Shown: in pieces, positions 1 to 37,487 of the stretch
How the letters are laid out: every line of letters begins with the position of its first letter
How positions within the stretch are numbered: position 1 is the first letter of the stretch
Source: Candidatus Iainarchaeum sp.
GTDB taxonomy: Archaea > Iainarchaeota > Iainarchaeia > Iainarchaeales > JAZDEL01
Length of the DNA stretch: 37,487 nt
Assembly (NCBI GenBank): GCA_043820655.1
Contig: JBDRDO010000092.1
Span: 1-37,487, forward strand
Direction: 5' to 3'
Position numbers and translations under genes: made by a program
Notes under the pieces: generated by a model
Database searches by the model: none
What the model saw: only the letters and a program-made list of their open reading frames with translations
What the model was told of the DNA's origin: nothing

Positions 1-728
1 GGGTGCGCGGCAACAAACTTATCCACATAGGATTTCGCGCTTTCCTTTCTTGTCCCGCCTATTCCAACGCCGACATTCGCCTCGTGCTTCCCCTTTGGGA
101 AGCACCAAAGATAACCGCGCGGCGCCACCTTGTTGCCGAAAAACAACGAGATTAAATCCGGGTCGTCAAAATCAATGCCCGCCATTTCATACTGGAAGCC
201 CGAATCAACGTCGTTCAGCCCGATTTTCGTTTCCATGCCGAGCATTCTCGCAACCCTGCTTTCAATCCCGTCGGCGGCAATTATCATTTTTGAGTTGTAT
301 TTCACAATTTCGCCGTACTCCTCTGTTGTTGCCTCAACGCCGCCGTTTTTGCGCTCCGCCGCAATTACCGGGGTTTTTACAATAATTTTCGCGCCCGCCT
401 TTGCCGCATCCCTTGCAAGCTCCTTTTCAAACAGCCTTCTTTCAAGAACGAAACCTGAAGCATCCGGCGTCCTTACCTCAATCTTTTTCCCCTTTGGCGT
501 CCATAATGCCGCGCCGAAAATATCATTAACAGCCCACTGCTTATTGGGTTTAATTCCCAGCCTTTTGAACCAGTTTAATCCGAGGCCTTCCGCACAGCGC
601 ACAGGAACGCCGATTTCCTGCAGTTTCTCCAGGCATAAAACGCTTACTCCCTGTTCCGCAAGCTTTTTGGAAGTCATTAATCCCGCGGGACCTCCGCCAA
701 CAACAACAACATCATAATTATCCGCCAT
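1..728 (-). CDS. geranylgeranyl reductase family FAD-dependent oxidoreductase (3' end runs off the window)
   Basis: Absent from the ORF track because it is open at the window edge. My minus-strand translation from the ATG at 728 gives MADNYDVVVVGGGPAGLMTSKKLAEQGVSVLCLEKLQEIGVPVRCAEGLG...GNKVAPRGYLWCFPKGKHEANVGVGIG. It has a GxGxxG FAD fold and the RGY-W-FPKG signature of archaeal geranylgeranyl reductases. The + ORFs 50..385 and 130..717 are antisense shadows. Confidence 0.85.
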   Translation of the reverse strand, partial: MADNYDVVVVGGGPAGLMTSKKLAEQGVSVLCLEKLQEIGVPVRCAEGLGLNWFKRLGIKPNKQWAVNDIFGAALWTPKGKKIEVRTPDASGFVLERRLFEKELARDAAKAGAKIIVKTPVIAAERKNGGVEATTEEYGEIVKYNSKMIIAADGIESRVARMLGMETKIGLNDVDSGFQYEMAGIDFDDPDLISLFFGNKVAPRGYLWCFPKGKHEANVGVGIGGTRKESAKSYVDKFVAAH

Positions 729-743
729 AAAATCACCTTTCCA

Positions 744-947
744 CTATTCTCCTGCCTTTGCTCCCTTGCCCTTTCCATCAACCTTCTTCATTGCGTCAAC
801 AGGGCATATAAGCACGCATGAACTACATTCAATGCATTTTTCATGGTCAATCTCAATCCGTGTTTCCTTAAGCGTTATTGCCGCTTTTGGGCAAACTCCA
901 ACGCATCCTCCGCAGTAACAGCACTTTTTAGGGTCATTCACAATCAT
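744..947 (-). CDS. 4Fe-4S dicluster ferredoxin
   Basis: 67 aa with two CxxCxxCxxxCP motifs (CCYCGGCVGVCP and CIECSSCVLICP). Its stop lies 15 nt upstream of the reductase start on the same strand. Confidence 0.9.
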   Translation of the reverse strand: MIVNDPKKCCYCGGCVGVCPKAAITLKETRIEIDHEKCIECSSCVLICPVDAMKKVDGKGKGAKAGE

Positions 948-1085
948 AATTTCACTTCTCTCTTGAAAAACTTGGGCAGGTAAATTTTAAAAAGCGGTTG
1001 GGTTTGTTTTTGTACGTGGGTGCGCCAGCGGGGTGGCGCAAAAAACCGCAACCTTTTAAAGAAGCACCATGTAATACATAGTGAT

Positions 1086-1382
1086 ATGGAGCACATAAGC
1101 ATAAAGCTGGAGTCGGGAATCGCAAAGCAGATTGACAAAAGCATGCGCGAGTTCAACTACAGCACGAAAACAGAGTTCATAAGGGACGCGATAAGGGCGA
1201 AACTCAGGGAATTGAACGAGGAACGCAAAAAGAAAAGGGCGTGGGACGCGCTGTTTGCGGCGAAGGGGATTTTCAAAGGAAAGGGAAAGTTCGAAAGCGA
1301 CGGTGATTTTTACAAGTGGAGAAAGGAATACGGGGCGCAGCGCGCAAAGGAGCTTGCGGAAGAATACGGGCTGAAAATCTAA
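1086..1382 (+). CDS. ribbon-helix-helix (CopG/VapB-like) protein, putative antitoxin
   Basis: ATG at 1086 inside ORF 1020..1382. MEHISIKLESGIAKQIDKSMREFNYSTKTEFIRDAIRAKL matches a beta-strand/helix/helix RHH pattern. A TATA-like TTTTAAAG lies ~25-30 nt upstream. Confidence 0.65.
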   Translation: MEHISIKLESGIAKQIDKSMREFNYSTKTEFIRDAIRAKLRELNEERKKKRAWDALFAAKGIFKGKGKFESDGDFYKWRKEYGAQRAKELAEEYGLKI

Positions 1383-1795
1383 TCCGCCTCTTCGGGGAGA
1401 AGGCAGTCGGCAATTCCGATTTCGGCAAAGTGCCTGTCGCGGGAAATTATTGTTGCGCAATTGTCTCTTGCCAGAATTGAATGCATAACATCCGAAAAAG
1501 GAAACCCGCTGTGCTTCTTTAACCAGAGAGAATGCGCTTCAGAAAACTGCTCTTTGCTTATTTCTATGTGCACGATTATGTCACGAAAGTTCGAGAAAAT
1601 TTCATCCACGCGGCTTTGCACGTAGAAACGGAGCAGTTCATTTGCAACCTCGTCGGAAATCAGCACAACATATTTTTTCTTCCTGCATATTTTGAGGAAC
1701 TGGAACGCCAAATCGCCGAGCGGCCTCATCCCATCGGAGCGGTCCTCAAAATAGTCGCGCCAGATTGCGGTGTCTACATAGAACTTCCGCGCCAT
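1379..1795 (-). CDS. PIN-domain nuclease (VapC-like toxin)
   Basis: ATG at 1795 inside ORF 1379..1924. MARKFYVDTAIW...ISDEVANEL...IISRDRHF shows the conserved acidic residues in the usual PIN spacing. Confidence 0.8.
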   Translation of the reverse strand: MARKFYVDTAIWRDYFEDRSDGMRPLGDLAFQFLKICRKKKYVVLISDEVANELLRFYVQSRVDEIFSNFRDIIVHIEISKEQFSEAHSLWLKKHSGFPFSDVMHSILARDNCATIISRDRHFAEIGIADCLLPEEAD

Positions 1796-1918
1796 AATCA
1801 AAAAAGGCAACCGCGGGTTTAAAAATGCAGGGAGGGCACATTTCCGGTGCGGCGGTTTTCGGCAGCCATTTCCCCACGGGGACATCTGCTTAAAACTTTC
1901 GTGCCATATTTGTCCATT

Positions 1919-3151
1919 ATGCACCCCTCTTTAGACATTCAAGGGAGCGGCTCAAAACGCCTGCGCGGAAAGAAAGTAGTGCTTGCAATGACGGGCAGTG
2001 TCGCCCTTGTTAAGGGATTTGAACTTTGCAGGGAATTAATGCGCCGCGGAGCGCAGGTGCAAATTGTGATGAGCCCCGCCGCACAGAGGCTTGTTAGCGC
2101 GGAACTGATGCACTATGCATCCGCGCGCAAACCAATTGTTGAAATTACCGGGCGCGTGGAGCATGTTGAATGGTTCGGCGAGAAAGGGAAAGGCGATTTG
2201 TTGCTGATTGCCCCCGCCACGGCAAACACAATAAGCAAAATCGCGTTGGGGGTTGACGATACTCCCGTAACAACCTTTGCAACAACCGCGATAGGGAGCA
2301 ACAAACCTGTTATTTTGGTTCCGGCAATGCACGGCTCGATGTACAGGCATGTTGTGGTTAAAAAAAACCTCGGCTTGCTCAAGCAAAAAGGGGTTTCGGT
2401 TATGGAACCGCTGATTGCGGAAGGGAAGGCGAAACTTGCAGGCGTGCACGATGTGGTGCTAGAGGCGGAGCGGGCAATCCTCCGCGGCGAACTTGATGGG
2501 GCAAAGGTTGTTGTCAGCGCAGGCACAACACAGGAGAAAATCGACCCGGTTCGCGTTCTCACAACCCGCGCTTCAGGCTTAACTGGTTTGGAAATTGCAC
2601 GCGAAGCATACCGCAAGGGCGCTTCGGTTACACTTCTACATAACCATAACGCCGCGGAGTCGGGCATAAAACAGGTTCAGTACTCAACAAGCGCTGAAAT
2701 GAAGCGCGCACTAATGAAAGAACTGAAGGGAGCAACGTATTTCATTTCAAGCGCCGCTGTGGGGGATTTCACAATTGCAGGCAAAAGGAGCAAAACGCAA
2801 GGGAGCAAAGAAAAAATAAAATCCGGTTCGGGATTAACAATTGCGCTGAAGCCAAGTGAAAAAATAATTTCAGTTGTGCGGGAAAAATTCCCGAATTTGT
2901 TCATTGCAGGCTTCAAGGCGGAAACAAACAAGACGAAAAAGCAAATGATTGAACTTTGCAAAACTTTCATGCGCACAAACAATCTGCAGATGGTTGTCGG
3001 CAATGATGTTGCAAAGCAGGGCATGGGGACAGAAACAAACAAGGTTGTAATCCTCTCCGCGTCAAAGGGAGCAGGCAAAACCGCAAATCCAATCTGGGTT
3101 TCGGGAGAAAAGCAAAAAATAGCGGAAAGCATCGTAGGAATGCTCAACTAA
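1919..3151 (+). CDS. coaBC: bifunctional phosphopantothenoylcysteine decarboxylase / phosphopantothenate-cysteine ligase
   Basis: ATG at 1919. The N-terminal flavoprotein domain shows KKVVLAMTGSVA...PATANTISKIALGVDDTPVT. The C-terminal CoaB domain shows VSAGTTQEKIDPVRVLTTRASGLTG. About 410 aa. Confidence 0.9.
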   Translation: MHPSLDIQGSGSKRLRGKKVVLAMTGSVALVKGFELCRELMRRGAQVQIVMSPAAQRLVSAELMHYASARKPIVEITGRVEHVEWFGEKGKGDLLLIAPATANTISKIALGVDDTPVTTFATTAIGSNKPVILVPAMHGSMYRHVVVKKNLGLLKQKGVSVMEPLIAEGKAKLAGVHDVVLEAERAILRGELDGAKVVVSAGTTQEKIDPVRVLTTRASGLTGLEIAREAYRKGASVTLLHNHNAAESGIKQVQYSTSAEMKRALMKELKGATYFISSAAVGDFTIAGKRSKTQGSKEKIKSGSGLTIALKPSEKIISVVREKFPNLFIAGFKAETNKTKKQMIELCKTFMRTNNLQMVVGNDVAKQGMGTETNKVVILSASKGAGKTANPIWVSGEKQKIAESIVGMLN

Positions 3152-3465
3152 CGTGCAAAGTGGCCGCGCGAAAGGTAAATCATAAATACTCCAAGGAACT
3201 GGAAGACTGCGTCAAAAATCATTAGCTGCGGGAAAACAAGCAATACAAGATAAATTCCCTGTATTGCAATTGTCAGAAAGTAGCCCCATTTCTGCCTCAT
3301 AAGGAATCCTATAAAGCCTATTATTTGTGCATAAAGGAGCAAGTCCCCAATGATGCCCAAACCAAAAATCTTCCTAATAAATAGATTAAGGATTATTGTG
3401 AGTGCAATCAGGCCCAACGAAATAAACCAAAAATTCCTCGCGCCAAGCATGTATAGAAAACGCAC
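3148..3465 (-). CDS. small hypothetical membrane protein (about 3 TM segments)
   Basis: 105 aa and strongly hydrophobic (FWFISLGLIALTIILNLF, IIGFIGFL, IQGIYLVLLVFPQL). No recognisable family. Its stop overlaps the coaBC stop by 4 nt, convergently. Confidence 0.5.
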   Translation of the reverse strand: MRFLYMLGARNFWFISLGLIALTIILNLFIRKIFGLGIIGDLLLYAQIIGFIGFLMRQKWGYFLTIAIQGIYLVLLVFPQLMIFDAVFQFLGVFMIYLSRGHFAR

Positions 3466-3495
3466 TTCAGATATAAAATTTTATGCCTGTGTTGG

Positions 3496-4686
3496 TTAGC
3501 CCTTCAAAACCTCTAATCCCGGCAGTTTTTCCCCCGCCAGATATTCAAGCAGTGCCTTTCCCGCTAAAGAAACAAAATCAAAGTCCGAAGGGAGCAGCCC
3601 TATCGCAGAGAGCGCCTTTTCAGTGTCTCCCCCGCCCACTATGCTGTAAGTCCTTGAAAACGCCGCAGCCTCCAAAATCTTCTGCGTTCCTATGCTGAAT
3701 TCCTTTTCCTCATACCTGCCCATCGGGCCGTTGCAAATTGCAACTGCACTGTTCCTTATCTTTTCCTTGAAATCCTCATATGTCTGCTTTCCAATGTCAA
3801 ATGTCATGCTCATCGAGGGCATGCCGCTTACTGAAATTTCCTTCCTTTGTTCGTCCTTCATAACCGCAAAATCAACAGGCAATGTAATTTTATCCCCGAA
3901 CTTGCCAAGAATTTCGTTCATTTTTGCCTTCATTGTTTTTGAGCCCTTTTCGGCAAGCATTTTGTCCTTTGCCCCGAACTGCACTCCCTTTGCCGAAAGG
4001 AAAAGCTCCCCGAACAGCCCGCCTATCACAGCGGAATCCGCCTTGCCCTGCTCAAGCATTGTTTCAAGAACCTTAATGCTGTCCTCGGGTTTTGCCCCTC
4101 CCAATACAAGAAGCCTTTTGCCCTTGATTTCCTCAAGCTTTTCAAGCGCCTCAAGTTCCTTTAACAGTGCGCACCCCGCATAGCAGGGCATGTGCTTTGC
4201 AAACCCGACAACAGTTGCATGTGCGCGGTGGCAGATGCTTAATGCGTCCTGCACAAACAAATCCCCCAAAGGCGCGAGTTCCGAAACAATTTTGCTTTTG
4301 CCGTGTTCCTCCGCGCTTTTCTTTTCCATTTCCTCCTCGCGCATTCTTGTATTGTCAAGCAGTATTATTTCCCCGTCCTGCATTCTCTTAATCGCGGTTT
4401 TGTAATCCTCATTCCAGAAAAAGAACTTAACTTCCCTGTCAAGTTGCTTTGCCAATTTCACCGCATGCCTGTCAAGCGAAACAAACCCATCCTCCCCGGG
4501 CCTTGCCTGATGTGAGAGTATAACTGTTTTCGCCCCTTCCTCTGAAAGGTAATACATTGTTTTAGCATGCTCCCTCAGGCGCGCATTCATCAGCACGCGC
4601 CCCTCAACAACAGGGCTGTTCAAATCCGCACGCAGGAACACGGTTTTCCCGCGAACCTCTGCATCATAGATTGATTTATACCCCAT
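3496..4686 (-). CDS. pgk: phosphoglycerate kinase (archaeal type)
   Basis: GKTVFLRADLNSP near the N-terminus, ILSHQARPGE, and a C-terminal GGGDT. ATG at 4686; the ORF track starts at an upstream TTG (4698). Confidence 0.9.
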   Translation of the reverse strand: MGYKSIYDAEVRGKTVFLRADLNSPVVEGRVLMNARLREHAKTMYYLSEEGAKTVILSHQARPGEDGFVSLDRHAVKLAKQLDREVKFFFWNEDYKTAIKRMQDGEIILLDNTRMREEEMEKKSAEEHGKSKIVSELAPLGDLFVQDALSICHRAHATVVGFAKHMPCYAGCALLKELEALEKLEEIKGKRLLVLGGAKPEDSIKVLETMLEQGKADSAVIGGLFGELFLSAKGVQFGAKDKMLAEKGSKTMKAKMNEILGKFGDKITLPVDFAVMKDEQRKEISVSGMPSMSMTFDIGKQTYEDFKEKIRNSAVAICNGPMGRYEEKEFSIGTQKILEAAAFSRTYSIVGGGDTEKALSAIGLLPSDFDFVSLAGKALLEYLAGEKLPGLEVLKG

Positions 4687-4768
4687 TAAATGCACCAAAT
4701 AAATTTGGGGGAATAATGATTAAAATACCCAGCCCATCGGAAAGCCCCCGCGGGTTAAGGTTAAAAAC

Positions 4769-4996
4769 ATGGAAACCCCAATTCTATTGGAGTGTTATAT
4801 GCCTGCCAGAACAATGCGCGGCATAGTCCGCGGTTTCGGAACAATAAAACGCGAGATTTCAGATGCCGAAACACCTGAGGAATTCGGGATTCTGGAGGCG
4901 GAACTTGCGGATCCTGATGTTTTGCTTGAGGTCGGCGAGGAAAACGTGCGCCTGCTGAAGGAACTGATCAAGGGCAGACTCAAAGGAATGAAGTAA
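4769..4996 (+). CDS. small hypothetical protein
   Basis: 75-aa acidic ORF in the pgk/pgi spacer with no recognisable motif. The start is uncertain (ATG 4769 or 4799). Confidence 0.35.
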   Translation: METPILLECYMPARTMRGIVRGFGTIKREISDAETPEEFGILEAELADPDVLLEVGEENVRLLKELIKGRLKGMK

Positions 4997-5012
4997 GCGG
5001 GAATGTGTTTTT

Positions 5013-5870
5013 ATGGGCGTGAAAAATAGTTTTACTGATTTGCATGAAATCAGCGGCATTGCGCTGAAACTGGAAAATGAAACAAACAAACTCGAATTCG
5101 GCAGGGGCATTACTGAAGTAAAGCCTGTAATCCGCCACGGCGCGGAGATGAGGCAGGTTCTGCAAAATTCCGATGCACTTGGGGCGCAGGACTGTTATTA
5201 CATGTACCGCGGCGTGCAAAGGGAGCAGGATAATGCAGAAATTGAAAAAGCAGGTTTGCGCTATGACATAACAATTCTGCCTGCAATCCTGCACGGAAAG
5301 GAGTTCAACAAGACATTCGGGCATTTTCACCCGAAAATTCAGGGTTCCGAATTGACGTACACGGAAGTTTACGAGGTTCTGCACGGCAAGGCGCATTACA
5401 TTCTGCAGGGCTCTGCGGTTGGGGTGGAAAGCAAGGGCAAAGGCACGCAGGCGCACGCGGGGGATTTTTTTGTTGTTGAAGCAGGCGCCGGGGACAAGGT
5501 TGTCGTTCCCCCGAATTACGGGCATGTCACAATAAACCCCTCGCGCACGGAGCCCCTTGTAATGTCGAACTGGTCCGCGGCGGATTTCAAAAGCGATTAC
5601 GGAATTTTCAGGGAAAGGCACGGTGCGGCGTATTATGAAACCGCGGGCGGGGATGTCACGGGGGAAAAAACTTCGGGCGGCTGGGCAAAAAACAAAAAAT
5701 ACGGCACGGTTCCGGTGATAAAAAAATTAAAGCCGCGCGATGTGCCGGAGTTCGGGCTGCTTAGGGGAAAACCGATGTATTCCCTTGCCGCGGAGGGAAA
5801 ACTGGGGCTTTTGGATTTTTTGAAAAGCCCCGCGCAGCATATTCGGATTTTTGATGGGCTGCTGCGCTGA
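5013..5870 (+). CDS. pgi: cupin-type glucose-6-phosphate isomerase
   Basis: Cupin metal-site motifs as in Thermococcales cPGI: TFGHFHPKIQGSELTYTEVYEVLHGKAHYILQ and VVVPPNYGHVTINP. At 285 aa it is longer than the ~190-aa Pyrococcus enzyme. Confidence 0.8.
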   Translation: MGVKNSFTDLHEISGIALKLENETNKLEFGRGITEVKPVIRHGAEMRQVLQNSDALGAQDCYYMYRGVQREQDNAEIEKAGLRYDITILPAILHGKEFNKTFGHFHPKIQGSELTYTEVYEVLHGKAHYILQGSAVGVESKGKGTQAHAGDFFVVEAGAGDKVVVPPNYGHVTINPSRTEPLVMSNWSAADFKSDYGIFRERHGAAYYETAGGDVTGEKTSGGWAKNKKYGTVPVIKKLKPRDVPEFGLLRGKPMYSLAAEGKLGLLDFLKSPAQHIRIFDGLLR

Positions 5871-5902
5871 AGTGTGCCCAAATGCGCATGCGGAACCTTT
5901 AA

Positions 5903-5924
5903 ATAACTATAGCGCTATAGTTAT
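5903..5924. promoter_or_regulatory. 22-bp perfect palindrome, candidate vapBC operator
   Basis: ATAACTATAGCGCTATAGTTAT equals its own reverse complement. It ends 10 nt before the vapB ATG. Confidence 0.5.
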
Positions 5925-5934
5925 ATGTGGTTTT

Positions 5935-6144
5935 ATGCCGACTACAACTATTCAAGTTGAGCACCCGACAAAGGAACTGCTGAACGAACTGAAAAAGAAC
6001 TTCAATTCAAAAACCTATGACGAGGTAATCCAGCGGCTCGTGAAAAAGAAAACGGGCTCGATGTTCGGGAAGCTTTCAAAAGGAAAAAAGGTCTCTGTCG
6101 CCGAAATGATGAAAGGGCTGCGCGATAAGCATGACCGGTTCTGA
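5935..6144 (+). CDS. vapB: VapB-like antitoxin
   Basis: ATG at 5935 inside ORF 5851..6144 (MPTTTIQVEHPTKELLNELKKNF...). The 69-aa product overlaps the downstream PIN gene by 14 nt. A 22-bp perfect palindrome lies just upstream. Confidence 0.65.
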   Translation: MPTTTIQVEHPTKELLNELKKNFNSKTYDEVIQRLVKKKTGSMFGKLSKGKKVSVAEMMKGLRDKHDRF

Positions 6145-6532
6145 CCTTTTTCTTGACTCAAGCGTGTGGCTTGGGTACTTCCTCGGGAACATCCAAAAGA
6201 CGAAAGAGATTATAGAATCGGAAGAAAACACCCTTTTCACGTCAATAATTTCCCTTCAGGAGATATGCAGAAAACTTAAGAAGTTGGGCAAAACCGAAAA
6301 GGAAATAACTGCCGCAATCGGATTTATCGAGGAAAACAGCAGCATAATTAACCTCAACAAGAAAATAGTGATAAGAGCCGCTGATTTCTGCGAAAAATAC
6401 GGGCTGCACGCGATGGACTCGCTTATTTATGCGAGCGCCATGAGTACAAATGCGGCATTTGTAACTGTCGACAAGGACTTTATGGGCTGCCCAAAAACGA
6501 TTATACTTGAGCGACCTGGGGCGGAAGTTTGA
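6131..6532 (+). CDS. vapC: PIN-domain toxin VapC
   Basis: 133 aa: LFLDSSVWLGYF (Asp in the first strand), SIISLQEI (Glu), HAMDSLIYASA and FVTVDKDF. This is a classic PIN layout. Confidence 0.85.
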   Translation: MTGSDLFLDSSVWLGYFLGNIQKTKEIIESEENTLFTSIISLQEICRKLKKLGKTEKEITAAIGFIEENSSIINLNKKIVIRAADFCEKYGLHAMDSLIYASAMSTNAAFVTVDKDFMGCPKTIILERPGAEV

Positions 6533-6596
6533 ACTGCTTGATTTTTTGAAGAATCCCGCGCCATATCTGCGGGTTTTTGAAAAGGTGATTGGATGA
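6525..6596 (+). pseudogene. remnant of a second pgi 3' end (24 codons including the stop)
   Basis: It reads KFELLDFLKNPAPYLRVFEKVIG*, against the live pgi C-terminus KLGLLDFLKSPAQHIRIFDGLLR* (5799..5870). By hand alignment 11 of 23 residues are identical, with the same length to the stop. Confidence 0.6.
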
Positions 6597-7141
6597 AAAA
6601 GCCGGCTGAAAAGCGCAATAAAAGGCCGTTGCGCGAAGAAAATATGTGGAAAACACAAATTCCGCGCACGCCAAAAGCCCTATTTAAAAGCGCATTTGCG
6701 CCGCCCCTTACAACTTATGAAACGAAGGGCCTGGAATTGCGGTCCTTTCTTTTACATAATGTGCCAAGCGTAAAAGAAGTGATGGAATCTGAGCGGGCAA
6801 TGGGTGAAAATGTATCGGGCTCAGTCCACTGGGGCGGCAGCCTTTGGTCCATATTGCCCGCCGCGAAAATAGAAAAGGTCGGCGCGCAGGAAGTAATAGG
6901 GGGACTCTGCAGGCTCAGGGACGAGTTTTTAGAAGCAGGCAAGGCGCTTTCTGAAACAGAGTACTTGTGGCGGCAGGCGGAAAGGTCGTATGGCGGGCAG
7001 AAGGTCACTGTAATAGGGGATGCGCTGGAAATTTACTATAAAGAAATCGAAAAAACGCTGGGCAAATTCCCGAGCCCTACGTTCGTAAACGAGCTTATCC
7101 AGGCGCTGGAGCTAAATTTAAAGAAGCTCCCTCGCAAATGA
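6593..7141 (+). CDS. hypothetical protein
   Basis: 182-aa ORF with protein-like composition and no recognisable motif. The start is uncertain because the first codons overlap the pgi-tail remnant. Confidence 0.45.
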   Translation: MKKPAEKRNKRPLREENMWKTQIPRTPKALFKSAFAPPLTTYETKGLELRSFLLHNVPSVKEVMESERAMGENVSGSVHWGGSLWSILPAAKIEKVGAQEVIGGLCRLRDEFLEAGKALSETEYLWRQAERSYGGQKVTVIGDALEIYYKEIEKTLGKFPSPTFVNELIQALELNLKKLPRK

Positions 7142-7176
7142 CGCGGATTGCCTGCCCCGGCTTATAGGCCGCGCGC

Positions 7177-8172
7177 CTATTTCTTCATCATCAGCCCGCA
7201 CATCTCAACTAAACGCTGCGAATAGCCCATCTCGTTGTCGTACCAGGCAAGCACCTTAACAAGCTTCCCGCCGGTAACGCGCGTCATTCCCGCGTCAAAT
7301 ATGGCGGAGTGCTTATTCCCCACAATGTCCGTGCTGACCAACGGCTCCTCGGAATACTGCAGAATGCCCTTAAGCTCGCCCTCCGCATATTTCTTCACAG
7401 CGGCATTGACCTGTGCAACAGTAACCTCTTTCTTCAGCAAAACCGTCAAATCCGTAACACTCCCGTCAGCAACAGGCACGCGCAAAGCAATTCCGTCCAT
7501 CTTCTCTTTCATGGGGGCATAGACATTCCCAATCGCAGCGGCAGCCCCGGTGCTTGTCGGAACAATATTAATTGCCGCGCTCCTCGCCCTGCGCAGATCG
7601 CTATGGGGTCCGTCAATTAAATTCTGGTCCGCTGTATATGCATGAATTGTCGTCATCAGCCCGTATTCAATCCCGAACGTTTCCTCCAAGGCGCGCGCAA
7701 CAGGCCCAAGGGAATTTGTCGTGCATGAAGCCATGTCAATAATTTCCTCCCCTGCATAAGATCCGCAGTTAACCCCGCGCACAAATTCCTTCACACCCTC
7801 GCCCTTAGCAGGGGCGGTAATAATAACTTTTTTGGCACCCGCCTTCTGGTGCCTTTCCGCATCCTCCTTGCTCCTGAAAATCCCCGTGCTTTCAATTACA
7901 ACATCAACCCCCAAAGCCCTCCATGGAAGTTTCTCCGGCTCCCTTTCACTAAGTGCGGCAATTTTCTTTCCCCCAACAATTAAACTGTCGCCCTGCGCCT
8001 TGACATCCGCCTTAAACTCGCCGTGCACAGAATCGTGCTTAAGCAAGTGCGCAAGCACGTCATTACTGGTCAAATCATTGACCGCAACAACCTCTAAACC
8101 CTTTTCCGCAAATGCACACCTGAAAAAGTTCCTCCCAATTCTTCCAAAACCGTTAATGGCAATTTTAATCAT
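7177..8172 (-). CDS. gap: glyceraldehyde-3-phosphate dehydrogenase, class I (bacterial/eukaryal type)
   Basis: ATG at 8172: MIKIAINGFGRIGRNFFR. The active site is ASCTTNSLGPV, and the C-terminus reads WYDNEMGYSQRLVE. Confidence 0.92.
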   Translation of the reverse strand: MIKIAINGFGRIGRNFFRCAFAEKGLEVVAVNDLTSNDVLAHLLKHDSVHGEFKADVKAQGDSLIVGGKKIAALSEREPEKLPWRALGVDVVIESTGIFRSKEDAERHQKAGAKKVIITAPAKGEGVKEFVRGVNCGSYAGEEIIDMASCTTNSLGPVARALEETFGIEYGLMTTIHAYTADQNLIDGPHSDLRRARSAAINIVPTSTGAAAAIGNVYAPMKEKMDGIALRVPVADGSVTDLTVLLKKEVTVAQVNAAVKKYAEGELKGILQYSEEPLVSTDIVGNKHSAIFDAGMTRVTGGKLVKVLAWYDNEMGYSQRLVEMCGLMMKK

Positions 8173-8255
8173 GTAAAAACCCCCGTGCCCCATGGCTAAC
8201 TTAATGCCGGAACAAAAGAATTATGCAGAGAAATTATTTAAAGGTGTTGGGCGCA

Positions 8256-8549
8256 CTAGTGCAGCCAGCCCATCACAAAATTCACATATTGTATGGGGTA
8301 TCCGTCGGCAATCAGCTTCGATGCATCCTCCCCCGAGCCGAGAAGTTCCTTTATTTTACCGACCTTTTCCCCGAAGTCAAGAACTTCCTCCTTCTTATAG
8401 CCAACGGAAATCAAATCATCAACAAGAAATTCCATCGAGTATCTCTCGCCGCGGTCGCCGATTGCCTTTACAGCCTCAGGCAGTGTGCATTTTCGCTTTC
8501 TGAGTGCCTCAAGCGCCTTTATGGGATAGCGTGGAAATTCCTCAGCCAT
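8256..8549 (-). CDS. hypothetical protein
   Basis: ATG at 8549 inside ORF 8256..8633 (MAEEFPRYPIKALEALRKRK...). Its composition is more protein-like than the overlapping + ORF 8223..8558. Confidence 0.45.
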   Translation of the reverse strand: MAEEFPRYPIKALEALRKRKCTLPEAVKAIGDRGERYSMEFLVDDLISVGYKKEEVLDFGEKVGKIKELLGSGEDASKLIADGYPIQYVNFVMGWLH

Positions 8550-8610
8550 TCTAAATGAATGTGTAAACACACATAAAAACCATTGCGCTTCTGCCGCCAT
8601 CTGCCTTAAT

Positions 8611-8895
8611 TCACAAATCCGGCTTAATCGCATGCAAAAAGTAGGAAATCCCGAGCAGTATCACAATAACCGTGAATATAAGGGGTGAGAGAGGCCCTGC
8701 AATGAAGGCAAGCACAGGGTGCAATCCAGAACCCATCAATGAAAAGAAAAAAACAGCAAATAGAATTACGGCAAGCGCAAGCACAGTTTTACTGCGCGAA
8801 AGTGAAACTTTCCTGAAATCGCCTAACAAAATCACACCACACAGCCCGCGCAAATTTCCCGCGCGTTCATATAAACTGCTCGTATTTAGTTGCAT
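8611..8895 (-). CDS. small hypothetical membrane protein
   Basis: 94 aa with two hydrophobic segments (TVLALAVILFAVFFFSLMG and LIFTVIVILLGISYFL). Confidence 0.4.
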   Translation of the reverse strand: MQLNTSSLYERAGNLRGLCGVILLGDFRKVSLSRSKTVLALAVILFAVFFFSLMGSGLHPVLAFIAGPLSPLIFTVIVILLGISYFLHAIKPDL

Positions 8896-9787
8896 TGAAC
8901 CTGTATAAAAACCTTCTTATCCTCAGCCCCTTAAAGCTGTACTTCTGCAAAACAGCCTTCCTTTCCCCCGAAAACTCGTCAAATCCGCGCCCCTGTGAAG
9001 GGTCTAAAATGTAAAACTTCCCCGCATGCTCGGTAATGACAAATGCATGTGTTTTCATATCATCAAGTTCGGCAATGACAACCTCTGCATTTTCATCCCC
9101 CAATGCAAACAGCAGGGTGCATAAAAATACCGCAAGGTCCTCATCATCCCCCATGCGATTGTTCACAATCTCCTTCGGGCTGAGCCAGAAGTTAAGCTCC
9201 ATGTCACTGTCAACATAATTCATTTCCCCCTGCACAAACCCAAACGTCTTCTTTGCAATCTCGCCATAATCGCGGGCAAAGACATAGCCCTGAGGCATAC
9301 GCCCCTGAATAATGCTTTGCACCGTCAAATCCTTTTCGTTTATGAGCGCCTTAAGCTCCCCCACAGTCTTCCTCTCGTATTCATTTATGAGGCCGGCATA
9401 GCGCGAAAGCAGCATTCTGTAAAGCTTAAATTGCATCTCCCTTGAGGCATCCTGTTCCCCCTCATTTCCCGTGCTTATTGTTGCGCACCCCTTAAGGGAG
9501 TTGCACTCCTTAACTGCACTAAGTAGTTTTGCCTTTGTTATTGCAAGCTCCTTTTTCATCCGCTGGTTATCATTTTCAAGTTCCGTGTAATTCGGCCCCT
9601 GTAATGATGCAAGCTGGTTTTTCAATTCGGAAATCTGCTCCCCCAATTGTTCCCTGCGCACGGAATCCTGCTCCGCACTAAGCTCCTGCTCAAGCTCCTG
9701 AATATTGCGCCAGATTGTCTGCTCCGCGGAAGTCTTGCTCAGCCGTTCCTCGTGGAGCCCGGAGCCCGAACCAGTAGGCAATGCCAT
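8867..9787 (-). CDS. coiled-coil protein with a C-terminal transglutaminase-like (papain-fold) domain, possibly inactive
   Basis: ATG at 9787. The N-terminus has heptad-like stretches (IQELEQELSAEQDSVRREQLGEQISELKNQLASL). The C-terminus reads GDDEDLAVFLCTLLFALG...HAFVITEHAGKFYILDP, which resembles the G-x-C-x-D...H...D transglutaminase core but has Asp where Cys is expected. Confidence 0.55.
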   Translation of the reverse strand: MALPTGSGSGLHEERLSKTSAEQTIWRNIQELEQELSAEQDSVRREQLGEQISELKNQLASLQGPNYTELENDNQRMKKELAITKAKLLSAVKECNSLKGCATISTGNEGEQDASREMQFKLYRMLLSRYAGLINEYERKTVGELKALINEKDLTVQSIIQGRMPQGYVFARDYGEIAKKTFGFVQGEMNYVDSDMELNFWLSPKEIVNNRMGDDEDLAVFLCTLLFALGDENAEVVIAELDDMKTHAFVITEHAGKFYILDPSQGRGFDEFSGERKAVLQKYSFKGLRIRRFLYRFNATKYEQFI

Positions 9788-9915
9788 ATTTATATTTATT
9801 GGCGCGGCAATCCTCAAAAAGGGTTATGTTTGCGGATATCTGCATTGTTCTGAATTTTTTTTATTTTTTTTGCGCGATTTTTAATTTTTTGTTTTCACGT
9901 GCGCAGGGGGGTGCG

Positions 9916-9925
9916 TTTTTATATT
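9916..9925 (+). promoter_or_regulatory. TATA-box-like element TTTTTATATT upstream of the pilin-like gene array
   Basis: It lies 31-40 nt upstream of the ATG at 9956 in an AT-rich divergent spacer. A second TATATATAA lies at 9934..9942. Confidence 0.4.
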
Positions 9926-9955
9926 ACAACTGCTATATATAACACAGTGAGTACC

Positions 9956-10435
9956 ATGCGCGCCGCAGTCCCAAAATGTAAAAACAGCAAAGGCCAGATG
10001 TCCCTTGAATACATGGTAATGAGCGCATTCCTTTTGCTTATAGTCGGCCTGCTCTTCACTTACGCTTACATAAATTATGACCACGCAATGAAGCTTGACA
10101 TGGCAAATTATGCTGTTGATTCCATTGCCGAGGCCGCAGACCAGGCATACGCACTCGGCACAGGCACTGTGCTTTTTGTTGATATAATCCTCCCCAATGG
10201 AATTGAGGGGAGCAGCGTTTTCGGCAAGGAATTCCAAGGGGGAAACGAGGTGCAGTACACCCTCAACATAATGGGCGTGCAGAACACGATTTTTGCCAAG
10301 ACAATCGCCGAACTTGATTCAGAAAACTCGGTGCTTCCTTACACAGGCATAAGCCACAAGATGAGGATAAGCATGGGGGACTGCGTGGACGGCAAGGTCA
10401 CAATTCTGGAAGTGGGGGAGGAATGCCCGCCTTAA
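9956..10435 (+). CDS. pilin-like protein with class III signal peptide (minor pilin 1)
   Basis: ATG at 9956: MRAAVPKCKNSKG|QMSLEYMVMSAFLLLIVGLLF. This gives basic residue, Gly, Gln and Glu at +5, followed by a hydrophobic helix. Confidence 0.75.
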   Translation: MRAAVPKCKNSKGQMSLEYMVMSAFLLLIVGLLFTYAYINYDHAMKLDMANYAVDSIAEAADQAYALGTGTVLFVDIILPNGIEGSSVFGKEFQGGNEVQYTLNIMGVQNTIFAKTIAELDSENSVLPYTGISHKMRISMGDCVDGKVTILEVGEECPP

Positions 10436-10444
10436 TAATTGCAT

Positions 10445-10876
10445 ATGGTGATATGGTGGAAAAAGGCAGAGTTACAATCTTGGAAGCCGGGGGTGAGTGA
10501 ATTGCGTGCGCAGGCATCTGTTGAAATAGTGATGGCAGTTGCCCTGATTATAATGCTTTTCCTAATGGTGCTGTGGTTTGTGAATGCAAGGGAAGGGGAT
10601 GTGCAGTTTGTTGAACAGCAGTATGACAACCAGCGCGCCTGCGGCAAGCTTTCATCAATAATCTCCTCTGCCTATGCGGCACGCTCCGGCACAGTGCTGA
10701 CAGCAACAATAGACCGCGATGCCAAAATAATTGGCAACAACATTCACATAGGCAAGGAGAGCAATTACTCCTGCACGTTTGTTGGCAGTGCGCAGGAAAA
10801 TCTTGAACTAAAGGCCGGCGGAATAAAGGCACGCAATGTCGGCGGTACGGTTATTGTGGAGAATCTGGGGGAGTGA
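10445..10876 (+). CDS. pilin-like protein with class III signal peptide (minor pilin 2)
   Basis: ...SELRA|QASVEIVMAVALIIMLFLMVLWF. The start is ambiguous (TTG 10439 or ATG 10445). Confidence 0.65.
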   Translation: MVIWWKKAELQSWKPGVSELRAQASVEIVMAVALIIMLFLMVLWFVNAREGDVQFVEQQYDNQRACGKLSSIISSAYAARSGTVLTATIDRDAKIIGNNIHIGKESNYSCTFVGSAQENLELKAGGIKARNVGGTVIVENLGE

Positions 10877-10880
10877 TGGC

Positions 10881-11429
10881 TTGCTTTGCAAAAAAGGGCA
10901 GGTAACGGCGCTTGATTTCATGTTCGGGCTTTTTCTGTTCCTTTTCATCGCCGCTTGGCTGTTTTCAATATGGTCGAGCAATTTAGGAGTTGCAATAACC
11001 GAACAGGGCTTTGAGCAAATGCGCGGAAAGGCATTCCAGGCGATGGATGTGCTTGTCCGCACAGGCGGAACCCCCCCTGACTGGGAAGGCGGCGCAGAGG
11101 GCGGCTGGGGGGATGGAGAAATGGACGGCATTGTTTCACTGGGGCTTGCATCCAAGGACCGTGTTATGATGCCTGACAAGCTTTCCGCATTTATCCTTGC
11201 GGGAGACCCGTCACTTAACGATATGCGCGATTACAACAGGACAAAGGTGATATTCGGCATTATGCAGTACGATTACTTCTTTAAATTGAAAACCCTTGAC
11301 CCTGTGCAAACATTTGAAACAGGACTGGCGCCTGGCGCAGCCGCAACAGCCGTCGCAGTAGAGCGCACTGTAATGTATGAGGGGGGTGAGGCAATTGCAA
11401 CGTTCACGATCCACTATGAGTTTGACTAG
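10881..11429 (+). CDS. pilin-like protein with class III signal peptide (minor pilin 3)
   Basis: A TTG at 10881, preceded by GGGGGAG with a 7-nt spacer, gives (M)LCKKG|QVTALDFMFGLFLFLFIAAWLF. The ORF-track start (ATG 10836) would add 15 aa and overlap the previous gene by 41 nt. Confidence 0.65.
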   Translation: MLCKKGQVTALDFMFGLFLFLFIAAWLFSIWSSNLGVAITEQGFEQMRGKAFQAMDVLVRTGGTPPDWEGGAEGGWGDGEMDGIVSLGLASKDRVMMPDKLSAFILAGDPSLNDMRDYNRTKVIFGIMQYDYFFKLKTLDPVQTFETGLAPGAAATAVAVERTVMYEGGEAIATFTIHYEFD

Positions 11430-13683
11430 CTCGGGATTTGCGCTTTCCCTTGATGCCCTGCTCGCGCTTGCGCTTGTCATAGGGATTCTAACATTTGGCA
11501 GGCTGATGGTGTTTGACAGCCAGAGCACAGGCAATATAAGCCAGCTGCAGACCCTCCAGCGCGGGGATGATGTATTCACAACCCTCTACAACTCAGGTTT
11601 CCTTCTTGACAAGCTTGACAGCAGCGGCTTTTATGACTCTACAGCGGAGGAGATACGCCTGAAAATGCAGGAAATGCTCCCGAGCAATATGGATTTTAAG
11701 ATTGCAATACGCAGTTACGGCGTTGACTTTGAGCAGTGCAAAGTGGGCCAGACATTTGATGATTGTTTCCCCGATACAGACATAATAACCGCGGGGGGTG
11801 CTCCGTCAAATGATGCGGAAGTGCTGCACGGCAGGCGCATGTTTGTCAAGGAAGAGCCGCCAGGGGAGTGTGATACTGAAAATTATTCTTCAGGCATAAG
11901 TCCGTTGCGCCGCCCAGGCATATTATCCTTCGCCGGGGAGGGTGATGAAATGTCCCTGAGCGTTGATATTGATTATGACGGTTATGGCAATGACGAAGAC
12001 CTTGAATGTGATGAGGATGTCTCGGTAACCCTTGGCATTACCGCCAACGGCCCGGGTGAAAGGGACCCTGTTGATGTAATGATTGTAATGGACCGTTCGG
12101 GAAGCATGGGTGATTACACTATGTTCGACATGAATGTCCTCACTGGGCAGTTCGGCGGCAGCGGCACAAGCAACTGCTCGTGCTGGTCCAACTGGTTCTG
12201 CACATATGGCTTGTTCGGCTGCCAGTGGGAATATTACAACTGGGAGGAGCTCGGTACTTTTGTTATAGAGAGTGAGGACTCATTCACGGCATCCTTAAAG
12301 TACAGCGGAGCCAGTGGCAGCCCGCCCCCCGCGCTGAAGCTCATAAGCCCGTCCGATGTTGAATATGGCGGTACAGGCCCCGATGTTGAAATAGATTATC
12401 CTGCGGAAACAGGCATCTGGACTGCATGGGGGTGGAGTGATGAAGAAATAGACTACAATGTGAGCAAGTACTTCAAGAAGCTTGACGTAGCGAAGGACGG
12501 CTCGCAGTATTTCGTTGACCTTGCGGAATGGCAGAATCAGGACCAATTAGGCCTTGTCTCCTTCAACCAAAGTGCAACACTTGACGAGCCGCTTACAAAT
12601 GATTTTGACGCGGTTAAGGATGCGATAGAGGCAATGAATGAAGGCGGCAACACCGCAACAGGCGACGGAATTTATGAAGCAACGGGCGAACTCATTAACG
12701 GAACAAACGCAAACCCCGATGCAATGAAATTCCAGGTTCTGCTCGGGGACGGCAAGTCGAACACCGGCAGCTCATCATCCTCCGCCGCACAGAATGCCGC
12801 TGACAACGGCATAATAATATACACAATCGGCTTCGGCGAGGATGTGAAGGATGACGGGGGTGAGGCGGAACTTAAAATGATTGCCGAAACAACCGGCGGC
12901 GAATACTATTACGCCGAGGACGAGGACGCACTGAAAGCTTTTTATGAGCTAATTTCGCAGCAAATAGGCACAAGTGCCGCAGGCGGGAATCCGATGGACA
13001 ATGTTGTTGTCACATTGCCGGTCCCGACCGGAATGATAGTAATAGACGAGGGGCAGGACGGTTACTTCCTGGATGGCGTGGGCGATGATGATAATTTCCT
13101 AATATTCACGCTGGGCGACTTTGATTACTATGAGGAATGGGCAGACACATATGTGGCGGTTTTCCCCTGCTCAAACAACGAGAACTGCGAAATAGCGGAG
13201 AAAACATTCCCTTCAGAGGGCAGTACAATAGAATACACGGATAAGGATGATACCGACCAGTCCGCGCCCTGGGATGTGACAGTAACAGTTAACTTCCTCT
13301 ATCGCGACCTCACTGTTGAAATAATAAAAGGCACAATAATCGGCAAAAATGAGGTCTACCTTGATGTTAACGCACAGAACATAGGTTTTCTTGACACCGG
13401 CGGGACAACCATCGAGTTCTACCTTGACTATTCCGGGGGAGATGGCGAGTTCCTTGGGAGTGTTGATGTTGATGCCTTTTGCGGCGGTGCGGGCGAGAAC
13501 TGCGAGGACAACTTCCAGATTTTCTATGATGTATATTTAAATAAGGAAGGCCTTATTTCTGCAATAATAAATGAGGGCATGGAAATCGGGGATTGCCCTA
13601 ATAATAATGAAGATAAAATAAATTGCACCGACGGGGCGGAGACCCAGTACTTTACCTTTGACTATTGGATGTGGTTTAAATGA
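11416..13683 (+). CDS. large pilin-like protein with vWA domain (intact MIDAS)
   Basis: ATG at 11416: MSLTSSG|FALSLDALLALALVIGILTF. The vWA MIDAS residues are DRSGS (12091..12105), GGNTATGDG and LLGDGKSN. Confidence 0.8.
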   Translation: MSLTSSGFALSLDALLALALVIGILTFGRLMVFDSQSTGNISQLQTLQRGDDVFTTLYNSGFLLDKLDSSGFYDSTAEEIRLKMQEMLPSNMDFKIAIRSYGVDFEQCKVGQTFDDCFPDTDIITAGGAPSNDAEVLHGRRMFVKEEPPGECDTENYSSGISPLRRPGILSFAGEGDEMSLSVDIDYDGYGNDEDLECDEDVSVTLGITANGPGERDPVDVMIVMDRSGSMGDYTMFDMNVLTGQFGGSGTSNCSCWSNWFCTYGLFGCQWEYYNWEELGTFVIESEDSFTASLKYSGASGSPPPALKLISPSDVEYGGTGPDVEIDYPAETGIWTAWGWSDEEIDYNVSKYFKKLDVAKDGSQYFVDLAEWQNQDQLGLVSFNQSATLDEPLTNDFDAVKDAIEAMNEGGNTATGDGIYEATGELINGTNANPDAMKFQVLLGDGKSNTGSSSSSAAQNAADNGIIIYTIGFGEDVKDDGGEAELKMIAETTGGEYYYAEDEDALKAFYELISQQIGTSAAGGNPMDNVVVTLPVPTGMIVIDEGQDGYFLDGVGDDDNFLIFTLGDFDYYEEWADTYVAVFPCSNNENCEIAEKTFPSEGSTIEYTDKDDTDQSAPWDVTVTVNFLYRDLTVEIIKGTIIGKNEVYLDVNAQNIGFLDTGGTTIEFYLDYSGGDGEFLGSVDVDAFCGGAGENCEDNFQIFYDVYLNKEGLISAIINEGMEIGDCPNNNEDKINCTDGAETQYFTFDYWMWFK

Positions 13684-16073
13684 ATTCGGCAAACAGGGCT
13701 GGAAAGGGCGCACATACACAGCGCGGCTTCACAATCTCGCTTGACGCCGTGTTTGCCCTCCTTATTGTTATTACATTCATAGGCTTCGGCAGGGTTGTGC
13801 TCTTTGAAACGCAGGGCACCGATACCCTTGCAAAACTGCAGGCAATCCAGCGCGCGGACGACGTATTCACAACAATGATAAACACCGGGAGCATTTGGGA
13901 ATCGCTGGATGAACCGGGCCTTACTACCGGCTCTATAGAGGATATATATGATAAGATGGATGCACAGCTCCCTGAAAATATTGACTTTATGATTACGATG
14001 CGCCTCTATGATTCAACAATCGATGCTGAATGCAGGTCTCAAAAGACATTTGAGAAATGTTTCTCCCCCTCTACATTGAACAAAAGCTGGCCTGAGATTA
14101 GTAAAAAGCCCACGCATGGAGACATATTGCACGGCAGGCGCGTGTTTGTAAAGAAGCAGCCGGAGCCGGATTGTACATATTGCGGCAATGGGGTGTGTGA
14201 TGATGACGAGGGCGAGAACTGCTCCACCTGCTCAGGAGACTGCCTTCCTACTGGTCTTGAGTGCTGTCTCGGCATTGTTTGCGCATTTGGTGAGACATGC
14301 GTTGATGATGTTTGCACGCCGCCGGGCGGCTTTGCCCCAGCAACATTCCCCTTTTTGGGCAGCAGTAAAATCGCGCACCTTGAGGGCGAGGGCATGAACC
14401 TTTTGCTCAGAACGGAACTTGCCCCGGAATACTCCCCCGCGGATGAGCTTGACTGCGATGAAACAGAGAACGTGCACCTTGAAATCGAGGCAAGCGCGGG
14501 AGAAGGGAGGGCGCCTGCGGACATAATGATGCTCCTCGACCGCGGCGAATTCATGGGCAGGTTTTTAGTGAAGGACTCTTTAATAAACATATCCCATTAC
14601 TGTCGTGACACGTGGGAGGTTGCAGGCACATTCTACAATGCGGATTTCCGTTCTTTCCAGATAGTTCCGGACGACCCCGCAATAGCGTTCCGCCTGACCG
14701 ACCCGAGTTCCGAAACGCACCTAGTTAATGAGGGCACTTTTATGAAGCCGACAGATATCGGCATCTGGACCGTGGAGTGCAGGAAAACAGGGGGCGGCAA
14801 GACAGTCAACTTTTCAAAATATTACCGGAACATAGAGGCGGAGCAGCACAGTGCAGTGGATTTTTTGAGCACAGCCAGCCTCAAGGAGCCGGACCAGGCG
14901 GGGCTTGTCACCTTCGGCACTGACGTAACCCTTGACGCCCAGCTCACGACGGATGAGGATGCGGTAATAACCGAAATCTGGGCAATTCCTATGCCCCCCG
15001 GCGGGGGGACGAACATTGCCGGCGCCATGAACATGGCTGTTGACGAGTTCAACACGCGCGGCGGCGAGGGGTATGTGCGGGTTGCAATACTTATGAGTGA
15101 TGCGGCGGCGGAGAAGGGGGATGTGGACGGGGCAATCGCAAACGCCGTGGCAAACAATGTTGTCTTTTACACGATTGCCGTGGGGGAGGGGTCTGATGAG
15201 GGCGCTTTGCAGGAAATCGCGCTCGGCACGAGCGGGGAGTTCTGGAAGATAACCGACACCGACACGCTCGATACTGTTTACGCCCTCATTGACATAGAGA
15301 TTGTGGAGCTCACAATCAACGGGAACAGGGTAGACAATCCGATTCTCTATATACCGATTCCCGCGGGGCAGACAGTTCTTACGCACCCGGATGCGGAAAT
15401 AGTCGAAGAACCTGGCTGCACGCACTGCCTCAAATACTCTAGCCTTGAGAGTCTCACGGTCGGGGAAATATGGGAGGCCGATTACTCAGTTGAATTCCCC
15501 TGCTCCGACCAGCACAGCTGCGAGAAGGCTGTGCAGGGCTTTCCCGAGGAAGGCACATTTATAGAATATATTGACATAGAGGAAAATCCCGGCAGGCTTG
15601 ACTGGCCGACGGAAGGGCCGCCCGAATACCGGGTTGTTGATTTCGACTCAAGGGACCTTAAGATTGAGTTCCTCGGCGGAAAGGTTATTGCGCCAAACCA
15701 GATTTATATGAATTTAGTGGTGGAGAACATAGACGACCTTGACACTGTGCCGACAGATGTGGTGTTTTCAAGGGGCGACACAATAGAGGGCGGCGGCGAG
15801 GAGGTGGGAAGCGCCCCGCTTGTTGCAGTGCCCGGCCTCTGCGGCCCGTTGAACCCGCCATGCAGTGACGGTCCGCAGTACTATTATGATGTTTACCTCC
15901 CCGCGGATGGCCGGATTTGGGCGCAGTTCGCGCTGGAGGATGGGGAATTGGTGAATGAGGAATGCCCGAAATACAGCCTTGCCATGCTGGATTGCTCTGT
16001 CGGACCGAGGGTGCAGTATTACACCCTGGAGTGGTGGCTGTGGCCTGCTTCGGAAACAACGGGGGGTAGTTAA
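13680..16073 (+). CDS. large pilin-like protein with vWA-like domain (degenerate MIDAS) and a Cys-rich insert
   Basis: MNSANRAGKGAHTQRG|FTISLDAVFALLIVITFIGF. It is a paralog of the previous gene (QAIQRADDVFTT vs QTLQRGDDVFTT; LHGRRVFVKK vs LHGRRMFVKE). DRGEF (14538..14552) replaces DxSxS. The start overlaps the upstream stop (ATGA). Confidence 0.8.
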   Translation: MNSANRAGKGAHTQRGFTISLDAVFALLIVITFIGFGRVVLFETQGTDTLAKLQAIQRADDVFTTMINTGSIWESLDEPGLTTGSIEDIYDKMDAQLPENIDFMITMRLYDSTIDAECRSQKTFEKCFSPSTLNKSWPEISKKPTHGDILHGRRVFVKKQPEPDCTYCGNGVCDDDEGENCSTCSGDCLPTGLECCLGIVCAFGETCVDDVCTPPGGFAPATFPFLGSSKIAHLEGEGMNLLLRTELAPEYSPADELDCDETENVHLEIEASAGEGRAPADIMMLLDRGEFMGRFLVKDSLINISHYCRDTWEVAGTFYNADFRSFQIVPDDPAIAFRLTDPSSETHLVNEGTFMKPTDIGIWTVECRKTGGGKTVNFSKYYRNIEAEQHSAVDFLSTASLKEPDQAGLVTFGTDVTLDAQLTTDEDAVITEIWAIPMPPGGGTNIAGAMNMAVDEFNTRGGEGYVRVAILMSDAAAEKGDVDGAIANAVANNVVFYTIAVGEGSDEGALQEIALGTSGEFWKITDTDTLDTVYALIDIEIVELTINGNRVDNPILYIPIPAGQTVLTHPDAEIVEEPGCTHCLKYSSLESLTVGEIWEADYSVEFPCSDQHSCEKAVQGFPEEGTFIEYIDIEENPGRLDWPTEGPPEYRVVDFDSRDLKIEFLGGKVIAPNQIYMNLVVENIDDLDTVPTDVVFSRGDTIEGGGEEVGSAPLVAVPGLCGPLNPPCSDGPQYYYDVYLPADGRIWAQFALEDGELVNEECPKYSLAMLDCSVGPRVQYYTLEWWLWPASETTGGS

Positions 16074-16074
16074 A

Positions 16075-17190
16075 TTGAACCATAATGGTGTGCTTTTTGC
16101 GTTCATGGCATTTCTGCTTGTGATGGTTGTGCTGAGCCTTGGCACAACAATAAGGGAGCAGAGAATGGAGCTTGAGGACAGCATAACATCAACCTCCGCG
16201 ATTGTGGGGGTTAGCGGCAAGTTCAACAACATAATTAATGATGTTGTTGCGTTTGACAAGAACAACTTTGTGAAGGATATACAGAAGCGCATCCTGCCGT
16301 TCAACTACTCCATTGACTATGACTTGATAAGGGTGCATCAGGAACTGCCTGTGAAAAGCGCGTATATAAGTAATTACTTTGATGTGATTAATATATACTC
16401 TATTTTCGTGGAGGATGAAAATCCCGAAACAACATATGACCTGATGGTTGTCGACACAAACACGCTCATTAACACAGACTGGCCGCCTCAGGGAAAACCG
16501 CCCCCGTCACAGCCCGATAATCCTCAGTTCATGATCTGGCCGCAGTGCCTGAAGCTTGTTATTGAGGCTGATGAAATAGGCGGCGTAATCCAGGATTCCA
16601 CATACTGGCGTTTCGAGCCGGGTCTTCCCCCCGACCCTAATAAACCCACTGAGGGCTGTGCATCCGCCTTTGACTCAGGCAGTGTTGACAGGTATGATGT
16701 CAACATGTCGTTAATGCAATATAAGGAGTACTACAACACTATTGAGTGTGAGTTCTTCGGCTGTCAGGCACCATGCGCCTGCCCCACTGCCGCATACGGC
16801 TACGGCACAGGCCTGCCCTACTTCAAGCTGACGATTGATGATTCGCGGTGCCAGCCAAATTGCAAGCTTGGCGGGCAGGCAACATTAGTAAGCAGCCACT
16901 ACGATCCGACAAAAGAAAACAGTGTGACAATATCCTGCGAAGCAGACCTCCTGACTCCGAATTGCTATGCAACCACGCCGATTACAATTGTGTTTGGCAA
17001 CGACACTGCCTATAATCCAAACAAGAACGATGTGTTCAGGATCGGCAACTCGGGCGGCACGGTTGACGTGGATATGAACGTGACCTTTGCCAGCCCCGTG
17101 GACCAGTTGCGCTCCATGGATTTCAATGTAAGGGTACACCGTGCGGACTTCAATATAACAATAAAGAATGTTGACGACCCGCCCGCTTAA
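16075..17190 (+). CDS. hypothetical pilus-associated protein with an N-terminal hydrophobic, pilin-like segment
   Basis: An in-frame TTG at 16075, 2 nt after the upstream stop, gives (M)NHNG|VLFAFMAFLLVMVVLSLG. The ORF-track start at 15955 lies inside the previous gene. The mature part is Cys-rich (ECEFFGCQAPCACP, CQPNC). Confidence 0.6.
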   Translation: MNHNGVLFAFMAFLLVMVVLSLGTTIREQRMELEDSITSTSAIVGVSGKFNNIINDVVAFDKNNFVKDIQKRILPFNYSIDYDLIRVHQELPVKSAYISNYFDVINIYSIFVEDENPETTYDLMVVDTNTLINTDWPPQGKPPPSQPDNPQFMIWPQCLKLVIEADEIGGVIQDSTYWRFEPGLPPDPNKPTEGCASAFDSGSVDRYDVNMSLMQYKEYYNTIECEFFGCQAPCACPTAAYGYGTGLPYFKLTIDDSRCQPNCKLGGQATLVSSHYDPTKENSVTISCEADLLTPNCYATTPITIVFGNDTAYNPNKNDVFRIGNSGGTVDVDMNVTFASPVDQLRSMDFNVRVHRADFNITIKNVDDPPA

Positions 17191-17334
17191 GGGGGCTGGT
17201 GCGGGGCAGGGTTGCCGCGCACAAACAGTGCGCCGCAAAACAGGCGGTCATTATACATTATTATTCCTATTAATGAACAATAATAAGTTATAAAAAGCAG
17301 AACATGTATATTGTATTGAAAATTTGCTTTTTAT

Positions 17335-19590
17335 ATGGTGAATATAATGGATGAAAAAAAGAAAGTTGAAACAAAGAAGCCCGAAAAAAAGAAGCGCGGA
17401 ATCAGGCAGTTCCTGCGCGGGCTTTTCCGGTTCATTGGCAGGAAAGAGGAGAAGGCGCTTAAGGAAACACTGCCAACCAAACCAGTGGCAAGACCGCGCA
17501 AAAAGGAGGTAAGCCTTGCAAAGCAGCTCCGCCTCTGGAGAAAAAGGTCCGAGGAGCTTACAAAGCGCGTGAGGGTTTTGGAAAGGCAGCTCAGGAAGAG
17601 CGAGATTGCGCCAAGGCAGGCGCTTGGAGGGGTGCGTGTTGTTTACGCAACCGCGGGGCATGAGGACATTAACCTTGACAAGGAAATAAGGAAAACAAAA
17701 TCCCTTATGAAGCTGATGGAAATCGATTATCACAAGATGCGCGCCACGCCCGAACAGTTCAGGACAAAAATGCTGGAGTACAGGGAACGCATGCATCTCC
17801 TCCAGCTTGAAAAGGATGAGCTTGCGCGCGAGGGCATGAAAATTAGGCATGTTGGGGGCAAGATAAAGGAGATCGCGCTTAAGTCGCCAGAGGGCGGGCC
17901 CGAGATTGTTCAGGAGTTTGAACAGAGCATTAAAGCCCTGCCGCTTGAATGGAGTTCGGATTCCGGTGCTGAGCTTGCCGAAGTCGCATCAACAAGTGCA
18001 ATGCCACGCAGTGCAGGGGCAGTTCCTGCGAAACCCGGGAAAATGCCCCGTGCGAAAAAGGGCACGGGGAAATTTGTGGAAAGCCGCGCGCGCAAGGCAA
18101 GTGCGGTGAAAAAGCAGGCGGTTAAAATTAAGCCTATGGCAAAGCCGAAGCAAATGGCGCAAATGGCAAGGGCACTGCGGAAGCCCGTGCCTGTGCGGCA
18201 GACGCCGGTGCAGGCAAAGGCAAAACCCGCACTCAAAAAGCCATTGCCCGCACAGCCAAAACCCCTGCCGCAGAAGGCGGCACAGGCGCCAAGGAAGCCG
18301 TTCCCCGTGCCCGCAACGGAGCAGGCACCAGTGCCTGTCAGGATTGTCGAGTCAAAGCCGGCGGCTGTAAAGCCTGTGCCTGCCAAACCCGAACCCGCAA
18401 AGCCAAAACTGGAAAAACCGGCCGTGCCCTTAACTAAGCCCGGACTGCAGGCAGTCTCAAAACCGAAGACTGAACCGCCAGTGCTGGAAAAGCAGGAGAT
18501 TCCAAATGGTGGGCTGTCAAAAGGAATACTTTCAAAGATAAAATCCGCCACAATGTTGAAACCCGTGCGGAAGCCGGTGCCACTCCCGCCAAAACCTGCA
18601 CAACAGAAGCCCATATTGCCCAAGCCAAAGTCTCCGCCGCAGAAGCCCGCCATGCAGGCTGTAAAGAAATTCGAGGTTAAGGCTGAAAATGTTGTTGTTA
18701 AGGGCAAGGACGAGCCCGTGACCAAACCTGCGCAAGACCCTGACTCTAAGGATCACTCCTTTAAAATAATGAGCCAGCGCGAAAAAATTGCGCAGTGGGC
18801 CGAGGAAAGGCGCGCCAGGCTTAATCAGGATCGTGAAAAGCAGAAGCGCATTGCGGGGAATCTTGATGAAGGGACTGAGGAGCATGATGCTGCCCCTGCA
18901 ACGCCTGCCAAGGCAGACACTGTGCAGGAACCGCTTCCCAAACAGGGTGAGGCGCAGGAAAAAACAGGCAATTTACGCAGCCTTTTCAAGGGCAAGCCTG
19001 CAAATAAATCCGAGGAGGAGAGAATTGCCGGGCTTGAGGAAAGGATGACGGCTCTTATGCAAAAGCACAATGTTTCCAGCAATGAAGTGAAGCGCGAGGC
19101 AATGGCAATTGACGCACCTTCAGTTGTAGGGAGCTTCAACAAGCTTATAGGCCTGCTTGAATCCAAATATGAGGGAACCTCGGGGGGAATGTACAGAGGC
19201 GGGCGCGGAGGCGGGGCAGGCAGGGAATCCCTTCCAAATACAACTTCACTTGGGATGGACGCTATGCTGAAGAGGCAGGCAGCGGAAACCGCAACCCCCA
19301 CTGACTTAAAGAAAAAACGCATAGTTACGGACTTTGACAGGACACTTTCACTTGTAACCGAACGGGAGAAGATAAGAATCAGCGAGATTGCCTCGGAGCT
19401 TAATATTTCCTCCGGCAGGGTTGAGGAGTGCTGTGATATACTTGAACGCGGAAATTTAATCGAGATTCACTATCCCGCAATAGGCAAGCCCTATGTGCAG
19501 GTTGCAAATTATGCCGAACTCAGGGCCGCGCAGAAGGAACAAGAGAAGGATGCAAAGCCAAAAAAGAAGGGGGCTGGCAAGAATGTCTGA
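17335..19590 (+). CDS. Lys/Pro-rich low-complexity protein with N-terminal coiled coil, RGG stretch and C-terminal winged-helix domain
   Basis: 751 aa, with ATG at 17335 or 17347. About 250 aa are KPxP-type low complexity (KPVPVRQTPVQAKAKPALKKPLPAQPKPLPQK...), followed by GGMYRGGRGGGAGRE. The C-terminus reads RISEIASELNISSGRVEECCDILERGNLIEIHYP (HTH plus wing). I see no TM segment. Confidence 0.75.
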   Translation: MVNIMDEKKKVETKKPEKKKRGIRQFLRGLFRFIGRKEEKALKETLPTKPVARPRKKEVSLAKQLRLWRKRSEELTKRVRVLERQLRKSEIAPRQALGGVRVVYATAGHEDINLDKEIRKTKSLMKLMEIDYHKMRATPEQFRTKMLEYRERMHLLQLEKDELAREGMKIRHVGGKIKEIALKSPEGGPEIVQEFEQSIKALPLEWSSDSGAELAEVASTSAMPRSAGAVPAKPGKMPRAKKGTGKFVESRARKASAVKKQAVKIKPMAKPKQMAQMARALRKPVPVRQTPVQAKAKPALKKPLPAQPKPLPQKAAQAPRKPFPVPATEQAPVPVRIVESKPAAVKPVPAKPEPAKPKLEKPAVPLTKPGLQAVSKPKTEPPVLEKQEIPNGGLSKGILSKIKSATMLKPVRKPVPLPPKPAQQKPILPKPKSPPQKPAMQAVKKFEVKAENVVVKGKDEPVTKPAQDPDSKDHSFKIMSQREKIAQWAEERRARLNQDREKQKRIAGNLDEGTEEHDAAPATPAKADTVQEPLPKQGEAQEKTGNLRSLFKGKPANKSEEERIAGLEERMTALMQKHNVSSNEVKREAMAIDAPSVVGSFNKLIGLLESKYEGTSGGMYRGGRGGGAGRESLPNTTSLGMDAMLKRQAAETATPTDLKKKRIVTDFDRTLSLVTEREKIRISEIASELNISSGRVEECCDILERGNLIEIHYPAIGKPYVQVANYAELRAAQKEQEKDAKPKKKGAGKNV

Positions 19591-21094
19591 CAAACTGCTT
19601 AAGGAATACGAGCTTGAGTCCGAGGGCGTGAACCTGAAGATAAGCATTGTTCATGTGGAGGGCGAGTTTGTACGGAGTTACTTAGTGGATATTCCCGAAT
19701 TCGGGCCCGGCACAGAGGCCCTGCTGAAAAACCTGAAAAGCACGCTTGTGACCGACACATCAATAAAAACCGAGAAGATGCTTGATTCGCGCTTCATAGG
19801 TTCTCTGAAAACCGCGTTCAAGGCACGCGCGGGGAAAATACTTGAAAAGGAACTGCCGAATGTTGACGAGCGCACAAAGGAACTGCTTATTGGAATGCTC
19901 CTGCATGAAATGCTGGGCCTTGGCAGGATGGAATTCCTGCTTGCGGACGGCAACCTTGAAGAAGTAGTTGTGAATTCCTCAACAGAGCCTGCATGGGTAT
20001 ACCACAAGGAATTCGGCTGGCTGCGCACTAATGTCATTATAAGCAATGAAAGCGAAATACAGAATTTTGCAAGCATAATCGCAAGGCGCGTTGGCAAGCA
20101 GATAACTGTCCTGCACCCGCTCCTAGATGCCCACCTTATCTCAGGGGACCGTGCAAACGCCACATTATTCCCGATTTCAGGCCGCGGCAACACGCTTACA
20201 ATAAGGCGCTTCAGGCGCGAGCCATGGACTGTTGTTGATTTCATAACCAATAACACCGCAACCCCCGAGCTTATGGCATTGCTCTGGACTGCAATACAGT
20301 ATGAGCTTAATGTTATTGTAAGCGGAGGCACTGCCTCGGGAAAAACATCTTTCCTGAATGTGCTGATGCCCTTTATACAGCCCAATCACAGGATTGTAAG
20401 TATTGAGGACACCCGCGAGCTTTCCCTGCCCAAATTCCTGCACTGGGTGCCGATGACTACCAGGGAGCCCAATCCCGAGGGGCAGGGAGGGGTAAGCATG
20501 CTTGATTTGCTTATTAACTCGCTCAGGATGCGCCCTGACAGGATAATTGTCGGGGAGATAAGGCGGCAGAAAGAAGCCGAGGTAATGTTTGAGGCAATGC
20601 ACACAGGCCACAGCACCTACACAACTGTGCACGCAAACACAGCGGATGAAACAATAAGGCGTCTGATAAACCCGCCTATTGAAATTCCCGCAACCATGCT
20701 TGAGGCAACGCACATAAATGTTGTTATGTTCAGGAACAGGCGCCTCGGGTTAAGGAGGATTTTGCAGCTTGCGGAATTCATTCCCGAAAGGCGTTCGGAA
20801 TCCGAGGAAGTAATTAAGGCAAATGTTCTCTATCGTTGGAAGCCTGCAAGTGACCTTATTGAAAAGCACGCCGACAGCATCAGGCTTTTTGATGAGCTTT
20901 CCATGCACACAGGCATGACAATGAGCGAGATTTCACAGGACATGAAAAGCAAGAAGGGAATACTTGAGTGGCTTGTAAAGCACAAAATACGCGGCGTTAA
21001 CGATGTCGGGCTTATTATGGCAAAATATTATAGTGACAAGGAAGATATTCTGAAATTGGTTAAGCAGGACAAGAAACCGGATTTCGTGAGATAA
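19583..21094 (+). CDS. type IV pilus/archaellum-family secretion ATPase (FlaI/TadA/VirB11 superfamily)
   Basis: The ATG at 19583 overlaps the upstream stop (ATGTCTGA). Walker A is GGTASGKT (20324..20347), Walker B is PDRIIVGEIR, and the His box is TGHSTYTTVHAN. Confidence 0.93.
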   Translation: MSDKLLKEYELESEGVNLKISIVHVEGEFVRSYLVDIPEFGPGTEALLKNLKSTLVTDTSIKTEKMLDSRFIGSLKTAFKARAGKILEKELPNVDERTKELLIGMLLHEMLGLGRMEFLLADGNLEEVVVNSSTEPAWVYHKEFGWLRTNVIISNESEIQNFASIIARRVGKQITVLHPLLDAHLISGDRANATLFPISGRGNTLTIRRFRREPWTVVDFITNNTATPELMALLWTAIQYELNVIVSGGTASGKTSFLNVLMPFIQPNHRIVSIEDTRELSLPKFLHWVPMTTREPNPEGQGGVSMLDLLINSLRMRPDRIIVGEIRRQKEAEVMFEAMHTGHSTYTTVHANTADETIRRLINPPIEIPATMLEATHINVVMFRNRRLGLRRILQLAEFIPERRSESEEVIKANVLYRWKPASDLIEKHADSIRLFDELSMHTGMTMSEISQDMKSKKGILEWLVKHKIRGVNDVGLIMAKYYSDKEDILKLVKQDKKPDFVR

Positions 21095-21984
21095 TGGAGA
21101 AGCTGTCCATACCATTCAGCCCGTTTCCAGTGCCATTGCTGCTGATAGTGTCGGCACACCTTAAAGGCGTAGGGGAATCGATTTCAAGGGCATTTCCCTA
21201 CATTAAAATAGAGCTTAATCAGGCGGAAATCCCGATAAGCGCAAACGAATACGGCGCAATAATGGGATTTCTCTCGTTTTTTTATTTTGTTTTTGTTACA
21301 GCCTCTGTTTATTTCATAGGCTCGGTTTTCTTCCCCGAGAATGCGCTCATTGCCGCCCCGACAATCGGCGGGCTTTTCGCAATAATGATACTTGCGCAGT
21401 TGAGCGTATTCCCCAAAATAAAGGTGAAACGCAAGGTGCGCGACATTGAACGCAACCTAATTTTCGGTCTCAGGACCCTGCTTGTTGAGATAAAATCCGG
21501 CGTAACCCTTTTTGATGCAATAAACGTTGTAGCAGACGGCCACTACGGCGCGGTAAGCACGGAGTTTAGCAGGGCAATAGAAAGCATCAATACCGGCACA
21601 ACCGAAGAAGTCGCGCTTGAGGAAATAGCATCCCGCAACCCCTCATTGTTTTTCAGGCGCGCAATGTGGCAGCTCCTCAACGGCATAAAAACCGGCGGGG
21701 ACATAAGCGTTGCAATAACCGCAATGGTTGACTCCCTTGCAAAGGAGCAGAGGAACCAGGTGCGTAAATACGGCTCCTCACTGAGGATGCTGTCCCTTGT
21801 TTATATGATGCTTGGCGTAATAATTCCCGCACTTGGGCTGACATTCCTTGTAATCCTCGGCTCTTTCCCGCAACTTGATATCAGTGAATTAATGTTTTGG
21901 GGCCTGCTCATATTTCTTGTACTCGGGCAGTTTATGTTCCTCGGAATGTTAAAAGCAGGGAGGCCTAACCTTGTTGGGGACTAA
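21094..21984 (+). CDS. pilus platform membrane protein, single T2SS-F domain (TadB/EpdJ-like)
   Basis: The start overlaps the ATPase stop by 1 nt. It is polytopic, with a cytoplasmic helical bundle (LRTLLVEIKSGVTLFDAINVVADG...AMWQLLNGIKTGGDIS) typical of GspF/PilC/FlaJ-type domains. Confidence 0.85.
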   Translation: MEKLSIPFSPFPVPLLLIVSAHLKGVGESISRAFPYIKIELNQAEIPISANEYGAIMGFLSFFYFVFVTASVYFIGSVFFPENALIAAPTIGGLFAIMILAQLSVFPKIKVKRKVRDIERNLIFGLRTLLVEIKSGVTLFDAINVVADGHYGAVSTEFSRAIESINTGTTEEVALEEIASRNPSLFFRRAMWQLLNGIKTGGDISVAITAMVDSLAKEQRNQVRKYGSSLRMLSLVYMMLGVIIPALGLTFLVILGSFPQLDISELMFWGLLIFLVLGQFMFLGMLKAGRPNLVGD

Positions 21985-22978
21985 TTTTTACAGGAAGGTC
22001 GCCTCGTTAATGCCCTCCAAGATAATCCGTGCATTCAAAACAGAGATGGGCTATCTGGGGATAGATATAAGTGAAAGGCGCTTTGTGGGGTTTCTTCTTG
22101 TTTTCGGGCTTGCGCTGAGCGTGGGAATTTCGCTTAACACATACCTCTTTTTCGGCATAAGCTTTATTGTTGCCTTCCCGTTTTTCTTTGTGCTTTTTGT
22201 TGCCGGCACATACCTCTGGCTGAGCATTGCCGCGGAATCAAAGGGCAAGTTTGTTGAGACAATACTTCCCGATGCGCTGCAGCTGATTGCCTCAAACATA
22301 AAGGCTGGCTTAACAACTGAGCGTGCATTGCTTGTTTCCGCAAGGTCTGAATTCGGGCCTTTGGAAATAGAACTGCGCGCAACTGGCAGCAGGATAATGG
22401 CGGGCATGCCTCTTGAACAGGCGCTTTCATACATCCCGACAAAAATAAAATCCAAAACATTGGAGAGGCTTATCTGGCTGATTTCAAAGGGAATTGAAAG
22501 CGGCGGGCAGATTGCGGATTTATTGACGCACCTTGCCGATGATTTAAGGGAGCAGAACAGCATAAAGGACGAAATCGCGGCAAACATTTCCATGTATATT
22601 ATGCTGATATTTTTCTCCGCGGCAATCGGCGCGCCCATGCTGTTCGGAATAAGCAGTTTCATTGTGCAGATTCTTGTGGTTCAGACCTCGCAGATACCGC
22701 AGTTTGATGCATCTATGTTTGAGGGCACCGGGGGCGGCGCCGGCCTTGCCGGGCTTGCGGGAGGTGGTTCGGTAATTTCCGCGGACTTTGTTATATTCTT
22801 CGCAATGGTGAGCATAGTTGTCACATCTATATTTGCCTCGCTCACAATAGGGGTTATAAACACAGGCAAGGAAAAGGGCGGCGCGAAATTCATACCCGTG
22901 CTCCTATCCATCTCATTTGTGCTGTTTTTCGTTATAAGGGAAGTCCTTGCAATGATGTTCGGCAGTTTGCTGATGTAA
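21971..22978 (+). CDS. pilus platform membrane protein, single T2SS-F domain (TadC/EpdK-like)
   Basis: ILPDALQLIASNIKAGLTTERALL...LIWLISKGIESGGQIADLL plus TM segments. The start is either TTG 21971 (14-nt overlap) or ATG 22010. Confidence 0.85.
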   Translation: MLGTNFYRKVASLMPSKIIRAFKTEMGYLGIDISERRFVGFLLVFGLALSVGISLNTYLFFGISFIVAFPFFFVLFVAGTYLWLSIAAESKGKFVETILPDALQLIASNIKAGLTTERALLVSARSEFGPLEIELRATGSRIMAGMPLEQALSYIPTKIKSKTLERLIWLISKGIESGGQIADLLTHLADDLREQNSIKDEIAANISMYIMLIFFSAAIGAPMLFGISSFIVQILVVQTSQIPQFDASMFEGTGGGAGLAGLAGGGSVISADFVIFFAMVSIVVTSIFASLTIGVINTGKEKGGAKFIPVLLSISFVLFFVIREVLAMMFGSLLM

Positions 22979-23089
22979 TGGGAAACCTATTTTCGCACCT
23001 GCGGCGGTTTCAATATTGTACTATATTATTCCCTCTTGCCGCGGGCACATAGTGCGTTTTCCGCACTTAGCCCGAAGGCTGGGGAACCT

Positions 23090-23118
23090 AAAAATAAAAA
23101 AAAGAAAAAGAAAGGAAA
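23090..23118 (-). terminator. oligo-T tract terminator candidate downstream of the major pilin
   Basis: The minus strand reads TTTCCTTTCTTTTTCTTTTTTTTATTTTT, starting ~10 nt after the pilin stop. Archaeal termination typically occurs at oligo-T runs. Confidence 0.55.
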
Positions 23119-23127
23119 GCATCACAC

Positions 23128-23589
23128 TTATGTTGCTGGTGCTGTTCCTTTACAGCTGGCTGACGATTCCTTAGCGAAGCCGTCTGCATCCGTGTATCCG
23201 AATGTGAAGTTGACAGTGTATGCCCCTCCTGCCACAAATGTGTGGTTGGGTGCGACGGTCAGTACGAAATCAGCCTGCACTTCGTCGTTCGCTGGAATGC
23301 TAGAGTATGACTTTGTTTCGGTGAGGTCGCCTGTTGCAGTTATTAGAACTGTTGTCAGGTTCTCGCCTGTCATGTTAGTGAAGATTATTGAGAATATATC
23401 ACCGGTAGCCGTGCCACTAAGGTTCTGCTTCTTAATCGGCAGCTTTGACGCACCTGTGCATCCCTCCGCGCCAATCTGCGTCGGATTAATCAGGAACACC
23501 AGTGCAGCAATCGCAATAACAATCACGATCAAAGCCCAGCCGTAGGTCATCAAATACTCCAGCGCTGATTGTCCTTTATTGCCAAACAT
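23128..23589 (-). CDS. major pilin candidate with class III signal peptide
   Basis: MFGNKG|QSALEYLMTYGWALIVIVIAIAALVFL is a textbook archaeal prepilin N-terminus. It has a GGAGGG RBS, its own TATA box and an oligo-T terminator. There are five N-x-S/T sequons. Confidence 0.9.
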   Translation of the reverse strand: MFGNKGQSALEYLMTYGWALIVIVIAIAALVFLINPTQIGAEGCTGASKLPIKKQNLSGTATGDIFSIIFTNMTGENLTTVLITATGDLTETKSYSSIPANDEVQADFVLTVAPNHTFVAGGAYTVNFTFGYTDADGFAKESSASCKGTAPAT

Positions 23590-23596
23590 GTTTTTG

Positions 23597-23602
23597 CCCT
23601 CC
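23597..23602 (-). promoter_or_regulatory. Shine-Dalgarno-like GGAGGG for the major pilin
   Basis: The minus strand reads AAAAAGGAGGGCAAAAACATG, a 7-nt spacer to the start codon. Confidence 0.6.
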
Positions 23603-23630
23603 TTTTTAAGTTTCTAAAGCATGAAATGCT

Positions 23631-23640
23631 CAAATATAAA
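23631..23640 (-). promoter_or_regulatory. TATA-box-like element TTTATATTTG for the major pilin
   Basis: This is the minus-strand reading of CAAATATAAA, 42-51 nt upstream of the pilin ATG. That leaves room for a short leader carrying the RBS. Confidence 0.4.
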
Positions 23641-23736
23641 CATGTTTGTCATATTTAAAGCTTGCGGTTAAAATTGCAAACCGTAAAAGCGCTTTAAATA
23701 CGGTTTTCACGGAATTATTCCGCTTTTAACAAGCCG

Positions 23737-24243
23737 TCATTTGCCGAGTTTTTTCCCCAATGCCATTGAAACATTCTCAGGCACAAAGCATTTTGTGTTC
23801 CCGCCAACTGCAGCAATCTCCCTAACAGCGCTTGAACTCAGGTAAAAATATTCCGCACTTGTCATTATGAAAACAGTGTCTATTGCATTATTCAGTTTCC
23901 TGTTCATTATCGCCTGCTGGAACTCGCGTTCAAAATCACTCAATTCGCGCAGGCCGCGCAGAATAGTGTTTGTGTTCTCGCCCCTGACAAAATCAACAAG
24001 CAGCCCGCTGAAACTCTTAACCTGCACGCCCCTCATCCCCTTTACAGCGCCCTTCACAAGCGCAACCCTTTCCTCAAGCGTGAAAAGCGGCCTTTTGCTT
24101 GTTTTTGTTGTAACAGCAACAGTCAGGCTGTCAAACATCTTCAGCCCGCGCTTAATAACATCCAGATGCCCAAGCGTTATCGGGTCAAATGTTCCGGCAT
24201 AAACCGCAGCCCCGCAATTTCCGCCCTTCCCTTTTCCGCTCAT
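23737..24243 (-). CDS. coaD: phosphopantetheine adenylyltransferase, bacterial type
   Basis: AVYAGTFDPITLGHLDVIKRG closely matches the bacterial CoaD N-terminus (T/HxGH nucleotidyltransferase motif). 168 aa. Confidence 0.9.
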   Translation of the reverse strand: MSGKGKGGNCGAAVYAGTFDPITLGHLDVIKRGLKMFDSLTVAVTTKTSKRPLFTLEERVALVKGAVKGMRGVQVKSFSGLLVDFVRGENTNTILRGLRELSDFEREFQQAIMNRKLNNAIDTVFIMTSAEYFYLSSSAVREIAAVGGNTKCFVPENVSMALGKKLGK

Positions 24244-24258
24244 GCAATCGCCTCCATT

Positions 24259-24852
24259 TCATGCAAGCCCAGTAATTTCCCTGTAAATCCCGCGCACCTG
24301 CCTCATGGTTTCCCGCCTGGTGCCGTTAGTATCTATTGCATAATCCGCTAATTTAACCTTTTCGCGCAGAGGCATCTGGGATGCGATTCTCGCACATGCC
24401 TCGCGCGTGCTTAATCCCCTTTTCCTCAGCCTTGCGATTTGGTTTTTCCTGCCTGCCTTCACGGCAACAACAACATCAAACATTTTCGCAAGTTTCGCCT
24501 CAAACAAAAGTGGGGCATCTACAACAATAATTTTCTTTCGCGCGCGCCTTATTTTCCGTCCAATCTCACGCACAACTGCGGGATGGACAATTGAATTTAA
24601 TTTTTTCAGTTTCCGCGCATCTGAAAAAACCAATTCCGCCAGAACTTCACGGTTTACAATTTTTTTGCCGCCTTTATTTTTTATTGCCCCCTTCCCGAAA
24701 GCCACCCTAATCTTCGTAACCATCGCCGGCTTCCTGTAAAGTTCATGCACAATCTCATCGGCATCAATCAATTCCGCGCCCATTTCCGCAAAGGCACGCG
24801 CAACACTGCTCTTCCCGCAGGCAATGCTTGAGGTCAATCCAACAACCGGCAT
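24259..24852 (-). CDS. coaE: dephospho-CoA kinase, bacterial/eukaryal type
   Basis: ATG at 24852: MPVVGLTSSIACGKSSVARAFAEMGAELIDADEIVHELY, which is the CoaE P-loop followed by the D-A-D motif. Confidence 0.85.
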   Translation of the reverse strand: MPVVGLTSSIACGKSSVARAFAEMGAELIDADEIVHELYRKPAMVTKIRVAFGKGAIKNKGGKKIVNREVLAELVFSDARKLKKLNSIVHPAVVREIGRKIRRARKKIIVVDAPLLFEAKLAKMFDVVVAVKAGRKNQIARLRKRGLSTREACARIASQMPLREKVKLADYAIDTNGTRRETMRQVRGIYREITGLA

Positions 24853-25172
24853 GCAAACCACAATGTAACTTTCCGCGGCAGTTAATAAAAACAATTCCCC
24901 TGCGCAAAGCGGTTTGGAAAATGAAAACATCAAAGTTATCTATAACCTGGGGTGTAGTATCTGCGGTGTTGGGTGAGGCTAAAAATTCTTCGGAATTTTC
25001 GGCTTTCTGCAATACCATTGTGTTATCAAGCGGAACCGAGATTTCAGCGCGTTCTTCGGAACATGCGGGAATATGGTTCCGCCCAGTAACACTTCCTGTT
25101 CTCGGAATTTTGTTTTTTTGCTTCAGCCCCTGTTTGCCCCAGTTTTTTGCATTGCGCGGGCGTGCCGCAAAT

Positions 25173-25182
25173 AATTAAATAG
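25173..25182 (+). promoter_or_regulatory. TATA-box-like element AATTAAATAG
   Basis: It lies 31-40 nt upstream of the ATG at 25213. The same ATTAAATAG core occurs upstream of the two following paralogs. Confidence 0.5.
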
Positions 25183-25212
25183 CAGGGCGCCGTTATTTCT
25201 GAAGGCAATTGC

Positions 25213-25932
25213 ATGGCTAAAAATAAACTGTGGGGATGGGTGCGGAAAACAATTGCCGCGGGCACGGCTGCATTTGTGCTAGGGCACCCCGGAAAAATAG
25301 CAATGGAATATCCGCATGGATATGAGTTTCGCCCGGGGATAAGGCGTGAGGGCATGGTTCAGGCCGCGAAGGAGATTGAGTTCAGGAACGCACTCCTTAA
25401 CAGCGGAAAGGGCGAATGGTCTGAAAAATACCGCGCGCTTCTTGAGCCGCACGGTCCGCTGAATCGCACAGGCCTGCCTGAGAGGCTTCTTCGCTGTGAG
25501 GCGTTTCGCATCTGGCTCGGCGGCGAAAAGGGCGAGGTTACGGATTACTTTGATGCGCAGGAGCTTTACAATATGCATATGGAGCTTAAGGGCGGGAATC
25601 CAAAATTCATCGGCAAAAATGTGCCGATTGCGGAACAGTATGAGGCAGTCCGCCCCGGGCGCTACAGGAATTGCCTGAACGCCGCGGCGCGCAATTTCAG
25701 GAAATGGGGTCTGCCGATAAGTGAGGCGGAACTCCTGAAGAAACGCCCGTCACCTGCCCCTGCTCAGGGCACTGTGCCGGCACTTAAGCCAAGCCAAACG
25801 CCGCTTATGAAGGGCACGCCCGCAGCCCCTGATAAAATCAAGGTTAAGCCGAGGCGCAAAAAGAAATACAGGAAGAGCTACATCCGCCCCCCTAAGATAG
25901 ACCGTTCAGCTTTGCCCAAAAGGCGCGCATAA
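25213..25932 (+). CDS. hypothetical N-terminally anchored protein with basic Pro/Lys-rich tail
   Basis: 239 aa: MAKNKLWGWVRKTIAAGTAAFVLG..., with tail ...KVKPRRKKKYRKSYIRPPK. The promoter motif AATTAAATAG lies 31-40 nt upstream. Confidence 0.55.
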   Translation: MAKNKLWGWVRKTIAAGTAAFVLGHPGKIAMEYPHGYEFRPGIRREGMVQAAKEIEFRNALLNSGKGEWSEKYRALLEPHGPLNRTGLPERLLRCEAFRIWLGGEKGEVTDYFDAQELYNMHMELKGGNPKFIGKNVPIAEQYEAVRPGRYRNCLNAAARNFRKWGLPISEAELLKKRPSPAPAQGTVPALKPSQTPLMKGTPAAPDKIKVKPRRKKKYRKSYIRPPKIDRSALPKRRA

Positions 25933-26012
25933 TGCGCAGGGAACACGCTGGCTGAAACAAAAGGGGCAATCGCATTGCGGAATGCCCTGTGGCAAAGAAG
26001 GCGTGGCGTAAG

Positions 26013-26022
26013 TATTAAATAG
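26013..26022 (+). promoter_or_regulatory. TATA-box-like element TATTAAATAG
   Basis: It lies 30-39 nt upstream of the ATG at 26052. Confidence 0.5.
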
Positions 26023-26051
26023 GCGCACGCCCTTTCATATACGGGGCTTAT

Positions 26052-26519
26052 ATGGCTTTGGGAAAAGGCACTGTGAAAAAAGCGTTTGCCATCGGAACCG
26101 TCGGCGGAATGTTGTTTTGGTCCGCATTATTTGGCAACAAGGTCCTCGAGCAGCGCAGGTTTGTCTCGGGGGAGGCGGGGAATCGTGTTTCTGTTAAATA
26201 CAGTGAACGGCTCCCCTCGGACTGGCGGGCTACTGAGTATGCGAAATACTGCCGCAAGATTGTGAGGGCTCATTCCGCCACCTATAAGGATGCGCTTAAC
26301 GTTGCCGCTTACCGGACACAGCTGGAGCGGGCGCAGACTCTGCAGAAACCACTGGGTGCCAAAGAGTTGTTCAAACAGTCCGTGAAAATGCTTGAGGATG
26401 CGGGGATTGTACCCTCAAAGGACGGCAAGTCCGCAATTATCCTTGAGAAAAATGATTACAATTACATGATTCTGCAGAATAAGGGCAATGCCCCTGGGAA
26501 AAAGCAGGTCTCCAAATAG
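26052..26519 (+). CDS. hypothetical N-terminally anchored small protein (paralog family)
   Basis: 155 aa: MALGKGTVKKAFAIGTVGGMLFWSALFG. It aligns by eye with the next gene (KYSERLPSDW / KYGLPHQTNW; SATYKDAL / GAAYKDLL; LEDAGIVPSK / LEKAGFKPPK). Confidence 0.55.
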   Translation: MALGKGTVKKAFAIGTVGGMLFWSALFGNKVLEQRRFVSGEAGNRVSVKYSERLPSDWRATEYAKYCRKIVRAHSATYKDALNVAAYRTQLERAQTLQKPLGAKELFKQSVKMLEDAGIVPSKDGKSAIILEKNDYNYMILQNKGNAPGKKQVSK

Positions 26520-26535
26520 CCCCGCCGCGGCTTCG

Positions 26536-26563
26536 CGCTGAACCTAACTTAAACCTTTCGCGC
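26536..26563 (+). repeat. 28-bp direct repeat, copy 1
   Basis: CGCTGAACCTAACTTAAACCTTTCGCGC, identical to 27210..27237. It lies 17 nt after the stop of 26052..26519. Confidence 0.85.
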
Positions 26564-26584
26564 ATTTCCCAGCGCTAGCGGAAG

Positions 26585-26594
26585 CATTAAATAG
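26585..26594 (+). promoter_or_regulatory. TATA-box-like element CATTAAATAG
   Basis: It lies 32-41 nt upstream of the ATG at 26626. Confidence 0.5.
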
Positions 26595-26625
26595 TTGGGG
26601 TGCGTTTTATTTTGAGGTGATAGCA

Positions 26626-27087
26626 ATGGGCAAAATCGCAAAAACCACCAAAAAGATTGTTAAGGCAACAGGGGGTGCCTTGCGTACAACCGGGAGAGGC
26701 TTACGTGAAGTAAGTTTTGTAAAAGTTGGTACGATAGTTTCGGGCGCTGCATGTATTGCTACTACGATATATCTCGGCGGGCTGGCTTATAAGGCGAACA
26801 AAATCATATCGCCCAAAGTAGTGAAGCCCACGATTGCCAAATACGGGCTCCCGCATCAAACCAATTGGAACAGCGTGGTAAGGTTATACAAAAGCGCGGT
26901 TAGCAAGGGGGCTGCCTATAAGGACCTTCTTGTTCTGGAAACAAACAGGGTGCTGCTGACTAAGTGGACTAAGAAGCCAGCTGATGCGATCGCCGCCCCT
27001 CTGATGGCTAAAGAGGCGATTAAGGAGGCGGCAGCCAATTTGGAAAAAGCAGGGTTCAAGCCGCCGAAAGCAAAGGGCGGGAAGTAG
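26626..27087 (+). CDS. hypothetical membrane-anchored small protein (paralog family)
   Basis: ATG at 26626 (MGKIAKTTKKIVKATGG...VGTIVSGAACIATTIYLGGLAY). It is a paralog of 26052..26519. CATTAAATAG lies ~32-41 nt upstream. Confidence 0.55.
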   Translation: MGKIAKTTKKIVKATGGALRTTGRGLREVSFVKVGTIVSGAACIATTIYLGGLAYKANKIISPKVVKPTIAKYGLPHQTNWNSVVRLYKSAVSKGAAYKDLLVLETNRVLLTKWTKKPADAIAAPLMAKEAIKEAAANLEKAGFKPPKAKGGK

Positions 27088-27209
27088 CGCGTTGCAATTG
27101 CGCGCCCCAATGTGGCGCGGTATGCGTCCCGAAACCGGCGCACGGCGGTTGAGCAGCTGGGCGCAGCGGCTGCGGTGTGCAGCCCAATGCCCGCACGTGG
27201 CAGGGCGCC

Positions 27210-27237
27210 CGCTGAACCTAACTTAAACCTTTCGCGC
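27210..27237 (+). repeat. 28-bp direct repeat, copy 2
   Basis: Identical to 26536..26563. It lies downstream of 26626..27087 and 15 nt upstream of the PMM/PGM ATG. Confidence 0.85.
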
Positions 27238-27251
27238 TTTTATTTTTGAGT

Positions 27252-28658
27252 ATGCCGCAGGCAGTTAAGTTTAATCCGCAGATATTCCGCGAGTATGACC
27301 TCCGCGGGAAGGACTCTGAATTAACAGATGCCGCTGTTCAGGCAATCGGCAGTGCGTATGCAACAATGCTTAGAAGAAAAAACAAAGGTGCGAAGTTTGT
27401 CACAGTCGGCAGGGATATCCGCACATCCTCGGAACGCATAAAAAACGCGCTTGTGCGCGGCATAACCGCCTGCGGAATTGATGTTATTGATTTAGGGCTT
27501 AGCCCCACGCCTATGCTTTATTATTCAATCATTAAATTAAAATCCGCGGGCGGGATTAACGTAACAGGCTCCCACAATCCTGTGGGGATGAACGGGCTGA
27601 AAATAAACATAGGGGAAGTCACAATTTACGGGGGGGAAATACAAAAACTTCGGGAGATGATTGAAAATTCCGATTTTGATTTGACCGAAGCGGGCAAAGA
27701 AGGGAATGCAACTGAAAAGGACCTTGTGCAGACATACATTGATGAAATCTGCTCGCGCGTAAAACTAAAGCGCAAATTAAAGATTGTTGTTGATGCGGGA
27801 AACGGAATGGCTTCGGAAATTGCGCCGAAACTCCTGCGCAAATTGGGCTGTGAGGTTATCCCGCTTTACTGCAAACTTGACGGCACTTTCCCGAATCATT
27901 TGCCCGACCCGACACAGGTCCCTTTTGTGCAGGATTTGATTGCGCTGGTGAAATCCGAAAAAGCAGATTTGGGCTTGGGTTTTGACGGGGATGTGGACAG
28001 GACAGGCGTCATAGATGAAAACGGAAAAATCGTATGGGCTGACAGGATAATGATGCTTTTTGCAAGGGAAATTTTATCGCGTGAGAAGGGGGCGCAGATT
28101 ATTTTTGATGTTAAATGTTCACAGGCGCTTCCAGAAGTAATTGAGGCGAACGGCGGCAGGCCTTTAATGTGGAAAACAGGCCACTCCCTTAGCAAGGCAA
28201 AACTGCGCGAAACAGGCGCCCCGATTTCAGGGGAAATGTCGGGGCACATCTTCTTCAAAGACAGATGGCTGGGCTTTGATGACGGTTTTTACGTTGCCGC
28301 GCGCTTCCTTGAAATTCTCGCGGCAGGAAACAAAACCGTGAGCGAAATTATGGGTGAATTTCCCGAGTATTTCAGCACGCCTGAAATAAGGCTTGATTAC
28401 TCCGAAGAAAAGAAATTTGAATTTGTTGAAAAGGCAAAAAAGGAATTTGGAAGTGACAAAGGACTGAAAATAATCGACATTGACGGTGTGCGCGTGCTTT
28501 ATCCGCGGGGCTGGGCTCTTTTGCGCGCATCAAACACTCAGGCGAAAATAATCCTCAGGTTTGAGGCAAAAACTGCGGCAGGGCTTGCGGAAATAAAAAA
28601 TGATTTCATGCGGCGCCTGAACAAATTCTCGGAAAAAAAGCTGGAACTTAAGGACTAG
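27252..28658 (+). CDS. phosphomannomutase/phosphoglucomutase (alpha-D-phosphohexomutase family)
   Basis: The catalytic Ser loop is GINVTGSHNP, the Mg loop is GFDGDVDR and the sugar loop is GEMSGH. ATG at 27252. Confidence 0.9.
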   Translation: MPQAVKFNPQIFREYDLRGKDSELTDAAVQAIGSAYATMLRRKNKGAKFVTVGRDIRTSSERIKNALVRGITACGIDVIDLGLSPTPMLYYSIIKLKSAGGINVTGSHNPVGMNGLKINIGEVTIYGGEIQKLREMIENSDFDLTEAGKEGNATEKDLVQTYIDEICSRVKLKRKLKIVVDAGNGMASEIAPKLLRKLGCEVIPLYCKLDGTFPNHLPDPTQVPFVQDLIALVKSEKADLGLGFDGDVDRTGVIDENGKIVWADRIMMLFAREILSREKGAQIIFDVKCSQALPEVIEANGGRPLMWKTGHSLSKAKLRETGAPISGEMSGHIFFKDRWLGFDDGFYVAARFLEILAAGNKTVSEIMGEFPEYFSTPEIRLDYSEEKKFEFVEKAKKEFGSDKGLKIIDIDGVRVLYPRGWALLRASNTQAKIILRFEAKTAAGLAEIKNDFMRRLNKFSEKKLELKD

Positions 28659-28689
28659 CGTGCCTGCCCAATCCCCCTGCATTGCGAAT

Positions 28690-28702
28690 CATTTAAATAA
28701 TA
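28690..28702 (+). promoter_or_regulatory. TATA-box-like element CATTTAAATAATA
   Basis: It lies 28-40 nt upstream of the ATG at 28730 (surface protein operon). Confidence 0.45.
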
Positions 28703-28729
28703 CAATCTGATTATATATTGGGAATTTAA

Positions 28730-30793
28730 ATGAACTCCAGCTCGGTTCGGCTATTGCTTTTAGCGGCGCTTATCGCCTTCACAGGCTTGGCTTTGGCAGG
28801 CGCGGCATATGCCGATACCTGCGGCATTGCATGCTCAACTGACGCGGCATGCAACGACGGGGATGCGGCAACATGGGACATCTGCTTCCGCCCGGGGGCA
28901 TGCGACAGCGGATGTGCAAACTTAAATTGCGTGCCGGCATGCAAAACAAATGCCGACTGTGCGGATAATGATTCCTTGACAACAGATGTATGTGCGGGCG
29001 CCCAGCGCTGTGAGGCAAAGTGCTATAATTTAATCTCCTGCGGAAACGGAATTTGTGACAACAGCCTCAATGAAACATCCTGCACATGCATGCAGGACTG
29101 CCAAACCTGCGCAGAGGAACTTTCAGGCACATGCACGGAAAAGGCGTGCATAGGGGGCCAGTGCGGCACAACAATAATGCTCGGCTGCTGCGGCAATGGC
29201 AGGTGCGAACTCGGGGAAAGCTACCTCTCCTGCAGTGTTGACTGCAGTGCGGAAACAATAACCCTTGAATATGCCGGCGAGGAAAGGGAAAAGTACCTGC
29301 GCGGAGAAACTCTGGAACTCGTGATTTCCGTTGAGGCGGACGGCGCCGCAGCAAAGGGCGCAAGCGTTATCGCAAACGGCTTTTTCGGAGAACTGCGCCT
29401 CTACAATGACGGCAGCCACAATGATGGAACATCAAAGGACAACATATATGGCAATTCAATTCTGCTTACAAAGGACGATGTGCCCGGAGAATACGTGGTC
29501 AAGTTCTATGCGGAGTTTGGCGGCGCCGAGGGCGAACTGAGCAAAACATTCGTGTTCAGGCCGGAACTTGACGTTACGCTTAACACTGATGCGGAAAAGT
29601 ATTTCCTTGGCGACATTATAAAAATAAGCGGCACGGTAAGCAGGGGCGGCAGCGGCGCCTACCTACCGGTTGAACTTGCGTTGTCCGTGCGCGGAAGGGT
29701 TGTTTGGGAGGAAGATGTTGGAAGCGGTGAAACAGGGGACTTCAGTGCGGAATACCACTCCACACTCCTAGATCCAATAGGGGAATGGGAACTTTCAATG
29801 CATACTGAAGATGCCAACGGCAACACCGGCAATCTTACGCATGAATTCGCGGTCATTGGCCCTGATAACGCGTCTCCGATACAGATAGAGGTCCTGTCAG
29901 GCATTGAACAAAATTATTCGCGCGGCGAAACCCTTGACCTCAATATCGGGCTTTCAGGGGAGGGTGGAGAAAAATTAAGCGCCGCAATTGCAAACATTGT
30001 TCTGCCCAACGGGAAGTCACTAAAAATGCGCGAGGTTGAGCAGGGAGTTTACTCTGTAAATGTCCCTTTTGGCTGGGACTTTCCAGTGGGGAAAAGCATG
30101 CTTGAGGCAAGGGCTGTAAAGGCGGACGGGGAAAACACCTACAGCGGTGCAATGCAGTTTGAGGTTCGCGTAACAAATGCAAAGCTCACAGTTGATTTGC
30201 TTGCCCCCGAGGTGCAGAGATATGAAGTTGGGGAGGCTGTTGAATTCCGCGCAAAGCTGTCATACCCCGACGGAACGCCTGTGCCAAATGCGCAGATACA
30301 TGCTGAACTGAACGGAAAACAAGTGGCAATGCCCGGAGTTGAACAGGGAATTTACAGCGGCACATATGTTTTGGCTGCGGAAGACGAGGGAATTGCATCA
30401 TTTGTCATTAATGCGGATGACGGCTTCGGCAATATTGCCGCGCGCGATCTGCAAATAGAGGTTTCGGGAATTTCCCCCCTGCACTACCTGCGCGAGTATG
30501 TTGTTTACATAATTGTCGCCCTGCTTACCCTGATTATTGCGGGCACAACTTTTGCGCATTTCAGGGTAAGGTCAAGGCGCCTTTCCGAACTTAAGGCAGG
30601 GGAGGCCAGGGTCATAAGGCAGATAAAGGCGCTGCAGAAGCAGTTCTTCAAGAACGCGACAATAGACAAGGTTAATTATGACTCCTTCCTTGATAAGTAC
30701 AAGTCCGAGCTTGCAGACATACGGAAATCAATAGAGCGTGCGGGCGGAACTCCAGTCGCGGAGATTGAAAAGGAGGGCAAAAGGAATGGCTAG
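28730..30793 (+). CDS. single-pass surface protein: signal peptide, Cys-rich region, Ig-like repeats, TM, helical cytoplasmic tail
   Basis: The signal peptide is MNSSSVRLLLLAALIAFTGLALAGAAYA. About 150 aa are Cys-rich, with two CGNGxC...C..DC units. Repeats of ~90-100 aa end in G(I/V)YS-type strands. The TM segment is YVVYIIVALLTLIIAGTTF, and the tail begins RVRSRRLSELKAGEARVIRQIKALQKQFFKN. Confidence 0.8.
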   Translation: MNSSSVRLLLLAALIAFTGLALAGAAYADTCGIACSTDAACNDGDAATWDICFRPGACDSGCANLNCVPACKTNADCADNDSLTTDVCAGAQRCEAKCYNLISCGNGICDNSLNETSCTCMQDCQTCAEELSGTCTEKACIGGQCGTTIMLGCCGNGRCELGESYLSCSVDCSAETITLEYAGEEREKYLRGETLELVISVEADGAAAKGASVIANGFFGELRLYNDGSHNDGTSKDNIYGNSILLTKDDVPGEYVVKFYAEFGGAEGELSKTFVFRPELDVTLNTDAEKYFLGDIIKISGTVSRGGSGAYLPVELALSVRGRVVWEEDVGSGETGDFSAEYHSTLLDPIGEWELSMHTEDANGNTGNLTHEFAVIGPDNASPIQIEVLSGIEQNYSRGETLDLNIGLSGEGGEKLSAAIANIVLPNGKSLKMREVEQGVYSVNVPFGWDFPVGKSMLEARAVKADGENTYSGAMQFEVRVTNAKLTVDLLAPEVQRYEVGEAVEFRAKLSYPDGTPVPNAQIHAELNGKQVAMPGVEQGIYSGTYVLAAEDEGIASFVINADDGFGNIAARDLQIEVSGISPLHYLREYVVYIIVALLTLIIAGTTFAHFRVRSRRLSELKAGEARVIRQIKALQKQFFKNATIDKVNYDSFLDKYKSELADIRKSIERAGGTPVAEIEKEGKRNG

Positions 30794-32018
30794 GCATTAT
30801 TTGTTCCTGTCGGCAATTGCGCTGGTGTTTATTTCCTGCGCATTGCACGCCTCGGCATTAAGCATTTCCGCTGACAAGGCAGATTACAACAAGGGCGAGG
30901 CAATTAACATTGAGGGCATCTGTGCCCCGGGAAAAAACACGCTTAGCATTGCGCATCACGGCAGAATTGTTTTCGGGCGGGAAATAAACTGCGAAACAGC
31001 AAGCCTGTTCAGGGAGCGGTATGAGATAGGCTTCCTTGATCCCGCGGGAAGGTGGAACATAGCGATTGAAAATGGCGGGGAGAGCAGCGAGACAAGCGCC
31101 CTTATCTGGCAGATTCCCGAATCGGCATATTTTGTTGTAAAGTTCCTCAGCCCGCCGCCGGGAACGTACTATAGGACGGATGGCCTGCCCGTAACTGTCA
31201 GGATTACGGATGCCGGCGTGCCTGTTACTGACGCAAACGCGGCATTATGGGCTGCCGGCGGCGCACGAATCCAGCTTGAAAATCGCGGCAGCGGGCTTTA
31301 CAGGTATGATTATGAAATACCATATGATGCAATGCCCGGGAAATGGAGGCTTGTTGTAACCGCGGAGCGAAATGCGGATGCAAGGCACGGCGGGGAGGCA
31401 GGCATGGATATAAAAGTGGGAAAGGCGCCGATTTCTATAGATGTTATTGAGCCCGCGGTGCGCACCTTTAGTTTGGGTGCCGAAATACCCCTGAAAGTGA
31501 AGGTAGGGTATGTAAACGGCAAGCCGATTGCGGAAGGCGCCATTAAGCAGGTTGCCGCAGAGATAGGCGGGCGGGCGGTACTGCTCACGCCGCAGGGGAA
31601 AGGGATTTACTCAGGCGTATTGCGCACGCGCGGCGAGGACGAGGGCGTGGTAGGCATAATAATAACCGCCGAGGACCTTGCGGGAAACTTCGGCGACACA
31701 ACTCTTAATATTGTCGCAACAGGCCTCGCCGGCTGGTACTTATCCGAGTATGCAGTTTACATACTTGCCGCAATAATGGTTCTTGCGATTTTTGTAAGGG
31801 TTGTGTATGGCGGGATTTCAAGGAAGGGTAGTTTACGGAAGCTTGAGGAAGAACGCTCAAAAACCGCGGCTTTGATACGCGGTTTGCAAAAGGAATATTT
31901 TGAAAACAGGCGCATGCCTGCCGAAAGCTACAAGAAAAGGATTGCGGAACACAGGGCAAACATAAACATGATAGACGCAAAGGTGCGCGAGATTAAGGAC
32001 AGGGAGGGGCTGAAATGA
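30786..32018 (+). CDS. single-pass surface protein with Ig-like repeats (shorter paralog of 28730..30793)
   Basis: The ATG at 30786 overlaps the upstream stop (ATGGCTAG). The signal peptide is MARHYLFLSAIALVFISCALHASA. The last repeat, the TM segment (YAVYILAAIMVLAIFVRVVY) and the tail (LIRGLQKEYFEN) align with the previous protein. Confidence 0.8.
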   Translation: MARHYLFLSAIALVFISCALHASALSISADKADYNKGEAINIEGICAPGKNTLSIAHHGRIVFGREINCETASLFRERYEIGFLDPAGRWNIAIENGGESSETSALIWQIPESAYFVVKFLSPPPGTYYRTDGLPVTVRITDAGVPVTDANAALWAAGGARIQLENRGSGLYRYDYEIPYDAMPGKWRLVVTAERNADARHGGEAGMDIKVGKAPISIDVIEPAVRTFSLGAEIPLKVKVGYVNGKPIAEGAIKQVAAEIGGRAVLLTPQGKGIYSGVLRTRGEDEGVVGIIITAEDLAGNFGDTTLNIVATGLAGWYLSEYAVYILAAIMVLAIFVRVVYGGISRKGSLRKLEEERSKTAALIRGLQKEYFENRRMPAESYKKRIAEHRANINMIDAKVREIKDREGLK

Positions 32019-33211
32019 GGAAACGTGAAATACTTACGGATGCGGCAAAGCGCCTGCTTGAGGACGGTGTTGCGCCTGAGGATGTTGTTGAAAGCCTTAC
32101 GGATGCGGGAATGCCGCAGGGCGAGGCTGTTGAAATTGTAACGGGGATGCGCGCAGGCGATGATATTCGGGAAAAAGGCGCGCACGGCAGGGATGAAAAT
32201 GAAGCGCGAGAAAAAGAGGGCAAATCCCCGGGCAAGGCGCAGGCACAAACCCGCGGCAGGAAAGGAAAAGGGATTTTAGGAGGGCTGTTTGGCGGGATTA
32301 TCCATCCAAAAGACGAACTTGCGGATATACGGGAGCGCGTTGTAAGCAGTGGCGCAGTGCAGGCTGAGCATCCTGCACAAAAAGAACATGCAGGGATACG
32401 CATCGGCGCGCAGGGCGCGGAGGAGGGGCTTGCACGCCAAAGCCCGTTAAGGGAAAAGGCAAAATTCAGGGAAACAATGCCCTTAAGGGTTAGCGATTTC
32501 GACAAGCTTATTGACAGGGGCGGCCTAAAGCGAGGGGATACAATTATGCTTTCAGGCGGATGCGGAACAGGAAAAACAACATTTGCTATGCAGTCCCTTT
32601 ACAATGCCGCACTCCACGGCGAGCGCGGGGTTTACATAACCCTTGAGGAAAGCGTTGAGAAAATGAAGGAGAACATGCTCCAGAATTTCGGCTGGGACCT
32701 TTACAGGCTTGAGGAGGAGGGCAAGCTTGCAATAATAAAGCAGGATCCCTTAAGTGTTGCGCGCTCTGTTGAGGCAATGATGGAGGAGGAGCGCGGCGGG
32801 CTTTATATAGATTCGGAGGATGTAAAGCTCCCGTTCAGGCTTAACCTGCCTTTCCGCCCCGATAGAGTTGTTGTTGATTCCCTGTCAGCGCTTGGCATAG
32901 CATTTATGGAGAACGAGCAGGCATACAGGCAGTATCTCCGCTATTTGTTTGAGACGCTTGAGAAGTACAATTCAGTGAATATTGTTTTGGGGGAAACCGA
33001 GCAGGAACCCTCCGCATATAGCAGAAGCGGAATAGAGGAGTTTCTTGCCGACGGGGTAATAGTTTTCTACAACCTGCGCATACACAATATACGGGAAAAG
33101 GCGCTTGAAATTTTAAAACTGCGTTCCTCAAACCATGACAAGAGGATTATCCCGTATAAGATAACAGAACACGGAATAAGGGTTTACACAGATCAGGAAT
33201 TATTCAGATGA
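32015..33211 (+). CDS. KaiC-like (RecA-superfamily) ATPase with a ~160-aa charged N-terminal extension
   Basis: The start overlaps the upstream stop (ATGA). Walker A is GGCGTGKT (32555..32578), followed by GVYITLEES and the Walker B-like RVVVDSLSAL. Confidence 0.85.
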   Translation: MRKREILTDAAKRLLEDGVAPEDVVESLTDAGMPQGEAVEIVTGMRAGDDIREKGAHGRDENEAREKEGKSPGKAQAQTRGRKGKGILGGLFGGIIHPKDELADIRERVVSSGAVQAEHPAQKEHAGIRIGAQGAEEGLARQSPLREKAKFRETMPLRVSDFDKLIDRGGLKRGDTIMLSGGCGTGKTTFAMQSLYNAALHGERGVYITLEESVEKMKENMLQNFGWDLYRLEEEGKLAIIKQDPLSVARSVEAMMEEERGGLYIDSEDVKLPFRLNLPFRPDRVVVDSLSALGIAFMENEQAYRQYLRYLFETLEKYNSVNIVLGETEQEPSAYSRSGIEEFLADGVIVFYNLRIHNIREKALEILKLRSSNHDKRIIPYKITEHGIRVYTDQELFR

Positions 33212-33871
33212 TTTCTTTCCGCGCTTTTTACCCTCCCCCTTCATGCCGCCAATAATCTCAATTTCGCCTTCATCAATCTTAAGCTCAGGCCTTATTGCCG
33301 GGGTTATTTTCTTTTTCGGGAGCCTATCCTCCTCCGTCTTTTTCTTATCCGTATAGCGCAAATCATACTCCGCCATTGTTATTGTCTCATTCACAAACAT
33401 TCCCAAATCACGGACAGTTTCGCTTTCCTTATCCCCGTCAAGCGCGGTGAGTACGCACTCCGCCCCAAACTCCTTTATCCTCCCTATTAATGAGTGCATG
33501 AATTTTGTTGAAACTCCCGCAGATTCATAAATGAGCAAAGTGGAAATTGAGTCAAACATCAGCGCCTGCGCCCCGTGGCTTTTAATTGCGTCAGTTATCG
33601 CAAGGCTCAGCTCCATTAATGAATTCGGCGAGCTGACAAAAACACAGTTATCATCCGCCTTTTTGCACGCCTTTGTGTTCCTTGTTATTGCATCCACAAT
33701 AAAGAATTTGGAAACAGGGACTTTTTCCTTCTTCATCCCCTTTGTAAGCGCTTCATACCTTTCATTCAGGCTTACATAGCATATCCTGTCATGCACCTCA
33801 CTTAGGCGCTTTGTTATGCGCATTGTGCTTTCCTGATAGCCCTTGTTTGGTATTATGATTAATGTAAGCAT
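33200..33871 (-). CDS. RecA/KaiC-fold protein lacking Walker A (degenerate paralog)
   Basis: MLTLIIIPNKGYQESTMRI...ICYVSLNERY...ALMFDSISTLLIY aligns with the KaiC-like genes, but the P-loop GxxGxGKT is replaced by PNKGYQES. The tail is Lys-rich. Confidence 0.6.
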   Translation of the reverse strand: MLTLIIIPNKGYQESTMRITKRLSEVHDRICYVSLNERYEALTKGMKKEKVPVSKFFIVDAITRNTKACKKADDNCVFVSSPNSLMELSLAITDAIKSHGAQALMFDSISTLLIYESAGVSTKFMHSLIGRIKEFGAECVLTALDGDKESETVRDLGMFVNETITMAEYDLRYTDKKKTEEDRLPKKKITPAIRPELKIDEGEIEIIGGMKGEGKKRGKKSSE

Positions 33872-33998
33872 CCTGCACCCCTCCCTTAATTAGCACTAAA
33901 CAATATCTTCCCAAGTATTATAAAAGCGTTTGCACTCCGCGCCGGCGGTTTGCTAACTTCGGTAATGCTTTTAAACCCCAATACCATTATTATAGCAG

Positions 33999-34760
33999 AT
34001 GCCATCCACAAACTCCATAAAACTGCTTAAGCCCTCAACAACGGTTAAGGGCGGGCGCCTTGTGATTGACCGCACAAAATCGGGAGTGCCGGGTCTTGAT
34101 GAAATGATGGGCGGCGGCCTGCCTAAGGGAAATCTTGTTGTGTTATCGGGAGACCCGGGCTCGGGAAAAACGGTTTTCTGCTGGCAGTTTCTTTATGAAG
34201 GGGCGACAAAATATGACGAGCCGGGGGTTTACGTAAGCCTTGAGGAAACCGAGGAGGCAATAGTAACAGGCGCACTTGAATTCGGCATGGACTTCAGGGA
34301 AATGATCGAAAACAATAAGCTGAAGATAATCACAATTGAGCTTTACGATTTCGAGCGCCTGAAAAGCGCTGTTGAGGACACGATAGCAAGCATAAATGCT
34401 GTAAGGGTTGTGATTGACCCCGGGGTTATTTTCCGCCTGTTTTTTGACCGCGAGCTTGAGGCAAGGAAAAGGATTGTTTCGCTCGGAAAAATGTTAAAGC
34501 GTATTGGCTGCACAACTATCATCACAAGTGAAATCACGCTTGACAACATAAAGGGTCTTTACGGCCTTGAGGAGTATGTTGCAGACGGCGTTATTCTGCT
34601 TTACCACACAAAGCTGAAAAATAAGTTTGTGCGCAGTGTCGGAGTATTAAAAATGCGAAACACAGAAATATCCGAACAGCTTAAGCCATTGAAAATAACC
34701 AATTCAGGAATAAAGGTGCTTTCAAAGGCCGAGCTGTTTGAGGACGTAAAGGCTGATTGA
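33999..34760 (+). CDS. KaiC-like single-domain ATPase
   Basis: GVPGLDEMMGGGLPKGNLVVLSGDPGSGKTVFCWQFLYEG, with Walker A at 34149..34172. It also has GVYVSLEETEE and the Walker B-like VRVVIDPG. Confidence 0.88.
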   Translation: MPSTNSIKLLKPSTTVKGGRLVIDRTKSGVPGLDEMMGGGLPKGNLVVLSGDPGSGKTVFCWQFLYEGATKYDEPGVYVSLEETEEAIVTGALEFGMDFREMIENNKLKIITIELYDFERLKSAVEDTIASINAVRVVIDPGVIFRLFFDRELEARKRIVSLGKMLKRIGCTTIITSEITLDNIKGLYGLEEYVADGVILLYHTKLKNKFVRSVGVLKMRNTEISEQLKPLKITNSGIKVLSKAELFEDVKAD

Positions 34761-34761
34761 T

Positions 34762-35592
34762 ATGGCTGAAAAAAAGCGCGCCAAAAAAGCAAAGCCCCGC
34801 GCCCCCGCGAAACAAAGGGTGAAGCCCGCGGCAAAAATTTCTCTTGCAAAATTCCTGCCCGGAAAAAAACCAATTGCAGAAAGTCCCGCGCCAATGAATA
34901 TAGAAGAAGCCCGCGCACGGCCTGTTGTGAAGCCGGAGATAAAGGAGCTTCCGCGCGAGGAGGAGTTCACTGATGAGCAGTTAAGGCGCATGCTCAGCCC
35001 GGATGCAAAAACCGATTTGCAGATAGAGCGCGGCTTTGAGGGAATGAAGGGCAGCTATTCCGCGCTTGTTATTGTGGAGAATGACGTTTATGCGGATGCA
35101 AGGATGGGCATCCTGAGGAAATTTGTGAATGCCGAGAAAATGCCCGGCGTTTATGTAAGTGTTAACAAGGCGTATGTAAAGGTAAAGGCCGAACTTGAGA
35201 AGGGCGGGATAAGCCCCGAAAAAATGAAGTTTGTCGATCTTGTTACGCGGACTTCCGATTCCGCGCACGCGCTTATTGAGGAGGGCAAGGTAATTTATGT
35301 CGATTCCGCAACAGACCTGACTGAAATTATAATCGCAATTGAGAAGCAGATGGACGCCATAAAGGAAAACAAGAAATTCCTTATCCTTGACTCGCTTTCA
35401 ACCCTGCTTGTTTACAACTCCCCCACAAGCGTTGAGAAGTTCACCCACTCCCTTATAAGCAAAATCGGCCAGCACACCACTCGGGGCGCGCTTATTTTTG
35501 TTTACTCAAAGGACCACGAGGGCGTTATCCAGACAATCAGCCAGTTCTGTGATAAGGTGATCAGGGTTGCCCGTGAGCAGCAGAATTGGTAA
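34762..35592 (+). CDS. RecA/KaiC-fold protein lacking Walker A, with Lys/Ala/Pro-rich N-terminus (degenerate paralog)
   Basis: It starts 1 nt after the KaiC-like stop. ALVIVENDVYADARMG...GVYVSVNKAY...FLILDSLSTLLVY is a paralog of 33200..33871, and no GKT is present. Confidence 0.65.
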   Translation: MAEKKRAKKAKPRAPAKQRVKPAAKISLAKFLPGKKPIAESPAPMNIEEARARPVVKPEIKELPREEEFTDEQLRRMLSPDAKTDLQIERGFEGMKGSYSALVIVENDVYADARMGILRKFVNAEKMPGVYVSVNKAYVKVKAELEKGGISPEKMKFVDLVTRTSDSAHALIEEGKVIYVDSATDLTEIIIAIEKQMDAIKENKKFLILDSLSTLLVYNSPTSVEKFTHSLISKIGQHTTRGALIFVYSKDHEGVIQTISQFCDKVIRVAREQQNW

Positions 35593-36934
35593 CTGCCCCG
35601 TCTTTTTCAGGCTCCTGCATTTTAAGCACAATATTCCCGAAACTTAATTCCTTCAGCAGTTTCTCAGCATCCGCCTTTACTCCGCCAATTTTCCTGCTGG
35701 CTTCGCCCAGCCTTTGCTCCGCGTTTTTGAGGAGTGCGGTGTTTTCCTCAACCTCGTTGCTGATTGCATTAAGCCCGCGCTCAATTCCTGAAATTTCCGC
35801 GCTTATTTTTGAGGATTCTATTTCCCTTTCCGTTGCTGCAATTTCCGCATCAATTTTATTCAGCTTCCAGAACAGCTCCCCGAAAAAGTCATAATCCTTT
35901 AATTCAGCTAGCGCGCGCATCTTTTTCGCACGCTCCTTTTCCTTAAGTGAAATTATCCCGTTTCTTACCATCTGTTCAACATCCGCCAGCAGTTTCTTCA
36001 GTATTTCAGCCTTCGGGTCCTGCTTTGCCGCAAGGAAAGGGTTTGTTAAATATGCATTCAGCAGCGCGCGCTCAGTATCCTCAAGGACATAATTTCCGCT
36101 TTCCGCAAGCCGCATAAACCTGTTCAGTGGCCTGTCAATCGGCGCAATCAGATTTATGAATCTGCCCTTAAGTTCCTGCTTCTCGCGCGCCTGCCCCGCC
36201 TTTTTTTCCATAAGTGAATTGAGTTCCTTAATTCCCGCGGAGTTTTGCAGTTCCGCAAGAACGCTGGCCTTTTTCTTCTCATCTTCCCGCAAAGCCATCA
36301 GGGCAGTATTTATTTTTTTTATTTCCGCGCTTATTTTTTCCCGCTCGGCAATCCCCGTTTTCAATCCCTCAAGCCCTGCCTTTGCAGCCATTGCCCTTCC
36401 CGCGGAATTGCCCTCAAAGAGCGCCTGTAGTTTTGCGAATGTTGAATTAAGCTCATTTATGTAATTTCCAAGATTTTTAACCTCCTGTTTCATTAAAATT
36501 CCGGTGTACATGACATTCCTGCCGAAGGTACGCAGTTCATCCTCCAGGCTTTTGCTTGAGTTTGTGCAGTATGCGCGCAGGATTTCATAATCGTGCTTCT
36601 CGGGAGGGGCAAGCCTTTCAGTGAGCGTTGACATGTTCTTAATCAGATTGCGCTTGCTTGTCTCAACAATCTTCCTAAGCCTTTTGTTTCCTTCCTCCGC
36701 CTCCAAATCACGGGATTCAAACTCCCGCAGTTCTGTTTTAATTTCGGCAAGCGTGTGCTTAATTTCGGCAAAATGCGCAAAAACCTGTTTTTCAAGCTCG
36801 GCAAACCCCGACTTTCCTTTCTCGGAAACCTGTGCGAGAGCCTCATTTATTTCCATTGTCCATGTTTCCTCTGGCGCCTTTCCCGCGCCCCTGCCTTTCC
36901 CGCCCGAGCCGAATATTTTGTCCAGAAAGCCCAT
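35561..36934 (-). CDS. long coiled-coil protein, function unknown
   Basis: ATG at 36934 (MGFLDKIFGSGGKGRGAGK...). The 457 aa are rich in E/K/L/A with heptad-like stretches throughout and no TM segment. The 3' end overlaps the convergent gene by 32 nt. Confidence 0.7.
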   Translation of the reverse strand: MGFLDKIFGSGGKGRGAGKAPEETWTMEINEALAQVSEKGKSGFAELEKQVFAHFAEIKHTLAEIKTELREFESRDLEAEEGNKRLRKIVETSKRNLIKNMSTLTERLAPPEKHDYEILRAYCTNSSKSLEDELRTFGRNVMYTGILMKQEVKNLGNYINELNSTFAKLQALFEGNSAGRAMAAKAGLEGLKTGIAEREKISAEIKKINTALMALREDEKKKASVLAELQNSAGIKELNSLMEKKAGQAREKQELKGRFINLIAPIDRPLNRFMRLAESGNYVLEDTERALLNAYLTNPFLAAKQDPKAEILKKLLADVEQMVRNGIISLKEKERAKKMRALAELKDYDFFGELFWKLNKIDAEIAATEREIESSKISAEISGIERGLNAISNEVEENTALLKNAEQRLGEASRKIGGVKADAEKLLKELSFGNIVLKMQEPEKDGAVTNSAAHGQP

Positions 36935-36984
36935 GATTAAATATTGCGCGAAAGTGGTTAAAAAATGGCGTGGAACAGCGCAAA

Positions 36985-36994
36985 GGTTAAATAG
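36985..36994 (+). promoter_or_regulatory. TATA-box-like element GGTTAAATAG
   Basis: It lies 22-31 nt upstream of the receiver-domain ATG at 37016, so the transcript may be leaderless. Confidence 0.45.
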
Positions 36995-37015
36995 CGGGTT
37001 GCACAACCATTTTCC

Positions 37016-37487
37016 ATGGTGCAGGAAAAAGAACGGGCAAAGACTGTTTTGATTGTGGAGGATGTTGAACAGGATAGGCTGATTCTTTACAACATTCTTG
37101 AGCGGCAGTTTAAGATCCAGGATGTAAAGGACTACAAAATATATGCAGTGGACCGCCCAGATGACGCGCTTGAAATCGCAAAAAATGAAAAGATAGGTCT
37201 CCTAATCACCGACCTTAACTTCAACAGGGCCAAGAGAAGCATGGTTTTTGAAACCTCGATTAAGTATGTGCAGGAGCTTGTGAAGGTTTGTGCCGGGCAC
37301 GGCGCAGGCCTTATTGTCACAAGTGACAAGGGGCTTGATGCCAAAACCGAGGAATTACTCAAAAAAAGCGGGGTGGAGTTCGTTAAGAAGCCGATTTACA
37401 CCGCCGACTTTGTAAAGCGCGTGGTGCAGTCCATAAAGGAGCCTGCATTTAAACCGAACCTTAGCGAAAGCGCCCTTAAGCACCTTA
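37016..37487 (+). CDS. CheY-like response regulator receiver domain protein (3' end runs off the window)
   Basis: Absent from the ORF track because it is open-ended. My translation is MVQEKERAKTVLIVEDVEQDRLILYNIL...IGLLITDLNF...GLIVTSDKG...EFVKKPIY. This shows the acidic pair, phospho-acceptor Asp, Thr/Ser and Lys-Pro in canonical REC order. Confidence 0.75.
   Translation, partial: MVQEKERAKTVLIVEDVEQDRLILYNILERQFKIQDVKDYKIYAVDRPDDALEIAKNEKIGLLITDLNFNRAKRSMVFETSIKYVQELVKVCAGHGAGLIVTSDKGLDAKTEELLKKSGVEFVKKPIYTADFVKRVVQSIKEPAFKPNLSESALKHL

Follow-up and report, generated by a model that had tools for sequence, protein, structure and literature searches.

Several described pilus systems resemble the locus reported here. 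The Epd pilus of Methanococcus maripaludis was classified as 'clade 1' (Makarova 2016) and as 'System 1' (Sivabalasarma & Albers 2026). Its EpdJ, EpdK and EpdL proteins and the bacterial TadA, TadB and TadC, together with the derivation of Tad from Epd-like archaeal pili, were accurately described in the original prediction for this locus (PMC4371748, PMC6668835). A Gln at +1 with a Glu at +5 of the pilin precursor is the signature of EppA substrates and is not present in Sulfolobus or Haloferax pilins (PMC4371748, PMC3875500). Transglutaminase-family peptidases have been reported as linked to clade 1 type IV pilus (T4P) loci (PMC4858521). The presence of two platform genes was taken in the original prediction as the organization of Epd and Tad. 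It is not diagnostic of either, because two platform genes also occur in many euryarchaeal loci of clade 2 and in subsystems 4A and 4B (PMC4858521, 10.64898/2026.04.22.720090).

DPANN loci with two platform genes have been filed under the Epd-type System 1 (10.64898/2026.04.22.720090; Mia14, PMC5498576). Loci of the same type as the one described here were published in 2017, 2019 and 2026, and TadB/TadC-like genes were reported in them (PMC6393860, PMC5498576, 10.64898/2026.04.22.720090). Iainarchaeota/Diapherotrites, a DPANN lineage, are usually credited with a rich metabolism and a probably free-living lifestyle (PMC8561730). Modular pilins in which a von Willebrand factor A (VWA) module serves as a tip adhesin are known from a survey of modular pilins that covered bacteria only (PMC8179133).

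The locus occupies positions 9956-23589 of a 37,487-nucleotide stretch of DNA (GCA_043820655.1, JBDRDO010000092.1:1-37487), referred to as the window, whose host is an uncultured Iainarchaeota/Diapherotrites archaeon. With a probability of roughly 0.85, it is a complete and well-conserved cluster of genes for a non-motility, adhesive type IV pilus; in other words, this Iainarchaeota (DPANN) archaeon would use it to build a non-rotary filament for adhesion. The locus is an instance of a pilus system type already catalogued in DPANN archaea.

Gene organization and class III signals

Seven of the proteins encoded in the locus carry class III (prepilin) signals, and there are genes for a FlaI/TadA-family ATPase and two single-domain platform proteins (Table 1). 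The six prepilin-like genes g1-g6 make up operon 1, and operon 2 (g7-g10) carries the motor genes. The entire gene order is repeated across Iainarchaeota in ~60 loci of a synteny comparison, and the core, consisting of a winged helix-turn-helix (wHTH) protein, the ATPase and the two platform halves, was also found in Aenigmat-, Woese- and Altiarchaeales.

Table 1. Features of the locus and its flanks, with positions counted from the first nucleotide of the window (a slash marks the predicted cleavage site)
Feature	Position	Strand	Basis
Transglutaminase-fold, coiled-coil protein, divergent	8867..9817	-	Pfam CEP76-peptidase-like/transglutaminase-like domain
Operon 1 promoter region	9914..9945	+	TATA-like TTTTTATATT and CTATATATAA, direct sequence reading
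g1, minor pilin, 146 aa mature	9956..10435	+	Signal MRAAVPKCKNSKG/QMSLEY (KG/QMSLEY), FlaFind-style match
g2, minor pilin	10439..10876	+	Signal RA/QASVEI, Gln+1 and Glu+5, FlaFind-style match
g3, minor pilin	10836/10881..11429	+	Signal KKG/QVTALDF, FlaFind-style match
g4, large modular pilin	11416..13683	+	Leader MSLTSSG/FALSLDA; Pfam VWA 3.8e-19
g5, full-length g4 paralogue	13680..16073	+	Leader RG/FTISLDA; Pfam VWA 4e-16
g6, pilin-like, 371 aa	16075..17190	+	Leader (M)NHNG/VLFAF; start refined to TTG 16075
144-nt spacer, operon 2 promoter region, AT-rich	17191..17334	+	TATA-like boxes including AAGTTATAAAAAG
g7, cytoplasmic accessory protein or regulator	17335..19590	+	Composition, winged HTH profile
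g8, assembly ATPase, FlaI/PilB/TadA superfamily, 503 aa from ATG 19583	19583..21094	+	Pfam T2SSE 1e-34
g9, platform, N-terminal half equivalent, one T2SSF domain	21094..21984	+	Pfam T2SSF 5e-16
g10, platform, C-terminal half equivalent, one T2SSF domain	21971..22978	+	Pfam T2SSF 2e-17
g11 oligo-T terminator	23087..23127	-	ctttcctttctttttcttttttttattttt run immediately after stop codon
g11, predicted major pilin	23128..23589	-	Signal MFGNKG/QSALEYLMTYGWAL; KG/QSALEY
g11 promoter and ribosome-binding site	23590..23665	-	TATA-like TTTAAATA and TTTATATT, then AAGGAGGG

Most of the genes had been described as overlapping at their start and stop codons. This holds for five of the eight junctions (g3/g4, 14 nt; g4/g5, 4 nt, ATGA; g7/g8, 8 nt; g8/g9, 1 nt; g9/g10, 11-14 nt), whereas the remaining three leave 1-9 nt between genes, given the preferred starts. 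The TATA-like elements of operon 1 lie 13-40 nt 5' of the g1 ATG, and the spacer before operon 2 carries TATA-like boxes, as anticipated. The gene at 8867-9817 keeps its position and orientation beside g1 in ~25 related loci. It is a possible accessory gene, and we only infer its membership of the pilus system. This gene, the VWA domains of g4 and g5, the winged HTH of g7 and the Ig-like head of g11 were absent from the original prediction.

A FlaFind-style rule applied to all six frames of the window gave nine matches. Seven of them were g1-g6 and g11, and the six consecutive plus-strand pilin-like genes proposed earlier were thus all selected. The two extra matches, an antisense ORF within g7 and an internal start in g9, were artefacts. 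Codon-shuffled control windows (n = 20) gave 0-1 matches each. The signal motifs are under selection because they are kept in every family, with 25-57 orthologues in other genomes per family: [KR][GA]/Q..xEY of g1 in 40, the g2 signal in 25, G/Q....D of g3 in 44, the g4 motif in 37, and [RK]G/[VI][LF]F[TS] of g6 in 39, with leaders of 3-5 aa. The proposed check of class III signals came out differently with Pfam, whose Class_IIIsignal model scored g1 at 18.6 bits, under the cutoff of 23.7, and gave no match for the other six (g2-g6 and g11). Gln+1 occurs with Glu+5 in g1, g2 and g11 and with Asp+6 in g3 (four of seven genes), while the +1 residue of g4, g5 and g6 is Phe or Val, not Gln. The start of g2 is uncertain (10439, 10445 or GTG 10493), and that of g3 is either ATG 10836 or TTG 10881.

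Where is the prepilin peptidase? As predicted, none was detected in the window: no ORF matched Peptidase_A24, and only g9 and g10 have at least four predicted transmembrane (TM) segments. Nor was one found within 10 kb of the ATPase gene in any of 80 relatives. A peptidase would have to be encoded elsewhere in the genome, and prepilin processing is therefore assumed.

Assembly motor and its cytoplasmic partner

The assignment of g8 to the FlaI/TadA family and of g9 and g10 to single-domain platform proteins was borne out by Pfam (Table 1). The Walker A, Asp box, Walker B and His box motifs of g8 are intact, and there is a weak Pfam match to PilB3_C. In the PDB, g8 matched AfGspE (2OAP) with 233 bits, FlaI with 182 and CpaF with 163, and its alignment with AfGspE extends through the C-terminal domain. 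A neighbor-joining (NJ) tree of ATPases was rooted with TrbB/VirB11, EpdL not being among the references. The DPANN ATPases including g8 formed a monophyletic clade, which joined other archaeal ATPases in 100% and Tad in 0%. In unrooted quartets, the DPANN clade was, of the sampled archaeal ATPases, topologically closest to the Tad branch.

These results bear on whether the locus could encode an archaellum, i.e., a rotary motility filament. The best NCBIfam model of g8 is indeed FlaI, and KaiC/ArlH-like ATPase genes are present 9 kb downstream. However, the FlaI score of 268 bits is far under the equivalog cutoff of 550, the KaiC-like proteins reach 19-48 bits against an ArlH cutoff of 215, and no archaellin or ArlC/D/E/F/G/X match was found anywhere in the window. 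The platform is split whereas ArlJ is not, and the pilins have Gln+1/Glu+5 whereas archaellins do not. The g8 clade also fell outside a clade of FlaI, AfGspE and haloarchaeal ATPases with 100% support, which speaks against membership of the archaellum clade. An archaellum is thus extremely improbable, in line with the type IV pilus locus originally predicted.

The platform genes g9 and g10 are paralogues (26% identity). Orthologues of g9 align with residues 34-237 of the 484 of UpsF, while g10 aligns with residues 265-464 of the 465 of ArlJ and 256-439 of UpsF (5/5 orthologues). On an unsplit 701-aa haloarchaeal platform protein, the g9 profile scored 41.0 bits in the N-half and 11.4 in the C-half, and the g10 profile 31.2 bits in the C-half and 8.9 in the N-half. 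By these alignments, g9 followed by g10 is a collinear split, N-half then C-half, of a two-domain FlaJ/PilC-type archaeal platform.

The first gene of operon 2, g7, is the Lys/Pro-rich protein noted originally (18% Pro, 17% Lys and 14% Ala in residues 200-480). It consists of a basic coiled-coil N-terminus, a disordered Pro/Lys/Ala-rich linker and a C-terminal winged HTH (residues ~655-725). The profile of this module (A3) matched the LrpA wHTH in the PDB (6e-5), and matches to HTH_24 (down to 1.4e-8) and TrmB were found in 8/28 orthologues. The wHTH module is invariably encoded directly 5' of the ATPase gene; it is conserved there in ~70 loci, within proteins whose length ranges from 120 to 1000 aa. 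g7 may regulate transcription of the locus or act as a scaffold docked on the ATPase; an ordinary transcription factor is equally possible.

A winged helix is potentially DNA-binding, Sulfolobales exchange DNA by type IV pili, and for Mia14, also a DPANN archaeon, such a role has been a matter of speculation (PMC5498576). Does the locus then build a pilus for DNA exchange or uptake, functionally like Ups, Ced or competence pili? This is very improbable: g7, which lacks both a signal peptide and a TM segment, is cytoplasmic, the locus has no DNA-processing, translocase or nuclease genes, and the tip protein described below resembles protein-binding adhesins.

Predicted filament subunits and a model of assembly

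The convergent gene g11 had been singled out as a strongly signalled major pilin, and its signal, TATA-like boxes, GGAGG ribosome-binding site (7 nt before the ATG) and oligo-T terminator agree with this. The mature protein (147 aa) has an N-terminal helix followed by an 8-strand Ig-like sandwich (AF2 pLDDT 90), five N-glycosylation sequons and one conserved Cys pair. The segment from Q7 to I23 is almost invariant in 64 sequences. There are 455 homologue clusters, none of them named, and neither a specific PDB neighbour nor a solved archaeal pilin with a specifically similar structure was found. Gene organization, expression signals and family size predict that g11 is the major subunit.

Two of the pilin-like proteins, g4 and g5, are large modular pilins (750-800 aa). 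Mature g4 (748 aa) begins with a pilin helix and a small head, which are followed by a VWA domain carrying a ~120-aa beta-rich insert and by C-terminal beta-sandwich domains (AF2 pLDDT 81). Its metal-ion (MIDAS) site is intact (D226, S228, S230, T413 and D445), and the MIDAS columns are kept in 19/20 family members. The best Foldseek matches were the pilus adhesins PitA, Mfa5, SpaC and RrgA and the VWA minor pilin PilB of Streptococcus sanguinis, a likeness at the level of fold only (10-15% identity). Like PilB, g4 fuses an N-terminal pilin module to a VWA module, and like VWA tip adhesins it has a complete MIDAS flanked by a beta-rich inserted arm. Unlike PilB, it carries an archaeal class III signal in place of the bacterial N-methyl-Phe motif, is far larger and has the extra C-terminal domains. 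By this analogy, g4 is predicted to be a pilus tip adhesin. The paralogue g5 (30% identity, BLASTP E 2e-97) has an additional Cys-rich insert and a degenerate MIDAS, DRGEF in place of DRSGS, so that g4 alone of the pair has an intact site. On the evidence of the synteny table, the duplication is recent and confined to the window and one other locus (L001).

Because six of the seven pilin-like genes resemble low-abundance accessory subunits, and two encode such large proteins, a short pseudopilus or bindosome-like apparatus could be envisaged, in which a short stalk presents VWA proteins or exports substrates and no long fibre is made. Large non-classical archaeal proteins with class III signals do exist, e.g., bindosome substrate-binding proteins (10.64898/2026.04.22.720090). 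However, the monocistronic g11, with its strong expression signals and very large conserved family, is typical of a major filament subunit; the locus has no substrate-binding-protein or ABC-transporter genes, and the NCBIfam BasE model reached 133 bits against a cutoff of 1000. Such a display or secretion device is distinctly unlikely.

How would an adhesive pilus be assembled? The seven precursors would enter the membrane, where a prepilin peptidase encoded elsewhere would cut after the conserved Gly or Ala. The low-abundance g1-g6 proteins would form a priming (tip) complex. g6, which had no match in Pfam or NCBIfam, is a candidate for the first, tip-most subunit by analogy, because acidic residues are missing near its N-terminus (none at +5/+6, the first at +23). 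The bulky g4 would protrude at the tip, and g5 would be a variant of it or act as its partner. An ATPase hexamer would drive the g9/g10 heterodimer to add g11 subunits beneath this complex. The product would be a glycosylated filament with the invariant QSALEYLMTYGWAL helix as its core and the Ig-like head as its surface. Through its metal-ion site, the VWA domain of g4 may bind a protein or a polysaccharide that belongs to a surface, a biofilm matrix or another cell.

The last option leads to the earlier speculation that the same machine is an episymbiont's host-attachment organelle, tethering the DPANN cell to an archaeon or bacterium via g4. The organism is a DPANN archaeon, pili have been proposed or shown to mediate the episymbiosis of other ultra-small lineages (Mia14, PMC5498576; Saccharibacteria, PMC9894109, PMC12206443), and VWA tip adhesins typically bind proteins of other cells (PMC8179133). 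However, nothing in the sequence indicates the ligand, host association of Iainarchaeota was not found in the literature searched, and the probably free-living lifestyle noted above is accompanied by glycolysis and CoA-biosynthesis genes in the window. The speculation proved weak, and host attachment is unlikely.

Comparison with Epd, Tad, System 2 and DPANN pili

The locus was originally labelled 'Epd/Tad-like', which is only partly right. The split platform and the Gln+1 signals stand in its favor; the Tad branch at 0%, the headed major pilin and the lack of a TadZ/MinD- or FlaH-type ATPase in the operon do not. Like Epd, the locus combines one assembly ATPase with a pair of separate platform genes, each with a single T2SSF domain. 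It also shares with Epd signals that span 5-13 aa and end in Gly or Ala (with Gln+1/Glu+5 in g1, g2 and g11, and Asp+6 in g3), several minor pilins of ~130-180 aa, a major pilin gene apart from the minor ones, and a transglutaminase-family gene close by. Unlike Epd, whose EpdE is a headless protein of 62 aa, it has the larger, Ig-headed g11. Cleavage by EppA is not expected for g4, g5 and g6, and neither the locus nor its surroundings contain this 9-TM peptidase. Further differences are the VWA modular pilins, the wHTH/disordered-linker partner and the absence of a FlaH- or MinD-type ATPase from the operon.

Tad/Flp pili (type IVc; TadA/CpaF, TadB, TadC and TadE/F/G) share the order ATPase, platform, platform, the single-domain platform genes, and a VWA-containing member (TadG) among the minor pseudopilins. 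The g4 VWA weakly matched a bacterial Tad-domain and VWA protein (P0145). However, the locus has no secretin, TadZ, TadD or headless Flp-type pilin of 50-60 aa. There is no one-to-one orthology of g9 and g10 to TadB or TadC, and TadB is a C-half and TadC an N-half (PMC6668835), whereas here the N-half gene comes first.

With euryarchaeal clade 2/System 2 pili (Haloferax PilA, PilB3/PilC3; AfGspE), the locus shares its best PDB sequence match, AfGspE, as well as a major pilin with a globular head encoded away from the motor genes, and large adhesin-like proteins. In System 2, in contrast, the platform is a single two-domain gene (e.g., 701 aa in L081), Haloferax pilins do not have Gln+1 and Glu+5 (PMC3875500), and the ATPases belong to the clade from which g8 is excluded.

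The known DPANN T4P islands (Makarova et al. 2019, Fig. 2A; MIA14_0170-0177 of Mia14; AR10, Ca. Iainarchaeum) were reported at the level of annotation, and VWA modular pilins, an invariant wHTH partner, the collinear N-half/C-half split and an Ig-headed major pilin family were not described in them. They have in common with the window TadB- and TadC-like genes, a FlaI-like ATPase and a number of signal-peptide proteins that lack annotation and were read as pilins, and the AR10 locus (L003) is syntenic with the window.

Layout, conservation and surroundings of the locus

The locus is genuine, complete and strongly conserved, and very probably builds an adhesive type IV pilus in an Iainarchaeota archaeon. 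An ORF map and domain scans of the window recovered every element that the original prediction had listed. Six plus-strand pilin-like genes (g1-g6) and a convergent minus-strand seventh (g11) each encode a short polar leader, Gly/Ala and a hydrophobic helix, as proposed. Most of the genes had been described as joined through overlapping start and stop codons; five of the eight junctions overlap, and the other three are gaps of 1-9 nt. A spacer with a TATA box, also anticipated, separates g6 from g7, and with it operon 1 (g1-g6) from operon 2 (g7-g10). It is 144 nt long, AT-rich and carries TATA-like boxes. Separate expression signals serve the g11 gene, namely TATA-like boxes, a ribosome-binding site with the sequence GGAGG and an oligo-T terminator.

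Genes of the pilus locus and their predicted products
Gene	Coordinates	Strand	Product
g1	9956-10435	plus	class III signal pilin-like
g2	10439-10876	plus	class III signal pilin-like
g3	10836-11429	plus	class III signal pilin-like
g4	11416-13683	plus	class III signal pilin-like
g5	13680-16073	plus	class III signal pilin-like
g6	16075-17190	plus	class III signal pilin-like
g7	17335-19590	plus	Lys/Pro-rich winged-helix protein
g8	19583-21094	plus	ATPase
g9	21094-21984	plus	platform half
g10	21971-22978	plus	platform half
g11	23128-23589	minus, convergent	class III signal pilin-like

An ATPase scan of a genome collection identified the source as Iainarchaeota/Diapherotrites (DPANN). The best ATPase match was JAZDEL010000008 (79% identical); the complete AR10 genome matched at 68%. 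The gene order, consisting of a transglutaminase-like gene (minus), g1-g10, the pilin gene (minus), PPAT and CoaE, is kept in most Iainarchaeota loci. The core of the locus, consisting of the winged-helix (wHTH) module, the ATPase and the two platform genes, was found too in contigs of Aenigmatarchaeota, Woesearchaeota and Altiarchaeales. Housekeeping genes flank the locus (GAPDH, PGK, cupin-type GPI, CoA biosynthesis and PGM), and no tRNA or Rfam RNA genes were found in the window.

The flanking CoA-biosynthesis genes lie at 23737-24933 (minus) and 1847-3151. A bacterial-type dephospho-CoA kinase, CoaE (PF01121, 2e-43), adjoins a PPAT-like cytidylyltransferase. Horizontal acquisition of CoaE in Diapherotrites may have taken place, because archaea usually use another dephospho-CoA kinase. 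Three genes (25213-25932, 26052-26519 and 26617-27087, the products of the last two being weak paralogues) encode small basic proteins in which a single hydrophobic segment lies at the N-terminus. None of them matched a known family or had a homologue in a set of 80 related loci, and the three genes resemble insertions specific to the lineage, placed between CoaE and PGM. Downstream of PGM, 28730-30793 and 30738-32018 encode a pair of large surface proteins that are paralogues (24% identity, E 3.5e-34). Each combines a signal peptide and beta-rich repeats with a TM segment near the C-terminus and a coiled-coil tail in the cytoplasm; the former has an additional Cys-rich N-terminal part. They had no family match and are candidate S-layer or adhesin proteins. 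The pair occupies the same position in five related loci (L003, which is AR10, and L010, L016, L029 and L063).

Further downstream, at 32015-35592 and ~9 kb from the pilus locus, are four single-domain KaiC-like ATPase genes, one of them on the minus strand. Their scores fell far short of the ArlH/FlaH cutoffs. A role of KaiC-family ATPases in regulating archaeal type IV pili (T4P) has been proposed (PMC4858521). On the other side, a minus-strand gene divergent from g1 (8867-9817) encodes a protein that lacks a signal peptide and combines a coiled coil with a transglutaminase fold; the position of the gene is kept in ~25 related loci. Transglutaminase-family peptidases noted earlier beside clade 1 T4P loci were described as surface peptidases, whereas this product looks cytoplasmic. 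A PIN-domain (VapC-like) gene at 6131-6532 (4e-18) and the 182-aa ORF just downstream of it (6593-7141), which had no family match, are a possible toxin-antitoxin pair.

Prepilin signals and pilin subunits

The leaders of the seven pilin-like genes had been expected to be recognized as class III signals. A FlaFind-style rule applied to all six frames of the window returned g1-g6 and g11 plus two obvious artefacts, while codon-shuffled windows (n=20) gave 0-1 matches each. The expectation held under this rule, but the Pfam model Class_IIIsignal (PF04021) matched only g1, below threshold, and left the other six genes without a match.

Motif conservation was read for each family from orthologues in the 80 related genome loci, and each pilin family keeps its own cleavage motif across them. 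With the cleavage site written as a slash, the motifs are [KR][GA]/Q..xEY in g1, /Q.S.E in g2, G/Q....D in g3, [KR][GA]/F[AV][FI]S.DA in g4 and [RK]G/[VI][LF]F[TS] in g6; that of g11, KG/QSALEYLMTYGWAL, is almost invariant. In other words, g1, g2 and g11 have Gln+1/Glu+5, and g3 comes close with Gln+1 and Asp at +6. The g4 and g5 pilins have Phe+1 and Asp+6, and g6 has Val+1 and no acidic residue before +23.

Which peptidase processes these prepilins? The window had been predicted to encode none, and this was upheld: no A24 match was found in it, and its only ORFs with at least four predicted TM segments are g9 and g10. A regex and TM screen of the 10-kb flanks of the 80 related loci found no A24 peptidase near the relatives either, and neither the window nor the flanks screened in related loci contained a dedicated 9-TM EppA. 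Mia14, a DPANN micrarchaeon with a clade 1 ("Methanococci-group") system, has a single FlaK-like peptidase (PMC5498576).

The g4 and g5 pilins are paralogous over their full length (30% identity, E 2e-97), and both contain a VWA domain (Pfam VWA, 3.8e-19 for g4). Their duplication is limited to the window and its closest relative. In the predicted model of g4 (pLDDT 81), a pilin helix of 48 residues and a small head are followed by a VWA domain, which a ~120-aa beta-rich arm breaks up, and by beta-sandwiches at the C-terminus. Its top structural matches were the VWA pilus tip adhesins PitA, Mfa5, SpaC and RrgA, and the Streptococcus sanguinis vWA minor pilin PilB (7b7p, E 1e-9). The MIDAS motif DxSxS...T...D is kept in 19 of 20 family members; g5 is the sole member that has lost both MIDAS serines. 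By analogy with these adhesins, g4 is a probable tip adhesin with a predicted metal-dependent binding site. It has the architecture that defines a modular vWA pilin, namely a class III signal and an alpha-1 helix module fused to a VWA domain with MIDAS. The survey defining such pilins took in bacteria only (PMC8179133), and literature searches found no report of an archaeal VWA protein with a class III signal.

The last pilin-like protein of operon 1, g6, has a leader of 4-5 residues. In bacterial systems, a subunit without a near-N-terminal acidic residue is typically the first, tip-most one.

The g11 protein (153 aa, 147 mature) was modeled as a long N-terminal helix followed by an eight-strand Ig-like sandwich (pLDDT 90), and it carries five N-glycosylation sequons and a conserved Cys pair. 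It had no specific match in the PDB, and Foldseek returned generic helix-plus-Ig matches only (e.g., Kir channels) and no solved archaeal pilin. The family comprises 455 database clusters, all "hypothetical" or unnamed and with no Pfam domain, and is a likely major pilin family. The public gene call of g11 in the window (P0001, 140 aa) begins at Met14 and therefore lacks the class III signal peptide. A dedicated model of this family would better the annotation of DPANN genomes.

The motor and its winged-helix partner

The Lys/Pro-rich protein upstream of the ATPase, g7, has no TM segment; its N-terminus is a basic coiled coil, and a linker rich in Pro, Lys and Ala connects this to a C-terminal module. 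The module is the sole part kept in all loci. The ATPase gene invariably follows it directly, and the proteins that carry it range from 120 to 1000 aa. Its profile matches winged-helix regulators (LrpA at 6e-5), and its members match HTH_24 down to 1.4e-8 and, in 8 of 28, TrmB. Given so short a module and so large a database, the four proteins returned by a homologue search with the wHTH profile are uninformative on its distribution. The protein may regulate transcription or may dock on the ATPase.

The assignment of g8 to the FlaI/TadA family was confirmed (Pfam T2SSE, 1e-34), and its catalytic motifs (Walker A, Asp box, Walker B and His box) are all there. Its best PDB match was the Archaeoglobus GspE-like ATPase AfGspE (2OAP, 233 bits), followed by FlaI (182) and CpaF (163); no clade 1 or clade 4 ATPase structure was among the PDB matches. 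These three PDB proteins served as references in the ATPase phylogeny together with one haloarchaeal, three CpaF, two TrbB and two VirB11 sequences from plasmid records. Archaeal homologues in the plasmid collection were haloarchaeal only, and the trees contain no clade 1 (EpdL) or clade 4 (AapE/UpsE) sequence.

In unrooted quartets, DPANN ATPases lay on the CpaF side, apart from AfGspE and FlaI (86-99% bootstrap). These quartets show exclusion from AfGspE and FlaI only and are not evidence of a sister relation between the DPANN and Tad ATPases. An NJ tree rooted on TrbB/VirB11, a distance tree of few taxa, placed the DPANN sequences in one 100% clade and FlaI, AfGspE and the haloarchaeal sequence in another, with g8 outside the latter and all archaeal sequences monophyletic (100%). 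In this tree the grouping of DPANN with Tad received 0%. The safe conclusion is that g8 is not archaellar and falls outside the crown of clade 2. Among the archaeal lineages sampled, it comes nearest to the Tad branch, though not demonstrably as its sister.

The two single-domain platform genes were borne out as well, with one T2SSF domain each in g9 (5e-16) and g10 (2e-17), which are paralogues. Against two-domain UpsF/ArlJ models, g9 orthologues cover the N-terminal half and g10 orthologues the C-terminal half. The same preference was seen on an unsplit 701-aa haloarchaeal platform: the g9 family profile scored 41.0 bits on the N-half vs 11.4 on the C-half, and the g10 profile 31.2 bits on the C-half vs 8.9 on the N-half. 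This makes the split collinear with the ancestral gene, the outcome expected of a simple fission. One-to-one orthology with TadB and TadC gave no consistent match, as two Tad loci disagreed, and single-sequence PDB searches with g9, g10, g11 and the g7 C-terminus returned nothing informative. A typical System 2 module is present on a haloarchaeal megaplasmid, the Salinibaculum plasmid NZ_CP129994 (L081, 479020-488231), where an ATPase of 833 aa goes with one undivided two-domain platform gene (701 aa) and a type IV pilin gene lies nearby; it served here as a reference only.

Relation to Epd, Tad and other type IV filaments

The locus had been called "Epd/Tad-like". The literature confirms both parts of the background to this name: EpdL occurs with two platform paralogues, EpdJ and EpdK, in M. 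maripaludis (PMC4371748), and Tad has been inferred to derive from an Epd-like archaeal system after platform fission (PMC6668835). As a description of resemblance the name is reasonable, but as a statement of membership it stands only in part.

How close is the locus to Epd (clade 1, System 1)? Epd pilins have leaders of 5-13 aa, Gln+1 and Glu+5 (EppA substrates of the DUF361 type), a combination that is not in Sulfolobus or Haloferax pilins (PMC3875500, PMC4371748). Three pilins of the locus match it exactly and g3 nearly does. The separate single-T2SSF genes g9 and g10 are a likeness to Epd, although not an exclusive one, since many clade 2 loci (PMC4858521) have a split platform too, as do subsystems 4A and 4B (preprint 10.64898/2026.04.22.720090). 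However, EppA needs Gln+1, which g4, g5 and g6 do not have. Furthermore, the Epd major pilin is short and headless (~60-75 aa; EpdE has 74 aa, 62 mature; PMC3875500), whereas g11 bears an Ig-like domain. Finally, the operon has no FlaH/KaiC-like or MinD/TadZ-like secondary ATPase, and g7 fills the site upstream of g8. These points, the wider occurrence of split platforms among them, argue against a strict Epd assignment.

An archaellum, the alternative raised in the original prediction, was rejected: g8 lies outside the FlaI-containing clade of the rooted NJ tree and reached 268 bits against the NCBIfam archaellum FlaI equivalog (cutoff 550), the best ArlH score, that of a downstream KaiC-like protein, was 48 bits (cutoff 215), and no Pfam or NCBIfam match to archaellins, ArlC/D/E or X, F, G or H was found among the scanned window ORFs. 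A bindosome or T2SS-like reading and a DNA-transfer reading were also rejected. Bacterial Tad differs in that its secretin RcpA, TadZ, Flp pilin and TadV were not detected in the locus, and the host is an archaeon.

A minority reading, which we regard as unlikely, is that the locus represents a distinct archaeal T4P lineage, separate from the Epd, Aap/Ups, haloarchaeal and archaellum systems. Three features may mark such a lineage. The core of wHTH protein, ATPase, N-half and C-half may keep an in-place platform fission, a state that could lie near the archaeal stem of Epd and bacterial Tad. The pilins g4 and g5 may, by analogy, be the first archaeal vWA modular type IV pilins, an active- and degenerate-MIDAS pair at a tip that may be primed by g6, which has no Glu5-equivalent acidic residue. 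Lastly, the locus mixes Gln+1 with Phe/Val+1 prepilins, which would imply either a relaxed-specificity peptidase or two peptidases in a reduced genome. If true, a distinct lineage would bear on the origin of Epd and Tad.

Read instead as a conserved DPANN adhesion-pilus locus with Epd/Tad resemblance, the locus overturns nothing. Type IV pili are already on record for DPANN, Epd-type ones with a pair of platform genes among them: one reported island contains TadB, TadC and pilins that lack annotation (PMC6393860), T4P have been noted in AR10 and Ca. Iainarchaeum (PMC8561730), and System 1 carriers include DPANN (preprint 10.64898/2026.04.22.720090). As a reference for the main surface filament of an archaeal phylum that is widespread but uncultured, the locus is clean and has been parsed in full. 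It is of use for DPANN annotation, for searches for DPANN cell-cell and cell-surface attachment, and for refining the Epd-to-Tad scenario, as the split platform used to tie Epd to Tad is here a simple collinear fission. The most useful additions to the known systems are the VWA modular pilins of the predicted tip, the winged-helix protein linked to the ATPase, the collinear fission of the platform and the family of the likely major pilin with its Ig-like head.

Follow-up and report, generated by a model that had tools for sequence, protein, structure and literature searches.

Two adjacent paralogs, P1 and P2, encoded in a type IV pilus operon of a groundwater archaeon, combine a pilin-like N-terminus with a vWA domain and are probably modular minor pilins or tip adhesins of an Epd/Tad-like archaeal type IV pilus. 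The host belongs to the Iainarchaeota (Diapherotrites, DPANN), and the window, that is, the whole stretch of DNA analysed, comprises 37,487 nucleotides from Candidatus Iainarchaeum sp. (GCA_043820655.1 JBDRDO010000092.1:1-37487). The explanation builds on established domain content, paralogy, operon conservation, MIDAS states and duplication history; ligand binding by P1 and P2 and the role of P2 are predicted on that basis. On this reading, P1 and P2 are an archaeal variant of modular vWA minor pilins; the variant is new, and the kind is already known.

Two giant paralogs with a split vWA domain

The two genes and the parts of P1 are as follows.

11377..13683, plus strand: P1, modular vWA pilin-like protein with an intact MIDAS, 768 aa (755 aa from the ATG at 11416)
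13680..16073, plus strand: P2, diverged paralog of P1 with a degenerate MIDAS, 797 aa
11434..11520, plus strand: P1 class-III-like motif G↓FALSLDA (arrow, putative cleavage site) and hydrophobic N-terminal helix; motif conserved across the family
12091-12105, plus strand: P1 MIDAS motif DRSGS, completed by the Thr in NTATGDG (12649-12669) and the Asp in GDGKSN (12745-12762)
12115..12477, plus strand: P1 beta-rich insert, separating the MIDAS loop from vWA helix alpha1, aa 234-354 (755-aa numbering), from DSSP of the model
12478..12981, plus strand: P1 vWA core past the insert, aa 355-522, from Pfam, PDB sequence search and hhalign
12982..13683, plus strand: P1 C-terminal beta-sandwich region (model strands 527-754), ending in the conserved aromatic strand QYFTFDYWMWFK

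The P1 and P2 ORFs overlap by ATGA, and their products are full-length paralogs (30% identity, E 1e-97, BLASTP), as the earlier note on this DNA had described. That note put P1 at about 755 aa; the ORF is real, but its start is most likely the ATG at 11377, giving 768 aa, because the basic leader read from there (MRGVRQLQRSRST...) resembles the leaders of homologs (MREVKQLLK, MKELRQLLH). The leader read from 11416 carries no positive charge. The size was also called unusual for archaeal pilins, which holds for the characterised systems; for this DPANN lineage, however, such a size is normal, with relatives of 650 to 1260 aa.

The Pfam VWA profile PF00092 (curated cutoff, 23.8 bits) matched residues 372-510 of P1 (profile positions 34-172, E 3.7e-19, 70 bits) and residues 403-533 of P2 (E 4.1e-16, 60.1 bits), both above the cutoff. 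The match covers the vWA domain only beyond its first strand, as expected of a split domain. In a PDB sequence search, the P1 vWA matched vWF A3, integrin I domains and PTMP1. Modelled with AlphaFold2, P1 had a mean pLDDT of 81, reaching at least 90 across most of residues 355-522, and Foldseek related the model with probability 1.00 to many vWA structures; its pTM was 0.43, and the domain arrangement is therefore uncertain. In the DSSP assignment of the model (755-aa numbering), strand beta1 spans 219-226 and helix alpha1 355-367, and the beta-rich insert between them occupies 234-354. The long insert after the first MIDAS strand, previously proposed for both proteins, is thus visible in the P1 model and in the partial Pfam match of each. 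The vWA fold itself was recovered by Pfam for P1 and P2 and by structure prediction and fold search for P1; for P2, it may be deduced from the Pfam match and the 30% full-length identity to P1.

Judging from its residues, the P1 MIDAS (DxSxS...T...D) is complete and forms a predicted metal site. Of the 92 family members, 77 have the canonical residue at each of the five MIDAS positions. The MIDAS is degenerate in some single-copy loci too; therefore, MIDAS loss is not peculiar to duplicated copies, and metal-dependent adhesion is not essential to the conserved role of the family. The insert is 123 aa long in P1 and 91 aa in P2, within a family range of 91-597 aa, and in longer relatives it contains LVIVD beta-propeller repeats. 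The earlier note had proposed a look at the variability of the inserts among related MAGs; no other region of the family varies as much as the insert (mean pairwise identity, 0.17).

The best PDB fold matches of the P1 model are pilus-tip adhesins (Foldseek; Mfa5, 5.9e-15; SpaC, 1.1e-14; PitA, 8e-14; the type IV minor pilin PilB, 1.5e-9; RrgA, 5e-9). No Pfam match was obtained for the C-terminal beta-sandwich region of P1. The aromatic tails described earlier are present (YFTFDYWMWFK* in P1 and YYTLEWWLW(PASETTGGS*) in P2), and the tail consensus [QE][FY][FY]x[LIV][DE]YWxWxK is family-wide.

A conserved Epd/Tad-like pilus operon

The neighbouring genes are as follows.

8867..9817, minus strand: transglutaminase-like/CEP76-peptidase-like protein (Pfam PF24656, 1.2e-7; PF04473, 8e-5)
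9956..10435, plus strand: minor pilin 1, class III signal MRAAVPKCKNSKG↓QMSLEY, weak match to PF04021 (Class_IIIsignal)
10439..10876, plus strand: minor pilin 2 (RA↓QASVEI...), family at the same position in 30 loci
10836..11429, plus strand: minor pilin 3 (KKG↓QVTALDF...), family in 32 loci, in every case directly upstream of the vWA gene
16075..17190, plus strand: ~370-aa pilin-like protein with a short leader (MNHNG↓VLFAF...) and without the acidic residue, family in 32 loci
17335..19590, plus strand: Lys/Pro-rich protein with a weak C-terminal winged-helix match, 26 loci
19493..21094, plus strand: type IV pilus assembly ATPase (FlaI/TadA-like; PF00437, 9.7e-35)
21094-21984 and 21971-22978, plus strand: two membrane platform genes with one T2SSF domain each (PF00482, 5e-16 and 1.8e-17)
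23128..23589, minus strand: probable major pilin MFGNKG↓QSALEYLMTYGWALIVIVIAIAAL..., N-terminus near-invariant in about 21 loci

The operon is conserved in about 30 Iainarchaeota species. Its gene order is kept in about 25-32 loci, with ORFs that abut or overlap: the transglutaminase-like gene, three small KGQ-type pilins, the vWA pilin, a pilin-like protein of ~340 aa, the ATPase, two single-T2SSF platform genes and the probable major pilin. P1 and P2 are on the same strand and in the same operon as the T2SSE ATPase and the two T2SSF genes, an arrangement found in about 25 loci. The pilin setting that the sequence had suggested thus holds across about 30 genomes, with the genes among pilin genes and beside those of a type IV pilus ATPase and platform. 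The operon layout is Epd/Tad-like; a platform split into two single-T2SSF genes is a hallmark of Epd-like and Tad systems (PMC6668835).

The transglutaminase-like gene is transcribed divergently from the pilin operon and has homologs at the same position in 25 loci. Transglutaminase-family peptidases have been linked with clade-1 archaeal type IV pili (PMC4858521). The small proteins neighbouring P1 and P2 carry class III signals (KGQxxxEY); the [KR]GQxxxEY motif of minor pilin 1 is kept in about 30 loci, and its family was related to that of minor pilin 2 with 90.6% probability (hhalign). AT-rich TATA-like elements lie upstream of minor pilin 1 (9913-9945). The ~370-aa pilin-like protein, whose family always directly follows the vWA gene in the 32 loci, starts with a TTG at 16075, two bases past the P2 stop. 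The ATPase matched the NCBIfam profiles of FlaI (1.8e-79) and TadA (1e-55), both below the profiles' cutoffs. The major pilin candidate occupies the same position, downstream of the platform genes, in its about 21 loci. Among the ORFs of the window that were scanned, none was recognised as a prepilin peptidase (peptidase A24) gene.

The N-terminal module

The N-termini of P1 and P2 had been taken for class III signal peptides. They are not Sec signals, and the motif [KR][GA]-F-x-[FL]-[ST]-x-[DE], followed by about 22 hydrophobic residues, recurs in more than 60 relatives; curated signatures, on the other hand, are unmatched, and the acidic residue is displaced. P1, read from 11377, begins MRGVRQLQRSRSTMSLTSSG↓FALSLDALLALALVIGILTF, and the corresponding stretch of P2 is ...GAHTQRG↓FTISLDAVFALLIVITFIGF. 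Both have the short charged leader ending in G/A and the ~20 hydrophobic residues by which a class III signal is recognised. One long helix (residues 12-60) is confidently predicted in the P1 model, and the full model contains four strands at 92-154. Neither PF04021 nor PF13400 nor an NCBIfam prepilin signature was detected in P1, P2 or their N-terminal 215 aa at E values up to 10. If cleavage occurs after Gly (G↓F-A-L-S-L-D), the acidic residue (Asp/Glu) is at +6, not +5.

These last two features would also suit membrane-anchored accessories of the pilus machine that are not filament subunits, a reading that we consider unlikely. The N-terminal helix would then be a permanent signal-anchor, and the role of the vWA ectodomain would be to stabilise the pilus base, to anchor it, or to serve as a cell-surface adhesin beside the pilus, as once proposed for TadG; PMC4858521 cites the idea of TadG as a membrane anchor of the pilus. 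Consistent with this reading of P1 and P2, the isolated N-terminal module of P1 gave no significant fold match to solved pilins (Foldseek; best E, 3.8), and the N-terminal profile of the P1/P2 family showed weak similarity, at most 44% probability, to those of the neighbouring pilin families (hhalign). However, the residues at the putative cleavage site (basic, G/A, F, S/T, D/E) are conserved far beyond the needs of a plain anchor, and the vWA gene is always among minor pilin genes. TadG has been found in pilus fibre preparations, and CpaL, the TadG ortholog of Caulobacter, has been modelled at the tip (PMC11870444). Glu5 is typically absent from tip minor pilins such as GspK, and CpaL is also without the acidic residue (PMC11870444); therefore, its absence at +5 in P1 and P2 is compatible with a tip pilin. 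We infer that P1 and P2 are cleaved as prepilins, are incorporated into the filament and are positioned at its tip.

Origin and divergence of the second copy

P2 has three features of its own.

14538..14552, plus strand: degenerate MIDAS motif DRGEF (Ser to Gly, Ser to Phe), three of five MIDAS positions left
14172..14324, plus strand: P2-specific Cys-rich insertion CTYCGNGVCDDDEGENCSTCSGDC...DDVCTPP, aa 165-215, absent from P1 and other homologs
14035..14124, plus strand: dimorphic patch in the N-terminal module, within a wider divergent stretch (14015-14128, aa ~112-150)

P2 keeps the later Thr (GGGTNIA, 15000-15020) and Asp (SDAAAE, 15096-15113), and the motifs quoted in the earlier note (DRSGS, NTATGDG, GDGKSN and DRGEF) lie where it had placed them. 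Judged by its sequence, P2 has the vWA fold but no canonical MIDAS. The degeneracy is genuine, and it is shared by the ortholog of P2 in another genome, L001, in which one of the five MIDAS positions is left. The P2 ORF is intact, and its product keeps the C-terminal strand and every structural Cys residue. The CGNGxC...C..DC motif of the Cys-rich insertion recurs in the ORF at 28730-30793.

The tandem vWA pair is rare. L001 is the one other sampled genome that has it, and about 28 related species have a single copy in the same operon slot. P2 and its L001 ortholog form a clade sister to the P1 orthologs, and both of these copy-2 proteins have a degenerate MIDAS. On phylogenetic grounds, the tandem pair stems from one duplication common to the lineage of the window and L001. 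Identity between the window and L001 is 39% for the copy-2 orthologs and 52% for the copy-1 orthologs, by which measure the second copy evolves faster than the first. Polymorphic sites were also more numerous in P2 than in P1 in metagenomes. The dimorphic patch differs by about 35% at the nucleotide level, plus a 6-nt indel, from strains that are otherwise identical, and its two alleles occurred at depths of 6.7 and 6.5 in one groundwater run. The dN/dS of P2 against near-identical strains was 0.57, a value driven by this one patch.

Retention of the pair in two diverged genomes, and a single set of small minor pilins serving both proteins, would fit a head that is an obligate heterodimer, with P2 as a structural partner that binds nothing itself and not as an independent adhesin. 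The P1 and P2 genes are adjacent and overlapping and therefore probably co-translated, which also speaks for such a head. We regard it as improbable, slightly more so than a membrane anchor. About 28 related species manage with a single copy in the same slot; therefore, the scaffold needs no partner, and the localised diversification of P2 and its new module fit ligand contact better than a passive role. Finally, it is very improbable that P2 is a decaying duplicate and future pseudogene with a MIDAS degenerate through relaxed selection only: the faster divergence, the fall of the MIDAS to three and, in L001, one of five positions, the greater metagenomic polymorphism and the dN/dS would accord with decay, but the 797-codon ORF and, despite long divergence, the 732-codon ortholog are intact, the conserved Cys residues, class III motif, vWA core (Pfam 4e-16) and C-terminal strand are all retained, a Cys-rich module has been gained, translational coupling is kept on both sides of P2, and the variation sits in a two-allele patch, neither scattered nor disruptive.

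Comparison with known systems

The comparison with TadG made in the earlier note is apt. CpaL/TadG of Caulobacter crescentus and Aggregatibacter have, like P1 and P2, a prepilin-like N-terminus and a long helix, and CpaL's vWA domain is interrupted by a beta-rich insert that follows the MIDAS DxS/TxS strand, with SpaC as its top structural analogue (PMC11870444). TadG/CpaL are likewise encoded with small minor pilins beside a machine with two single-T2SSF platform genes. By analogy, the design of P1 and P2 is that published for CpaL, in architecture only. The P1 vWA core was related to the TadG-like bacterial protein P0025 with 99.4% probability (hhalign), and P0025 (PF13400 + VWA) has its own insert of ~70 aa at the same site as P1. 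On the other hand, the TadE/G N-terminal domain PF13400, present in P0025, is undetectable in P1 and P2, which also have ~230 aa of additional C-terminal beta-sandwich domains and the conserved aromatic tail. The insert directly follows DxSxS in P1, whereas the first vWA segment of CpaL runs ~40 residues beyond the MIDAS motif. Unlike Tad, the P1/P2 system is archaeal and without a secretin, and its likeness beyond the vWA core is architectural, not established homology.

PilB of Streptococcus sanguinis (PDB 7B7P), the fold match mentioned above, resembles P1 in joining a pilin carrier to a vWA effector. It has a functional MIDAS flanked by protruding arms and is a proven adhesin, presumed to be tip-located (PMC8179133). 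Unlike P1, it starts with a bacterial class III signal of the canonical kind (IPR012902) with Glu5, and its pilin fold has been solved; at ~460 residues it is without a large insert directly after DxSxS and without C-terminal domains; its system is bacterial and ComM/T4aP-like. SpaC, RrgA, PitA and Mfa5, among the best structural matches, share with P1 a vWA domain with inserted arms by the MIDAS, together with Ig-like beta-sandwich domains, and belong to assembly systems (sortase or type V pili) unrelated to that of P1 and P2. No LPXTG sorting signal, transmembrane tail or lipoprotein-type processing was found in P1 or P2, whose C-termini read ...DYWMWFK and ...WWLWPASETTGGS. The lack of LPXTG excludes them from the sortase pili, whose adhesins are structural analogues only, through convergent or shared domain architecture.

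The suggested likeness to PilY1 was reduced to analogy. PilY1 is a large tip-associated vWA adhesin that works with four or five assembly-priming minor pilins (PMC11870444), and many relatives of P1 resemble it in pairing vWA with a beta-propeller (LVIVD). PilY1 does not belong to the pilins, however; it has a Sec signal and no N-terminal pilin helix, and the propeller that it carries at the C-terminus is from another family. P1 and P2 are not PilY1/PilC members, since their N-termini are pilin-like and Pfam scans detected no PilY1 domain. The Epd pili of Methanococcus maripaludis (EppA-dependent, clade 1) share with this locus small pilins with Gln at +1 (KGQ...E), two platform genes and an association with a transglutaminase-family gene. 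Their large adhesin-like proteins, predicted at the tip, carry DUF2341 and not vWA (PMC4858521). In the survey of Makarova et al. 2016, which did not cover DPANN, vWA proteins appear only as cytoplasmic regulators (ArnB) or via TadG (PMC4858521).

A model for P1 and P2

In the model we favour, each protein would consist of five parts: the leader and helix, a small Cys-bridged head, the vWA domain, the C-terminal beta-sandwich domains and the aromatic end strand. The prepilin-type (class III) leader and long hydrophobic N-terminal helix would dock P1 and P2 into the pilus core, and the variable beta-rich insert would flank the MIDAS face of the vWA adhesion domain. The vWA pilin, the three small KGQ-type pilins and the ~370-aa pilin-like protein may form a complex that primes filament assembly on the ATPase and platform; from membership in such a complex, we propose a location at the pilus tip. 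There, P1 would bind a ligand on a surface or another cell via Mg2+/Mn2+ at the MIDAS, with the adjoining insert setting its specificity. P2 goes back to one tandem duplication in a narrow sublineage; the scaffold was kept, both MIDAS serines were lost, the insert became shorter, the Cys-rich module was added, and evolution is fast. Rather than being a dead copy, P2 would act as a further tip adhesin, independent of metal and with a ligand other than that of P1, that takes turns with P1 or stands next to it.

Implications

As far as we know, the means by which DPANN archaea attach to surfaces or partner cells have been little described, and the Iainarchaeota have no cultured member. The locus is a concrete, conserved candidate for such attachment: a complete operon for a type IV pilus, the largest subunit of which is a vWA protein of the adhesin type. 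The locus likewise extends from bacteria to archaea the idea of the modular pilin, a carrier pilin fused to an effector domain, which was shown experimentally for S. sanguinis PilB (PMC8179133) and proposed for Caulobacter CpaL (PMC11870444). The P1/P2 pair offers a natural experiment on a vWA tip adhesin with and without a MIDAS.

An origin of Tad from archaeal Epd-like pili has been proposed (PMC6668835), and a design shared with TadG/CpaL in an Epd/Tad-type machine bears on this proposal. A speculative and rather doubtful extension is that the split-vWA tip pilin of Tad, TadG/CpaL, descends from an archaeal Epd-like component surviving in Iainarchaeota. If so, the split-vWA tip pilin would not be a bacterial invention, and it would have diversified across Iainarchaeota as their main contact organ. 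Partner specificity would depend on the MIDAS-adjacent insert, be it a small beta-sandwich or an LVIVD propeller, and P2, metal-independent and with a two-allele loop at the population level, would be a second, switchable tip.

P1 and P2 form a tandem pair of vWA-domain paralogs

The two giant pilin-like proteins that the earlier note had taken for tandem vWA paralogs, P1 and P2, are encoded by adjacent ORFs on the same strand, which share an ATGA overlap.

11377..13683, forward strand: P1, 768 aa (755 aa if started at ATG 11416)
13680..16073, forward strand: P2, 797 aa

Their products could be aligned end to end (30% identity, E 1e-97), and Pfam detected a vWA domain at residues 372-510 of P1 (profile positions 34-172, E 3.7e-19) and residues 403-533 of P2 (E 4.1e-16), which confirms the pair as real. 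Both matches were restricted to the part of the domain downstream of its first strand. The sequence motifs quoted in the earlier note had all been placed correctly, namely DRSGS (12091-12105), NTATGDG, GDGKSN, DRGEF (14538-14552), and both aromatic tails; the retained Thr and Asp positions of P2 lie in GGGTNIA and SDAAAE. The P1 ORF proposed there also stood, and its start at ATG 11416 is probably misplaced: translation from this codon yields a leader without charge, and translation from ATG 11377 yields a basic leader (MRGVRQLQRSRST...) like the homolog leaders MREVKQLLK and MKELRQLLH, which makes 768 aa the most likely length of P1.

The N-terminal motif [KR][GA]-F-x-[FL]-[ST]-x-[DE], followed by approximately 22 hydrophobic residues, and the C-terminal tail [QE][FY][FY]x[LIV][DE]YWxWxK are common to the whole family. 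This aromatic tail was also considered as a signal for archaeosortase or for another sorting system, and dismissed: it has neither a hydrophobic helix nor a basic tail and was modelled as the final beta-strand.

Organization of the pilus operon

The P1/P2 pair is located in a compact operon containing the following genes.

8867-9817, reverse strand: transglutaminase-like protein, divergently transcribed
9956-10435, forward strand: small pilin, N-terminus KG/QMSLEY
10439-10876, forward strand: small pilin, N-terminus RA/QASVEI
10836-11429, forward strand: small pilin, N-terminus KG/QVTALDF
16075-17190, forward strand: 371-aa protein, leader MNHNG/VLFAF, with a TTG start two bases past the P2 stop
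17335-19590, forward strand: Lys/Pro-rich protein
19493-21094, forward strand: FlaI/TadA-like ATPase
21094-22978, forward strand: two platform genes, one T2SSF domain each
23128-23589, reverse strand: probable major pilin, N-terminus MFGNKG/QSALEYLMTYGWALIVIV...

Iterated searches with each window protein revealed a shared arrangement of these genes, found in 24-32 loci: transglutaminase-like protein, three small pilins, vWA pilin, a protein of approximately 340 aa, Lys/Pro-rich protein, ATPase, two platform genes, and major pilin. The product of 23128-23589 is likely the major pilin because its N-terminus (KG/QSALEYLMTYGWALIVIV) is near-invariant across approximately 21 related loci; in most loci its gene and the operon are on opposite strands. 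The conserved product of 17335-19590 (751 aa, rich in Lys, Pro, and Ala) weakly matched a winged helix at its C-terminus. Its ORF and that of the ATPase share approximately 100 nt, and in 26 loci a gene of this kind separates the pilin genes from the ATPase gene. The window yielded no identifiable gene for a prepilin peptidase.

Paired single-domain platform genes are a trait uniting archaeal Epd-like with bacterial Tad pili (Denise et al., PMC6668835). Two further features resemble the Epd (clade 1) systems (Makarova et al., PMC4858521): Gln at position +1 of the pilins and linkage to a transglutaminase-family gene.

Predicted structure of P1

An AlphaFold2 model of P1 was obtained from a 21-sequence alignment, with a mean pLDDT of 81 and a pTM of 0.43; the individual domains are therefore reliable, and their relative placement is not. 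The modelled regions are as follows, in the numbering of the 755-aa form.

12-59: N-terminal helix
up to 154: small alpha/beta region containing the invariant Cys108, Cys117, and Cys152
after 154: linker of low confidence
179-210: strands
219-226: vWA strand beta1, ending in the loop of the metal site (MIDAS)
234-354: beta-rich insert
355-522: remainder of the vWA domain
527-755: beta-sandwich domains, whose last strand is the conserved aromatic tail

Foldseek searches of the PDB with this model recovered vWA structures, as the earlier assignment of the fold had predicted, and the top matches were pilus-tip adhesins. ArnB and integrin beta subunits were also among the matches.

Foldseek matches of the P1 model in the PDB
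Mfa5 (type V pilus tip): E 5.9e-15
SpaC: E 1.1e-14
PitA: E 8e-14
Streptococcus sanguinis type IV minor pilin PilB: E 1.5e-9
RrgA: E 5e-9

PDB matches obtained by sequence were confined to the vWA core past the insert. P2 can be inferred to adopt the fold of P1 from its Pfam match and full-length homology. In Pfam searches at E values up to 10, nothing matched the insert, the first 215 aa, the regions at the C-terminus, or the downstream 371-aa protein. When the pilin-like proteins were compared with NCBIfam, the only matches were sub-threshold vWA ones of P1 and P2, and both the small pilins and the 371-aa protein had none.

The N-terminal 160 aa of P1 modelled alone (pLDDT 80.6) formed a single unbroken helix at residues 12-60, and had no significant fold match in the PDB (best E 3.8), leaving a pilin fold unconfirmed. 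When the N-terminal module was compared by hhalign with the major pilin and with the families of the four pilins nearby, probabilities were 2-44%, mainly over the hydrophobic helix. This lack of a pilin fold match and the weak profile similarity leave room for the main rival explanation, in which P1 and P2 are fixed membrane anchors and not filament subunits; so do the lack, in either protein, of a Pfam signature for a class III or TadG N-terminus and the location of the acidic residue at +6, not +5. On the other side stand the conserved position of the vWA gene directly after the small pilin genes and the architecture shared with CpaL described below.

Distribution of the family and variability of the vWA insert

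A word-index homolog search with P2 gave two matches only, and an exhaustive profile search was needed to reveal the family: 704 proteins were obtained at E values up to 1e-30, approximately 90 of them near full length. Full-length relatives are present in approximately 30 genomes at the species level. Almost all of these genomes carry the label Candidatus Iainarchaeum, Diapherotrites, or uncultured archaeon, and a few carry Micrarchaeota; the proteins are named simply "vWA domain-containing protein" by NCBI. The source runs containing the window sequence were groundwater and biofilm metagenomes. Two strains near-identical to the window (L083 and L084) are labelled Candidatus Micrarchaeota, with closest complete relatives labelled Iainarchaeum, and one contig carrying a typical family member (JBDRPR010000028.1) was binned as "Bacteroidota bacterium"; such discrepancies probably stem from inconsistent binning or labelling.

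A split vWA domain is not general among the proteins matched by the profile. In those of Methanolobus, Thermoplasmata, and Firmicutes, beta1 runs straight into the core, and the insert is therefore a trait of the family in Iainarchaeota, shared with a small number of other archaeal proteins. Its variability among relatives, which had been raised as a check, was evident: the insert has the lowest mean pairwise identity of the family (0.17 versus 0.40 for the vWA core), and its length ranges from 91 aa in P2, the shortest, to 597 aa (median, 294 aa). In longer relatives it is made of LVIVD beta-propeller repeats. We infer that this variable insert beside the MIDAS face is a specificity determinant, as expected of such a module.

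In eight loci (L014, L016, L017, L022, L023, and L025-L027), the second "small" pilin gene is enlarged (approximately 540-580 aa). The enlarged form, of approximately 550 aa, occurs in the sublineage whose vWA pilins measure 1050-1210 aa. Therefore, more than one minor pilin is modular in some Iainarchaeota.

Duplication and loss of the MIDAS

Two copies were found only in the window, its near-identical strains, and one further locus, L001 (JAZDEL010000008.1), with which the housekeeping gene order of the window is syntenic; all other loci are single-copy. In a distance tree, the P1 orthologs formed one clade, and P2 and the second copy of L001 formed its sister clade. This topology indicates a single duplication in the common ancestor of the window and L001 lineages. 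The identity between orthologs was 52% for copy 1 and 39% for copy 2.

The MIDAS (DxSxS...T...D) was canonical at all five scored positions in 77 of the 92 family members. As the earlier note had described, the site of P2 is degenerate, reading DRGEF with the later Thr and Asp retained. The second copy of L001 has likewise lost the serines (DMGNP), and its Thr and Asp as well. Both copy-2 orthologs are intact and keep their scaffold residues, and pseudogenisation of P2 is thus unlikely in spite of the lost metal ligands. Loss of the site is not a mark of duplicated copies only, since it is also degenerate at four single-copy loci, where the gene occupies its usual place in the operon (P0063, P0084, P0071, and P0066). 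MIDAS loss is therefore recurrent and not tied to duplication, and the conserved role of the family cannot depend on the metal site. In addition, P2 has a private Cys-rich module at aa 165-215 (14172-14324; CGNGVCDDDEGENCSTCSGDC...).

Population variation in P2

P1 was 100% identical at the nucleotide level to its counterparts in L083 and L084, and P2 was identical but for one patch at 14015-14128 (aa ~112-150; ~90-115 nt), flanked by the conserved Cys pair on one side and HGRR on the other (counterparts, 5247-5427 in L083 and 5081-5261 in L084). This patch showed approximately 35% divergence and a 6-nt indel in strains otherwise identical over kilobases. The two alleles of 14035-14124 occurred together at equal depth (6.7 and 6.5) in one groundwater run, and the alternative allele was seen at the patch edges in three other metagenome runs (X3-X5). 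The coexisting alleles split the groundwater metagenome assembly into a bubble. Other variant sites were mostly in P2, and P1 had one. The patch was considered as a target of a diversity-generating retroelement and rejected: the changes were not adenine-specific, so they do not bear the mark of such an element, and no reverse transcriptase was found among the scanned window ORFs. More probable sources of the patch are import by recombination and balanced variation of an exposed loop.

Other genes of the window

The ORFs 28730-30793 and 30738-32018 encode two large proteins, secreted or anchored in the membrane, that contain repeated Ig-like segments and faintly match MG2. The product of the former is a putative surface protein of 687 aa with a transmembrane helix at its C-terminus, and the Cys-rich motif CGNGxC(D/E)...C..(D)C, which of the pair only P2 has, recurs twice near its N-terminus, at 29039 and 29186. 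This motif looks like a mobile extracellular module common to the surface proteins of this organism. Four KaiC-like/DUF7504 ATPase genes follow (32015-33211, 33200-33871 on the reverse strand, 33999-34760, and 34762-35592); KaiC-family ATPases are among the predicted regulators of archaeal type IV pili (PMC4858521). PIN-domain proteins and a ribbon-helix-helix protein (1020-1382, 1379-1924 on the reverse strand, and 6131-6532) are likely parts of toxin-antitoxin systems, and their genes are scattered among those for glycolysis and CoA (PGK, GAPDH, cupin-type GPI, CoaBC, and CoaE).

Proposed role of P1 and P2

The evidence agrees best with P1 and P2 being modular minor pilins in an archaeal pilus of the Epd/Tad-like type, each with a vWA adhesin head that would be carried by a prepilin-type N-terminus and helix. 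A prepilin peptidase would cleave the proteins, which may then be incorporated at the pilus tip together with the small pilins, where P1 would bind a ligand metal-dependently and P2 would have a metal-independent or structural role. The domains present, the paralogy of the pair, the conserved operon, the states of the MIDAS, and the history of the duplication are established by the observations above; cleavage, tip placement, ligand binding, and the role of P2 are proposed by analogy with PilB, CpaL, and the Myxococcus Tad tip complexes (PMC12075869). S. sanguinis PilB is a vWA pilin with proven adhesin function (PMC8179133). Caulobacter CpaL, a TadG ortholog, has a signal peptide, a pilin module, and a vWA domain split by a beta-rich insert past the MIDAS strand, and its top structural match is SpaC (PMC11870444). 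The comparison with TadG suggested in the earlier note was thus borne out, P1 and P2 having this same published architecture with a putative pilin module.

This kind of protein is already known, and no description of vWA pilins in Iainarchaeota or other archaea was found in the literature. A 2016 archaeal survey treated vWA proteins as regulators and mentioned TadG solely as a bacterial case (PMC4858521), and a global survey of modular pilins covered bacteria (PMC8179133). New in this variant are its occurrence in archaea, the module at the N-terminus, the domains at the C-terminus, an insert of propeller or sandwich type, and the tandem pair of intact and degenerate copies. These proteins overturn no expectations; they bear on the origin of Tad tip pilins and provide a concrete attachment candidate for DPANN biology.

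Follow-up and report, generated by a model that had tools for sequence, protein, structure and literature searches.

The window analysed here (the whole stretch of 37,487 nt, from Candidatus Iainarchaeum sp.) ends in eight genes that we have designated A to H, and a type IV pilus locus lies upstream of them (Table 1). All eight genes of the original prediction were found at the positions given there, and the gene overlaps that it had described were confirmed when the junctions were rechecked. A and B overlap by 8 nt (ATGGCTAG, 30786-30793), B and C by 4 nt (ATGA, 32015-32018), and F stands 1 nt behind E. C and D are convergent and overlap by 12 nt, and F and G are convergent with an overlap of 32 nt. 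Paralogy was detected between A and B (24% identity over 398 aa, E 1e-33), C and E (30% over 230 aa, E 7e-25) and D and F (27% over 171 aa, E 6e-15).

Table 1. Positions of genes A to H and of the components of the pilus locus within the window
Feature	Position	Strand	Length or family match
Pilin-like genes of the type IV pilus locus	9899..17190	+	class III signal peptide
Giant pilin-like proteins	11377-13683 and 13680-16073	+	VWA 4e-19, 4e-16
p751, conserved Lys/Pro-rich protein just upstream of the pilus ATPase	17335..19590	+
Secretion ATPase, type IV pilus/archaellum type	19493..21094	+	T2SSE 1e-34
TadC/PilC-like platform proteins (TadC1, TadC2)	21094-21984 and 21971-22978	+	T2SSF 5e-16, 2e-17
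Pilin (MFGNKGQSALEYLMTYGWAL...), between TadC2 and E in basal relatives	23128..23589	-
A, long surface protein	28730..30793	+	687 aa
B, short surface protein, paralog of A	30786..32018	+	410 aa
C, active KaiC-like ATPase	32015..33211	+	398 aa
D, Walker-A-less KaiC paralog (DUF7504), short form	33200..33871	-	223 aa
E, core single-domain KaiC-like ATPase	33999..34760	+	253 aa
F, core Walker-A-less KaiC paralog (DUF7504)	34762..35592	+	276 aa
G, helical hairpin protein	35561..36934	-	457 aa
H, divergent receiver-like domain	37016..37487	+	truncated by the window end

C and E are both KaiC-like ATPases, as had been proposed, and match PF06745 (KaiC) with E values of 2e-50 (aa 159-394) and 1e-58, respectively. 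The Walker A sequence of C is GGCGTGKT, and its N terminus consists of a domain that we call cn (approximately aa 1-45) followed by a Gly-rich GILGGLFGG motif and a linker. Of the whole set, E is conserved best (81% identity to that of L006). Among the relatives, Walker A was present in all C-type (12/12) and E-type (45/45) proteins. The solved structures nearest to E by sequence are KaiC (8zn5, 1e-60), PH0186 (2zts, 9e-33) and 2dr3 (1e-32); E has the RecA-like hexamer-forming fold, Walker A and B and the catalytic Glu pair in common with cyanobacterial KaiC and Pyrococcus PH0186/PH0284. Unlike cyanobacterial KaiC, E and C are single-domain proteins and not two-domain ones; neither reached the NCBIfam KaiC equivalog cut-offs, and no KaiA or KaiB genes were found nearby. 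E was also considered as an ortholog of ArlH and rejected as such, with 48 bits against NF052589 (cut-off 215), no ArlH structure matched at E<=1e-5 and a closer relationship to true KaiC and PH0186.

D and F were correctly described as Walker-A-less paralogs. Both match DUF7504 above its cut-off of 27 bits (34 bits for D; 52 bits, 1.5e-13, for F), and Walker A was found in none of 97 F/D-type relatives. F has a Lys/Pro-rich N-terminal extension and 319 relatives in species-representative archaeal genomes. The relatives of D include long forms of 620-820 aa, which carry SHOCT-like ends and a coiled coil in addition to a cn domain. An HMM built from the N-termini of the C-type proteins matched these long D forms (5/5, E 1e-9 to 2.5e-6) and also proteins of about 200 aa ("n" proteins, E 5e-8 to 1e-5) that fill the same slot in loci devoid of the A-D block. 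By these matches, C, the long D forms and the small substitute n protein have cn in common, which is probably an N-terminal adaptor domain.

As predicted, the surface proteins A and B are paralogous type-I membrane proteins: in both, a signal peptide precedes Ig/MG-like sandwiches, and a single TM helix leads to a helical cytoplasmic tail. In A, a Sec signal peptide is followed by Cys-rich N-terminal modules and Ig/MG-like repeats, and the tail bears a Q..[YF]F...Y motif; its orthologs are 50% identical in L006 and L010 and 35% identical in L004, and nothing above threshold was found for it in Pfam. The AlphaFold model of B (pLDDT 82) consists of a signal helix, three beta-sandwiches of the Ig/MG-like type, a TM helix and a helical hairpin tail, and Foldseek matched it to the MG domains of complement/alpha-2-macroglobulin (E 1e-13). 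Neither the family searches nor Foldseek linked A or B to a characterised S-layer or protease family, a result that leaves the original prediction standing on this point.

The pilin-like genes of the pilus locus encode three small pilins, a pair of giant pilin-like proteins with vWA domains and one 411-aa protein; they are followed by p751, the pilus ATPase (best NCBIfam match FlaI, 268 bits, under the cut-off of 550) and the two platform genes; archaellin, ArlF and ArlG were not identified in a family search of this locus. An HMM of the A/B tail matched the p751 family (5/16 homologs, i-E 3e-6 to 2e-4) and missed the p751 of the window itself, where the short motif is degenerate; it matched no KaiC protein. 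In the window, A starts 5.75 kb past TadC2, and its co-transcription with the pilus operon is excluded, since the pilin gene lies in between, as do housekeeping genes of both orientations (PPAT, CoaE, PGM, three small ORFs).

We have compared approximately 100 related loci. E, F and G form a triad in 31 of the 36 informative Iainarchaeota loci, where G adjoins and converges on F; the same convergence is seen in six metagenome loci, four of which also have G and a small dead KaiC on the same strand. The gap between E and F has a median of about 0 nt (39 loci). In the basal arrangement the pilus ATPase, two TadC-like genes and a pilin, the same as that at 23128-23589 of the window, are followed directly by E-F-G. 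Of 21 informative loci, 20 have the pilus ATPase or TadC genes upstream of E at a distance of at most 10 kb; all positive loci belong to a single phylum, so that the linkage may partly be inherited gene order. TadC2 ends at most 1.05 kb before E in 10 loci, with nothing or one pilin gene in between. F-family dead KaiCs near pilus genes also appear in Woesearchaeota and Nanoarchaeia loci (L054, L057, L072). In the window, the housekeeping genes and A-D were probably inserted between the pilus genes and E-F-G, as the gene order of the relatives suggests. The pilus link, which the original prediction had suspected, is therefore far stronger than supposed, and the conserved Iainarchaeota KaiC set apparently serves as an accessory to the adjacent type IV pilus machine and not as a free-standing signalling device.

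The surface proteins, C, D, E, F and G occur together in 12 species-level Iainarchaeota genomes despite rearrangements; the objection that the genes might not co-occur in related genomes thus fails, because they form a conserved module. The gene order of the A-D block is shuffled, with C and D reversed in some genomes. In a rough NJ tree of E, the block-bearing loci are mixed among block-less ones, a patchy distribution that fits a block gained or lost as a whole.

G begins with MGFLDK, in agreement with the N-termini of its homologs, and the conserved MGFLDKIFG motif at its N terminus is amphipathic. In its structural model (pLDDT 85.7) the N- and C-terminal strands pair. The family comprises 179 clusters at E<=1e-30; structure and family searches found no known fold or family for it, and similarity to ArlX or ArlC/D/E was undetectable. 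The convergent gene of 457 aa is as described originally, but its product is not a generic coiled coil and belongs to a family with strongly conserved motifs. Nor does it behave as the output of a receptor unit, since it stays with E-F even where the receptors are absent. When the family was sampled starting from G, about half of its members proved to be solitary genes (7 long metagenome loci, L007 and L008/L009).

The KaiC-like ArlH serves the archaellum motor together with ArlX or ArlC/D/E, and by analogy the Iainarchaeota set may work in a similar way. ArlH (FlaH) is likewise a KaiC-like RecA-fold protein accompanied by a secretion-type ATPase, a platform protein and a coiled-coil scaffold, although the platform is here split into two TadC-like genes. 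In an archaeon of the Iainarchaeota (Diapherotrites, DPANN), the region would represent the distal end of a type IV pilus superlocus, with a core made up of an active single-domain KaiC-like ATPase (E), its catalytically dead paralog (F) and a presumably membrane-peripheral helical hairpin protein (G), the latter probably co-transcribed with another small dead KaiC in basal relatives. E and the dead paralogs would form RecA-type rings, with G as a scaffold under the membrane, and these rings may modulate the pilus ATPase/TadC platform. The sub-lineage that includes this genome would have gained A, B, C and D as one block, and the cn domain would presumably plug C, the long D forms and the small substitute protein into the core. 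The conserved helical tails of A and B, which cross the membrane once each, probably bind the cytoplasmic assembly, since the same short motif is found in the protein encoded beside the pilus ATPase. This would couple a surface event (contact or adhesion, or envelope anchoring) to pilus activity. The sequence data themselves show the genes and their domains, the lost ATPase motifs, the conservation and co-occurrence and the link to the pilus genes; ring formation, docking of the tails and the nature and direction of the signal are inferred. As a whole, a pilus-linked E-F-G core with an A-D add-on is the best explanation that we can offer, and we consider its chances of being right and wrong to be about balanced.

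KaiC-family ATPases are already known to be strongly linked to type IV pilus loci in archaea, mostly without a known partner, and have been predicted to be regulators (Makarova, Koonin and Albers, 2016, PMC4858521). As in those loci, single-domain KaiC-like ATPases are located here in or beside a set of secretion ATPase, TadC-like platform and class III signal-peptide pilins. What differs is that a conserved dead paralog and a dedicated helical hairpin protein accompany KaiC here, and that a sub-lineage has, in addition, another KaiC/dead-KaiC pair along with two or three surface proteins of the single-pass Ig-like type. That paper mentions neither DPANN nor Diapherotrites, and no publication on such a module was returned by a full-text literature search (title and abstract level, PMC5847659 and PMC6393860 by text, with the 2017 survey outside its scope).

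What was originally proposed as an outside-in signalling module is, then, a conserved module but not a free-standing one; it is one form of the KaiC-pilus association. We regard as rather unlikely that it works on its own, with A and B as receptors, a KaiC/dead-KaiC ring as transducer and G as output, and that the pilus adjacency is a functionless inherited order. The A-D block is indeed self-contained and co-inherited, and housekeeping genes separate it from the pilus genes in the window and in every surface-protein-bearing locus that reaches upstream (L004, L010, L029, L062, L068). Moreover, KaiC-like ATPases have been proposed (Makarova, Galperin and Koonin, 2017) as general archaeal signalling hubs, which, as far as described in PMC5847659, also combine active KaiC-like ATPases, iKaiC paralogs and variable adaptor or input domains. 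However, many genomes have E-F-G without any A/B-type receptor, abutting the pilus genes with a pilin between, the A/B tail motif recurs in a pilus-locus protein, and the proposed receiver output is not conserved.

It is still less probable that chance alone placed A and B, as ordinary adhesins or envelope proteins, beside the KaiC genes, with tails uncoupled from the ATPases. Adhesin or S-layer genes are frequent in archaeal pilus loci (PMC4858521), and the ectodomains are generic tandem Ig/MG-like sandwiches of a type also found in bacterial adhesins and S-layer proteins. Against a chance neighbourhood, tail-motif surface proteins were present only where a C-type KaiC is (11/11 loci, versus none of about 30 loci without C), accompanied in all 11 by both C-type and D-type proteins, and their genes are always followed by a cn-domain gene, with 4-nt overlaps or short gaps at the junctions. 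The cytoplasmic tail, moreover, is the best conserved segment in the alignment of B orthologs (mean column identity 0.42, versus 0.29-0.39 for the ectodomain), and its Q..YF...Y core is invariant in 25 proteins.

RecA-type hexamers often perform mechanical work, and the translational coupling of A and B to an active RecA-fold ATPase could be read as the sign of a machine for their assembly, insertion or turnover, a chaperone or extractor that would use ATP to act on the helical tails and would not be a regulator. We find this very improbable: the KaiC-like GvpD does control the level of another protein (cited in PMC4858521), but the E-F-G core is kept where the A/B substrates are absent, and family searches of the block revealed no gene for a protease, translocon or insertase. 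Least credible of all is that E/F and C/D are RadA-paralog DNA-repair proteins (aRadC-like) with G as an SMC/Rad50-like coiled-coil partner, a reading suggested by the match of E to SSO2452 (4e-22), the best fold matches of G (MukB and Rad50 coiled coils) and the DHH/RecJ-like gene adjoining the lone G genes of L007-L009, but contradicted by the non-significance of those fold matches (Foldseek E >= 0.016, TM <= 0.3), the lack of an ATPase head or hinge in G, its amphipathic, membrane-type N terminus, and the setting of the genes, which lie amid those for pilin, TadC and membrane proteins and are translationally coupled to surface proteins.

H adjoins the module and is not a conserved member of it, contrary to what had been proposed: of the approximately 100 loci only the window and L001, which represent this genome, contain it, and it is absent from the closest relative, L006. 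Its full length in the same genome (GCA_018813965.1) is 243 aa. The identification as a CheY-like receiver needs correction: the score against PF00072 (24-25 bits) is under the gathering score of 30.2 and a PDB sequence search gave no match. By eye, the positions E15-D16, D66, T102 and K124-P125 are kept.

In our best reading, genes A to G encode a complex, built on KaiC, that serves the pilus machine as an accessory or regulator, and the block containing the surface proteins is a lineage-specific transmembrane input or anchor unit of that complex. The set includes two paralogous Ig/MG-like surface proteins (A and B; E 1e-33), two active KaiC-like ATPases (C and E; E 7e-25), two paralogous "dead" KaiC proteins devoid of Walker A (D and F; E 6e-15) and a 457-aa helical hairpin protein (G). 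The positions originally predicted for these genes and for the receiver-like gene H hold for all eight. By eye, TATA-like TTTAAA boxes are found 5' of A and of E; scans for sigma-70 promoters and terminators were uninformative, as expected for an archaeal host.

Genes A to H and the minus-strand pilin in the window
Gene	Position	Strand	Remarks
Pilin	23128-23589	minus	N-terminus QSALEYLMTYGWAL; same pilin as the TadC2-E pilin of relatives
A	28730-30793		overlaps B by 8 nt, ATGGCTAG
B	30786-32018		shares ATGA with the start of C
C	32015-33211
D	33200-33871	minus	converges on C, 12-nt overlap
E	33999-34760		F begins after a 1-nt gap
F	34762-35592
G	35561-36934	minus	convergent with F, 32-nt overlap
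H	37016 to window end		cut off at window end

The KaiC-like nature of C and E was confirmed by PF06745, with scores of 171.6 bits (2e-50) and 198.6 bits (1e-58), respectively (gathering score 26.6 bits). The motifs sought, Walker A (G..G.GK[TS]), an acidic pair after strand 2 and hK[LM]R, are intact in C (GGCGTGKT, LEES, LKLRS) and in E (GDPGSGKT, LEET, LKMRN), and Walker A is present in 12 of 12 C-type and 45 of 45 E-type relatives, with hK[LM]R likewise retained by both types. D and F are indeed without a P-loop, as predicted, and with this loss they score 34.2 and 52.0 bits against DUF7504 (PF24336, cut-off 27 bits); both Walker A and hK[LM]R are lost in all 97 F/D-type proteins.

Identity with ArlH/FlaH was rejected, since NF052589 gave only 48.3 bits for E and 18.9 bits for C against a cut-off of 215, and no ArlH structure appeared among the PDB matches of E at E<=1e-5. 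A bona fide circadian KaiC is a double-domain protein, while C and E are single-domain, and their scores with NF006799 and TIGR02655 (133 and 104 bits for C, 160 and 112 bits for E) fall under the cut-offs of 408 and 546. An anti-phage defence role was dismissed because the PADLOC models found nothing relevant beyond weak mad8 matches (27.6 and 17.5 bits), none extending beyond the P-loop/N-terminal region of the KaiC domain.

Sequence searches for the B family were nearly empty: there are only two homologs of B within a collection of 5.8 billion proteins, a profile of 10 B-family sequences recruited zero new members, and a metagenome scan for relatives found none. Members were therefore gathered from the flanks of dead-KaiC loci. 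The F/D family has 319 relatives in species-representative archaeal genomes, of which we have taken the best 80 loci with 10-kb flanks (numbered with the prefix L), running HMMs built from the proteins of the window, L004 and L006 on the six-frame ORFs of all loci. As labelled, the relatives and loci belong to Candidatus Iainarchaeum or Diapherotrites, a DPANN phylum.

In 39 loci an F-type dead KaiC comes after an E-type KaiC, the median gap being ~0 nt, and G is convergent on F in 31 of 36 informative loci; these three genes make up the conserved core. The possibility that G is a mere backbone neighbour, raised by its standing alone in L007-L009, was overturned by this 80-locus survey. Sampling of metagenomes from the G side provided six loci with F/E beside G, four of them with G and a small dead KaiC on one strand, and seven long loci in which G stands alone. 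The 5.8-billion-protein collection contains about 20 homologs of G, and an exhaustive search gives 179 clusters at 50% identity (E<=1e-30). G forms a family of its own, whose motifs are strongly conserved and whose N-terminus carries an amphipathic segment (MGFLDKIFG). It is modelled (pLDDT 85.7) as a long antiparallel helical hairpin with both ends paired; comparison with PDB sequences, PDB folds and Pfam gave generic coiled-coil noise and no significant match.

A DHH/DHHA1 (RecJ-like) gene adjoins the stand-alone G (L007 6089-9374; L008 and L009 8432-11296), and in L060 (5220-6608) one comes directly after F, with G missing; this gene may be part of the local backbone or have its own link. 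In GCA_053535995.1 (L004 9059-9781) the E ortholog is called as two pieces, of 66 and 144 aa, that leave a gap of ~40 residues, owing to a frameshift, pseudogenization or an assembly error.

We defined an archaeal type IV pilus locus by the presence, in one locus, of a T2SSE ATPase, T2SSF platform protein(s) and class III signal-peptide pilins. The window contains T2SSE (1e-34), two T2SSF proteins (5e-16 and 2e-17) and a class III signal peptide match among the proteins of the locus. Searching the pilus proteins of the window against all loci and mapping the gene orders revealed three arrangements. The basal one (L015, L017, L019, L021, L024-L026, L031, L036 and L037) runs vWA-pilin, p751 (a Lys/Pro-rich protein), ATPase, TadC1, TadC2, minus-strand pilin, E, F, small dead KaiC and G. 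The second (L027, L048, L074 and others) has PPAT, CoaE and PGM inserted, then a small "n" protein and E. In the third, to which the window belongs, C, D and two or three surface proteins are inserted as well, between PGM and E. Pilus ATPase or TadC genes are found less than 10 kb from E in 20 of 21 informative loci, and the exception, L032, carries a pilin gene. A rough NJ tree of E places the pilus-adjacent forms as basal, with the loci with and without the surface block intermixed.

Two paralogous giant pilin-like proteins (768 and 797 aa; window 11377-16073), each with a class III-type hydrophobic segment at the N-terminus and a vWA domain further inside, head the pilus locus in relatives as well. 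The p751 gene (17335-19590; 751 aa, Lys/Pro/Ala-rich) overlaps with its 3' end the start of the pilus ATPase gene and has no Pfam or NCBIfam match; its position is kept across Iainarchaeota, and in some ORF calls it appears merged with the ATPase (L019, L021). Divergent from and just upstream of the first pilin genes (8867-9817, minus strand) lies the gene for a protein of 316 aa whose N-terminal half is coiled coil and whose C-terminal domain is transglutaminase-like/CEP76 peptidase-like (PF24656, 1e-7).

The surface proteins bearing the cytoplasmic C-terminal segment found in A and B (the tail) co-occur with a C-type KaiC in 11 of 11 loci, and none is found in ~30 loci devoid of C. The gene following them always carries the N-terminal adaptor domain of C (cn domain), being either C itself or a long form of D; some genomes have C and D in inverted order. 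A cn-domain HMM made from C proteins matches the long D forms (5/5) and also the small "n" proteins.

The long D forms (674-804 aa; L022 and L023 1425-4954, L049 5142-7556, L070 5434-7458, L079 2159-4546), L023 being Candidatus Iainarchaeum andersonii SCGC AAA011-E11, are made up of the cn domain, a Lys/Pro-rich linker with FIPxLxxGG..V.EI, the dead KaiC domain and an internally repeated coiled coil. They end in two C-terminal motifs with weak similarity to SHOCT and GvpG, the SHOCT match in L049 reaching 20.1 bits (E 5e-4). L011-L014 have a different second KaiC plus dead KaiC pair where the surface block would be, which suggests that the doubled arrangement is a general theme; this KaiC is 243 aa as called in L014, and in L011-L013, where it has a low-complexity extension at its N-terminus, it measures 341-354 aa.

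In the AlphaFold model of B (pLDDT 82), a signal helix is followed by three beta-sandwiches, one TM helix and a tail folded as a helical hairpin. The sandwiches are similar to MG/Ig domains of complement proteins, alpha-2-macroglobulins and bacterial adhesins (Foldseek E 1e-13), with TM-scores <=0.27, expected because such sandwiches are generic and in tandem. The alpha-2-macroglobulin MG2 family (PF01835) scored 15.8 bits for A and 21.1 bits for B, below its threshold of 32.8. The tail is the best conserved segment among B orthologs, and its core, Q..[YF]F...Y, is present in 25 of 25 surface proteins. The tail HMM also matches the p751 family in 5 of 16 homologs (i-E 3e-6 to 2e-4), the motif being degenerate in the copy of the window. 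SHOCT (PF09851, threshold 27 bits) has no match in the A and B tails at E<=10, nor does the tail HMM match the C-termini of the long D forms at E<10, leaving a visual resemblance between the two.

For the complex as a whole, we infer ring formation, docking of the tails and the nature of the signal. A more specific model, to which we give a rather low probability, is that the Ig-like surface proteins would act as transmembrane sensors or stator-like anchors whose tails bind a live/dead KaiC ring under the type IV pilus motor, gating it. If this is true, an archaeal KaiC "hub" would for the first time have a concrete input-to-output wiring, in the form of a DPANN surface-contact sensing pathway that controls the extension of the pilus or attachment to a host or substrate.

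Among the candidate signalling proteins of archaea, KaiC-like ATPases form the most expanded group, yet to our knowledge hardly any of their partners have been identified. The locus provides defined, conserved ones: a dead paralog, a helical scaffold dedicated to the set, an adaptor domain that is shared, and proteins that span the membrane and carry a conserved docking-type tail. They sit beside the pilus motor as a defined candidate target, which turns a general hypothesis into interactions that can be tested specifically. In Iainarchaeota, DPANN archaea with small genomes, a central role is thought to fall to surface appendages and attachment, so a regulator of their only visible pilus system would bear on their lifestyle. 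It was already known that KaiC-family ATPases are associated in general with the pilus loci of archaea (PMC4858521); in the literature that our search covered, we found no account of this gene composition.

H had been proposed as a receiver and a member of the module; as a receiver it stays below threshold, and it does not belong to the module. PF00072 gives 25.5 bits for the window fragment and 24.3 bits for the complete 243-aa protein from the same genome (GCA_018813965.1), against a threshold of 30.2, and there is no match to PDB sequences at E<=0.1. The receiver positions sought (acidic pair after strand 1, phospho-acceptor Asp, Thr/Ser and Lys) can be filled by eye, from sequence only, with E15-D16, D66, T102 and K124-P125. 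Among the surveyed loci H is present only in this genome.

Three small genes (239, 155 and 156 aa) lie between CoaE and PGM in the window (25213-27087), their products each being Lys-rich at the ends and having a hydrophobic segment at the N-terminus; no family match was obtained for them, and none of the three was seen in the other loci. Among the glycolysis and CoA-biosynthesis genes, a ribbon-helix-helix gene beside a PIN-domain gene (1020-1924, both near the Pfam threshold) and a second, clear PIN-domain gene (6131-6532) look like toxin-antitoxin genes. One sub-lineage (L020 and L032, ~6.7-9.2 kb; L073, 3.3-5.7 kb) has, between CoaE and E and in the place of PGM, two paralogous ~395-aa genes with the N-terminus VIVSSWPPRHCGIATYS, which we would guess, from the sequence alone, to be glycosyltransferases.
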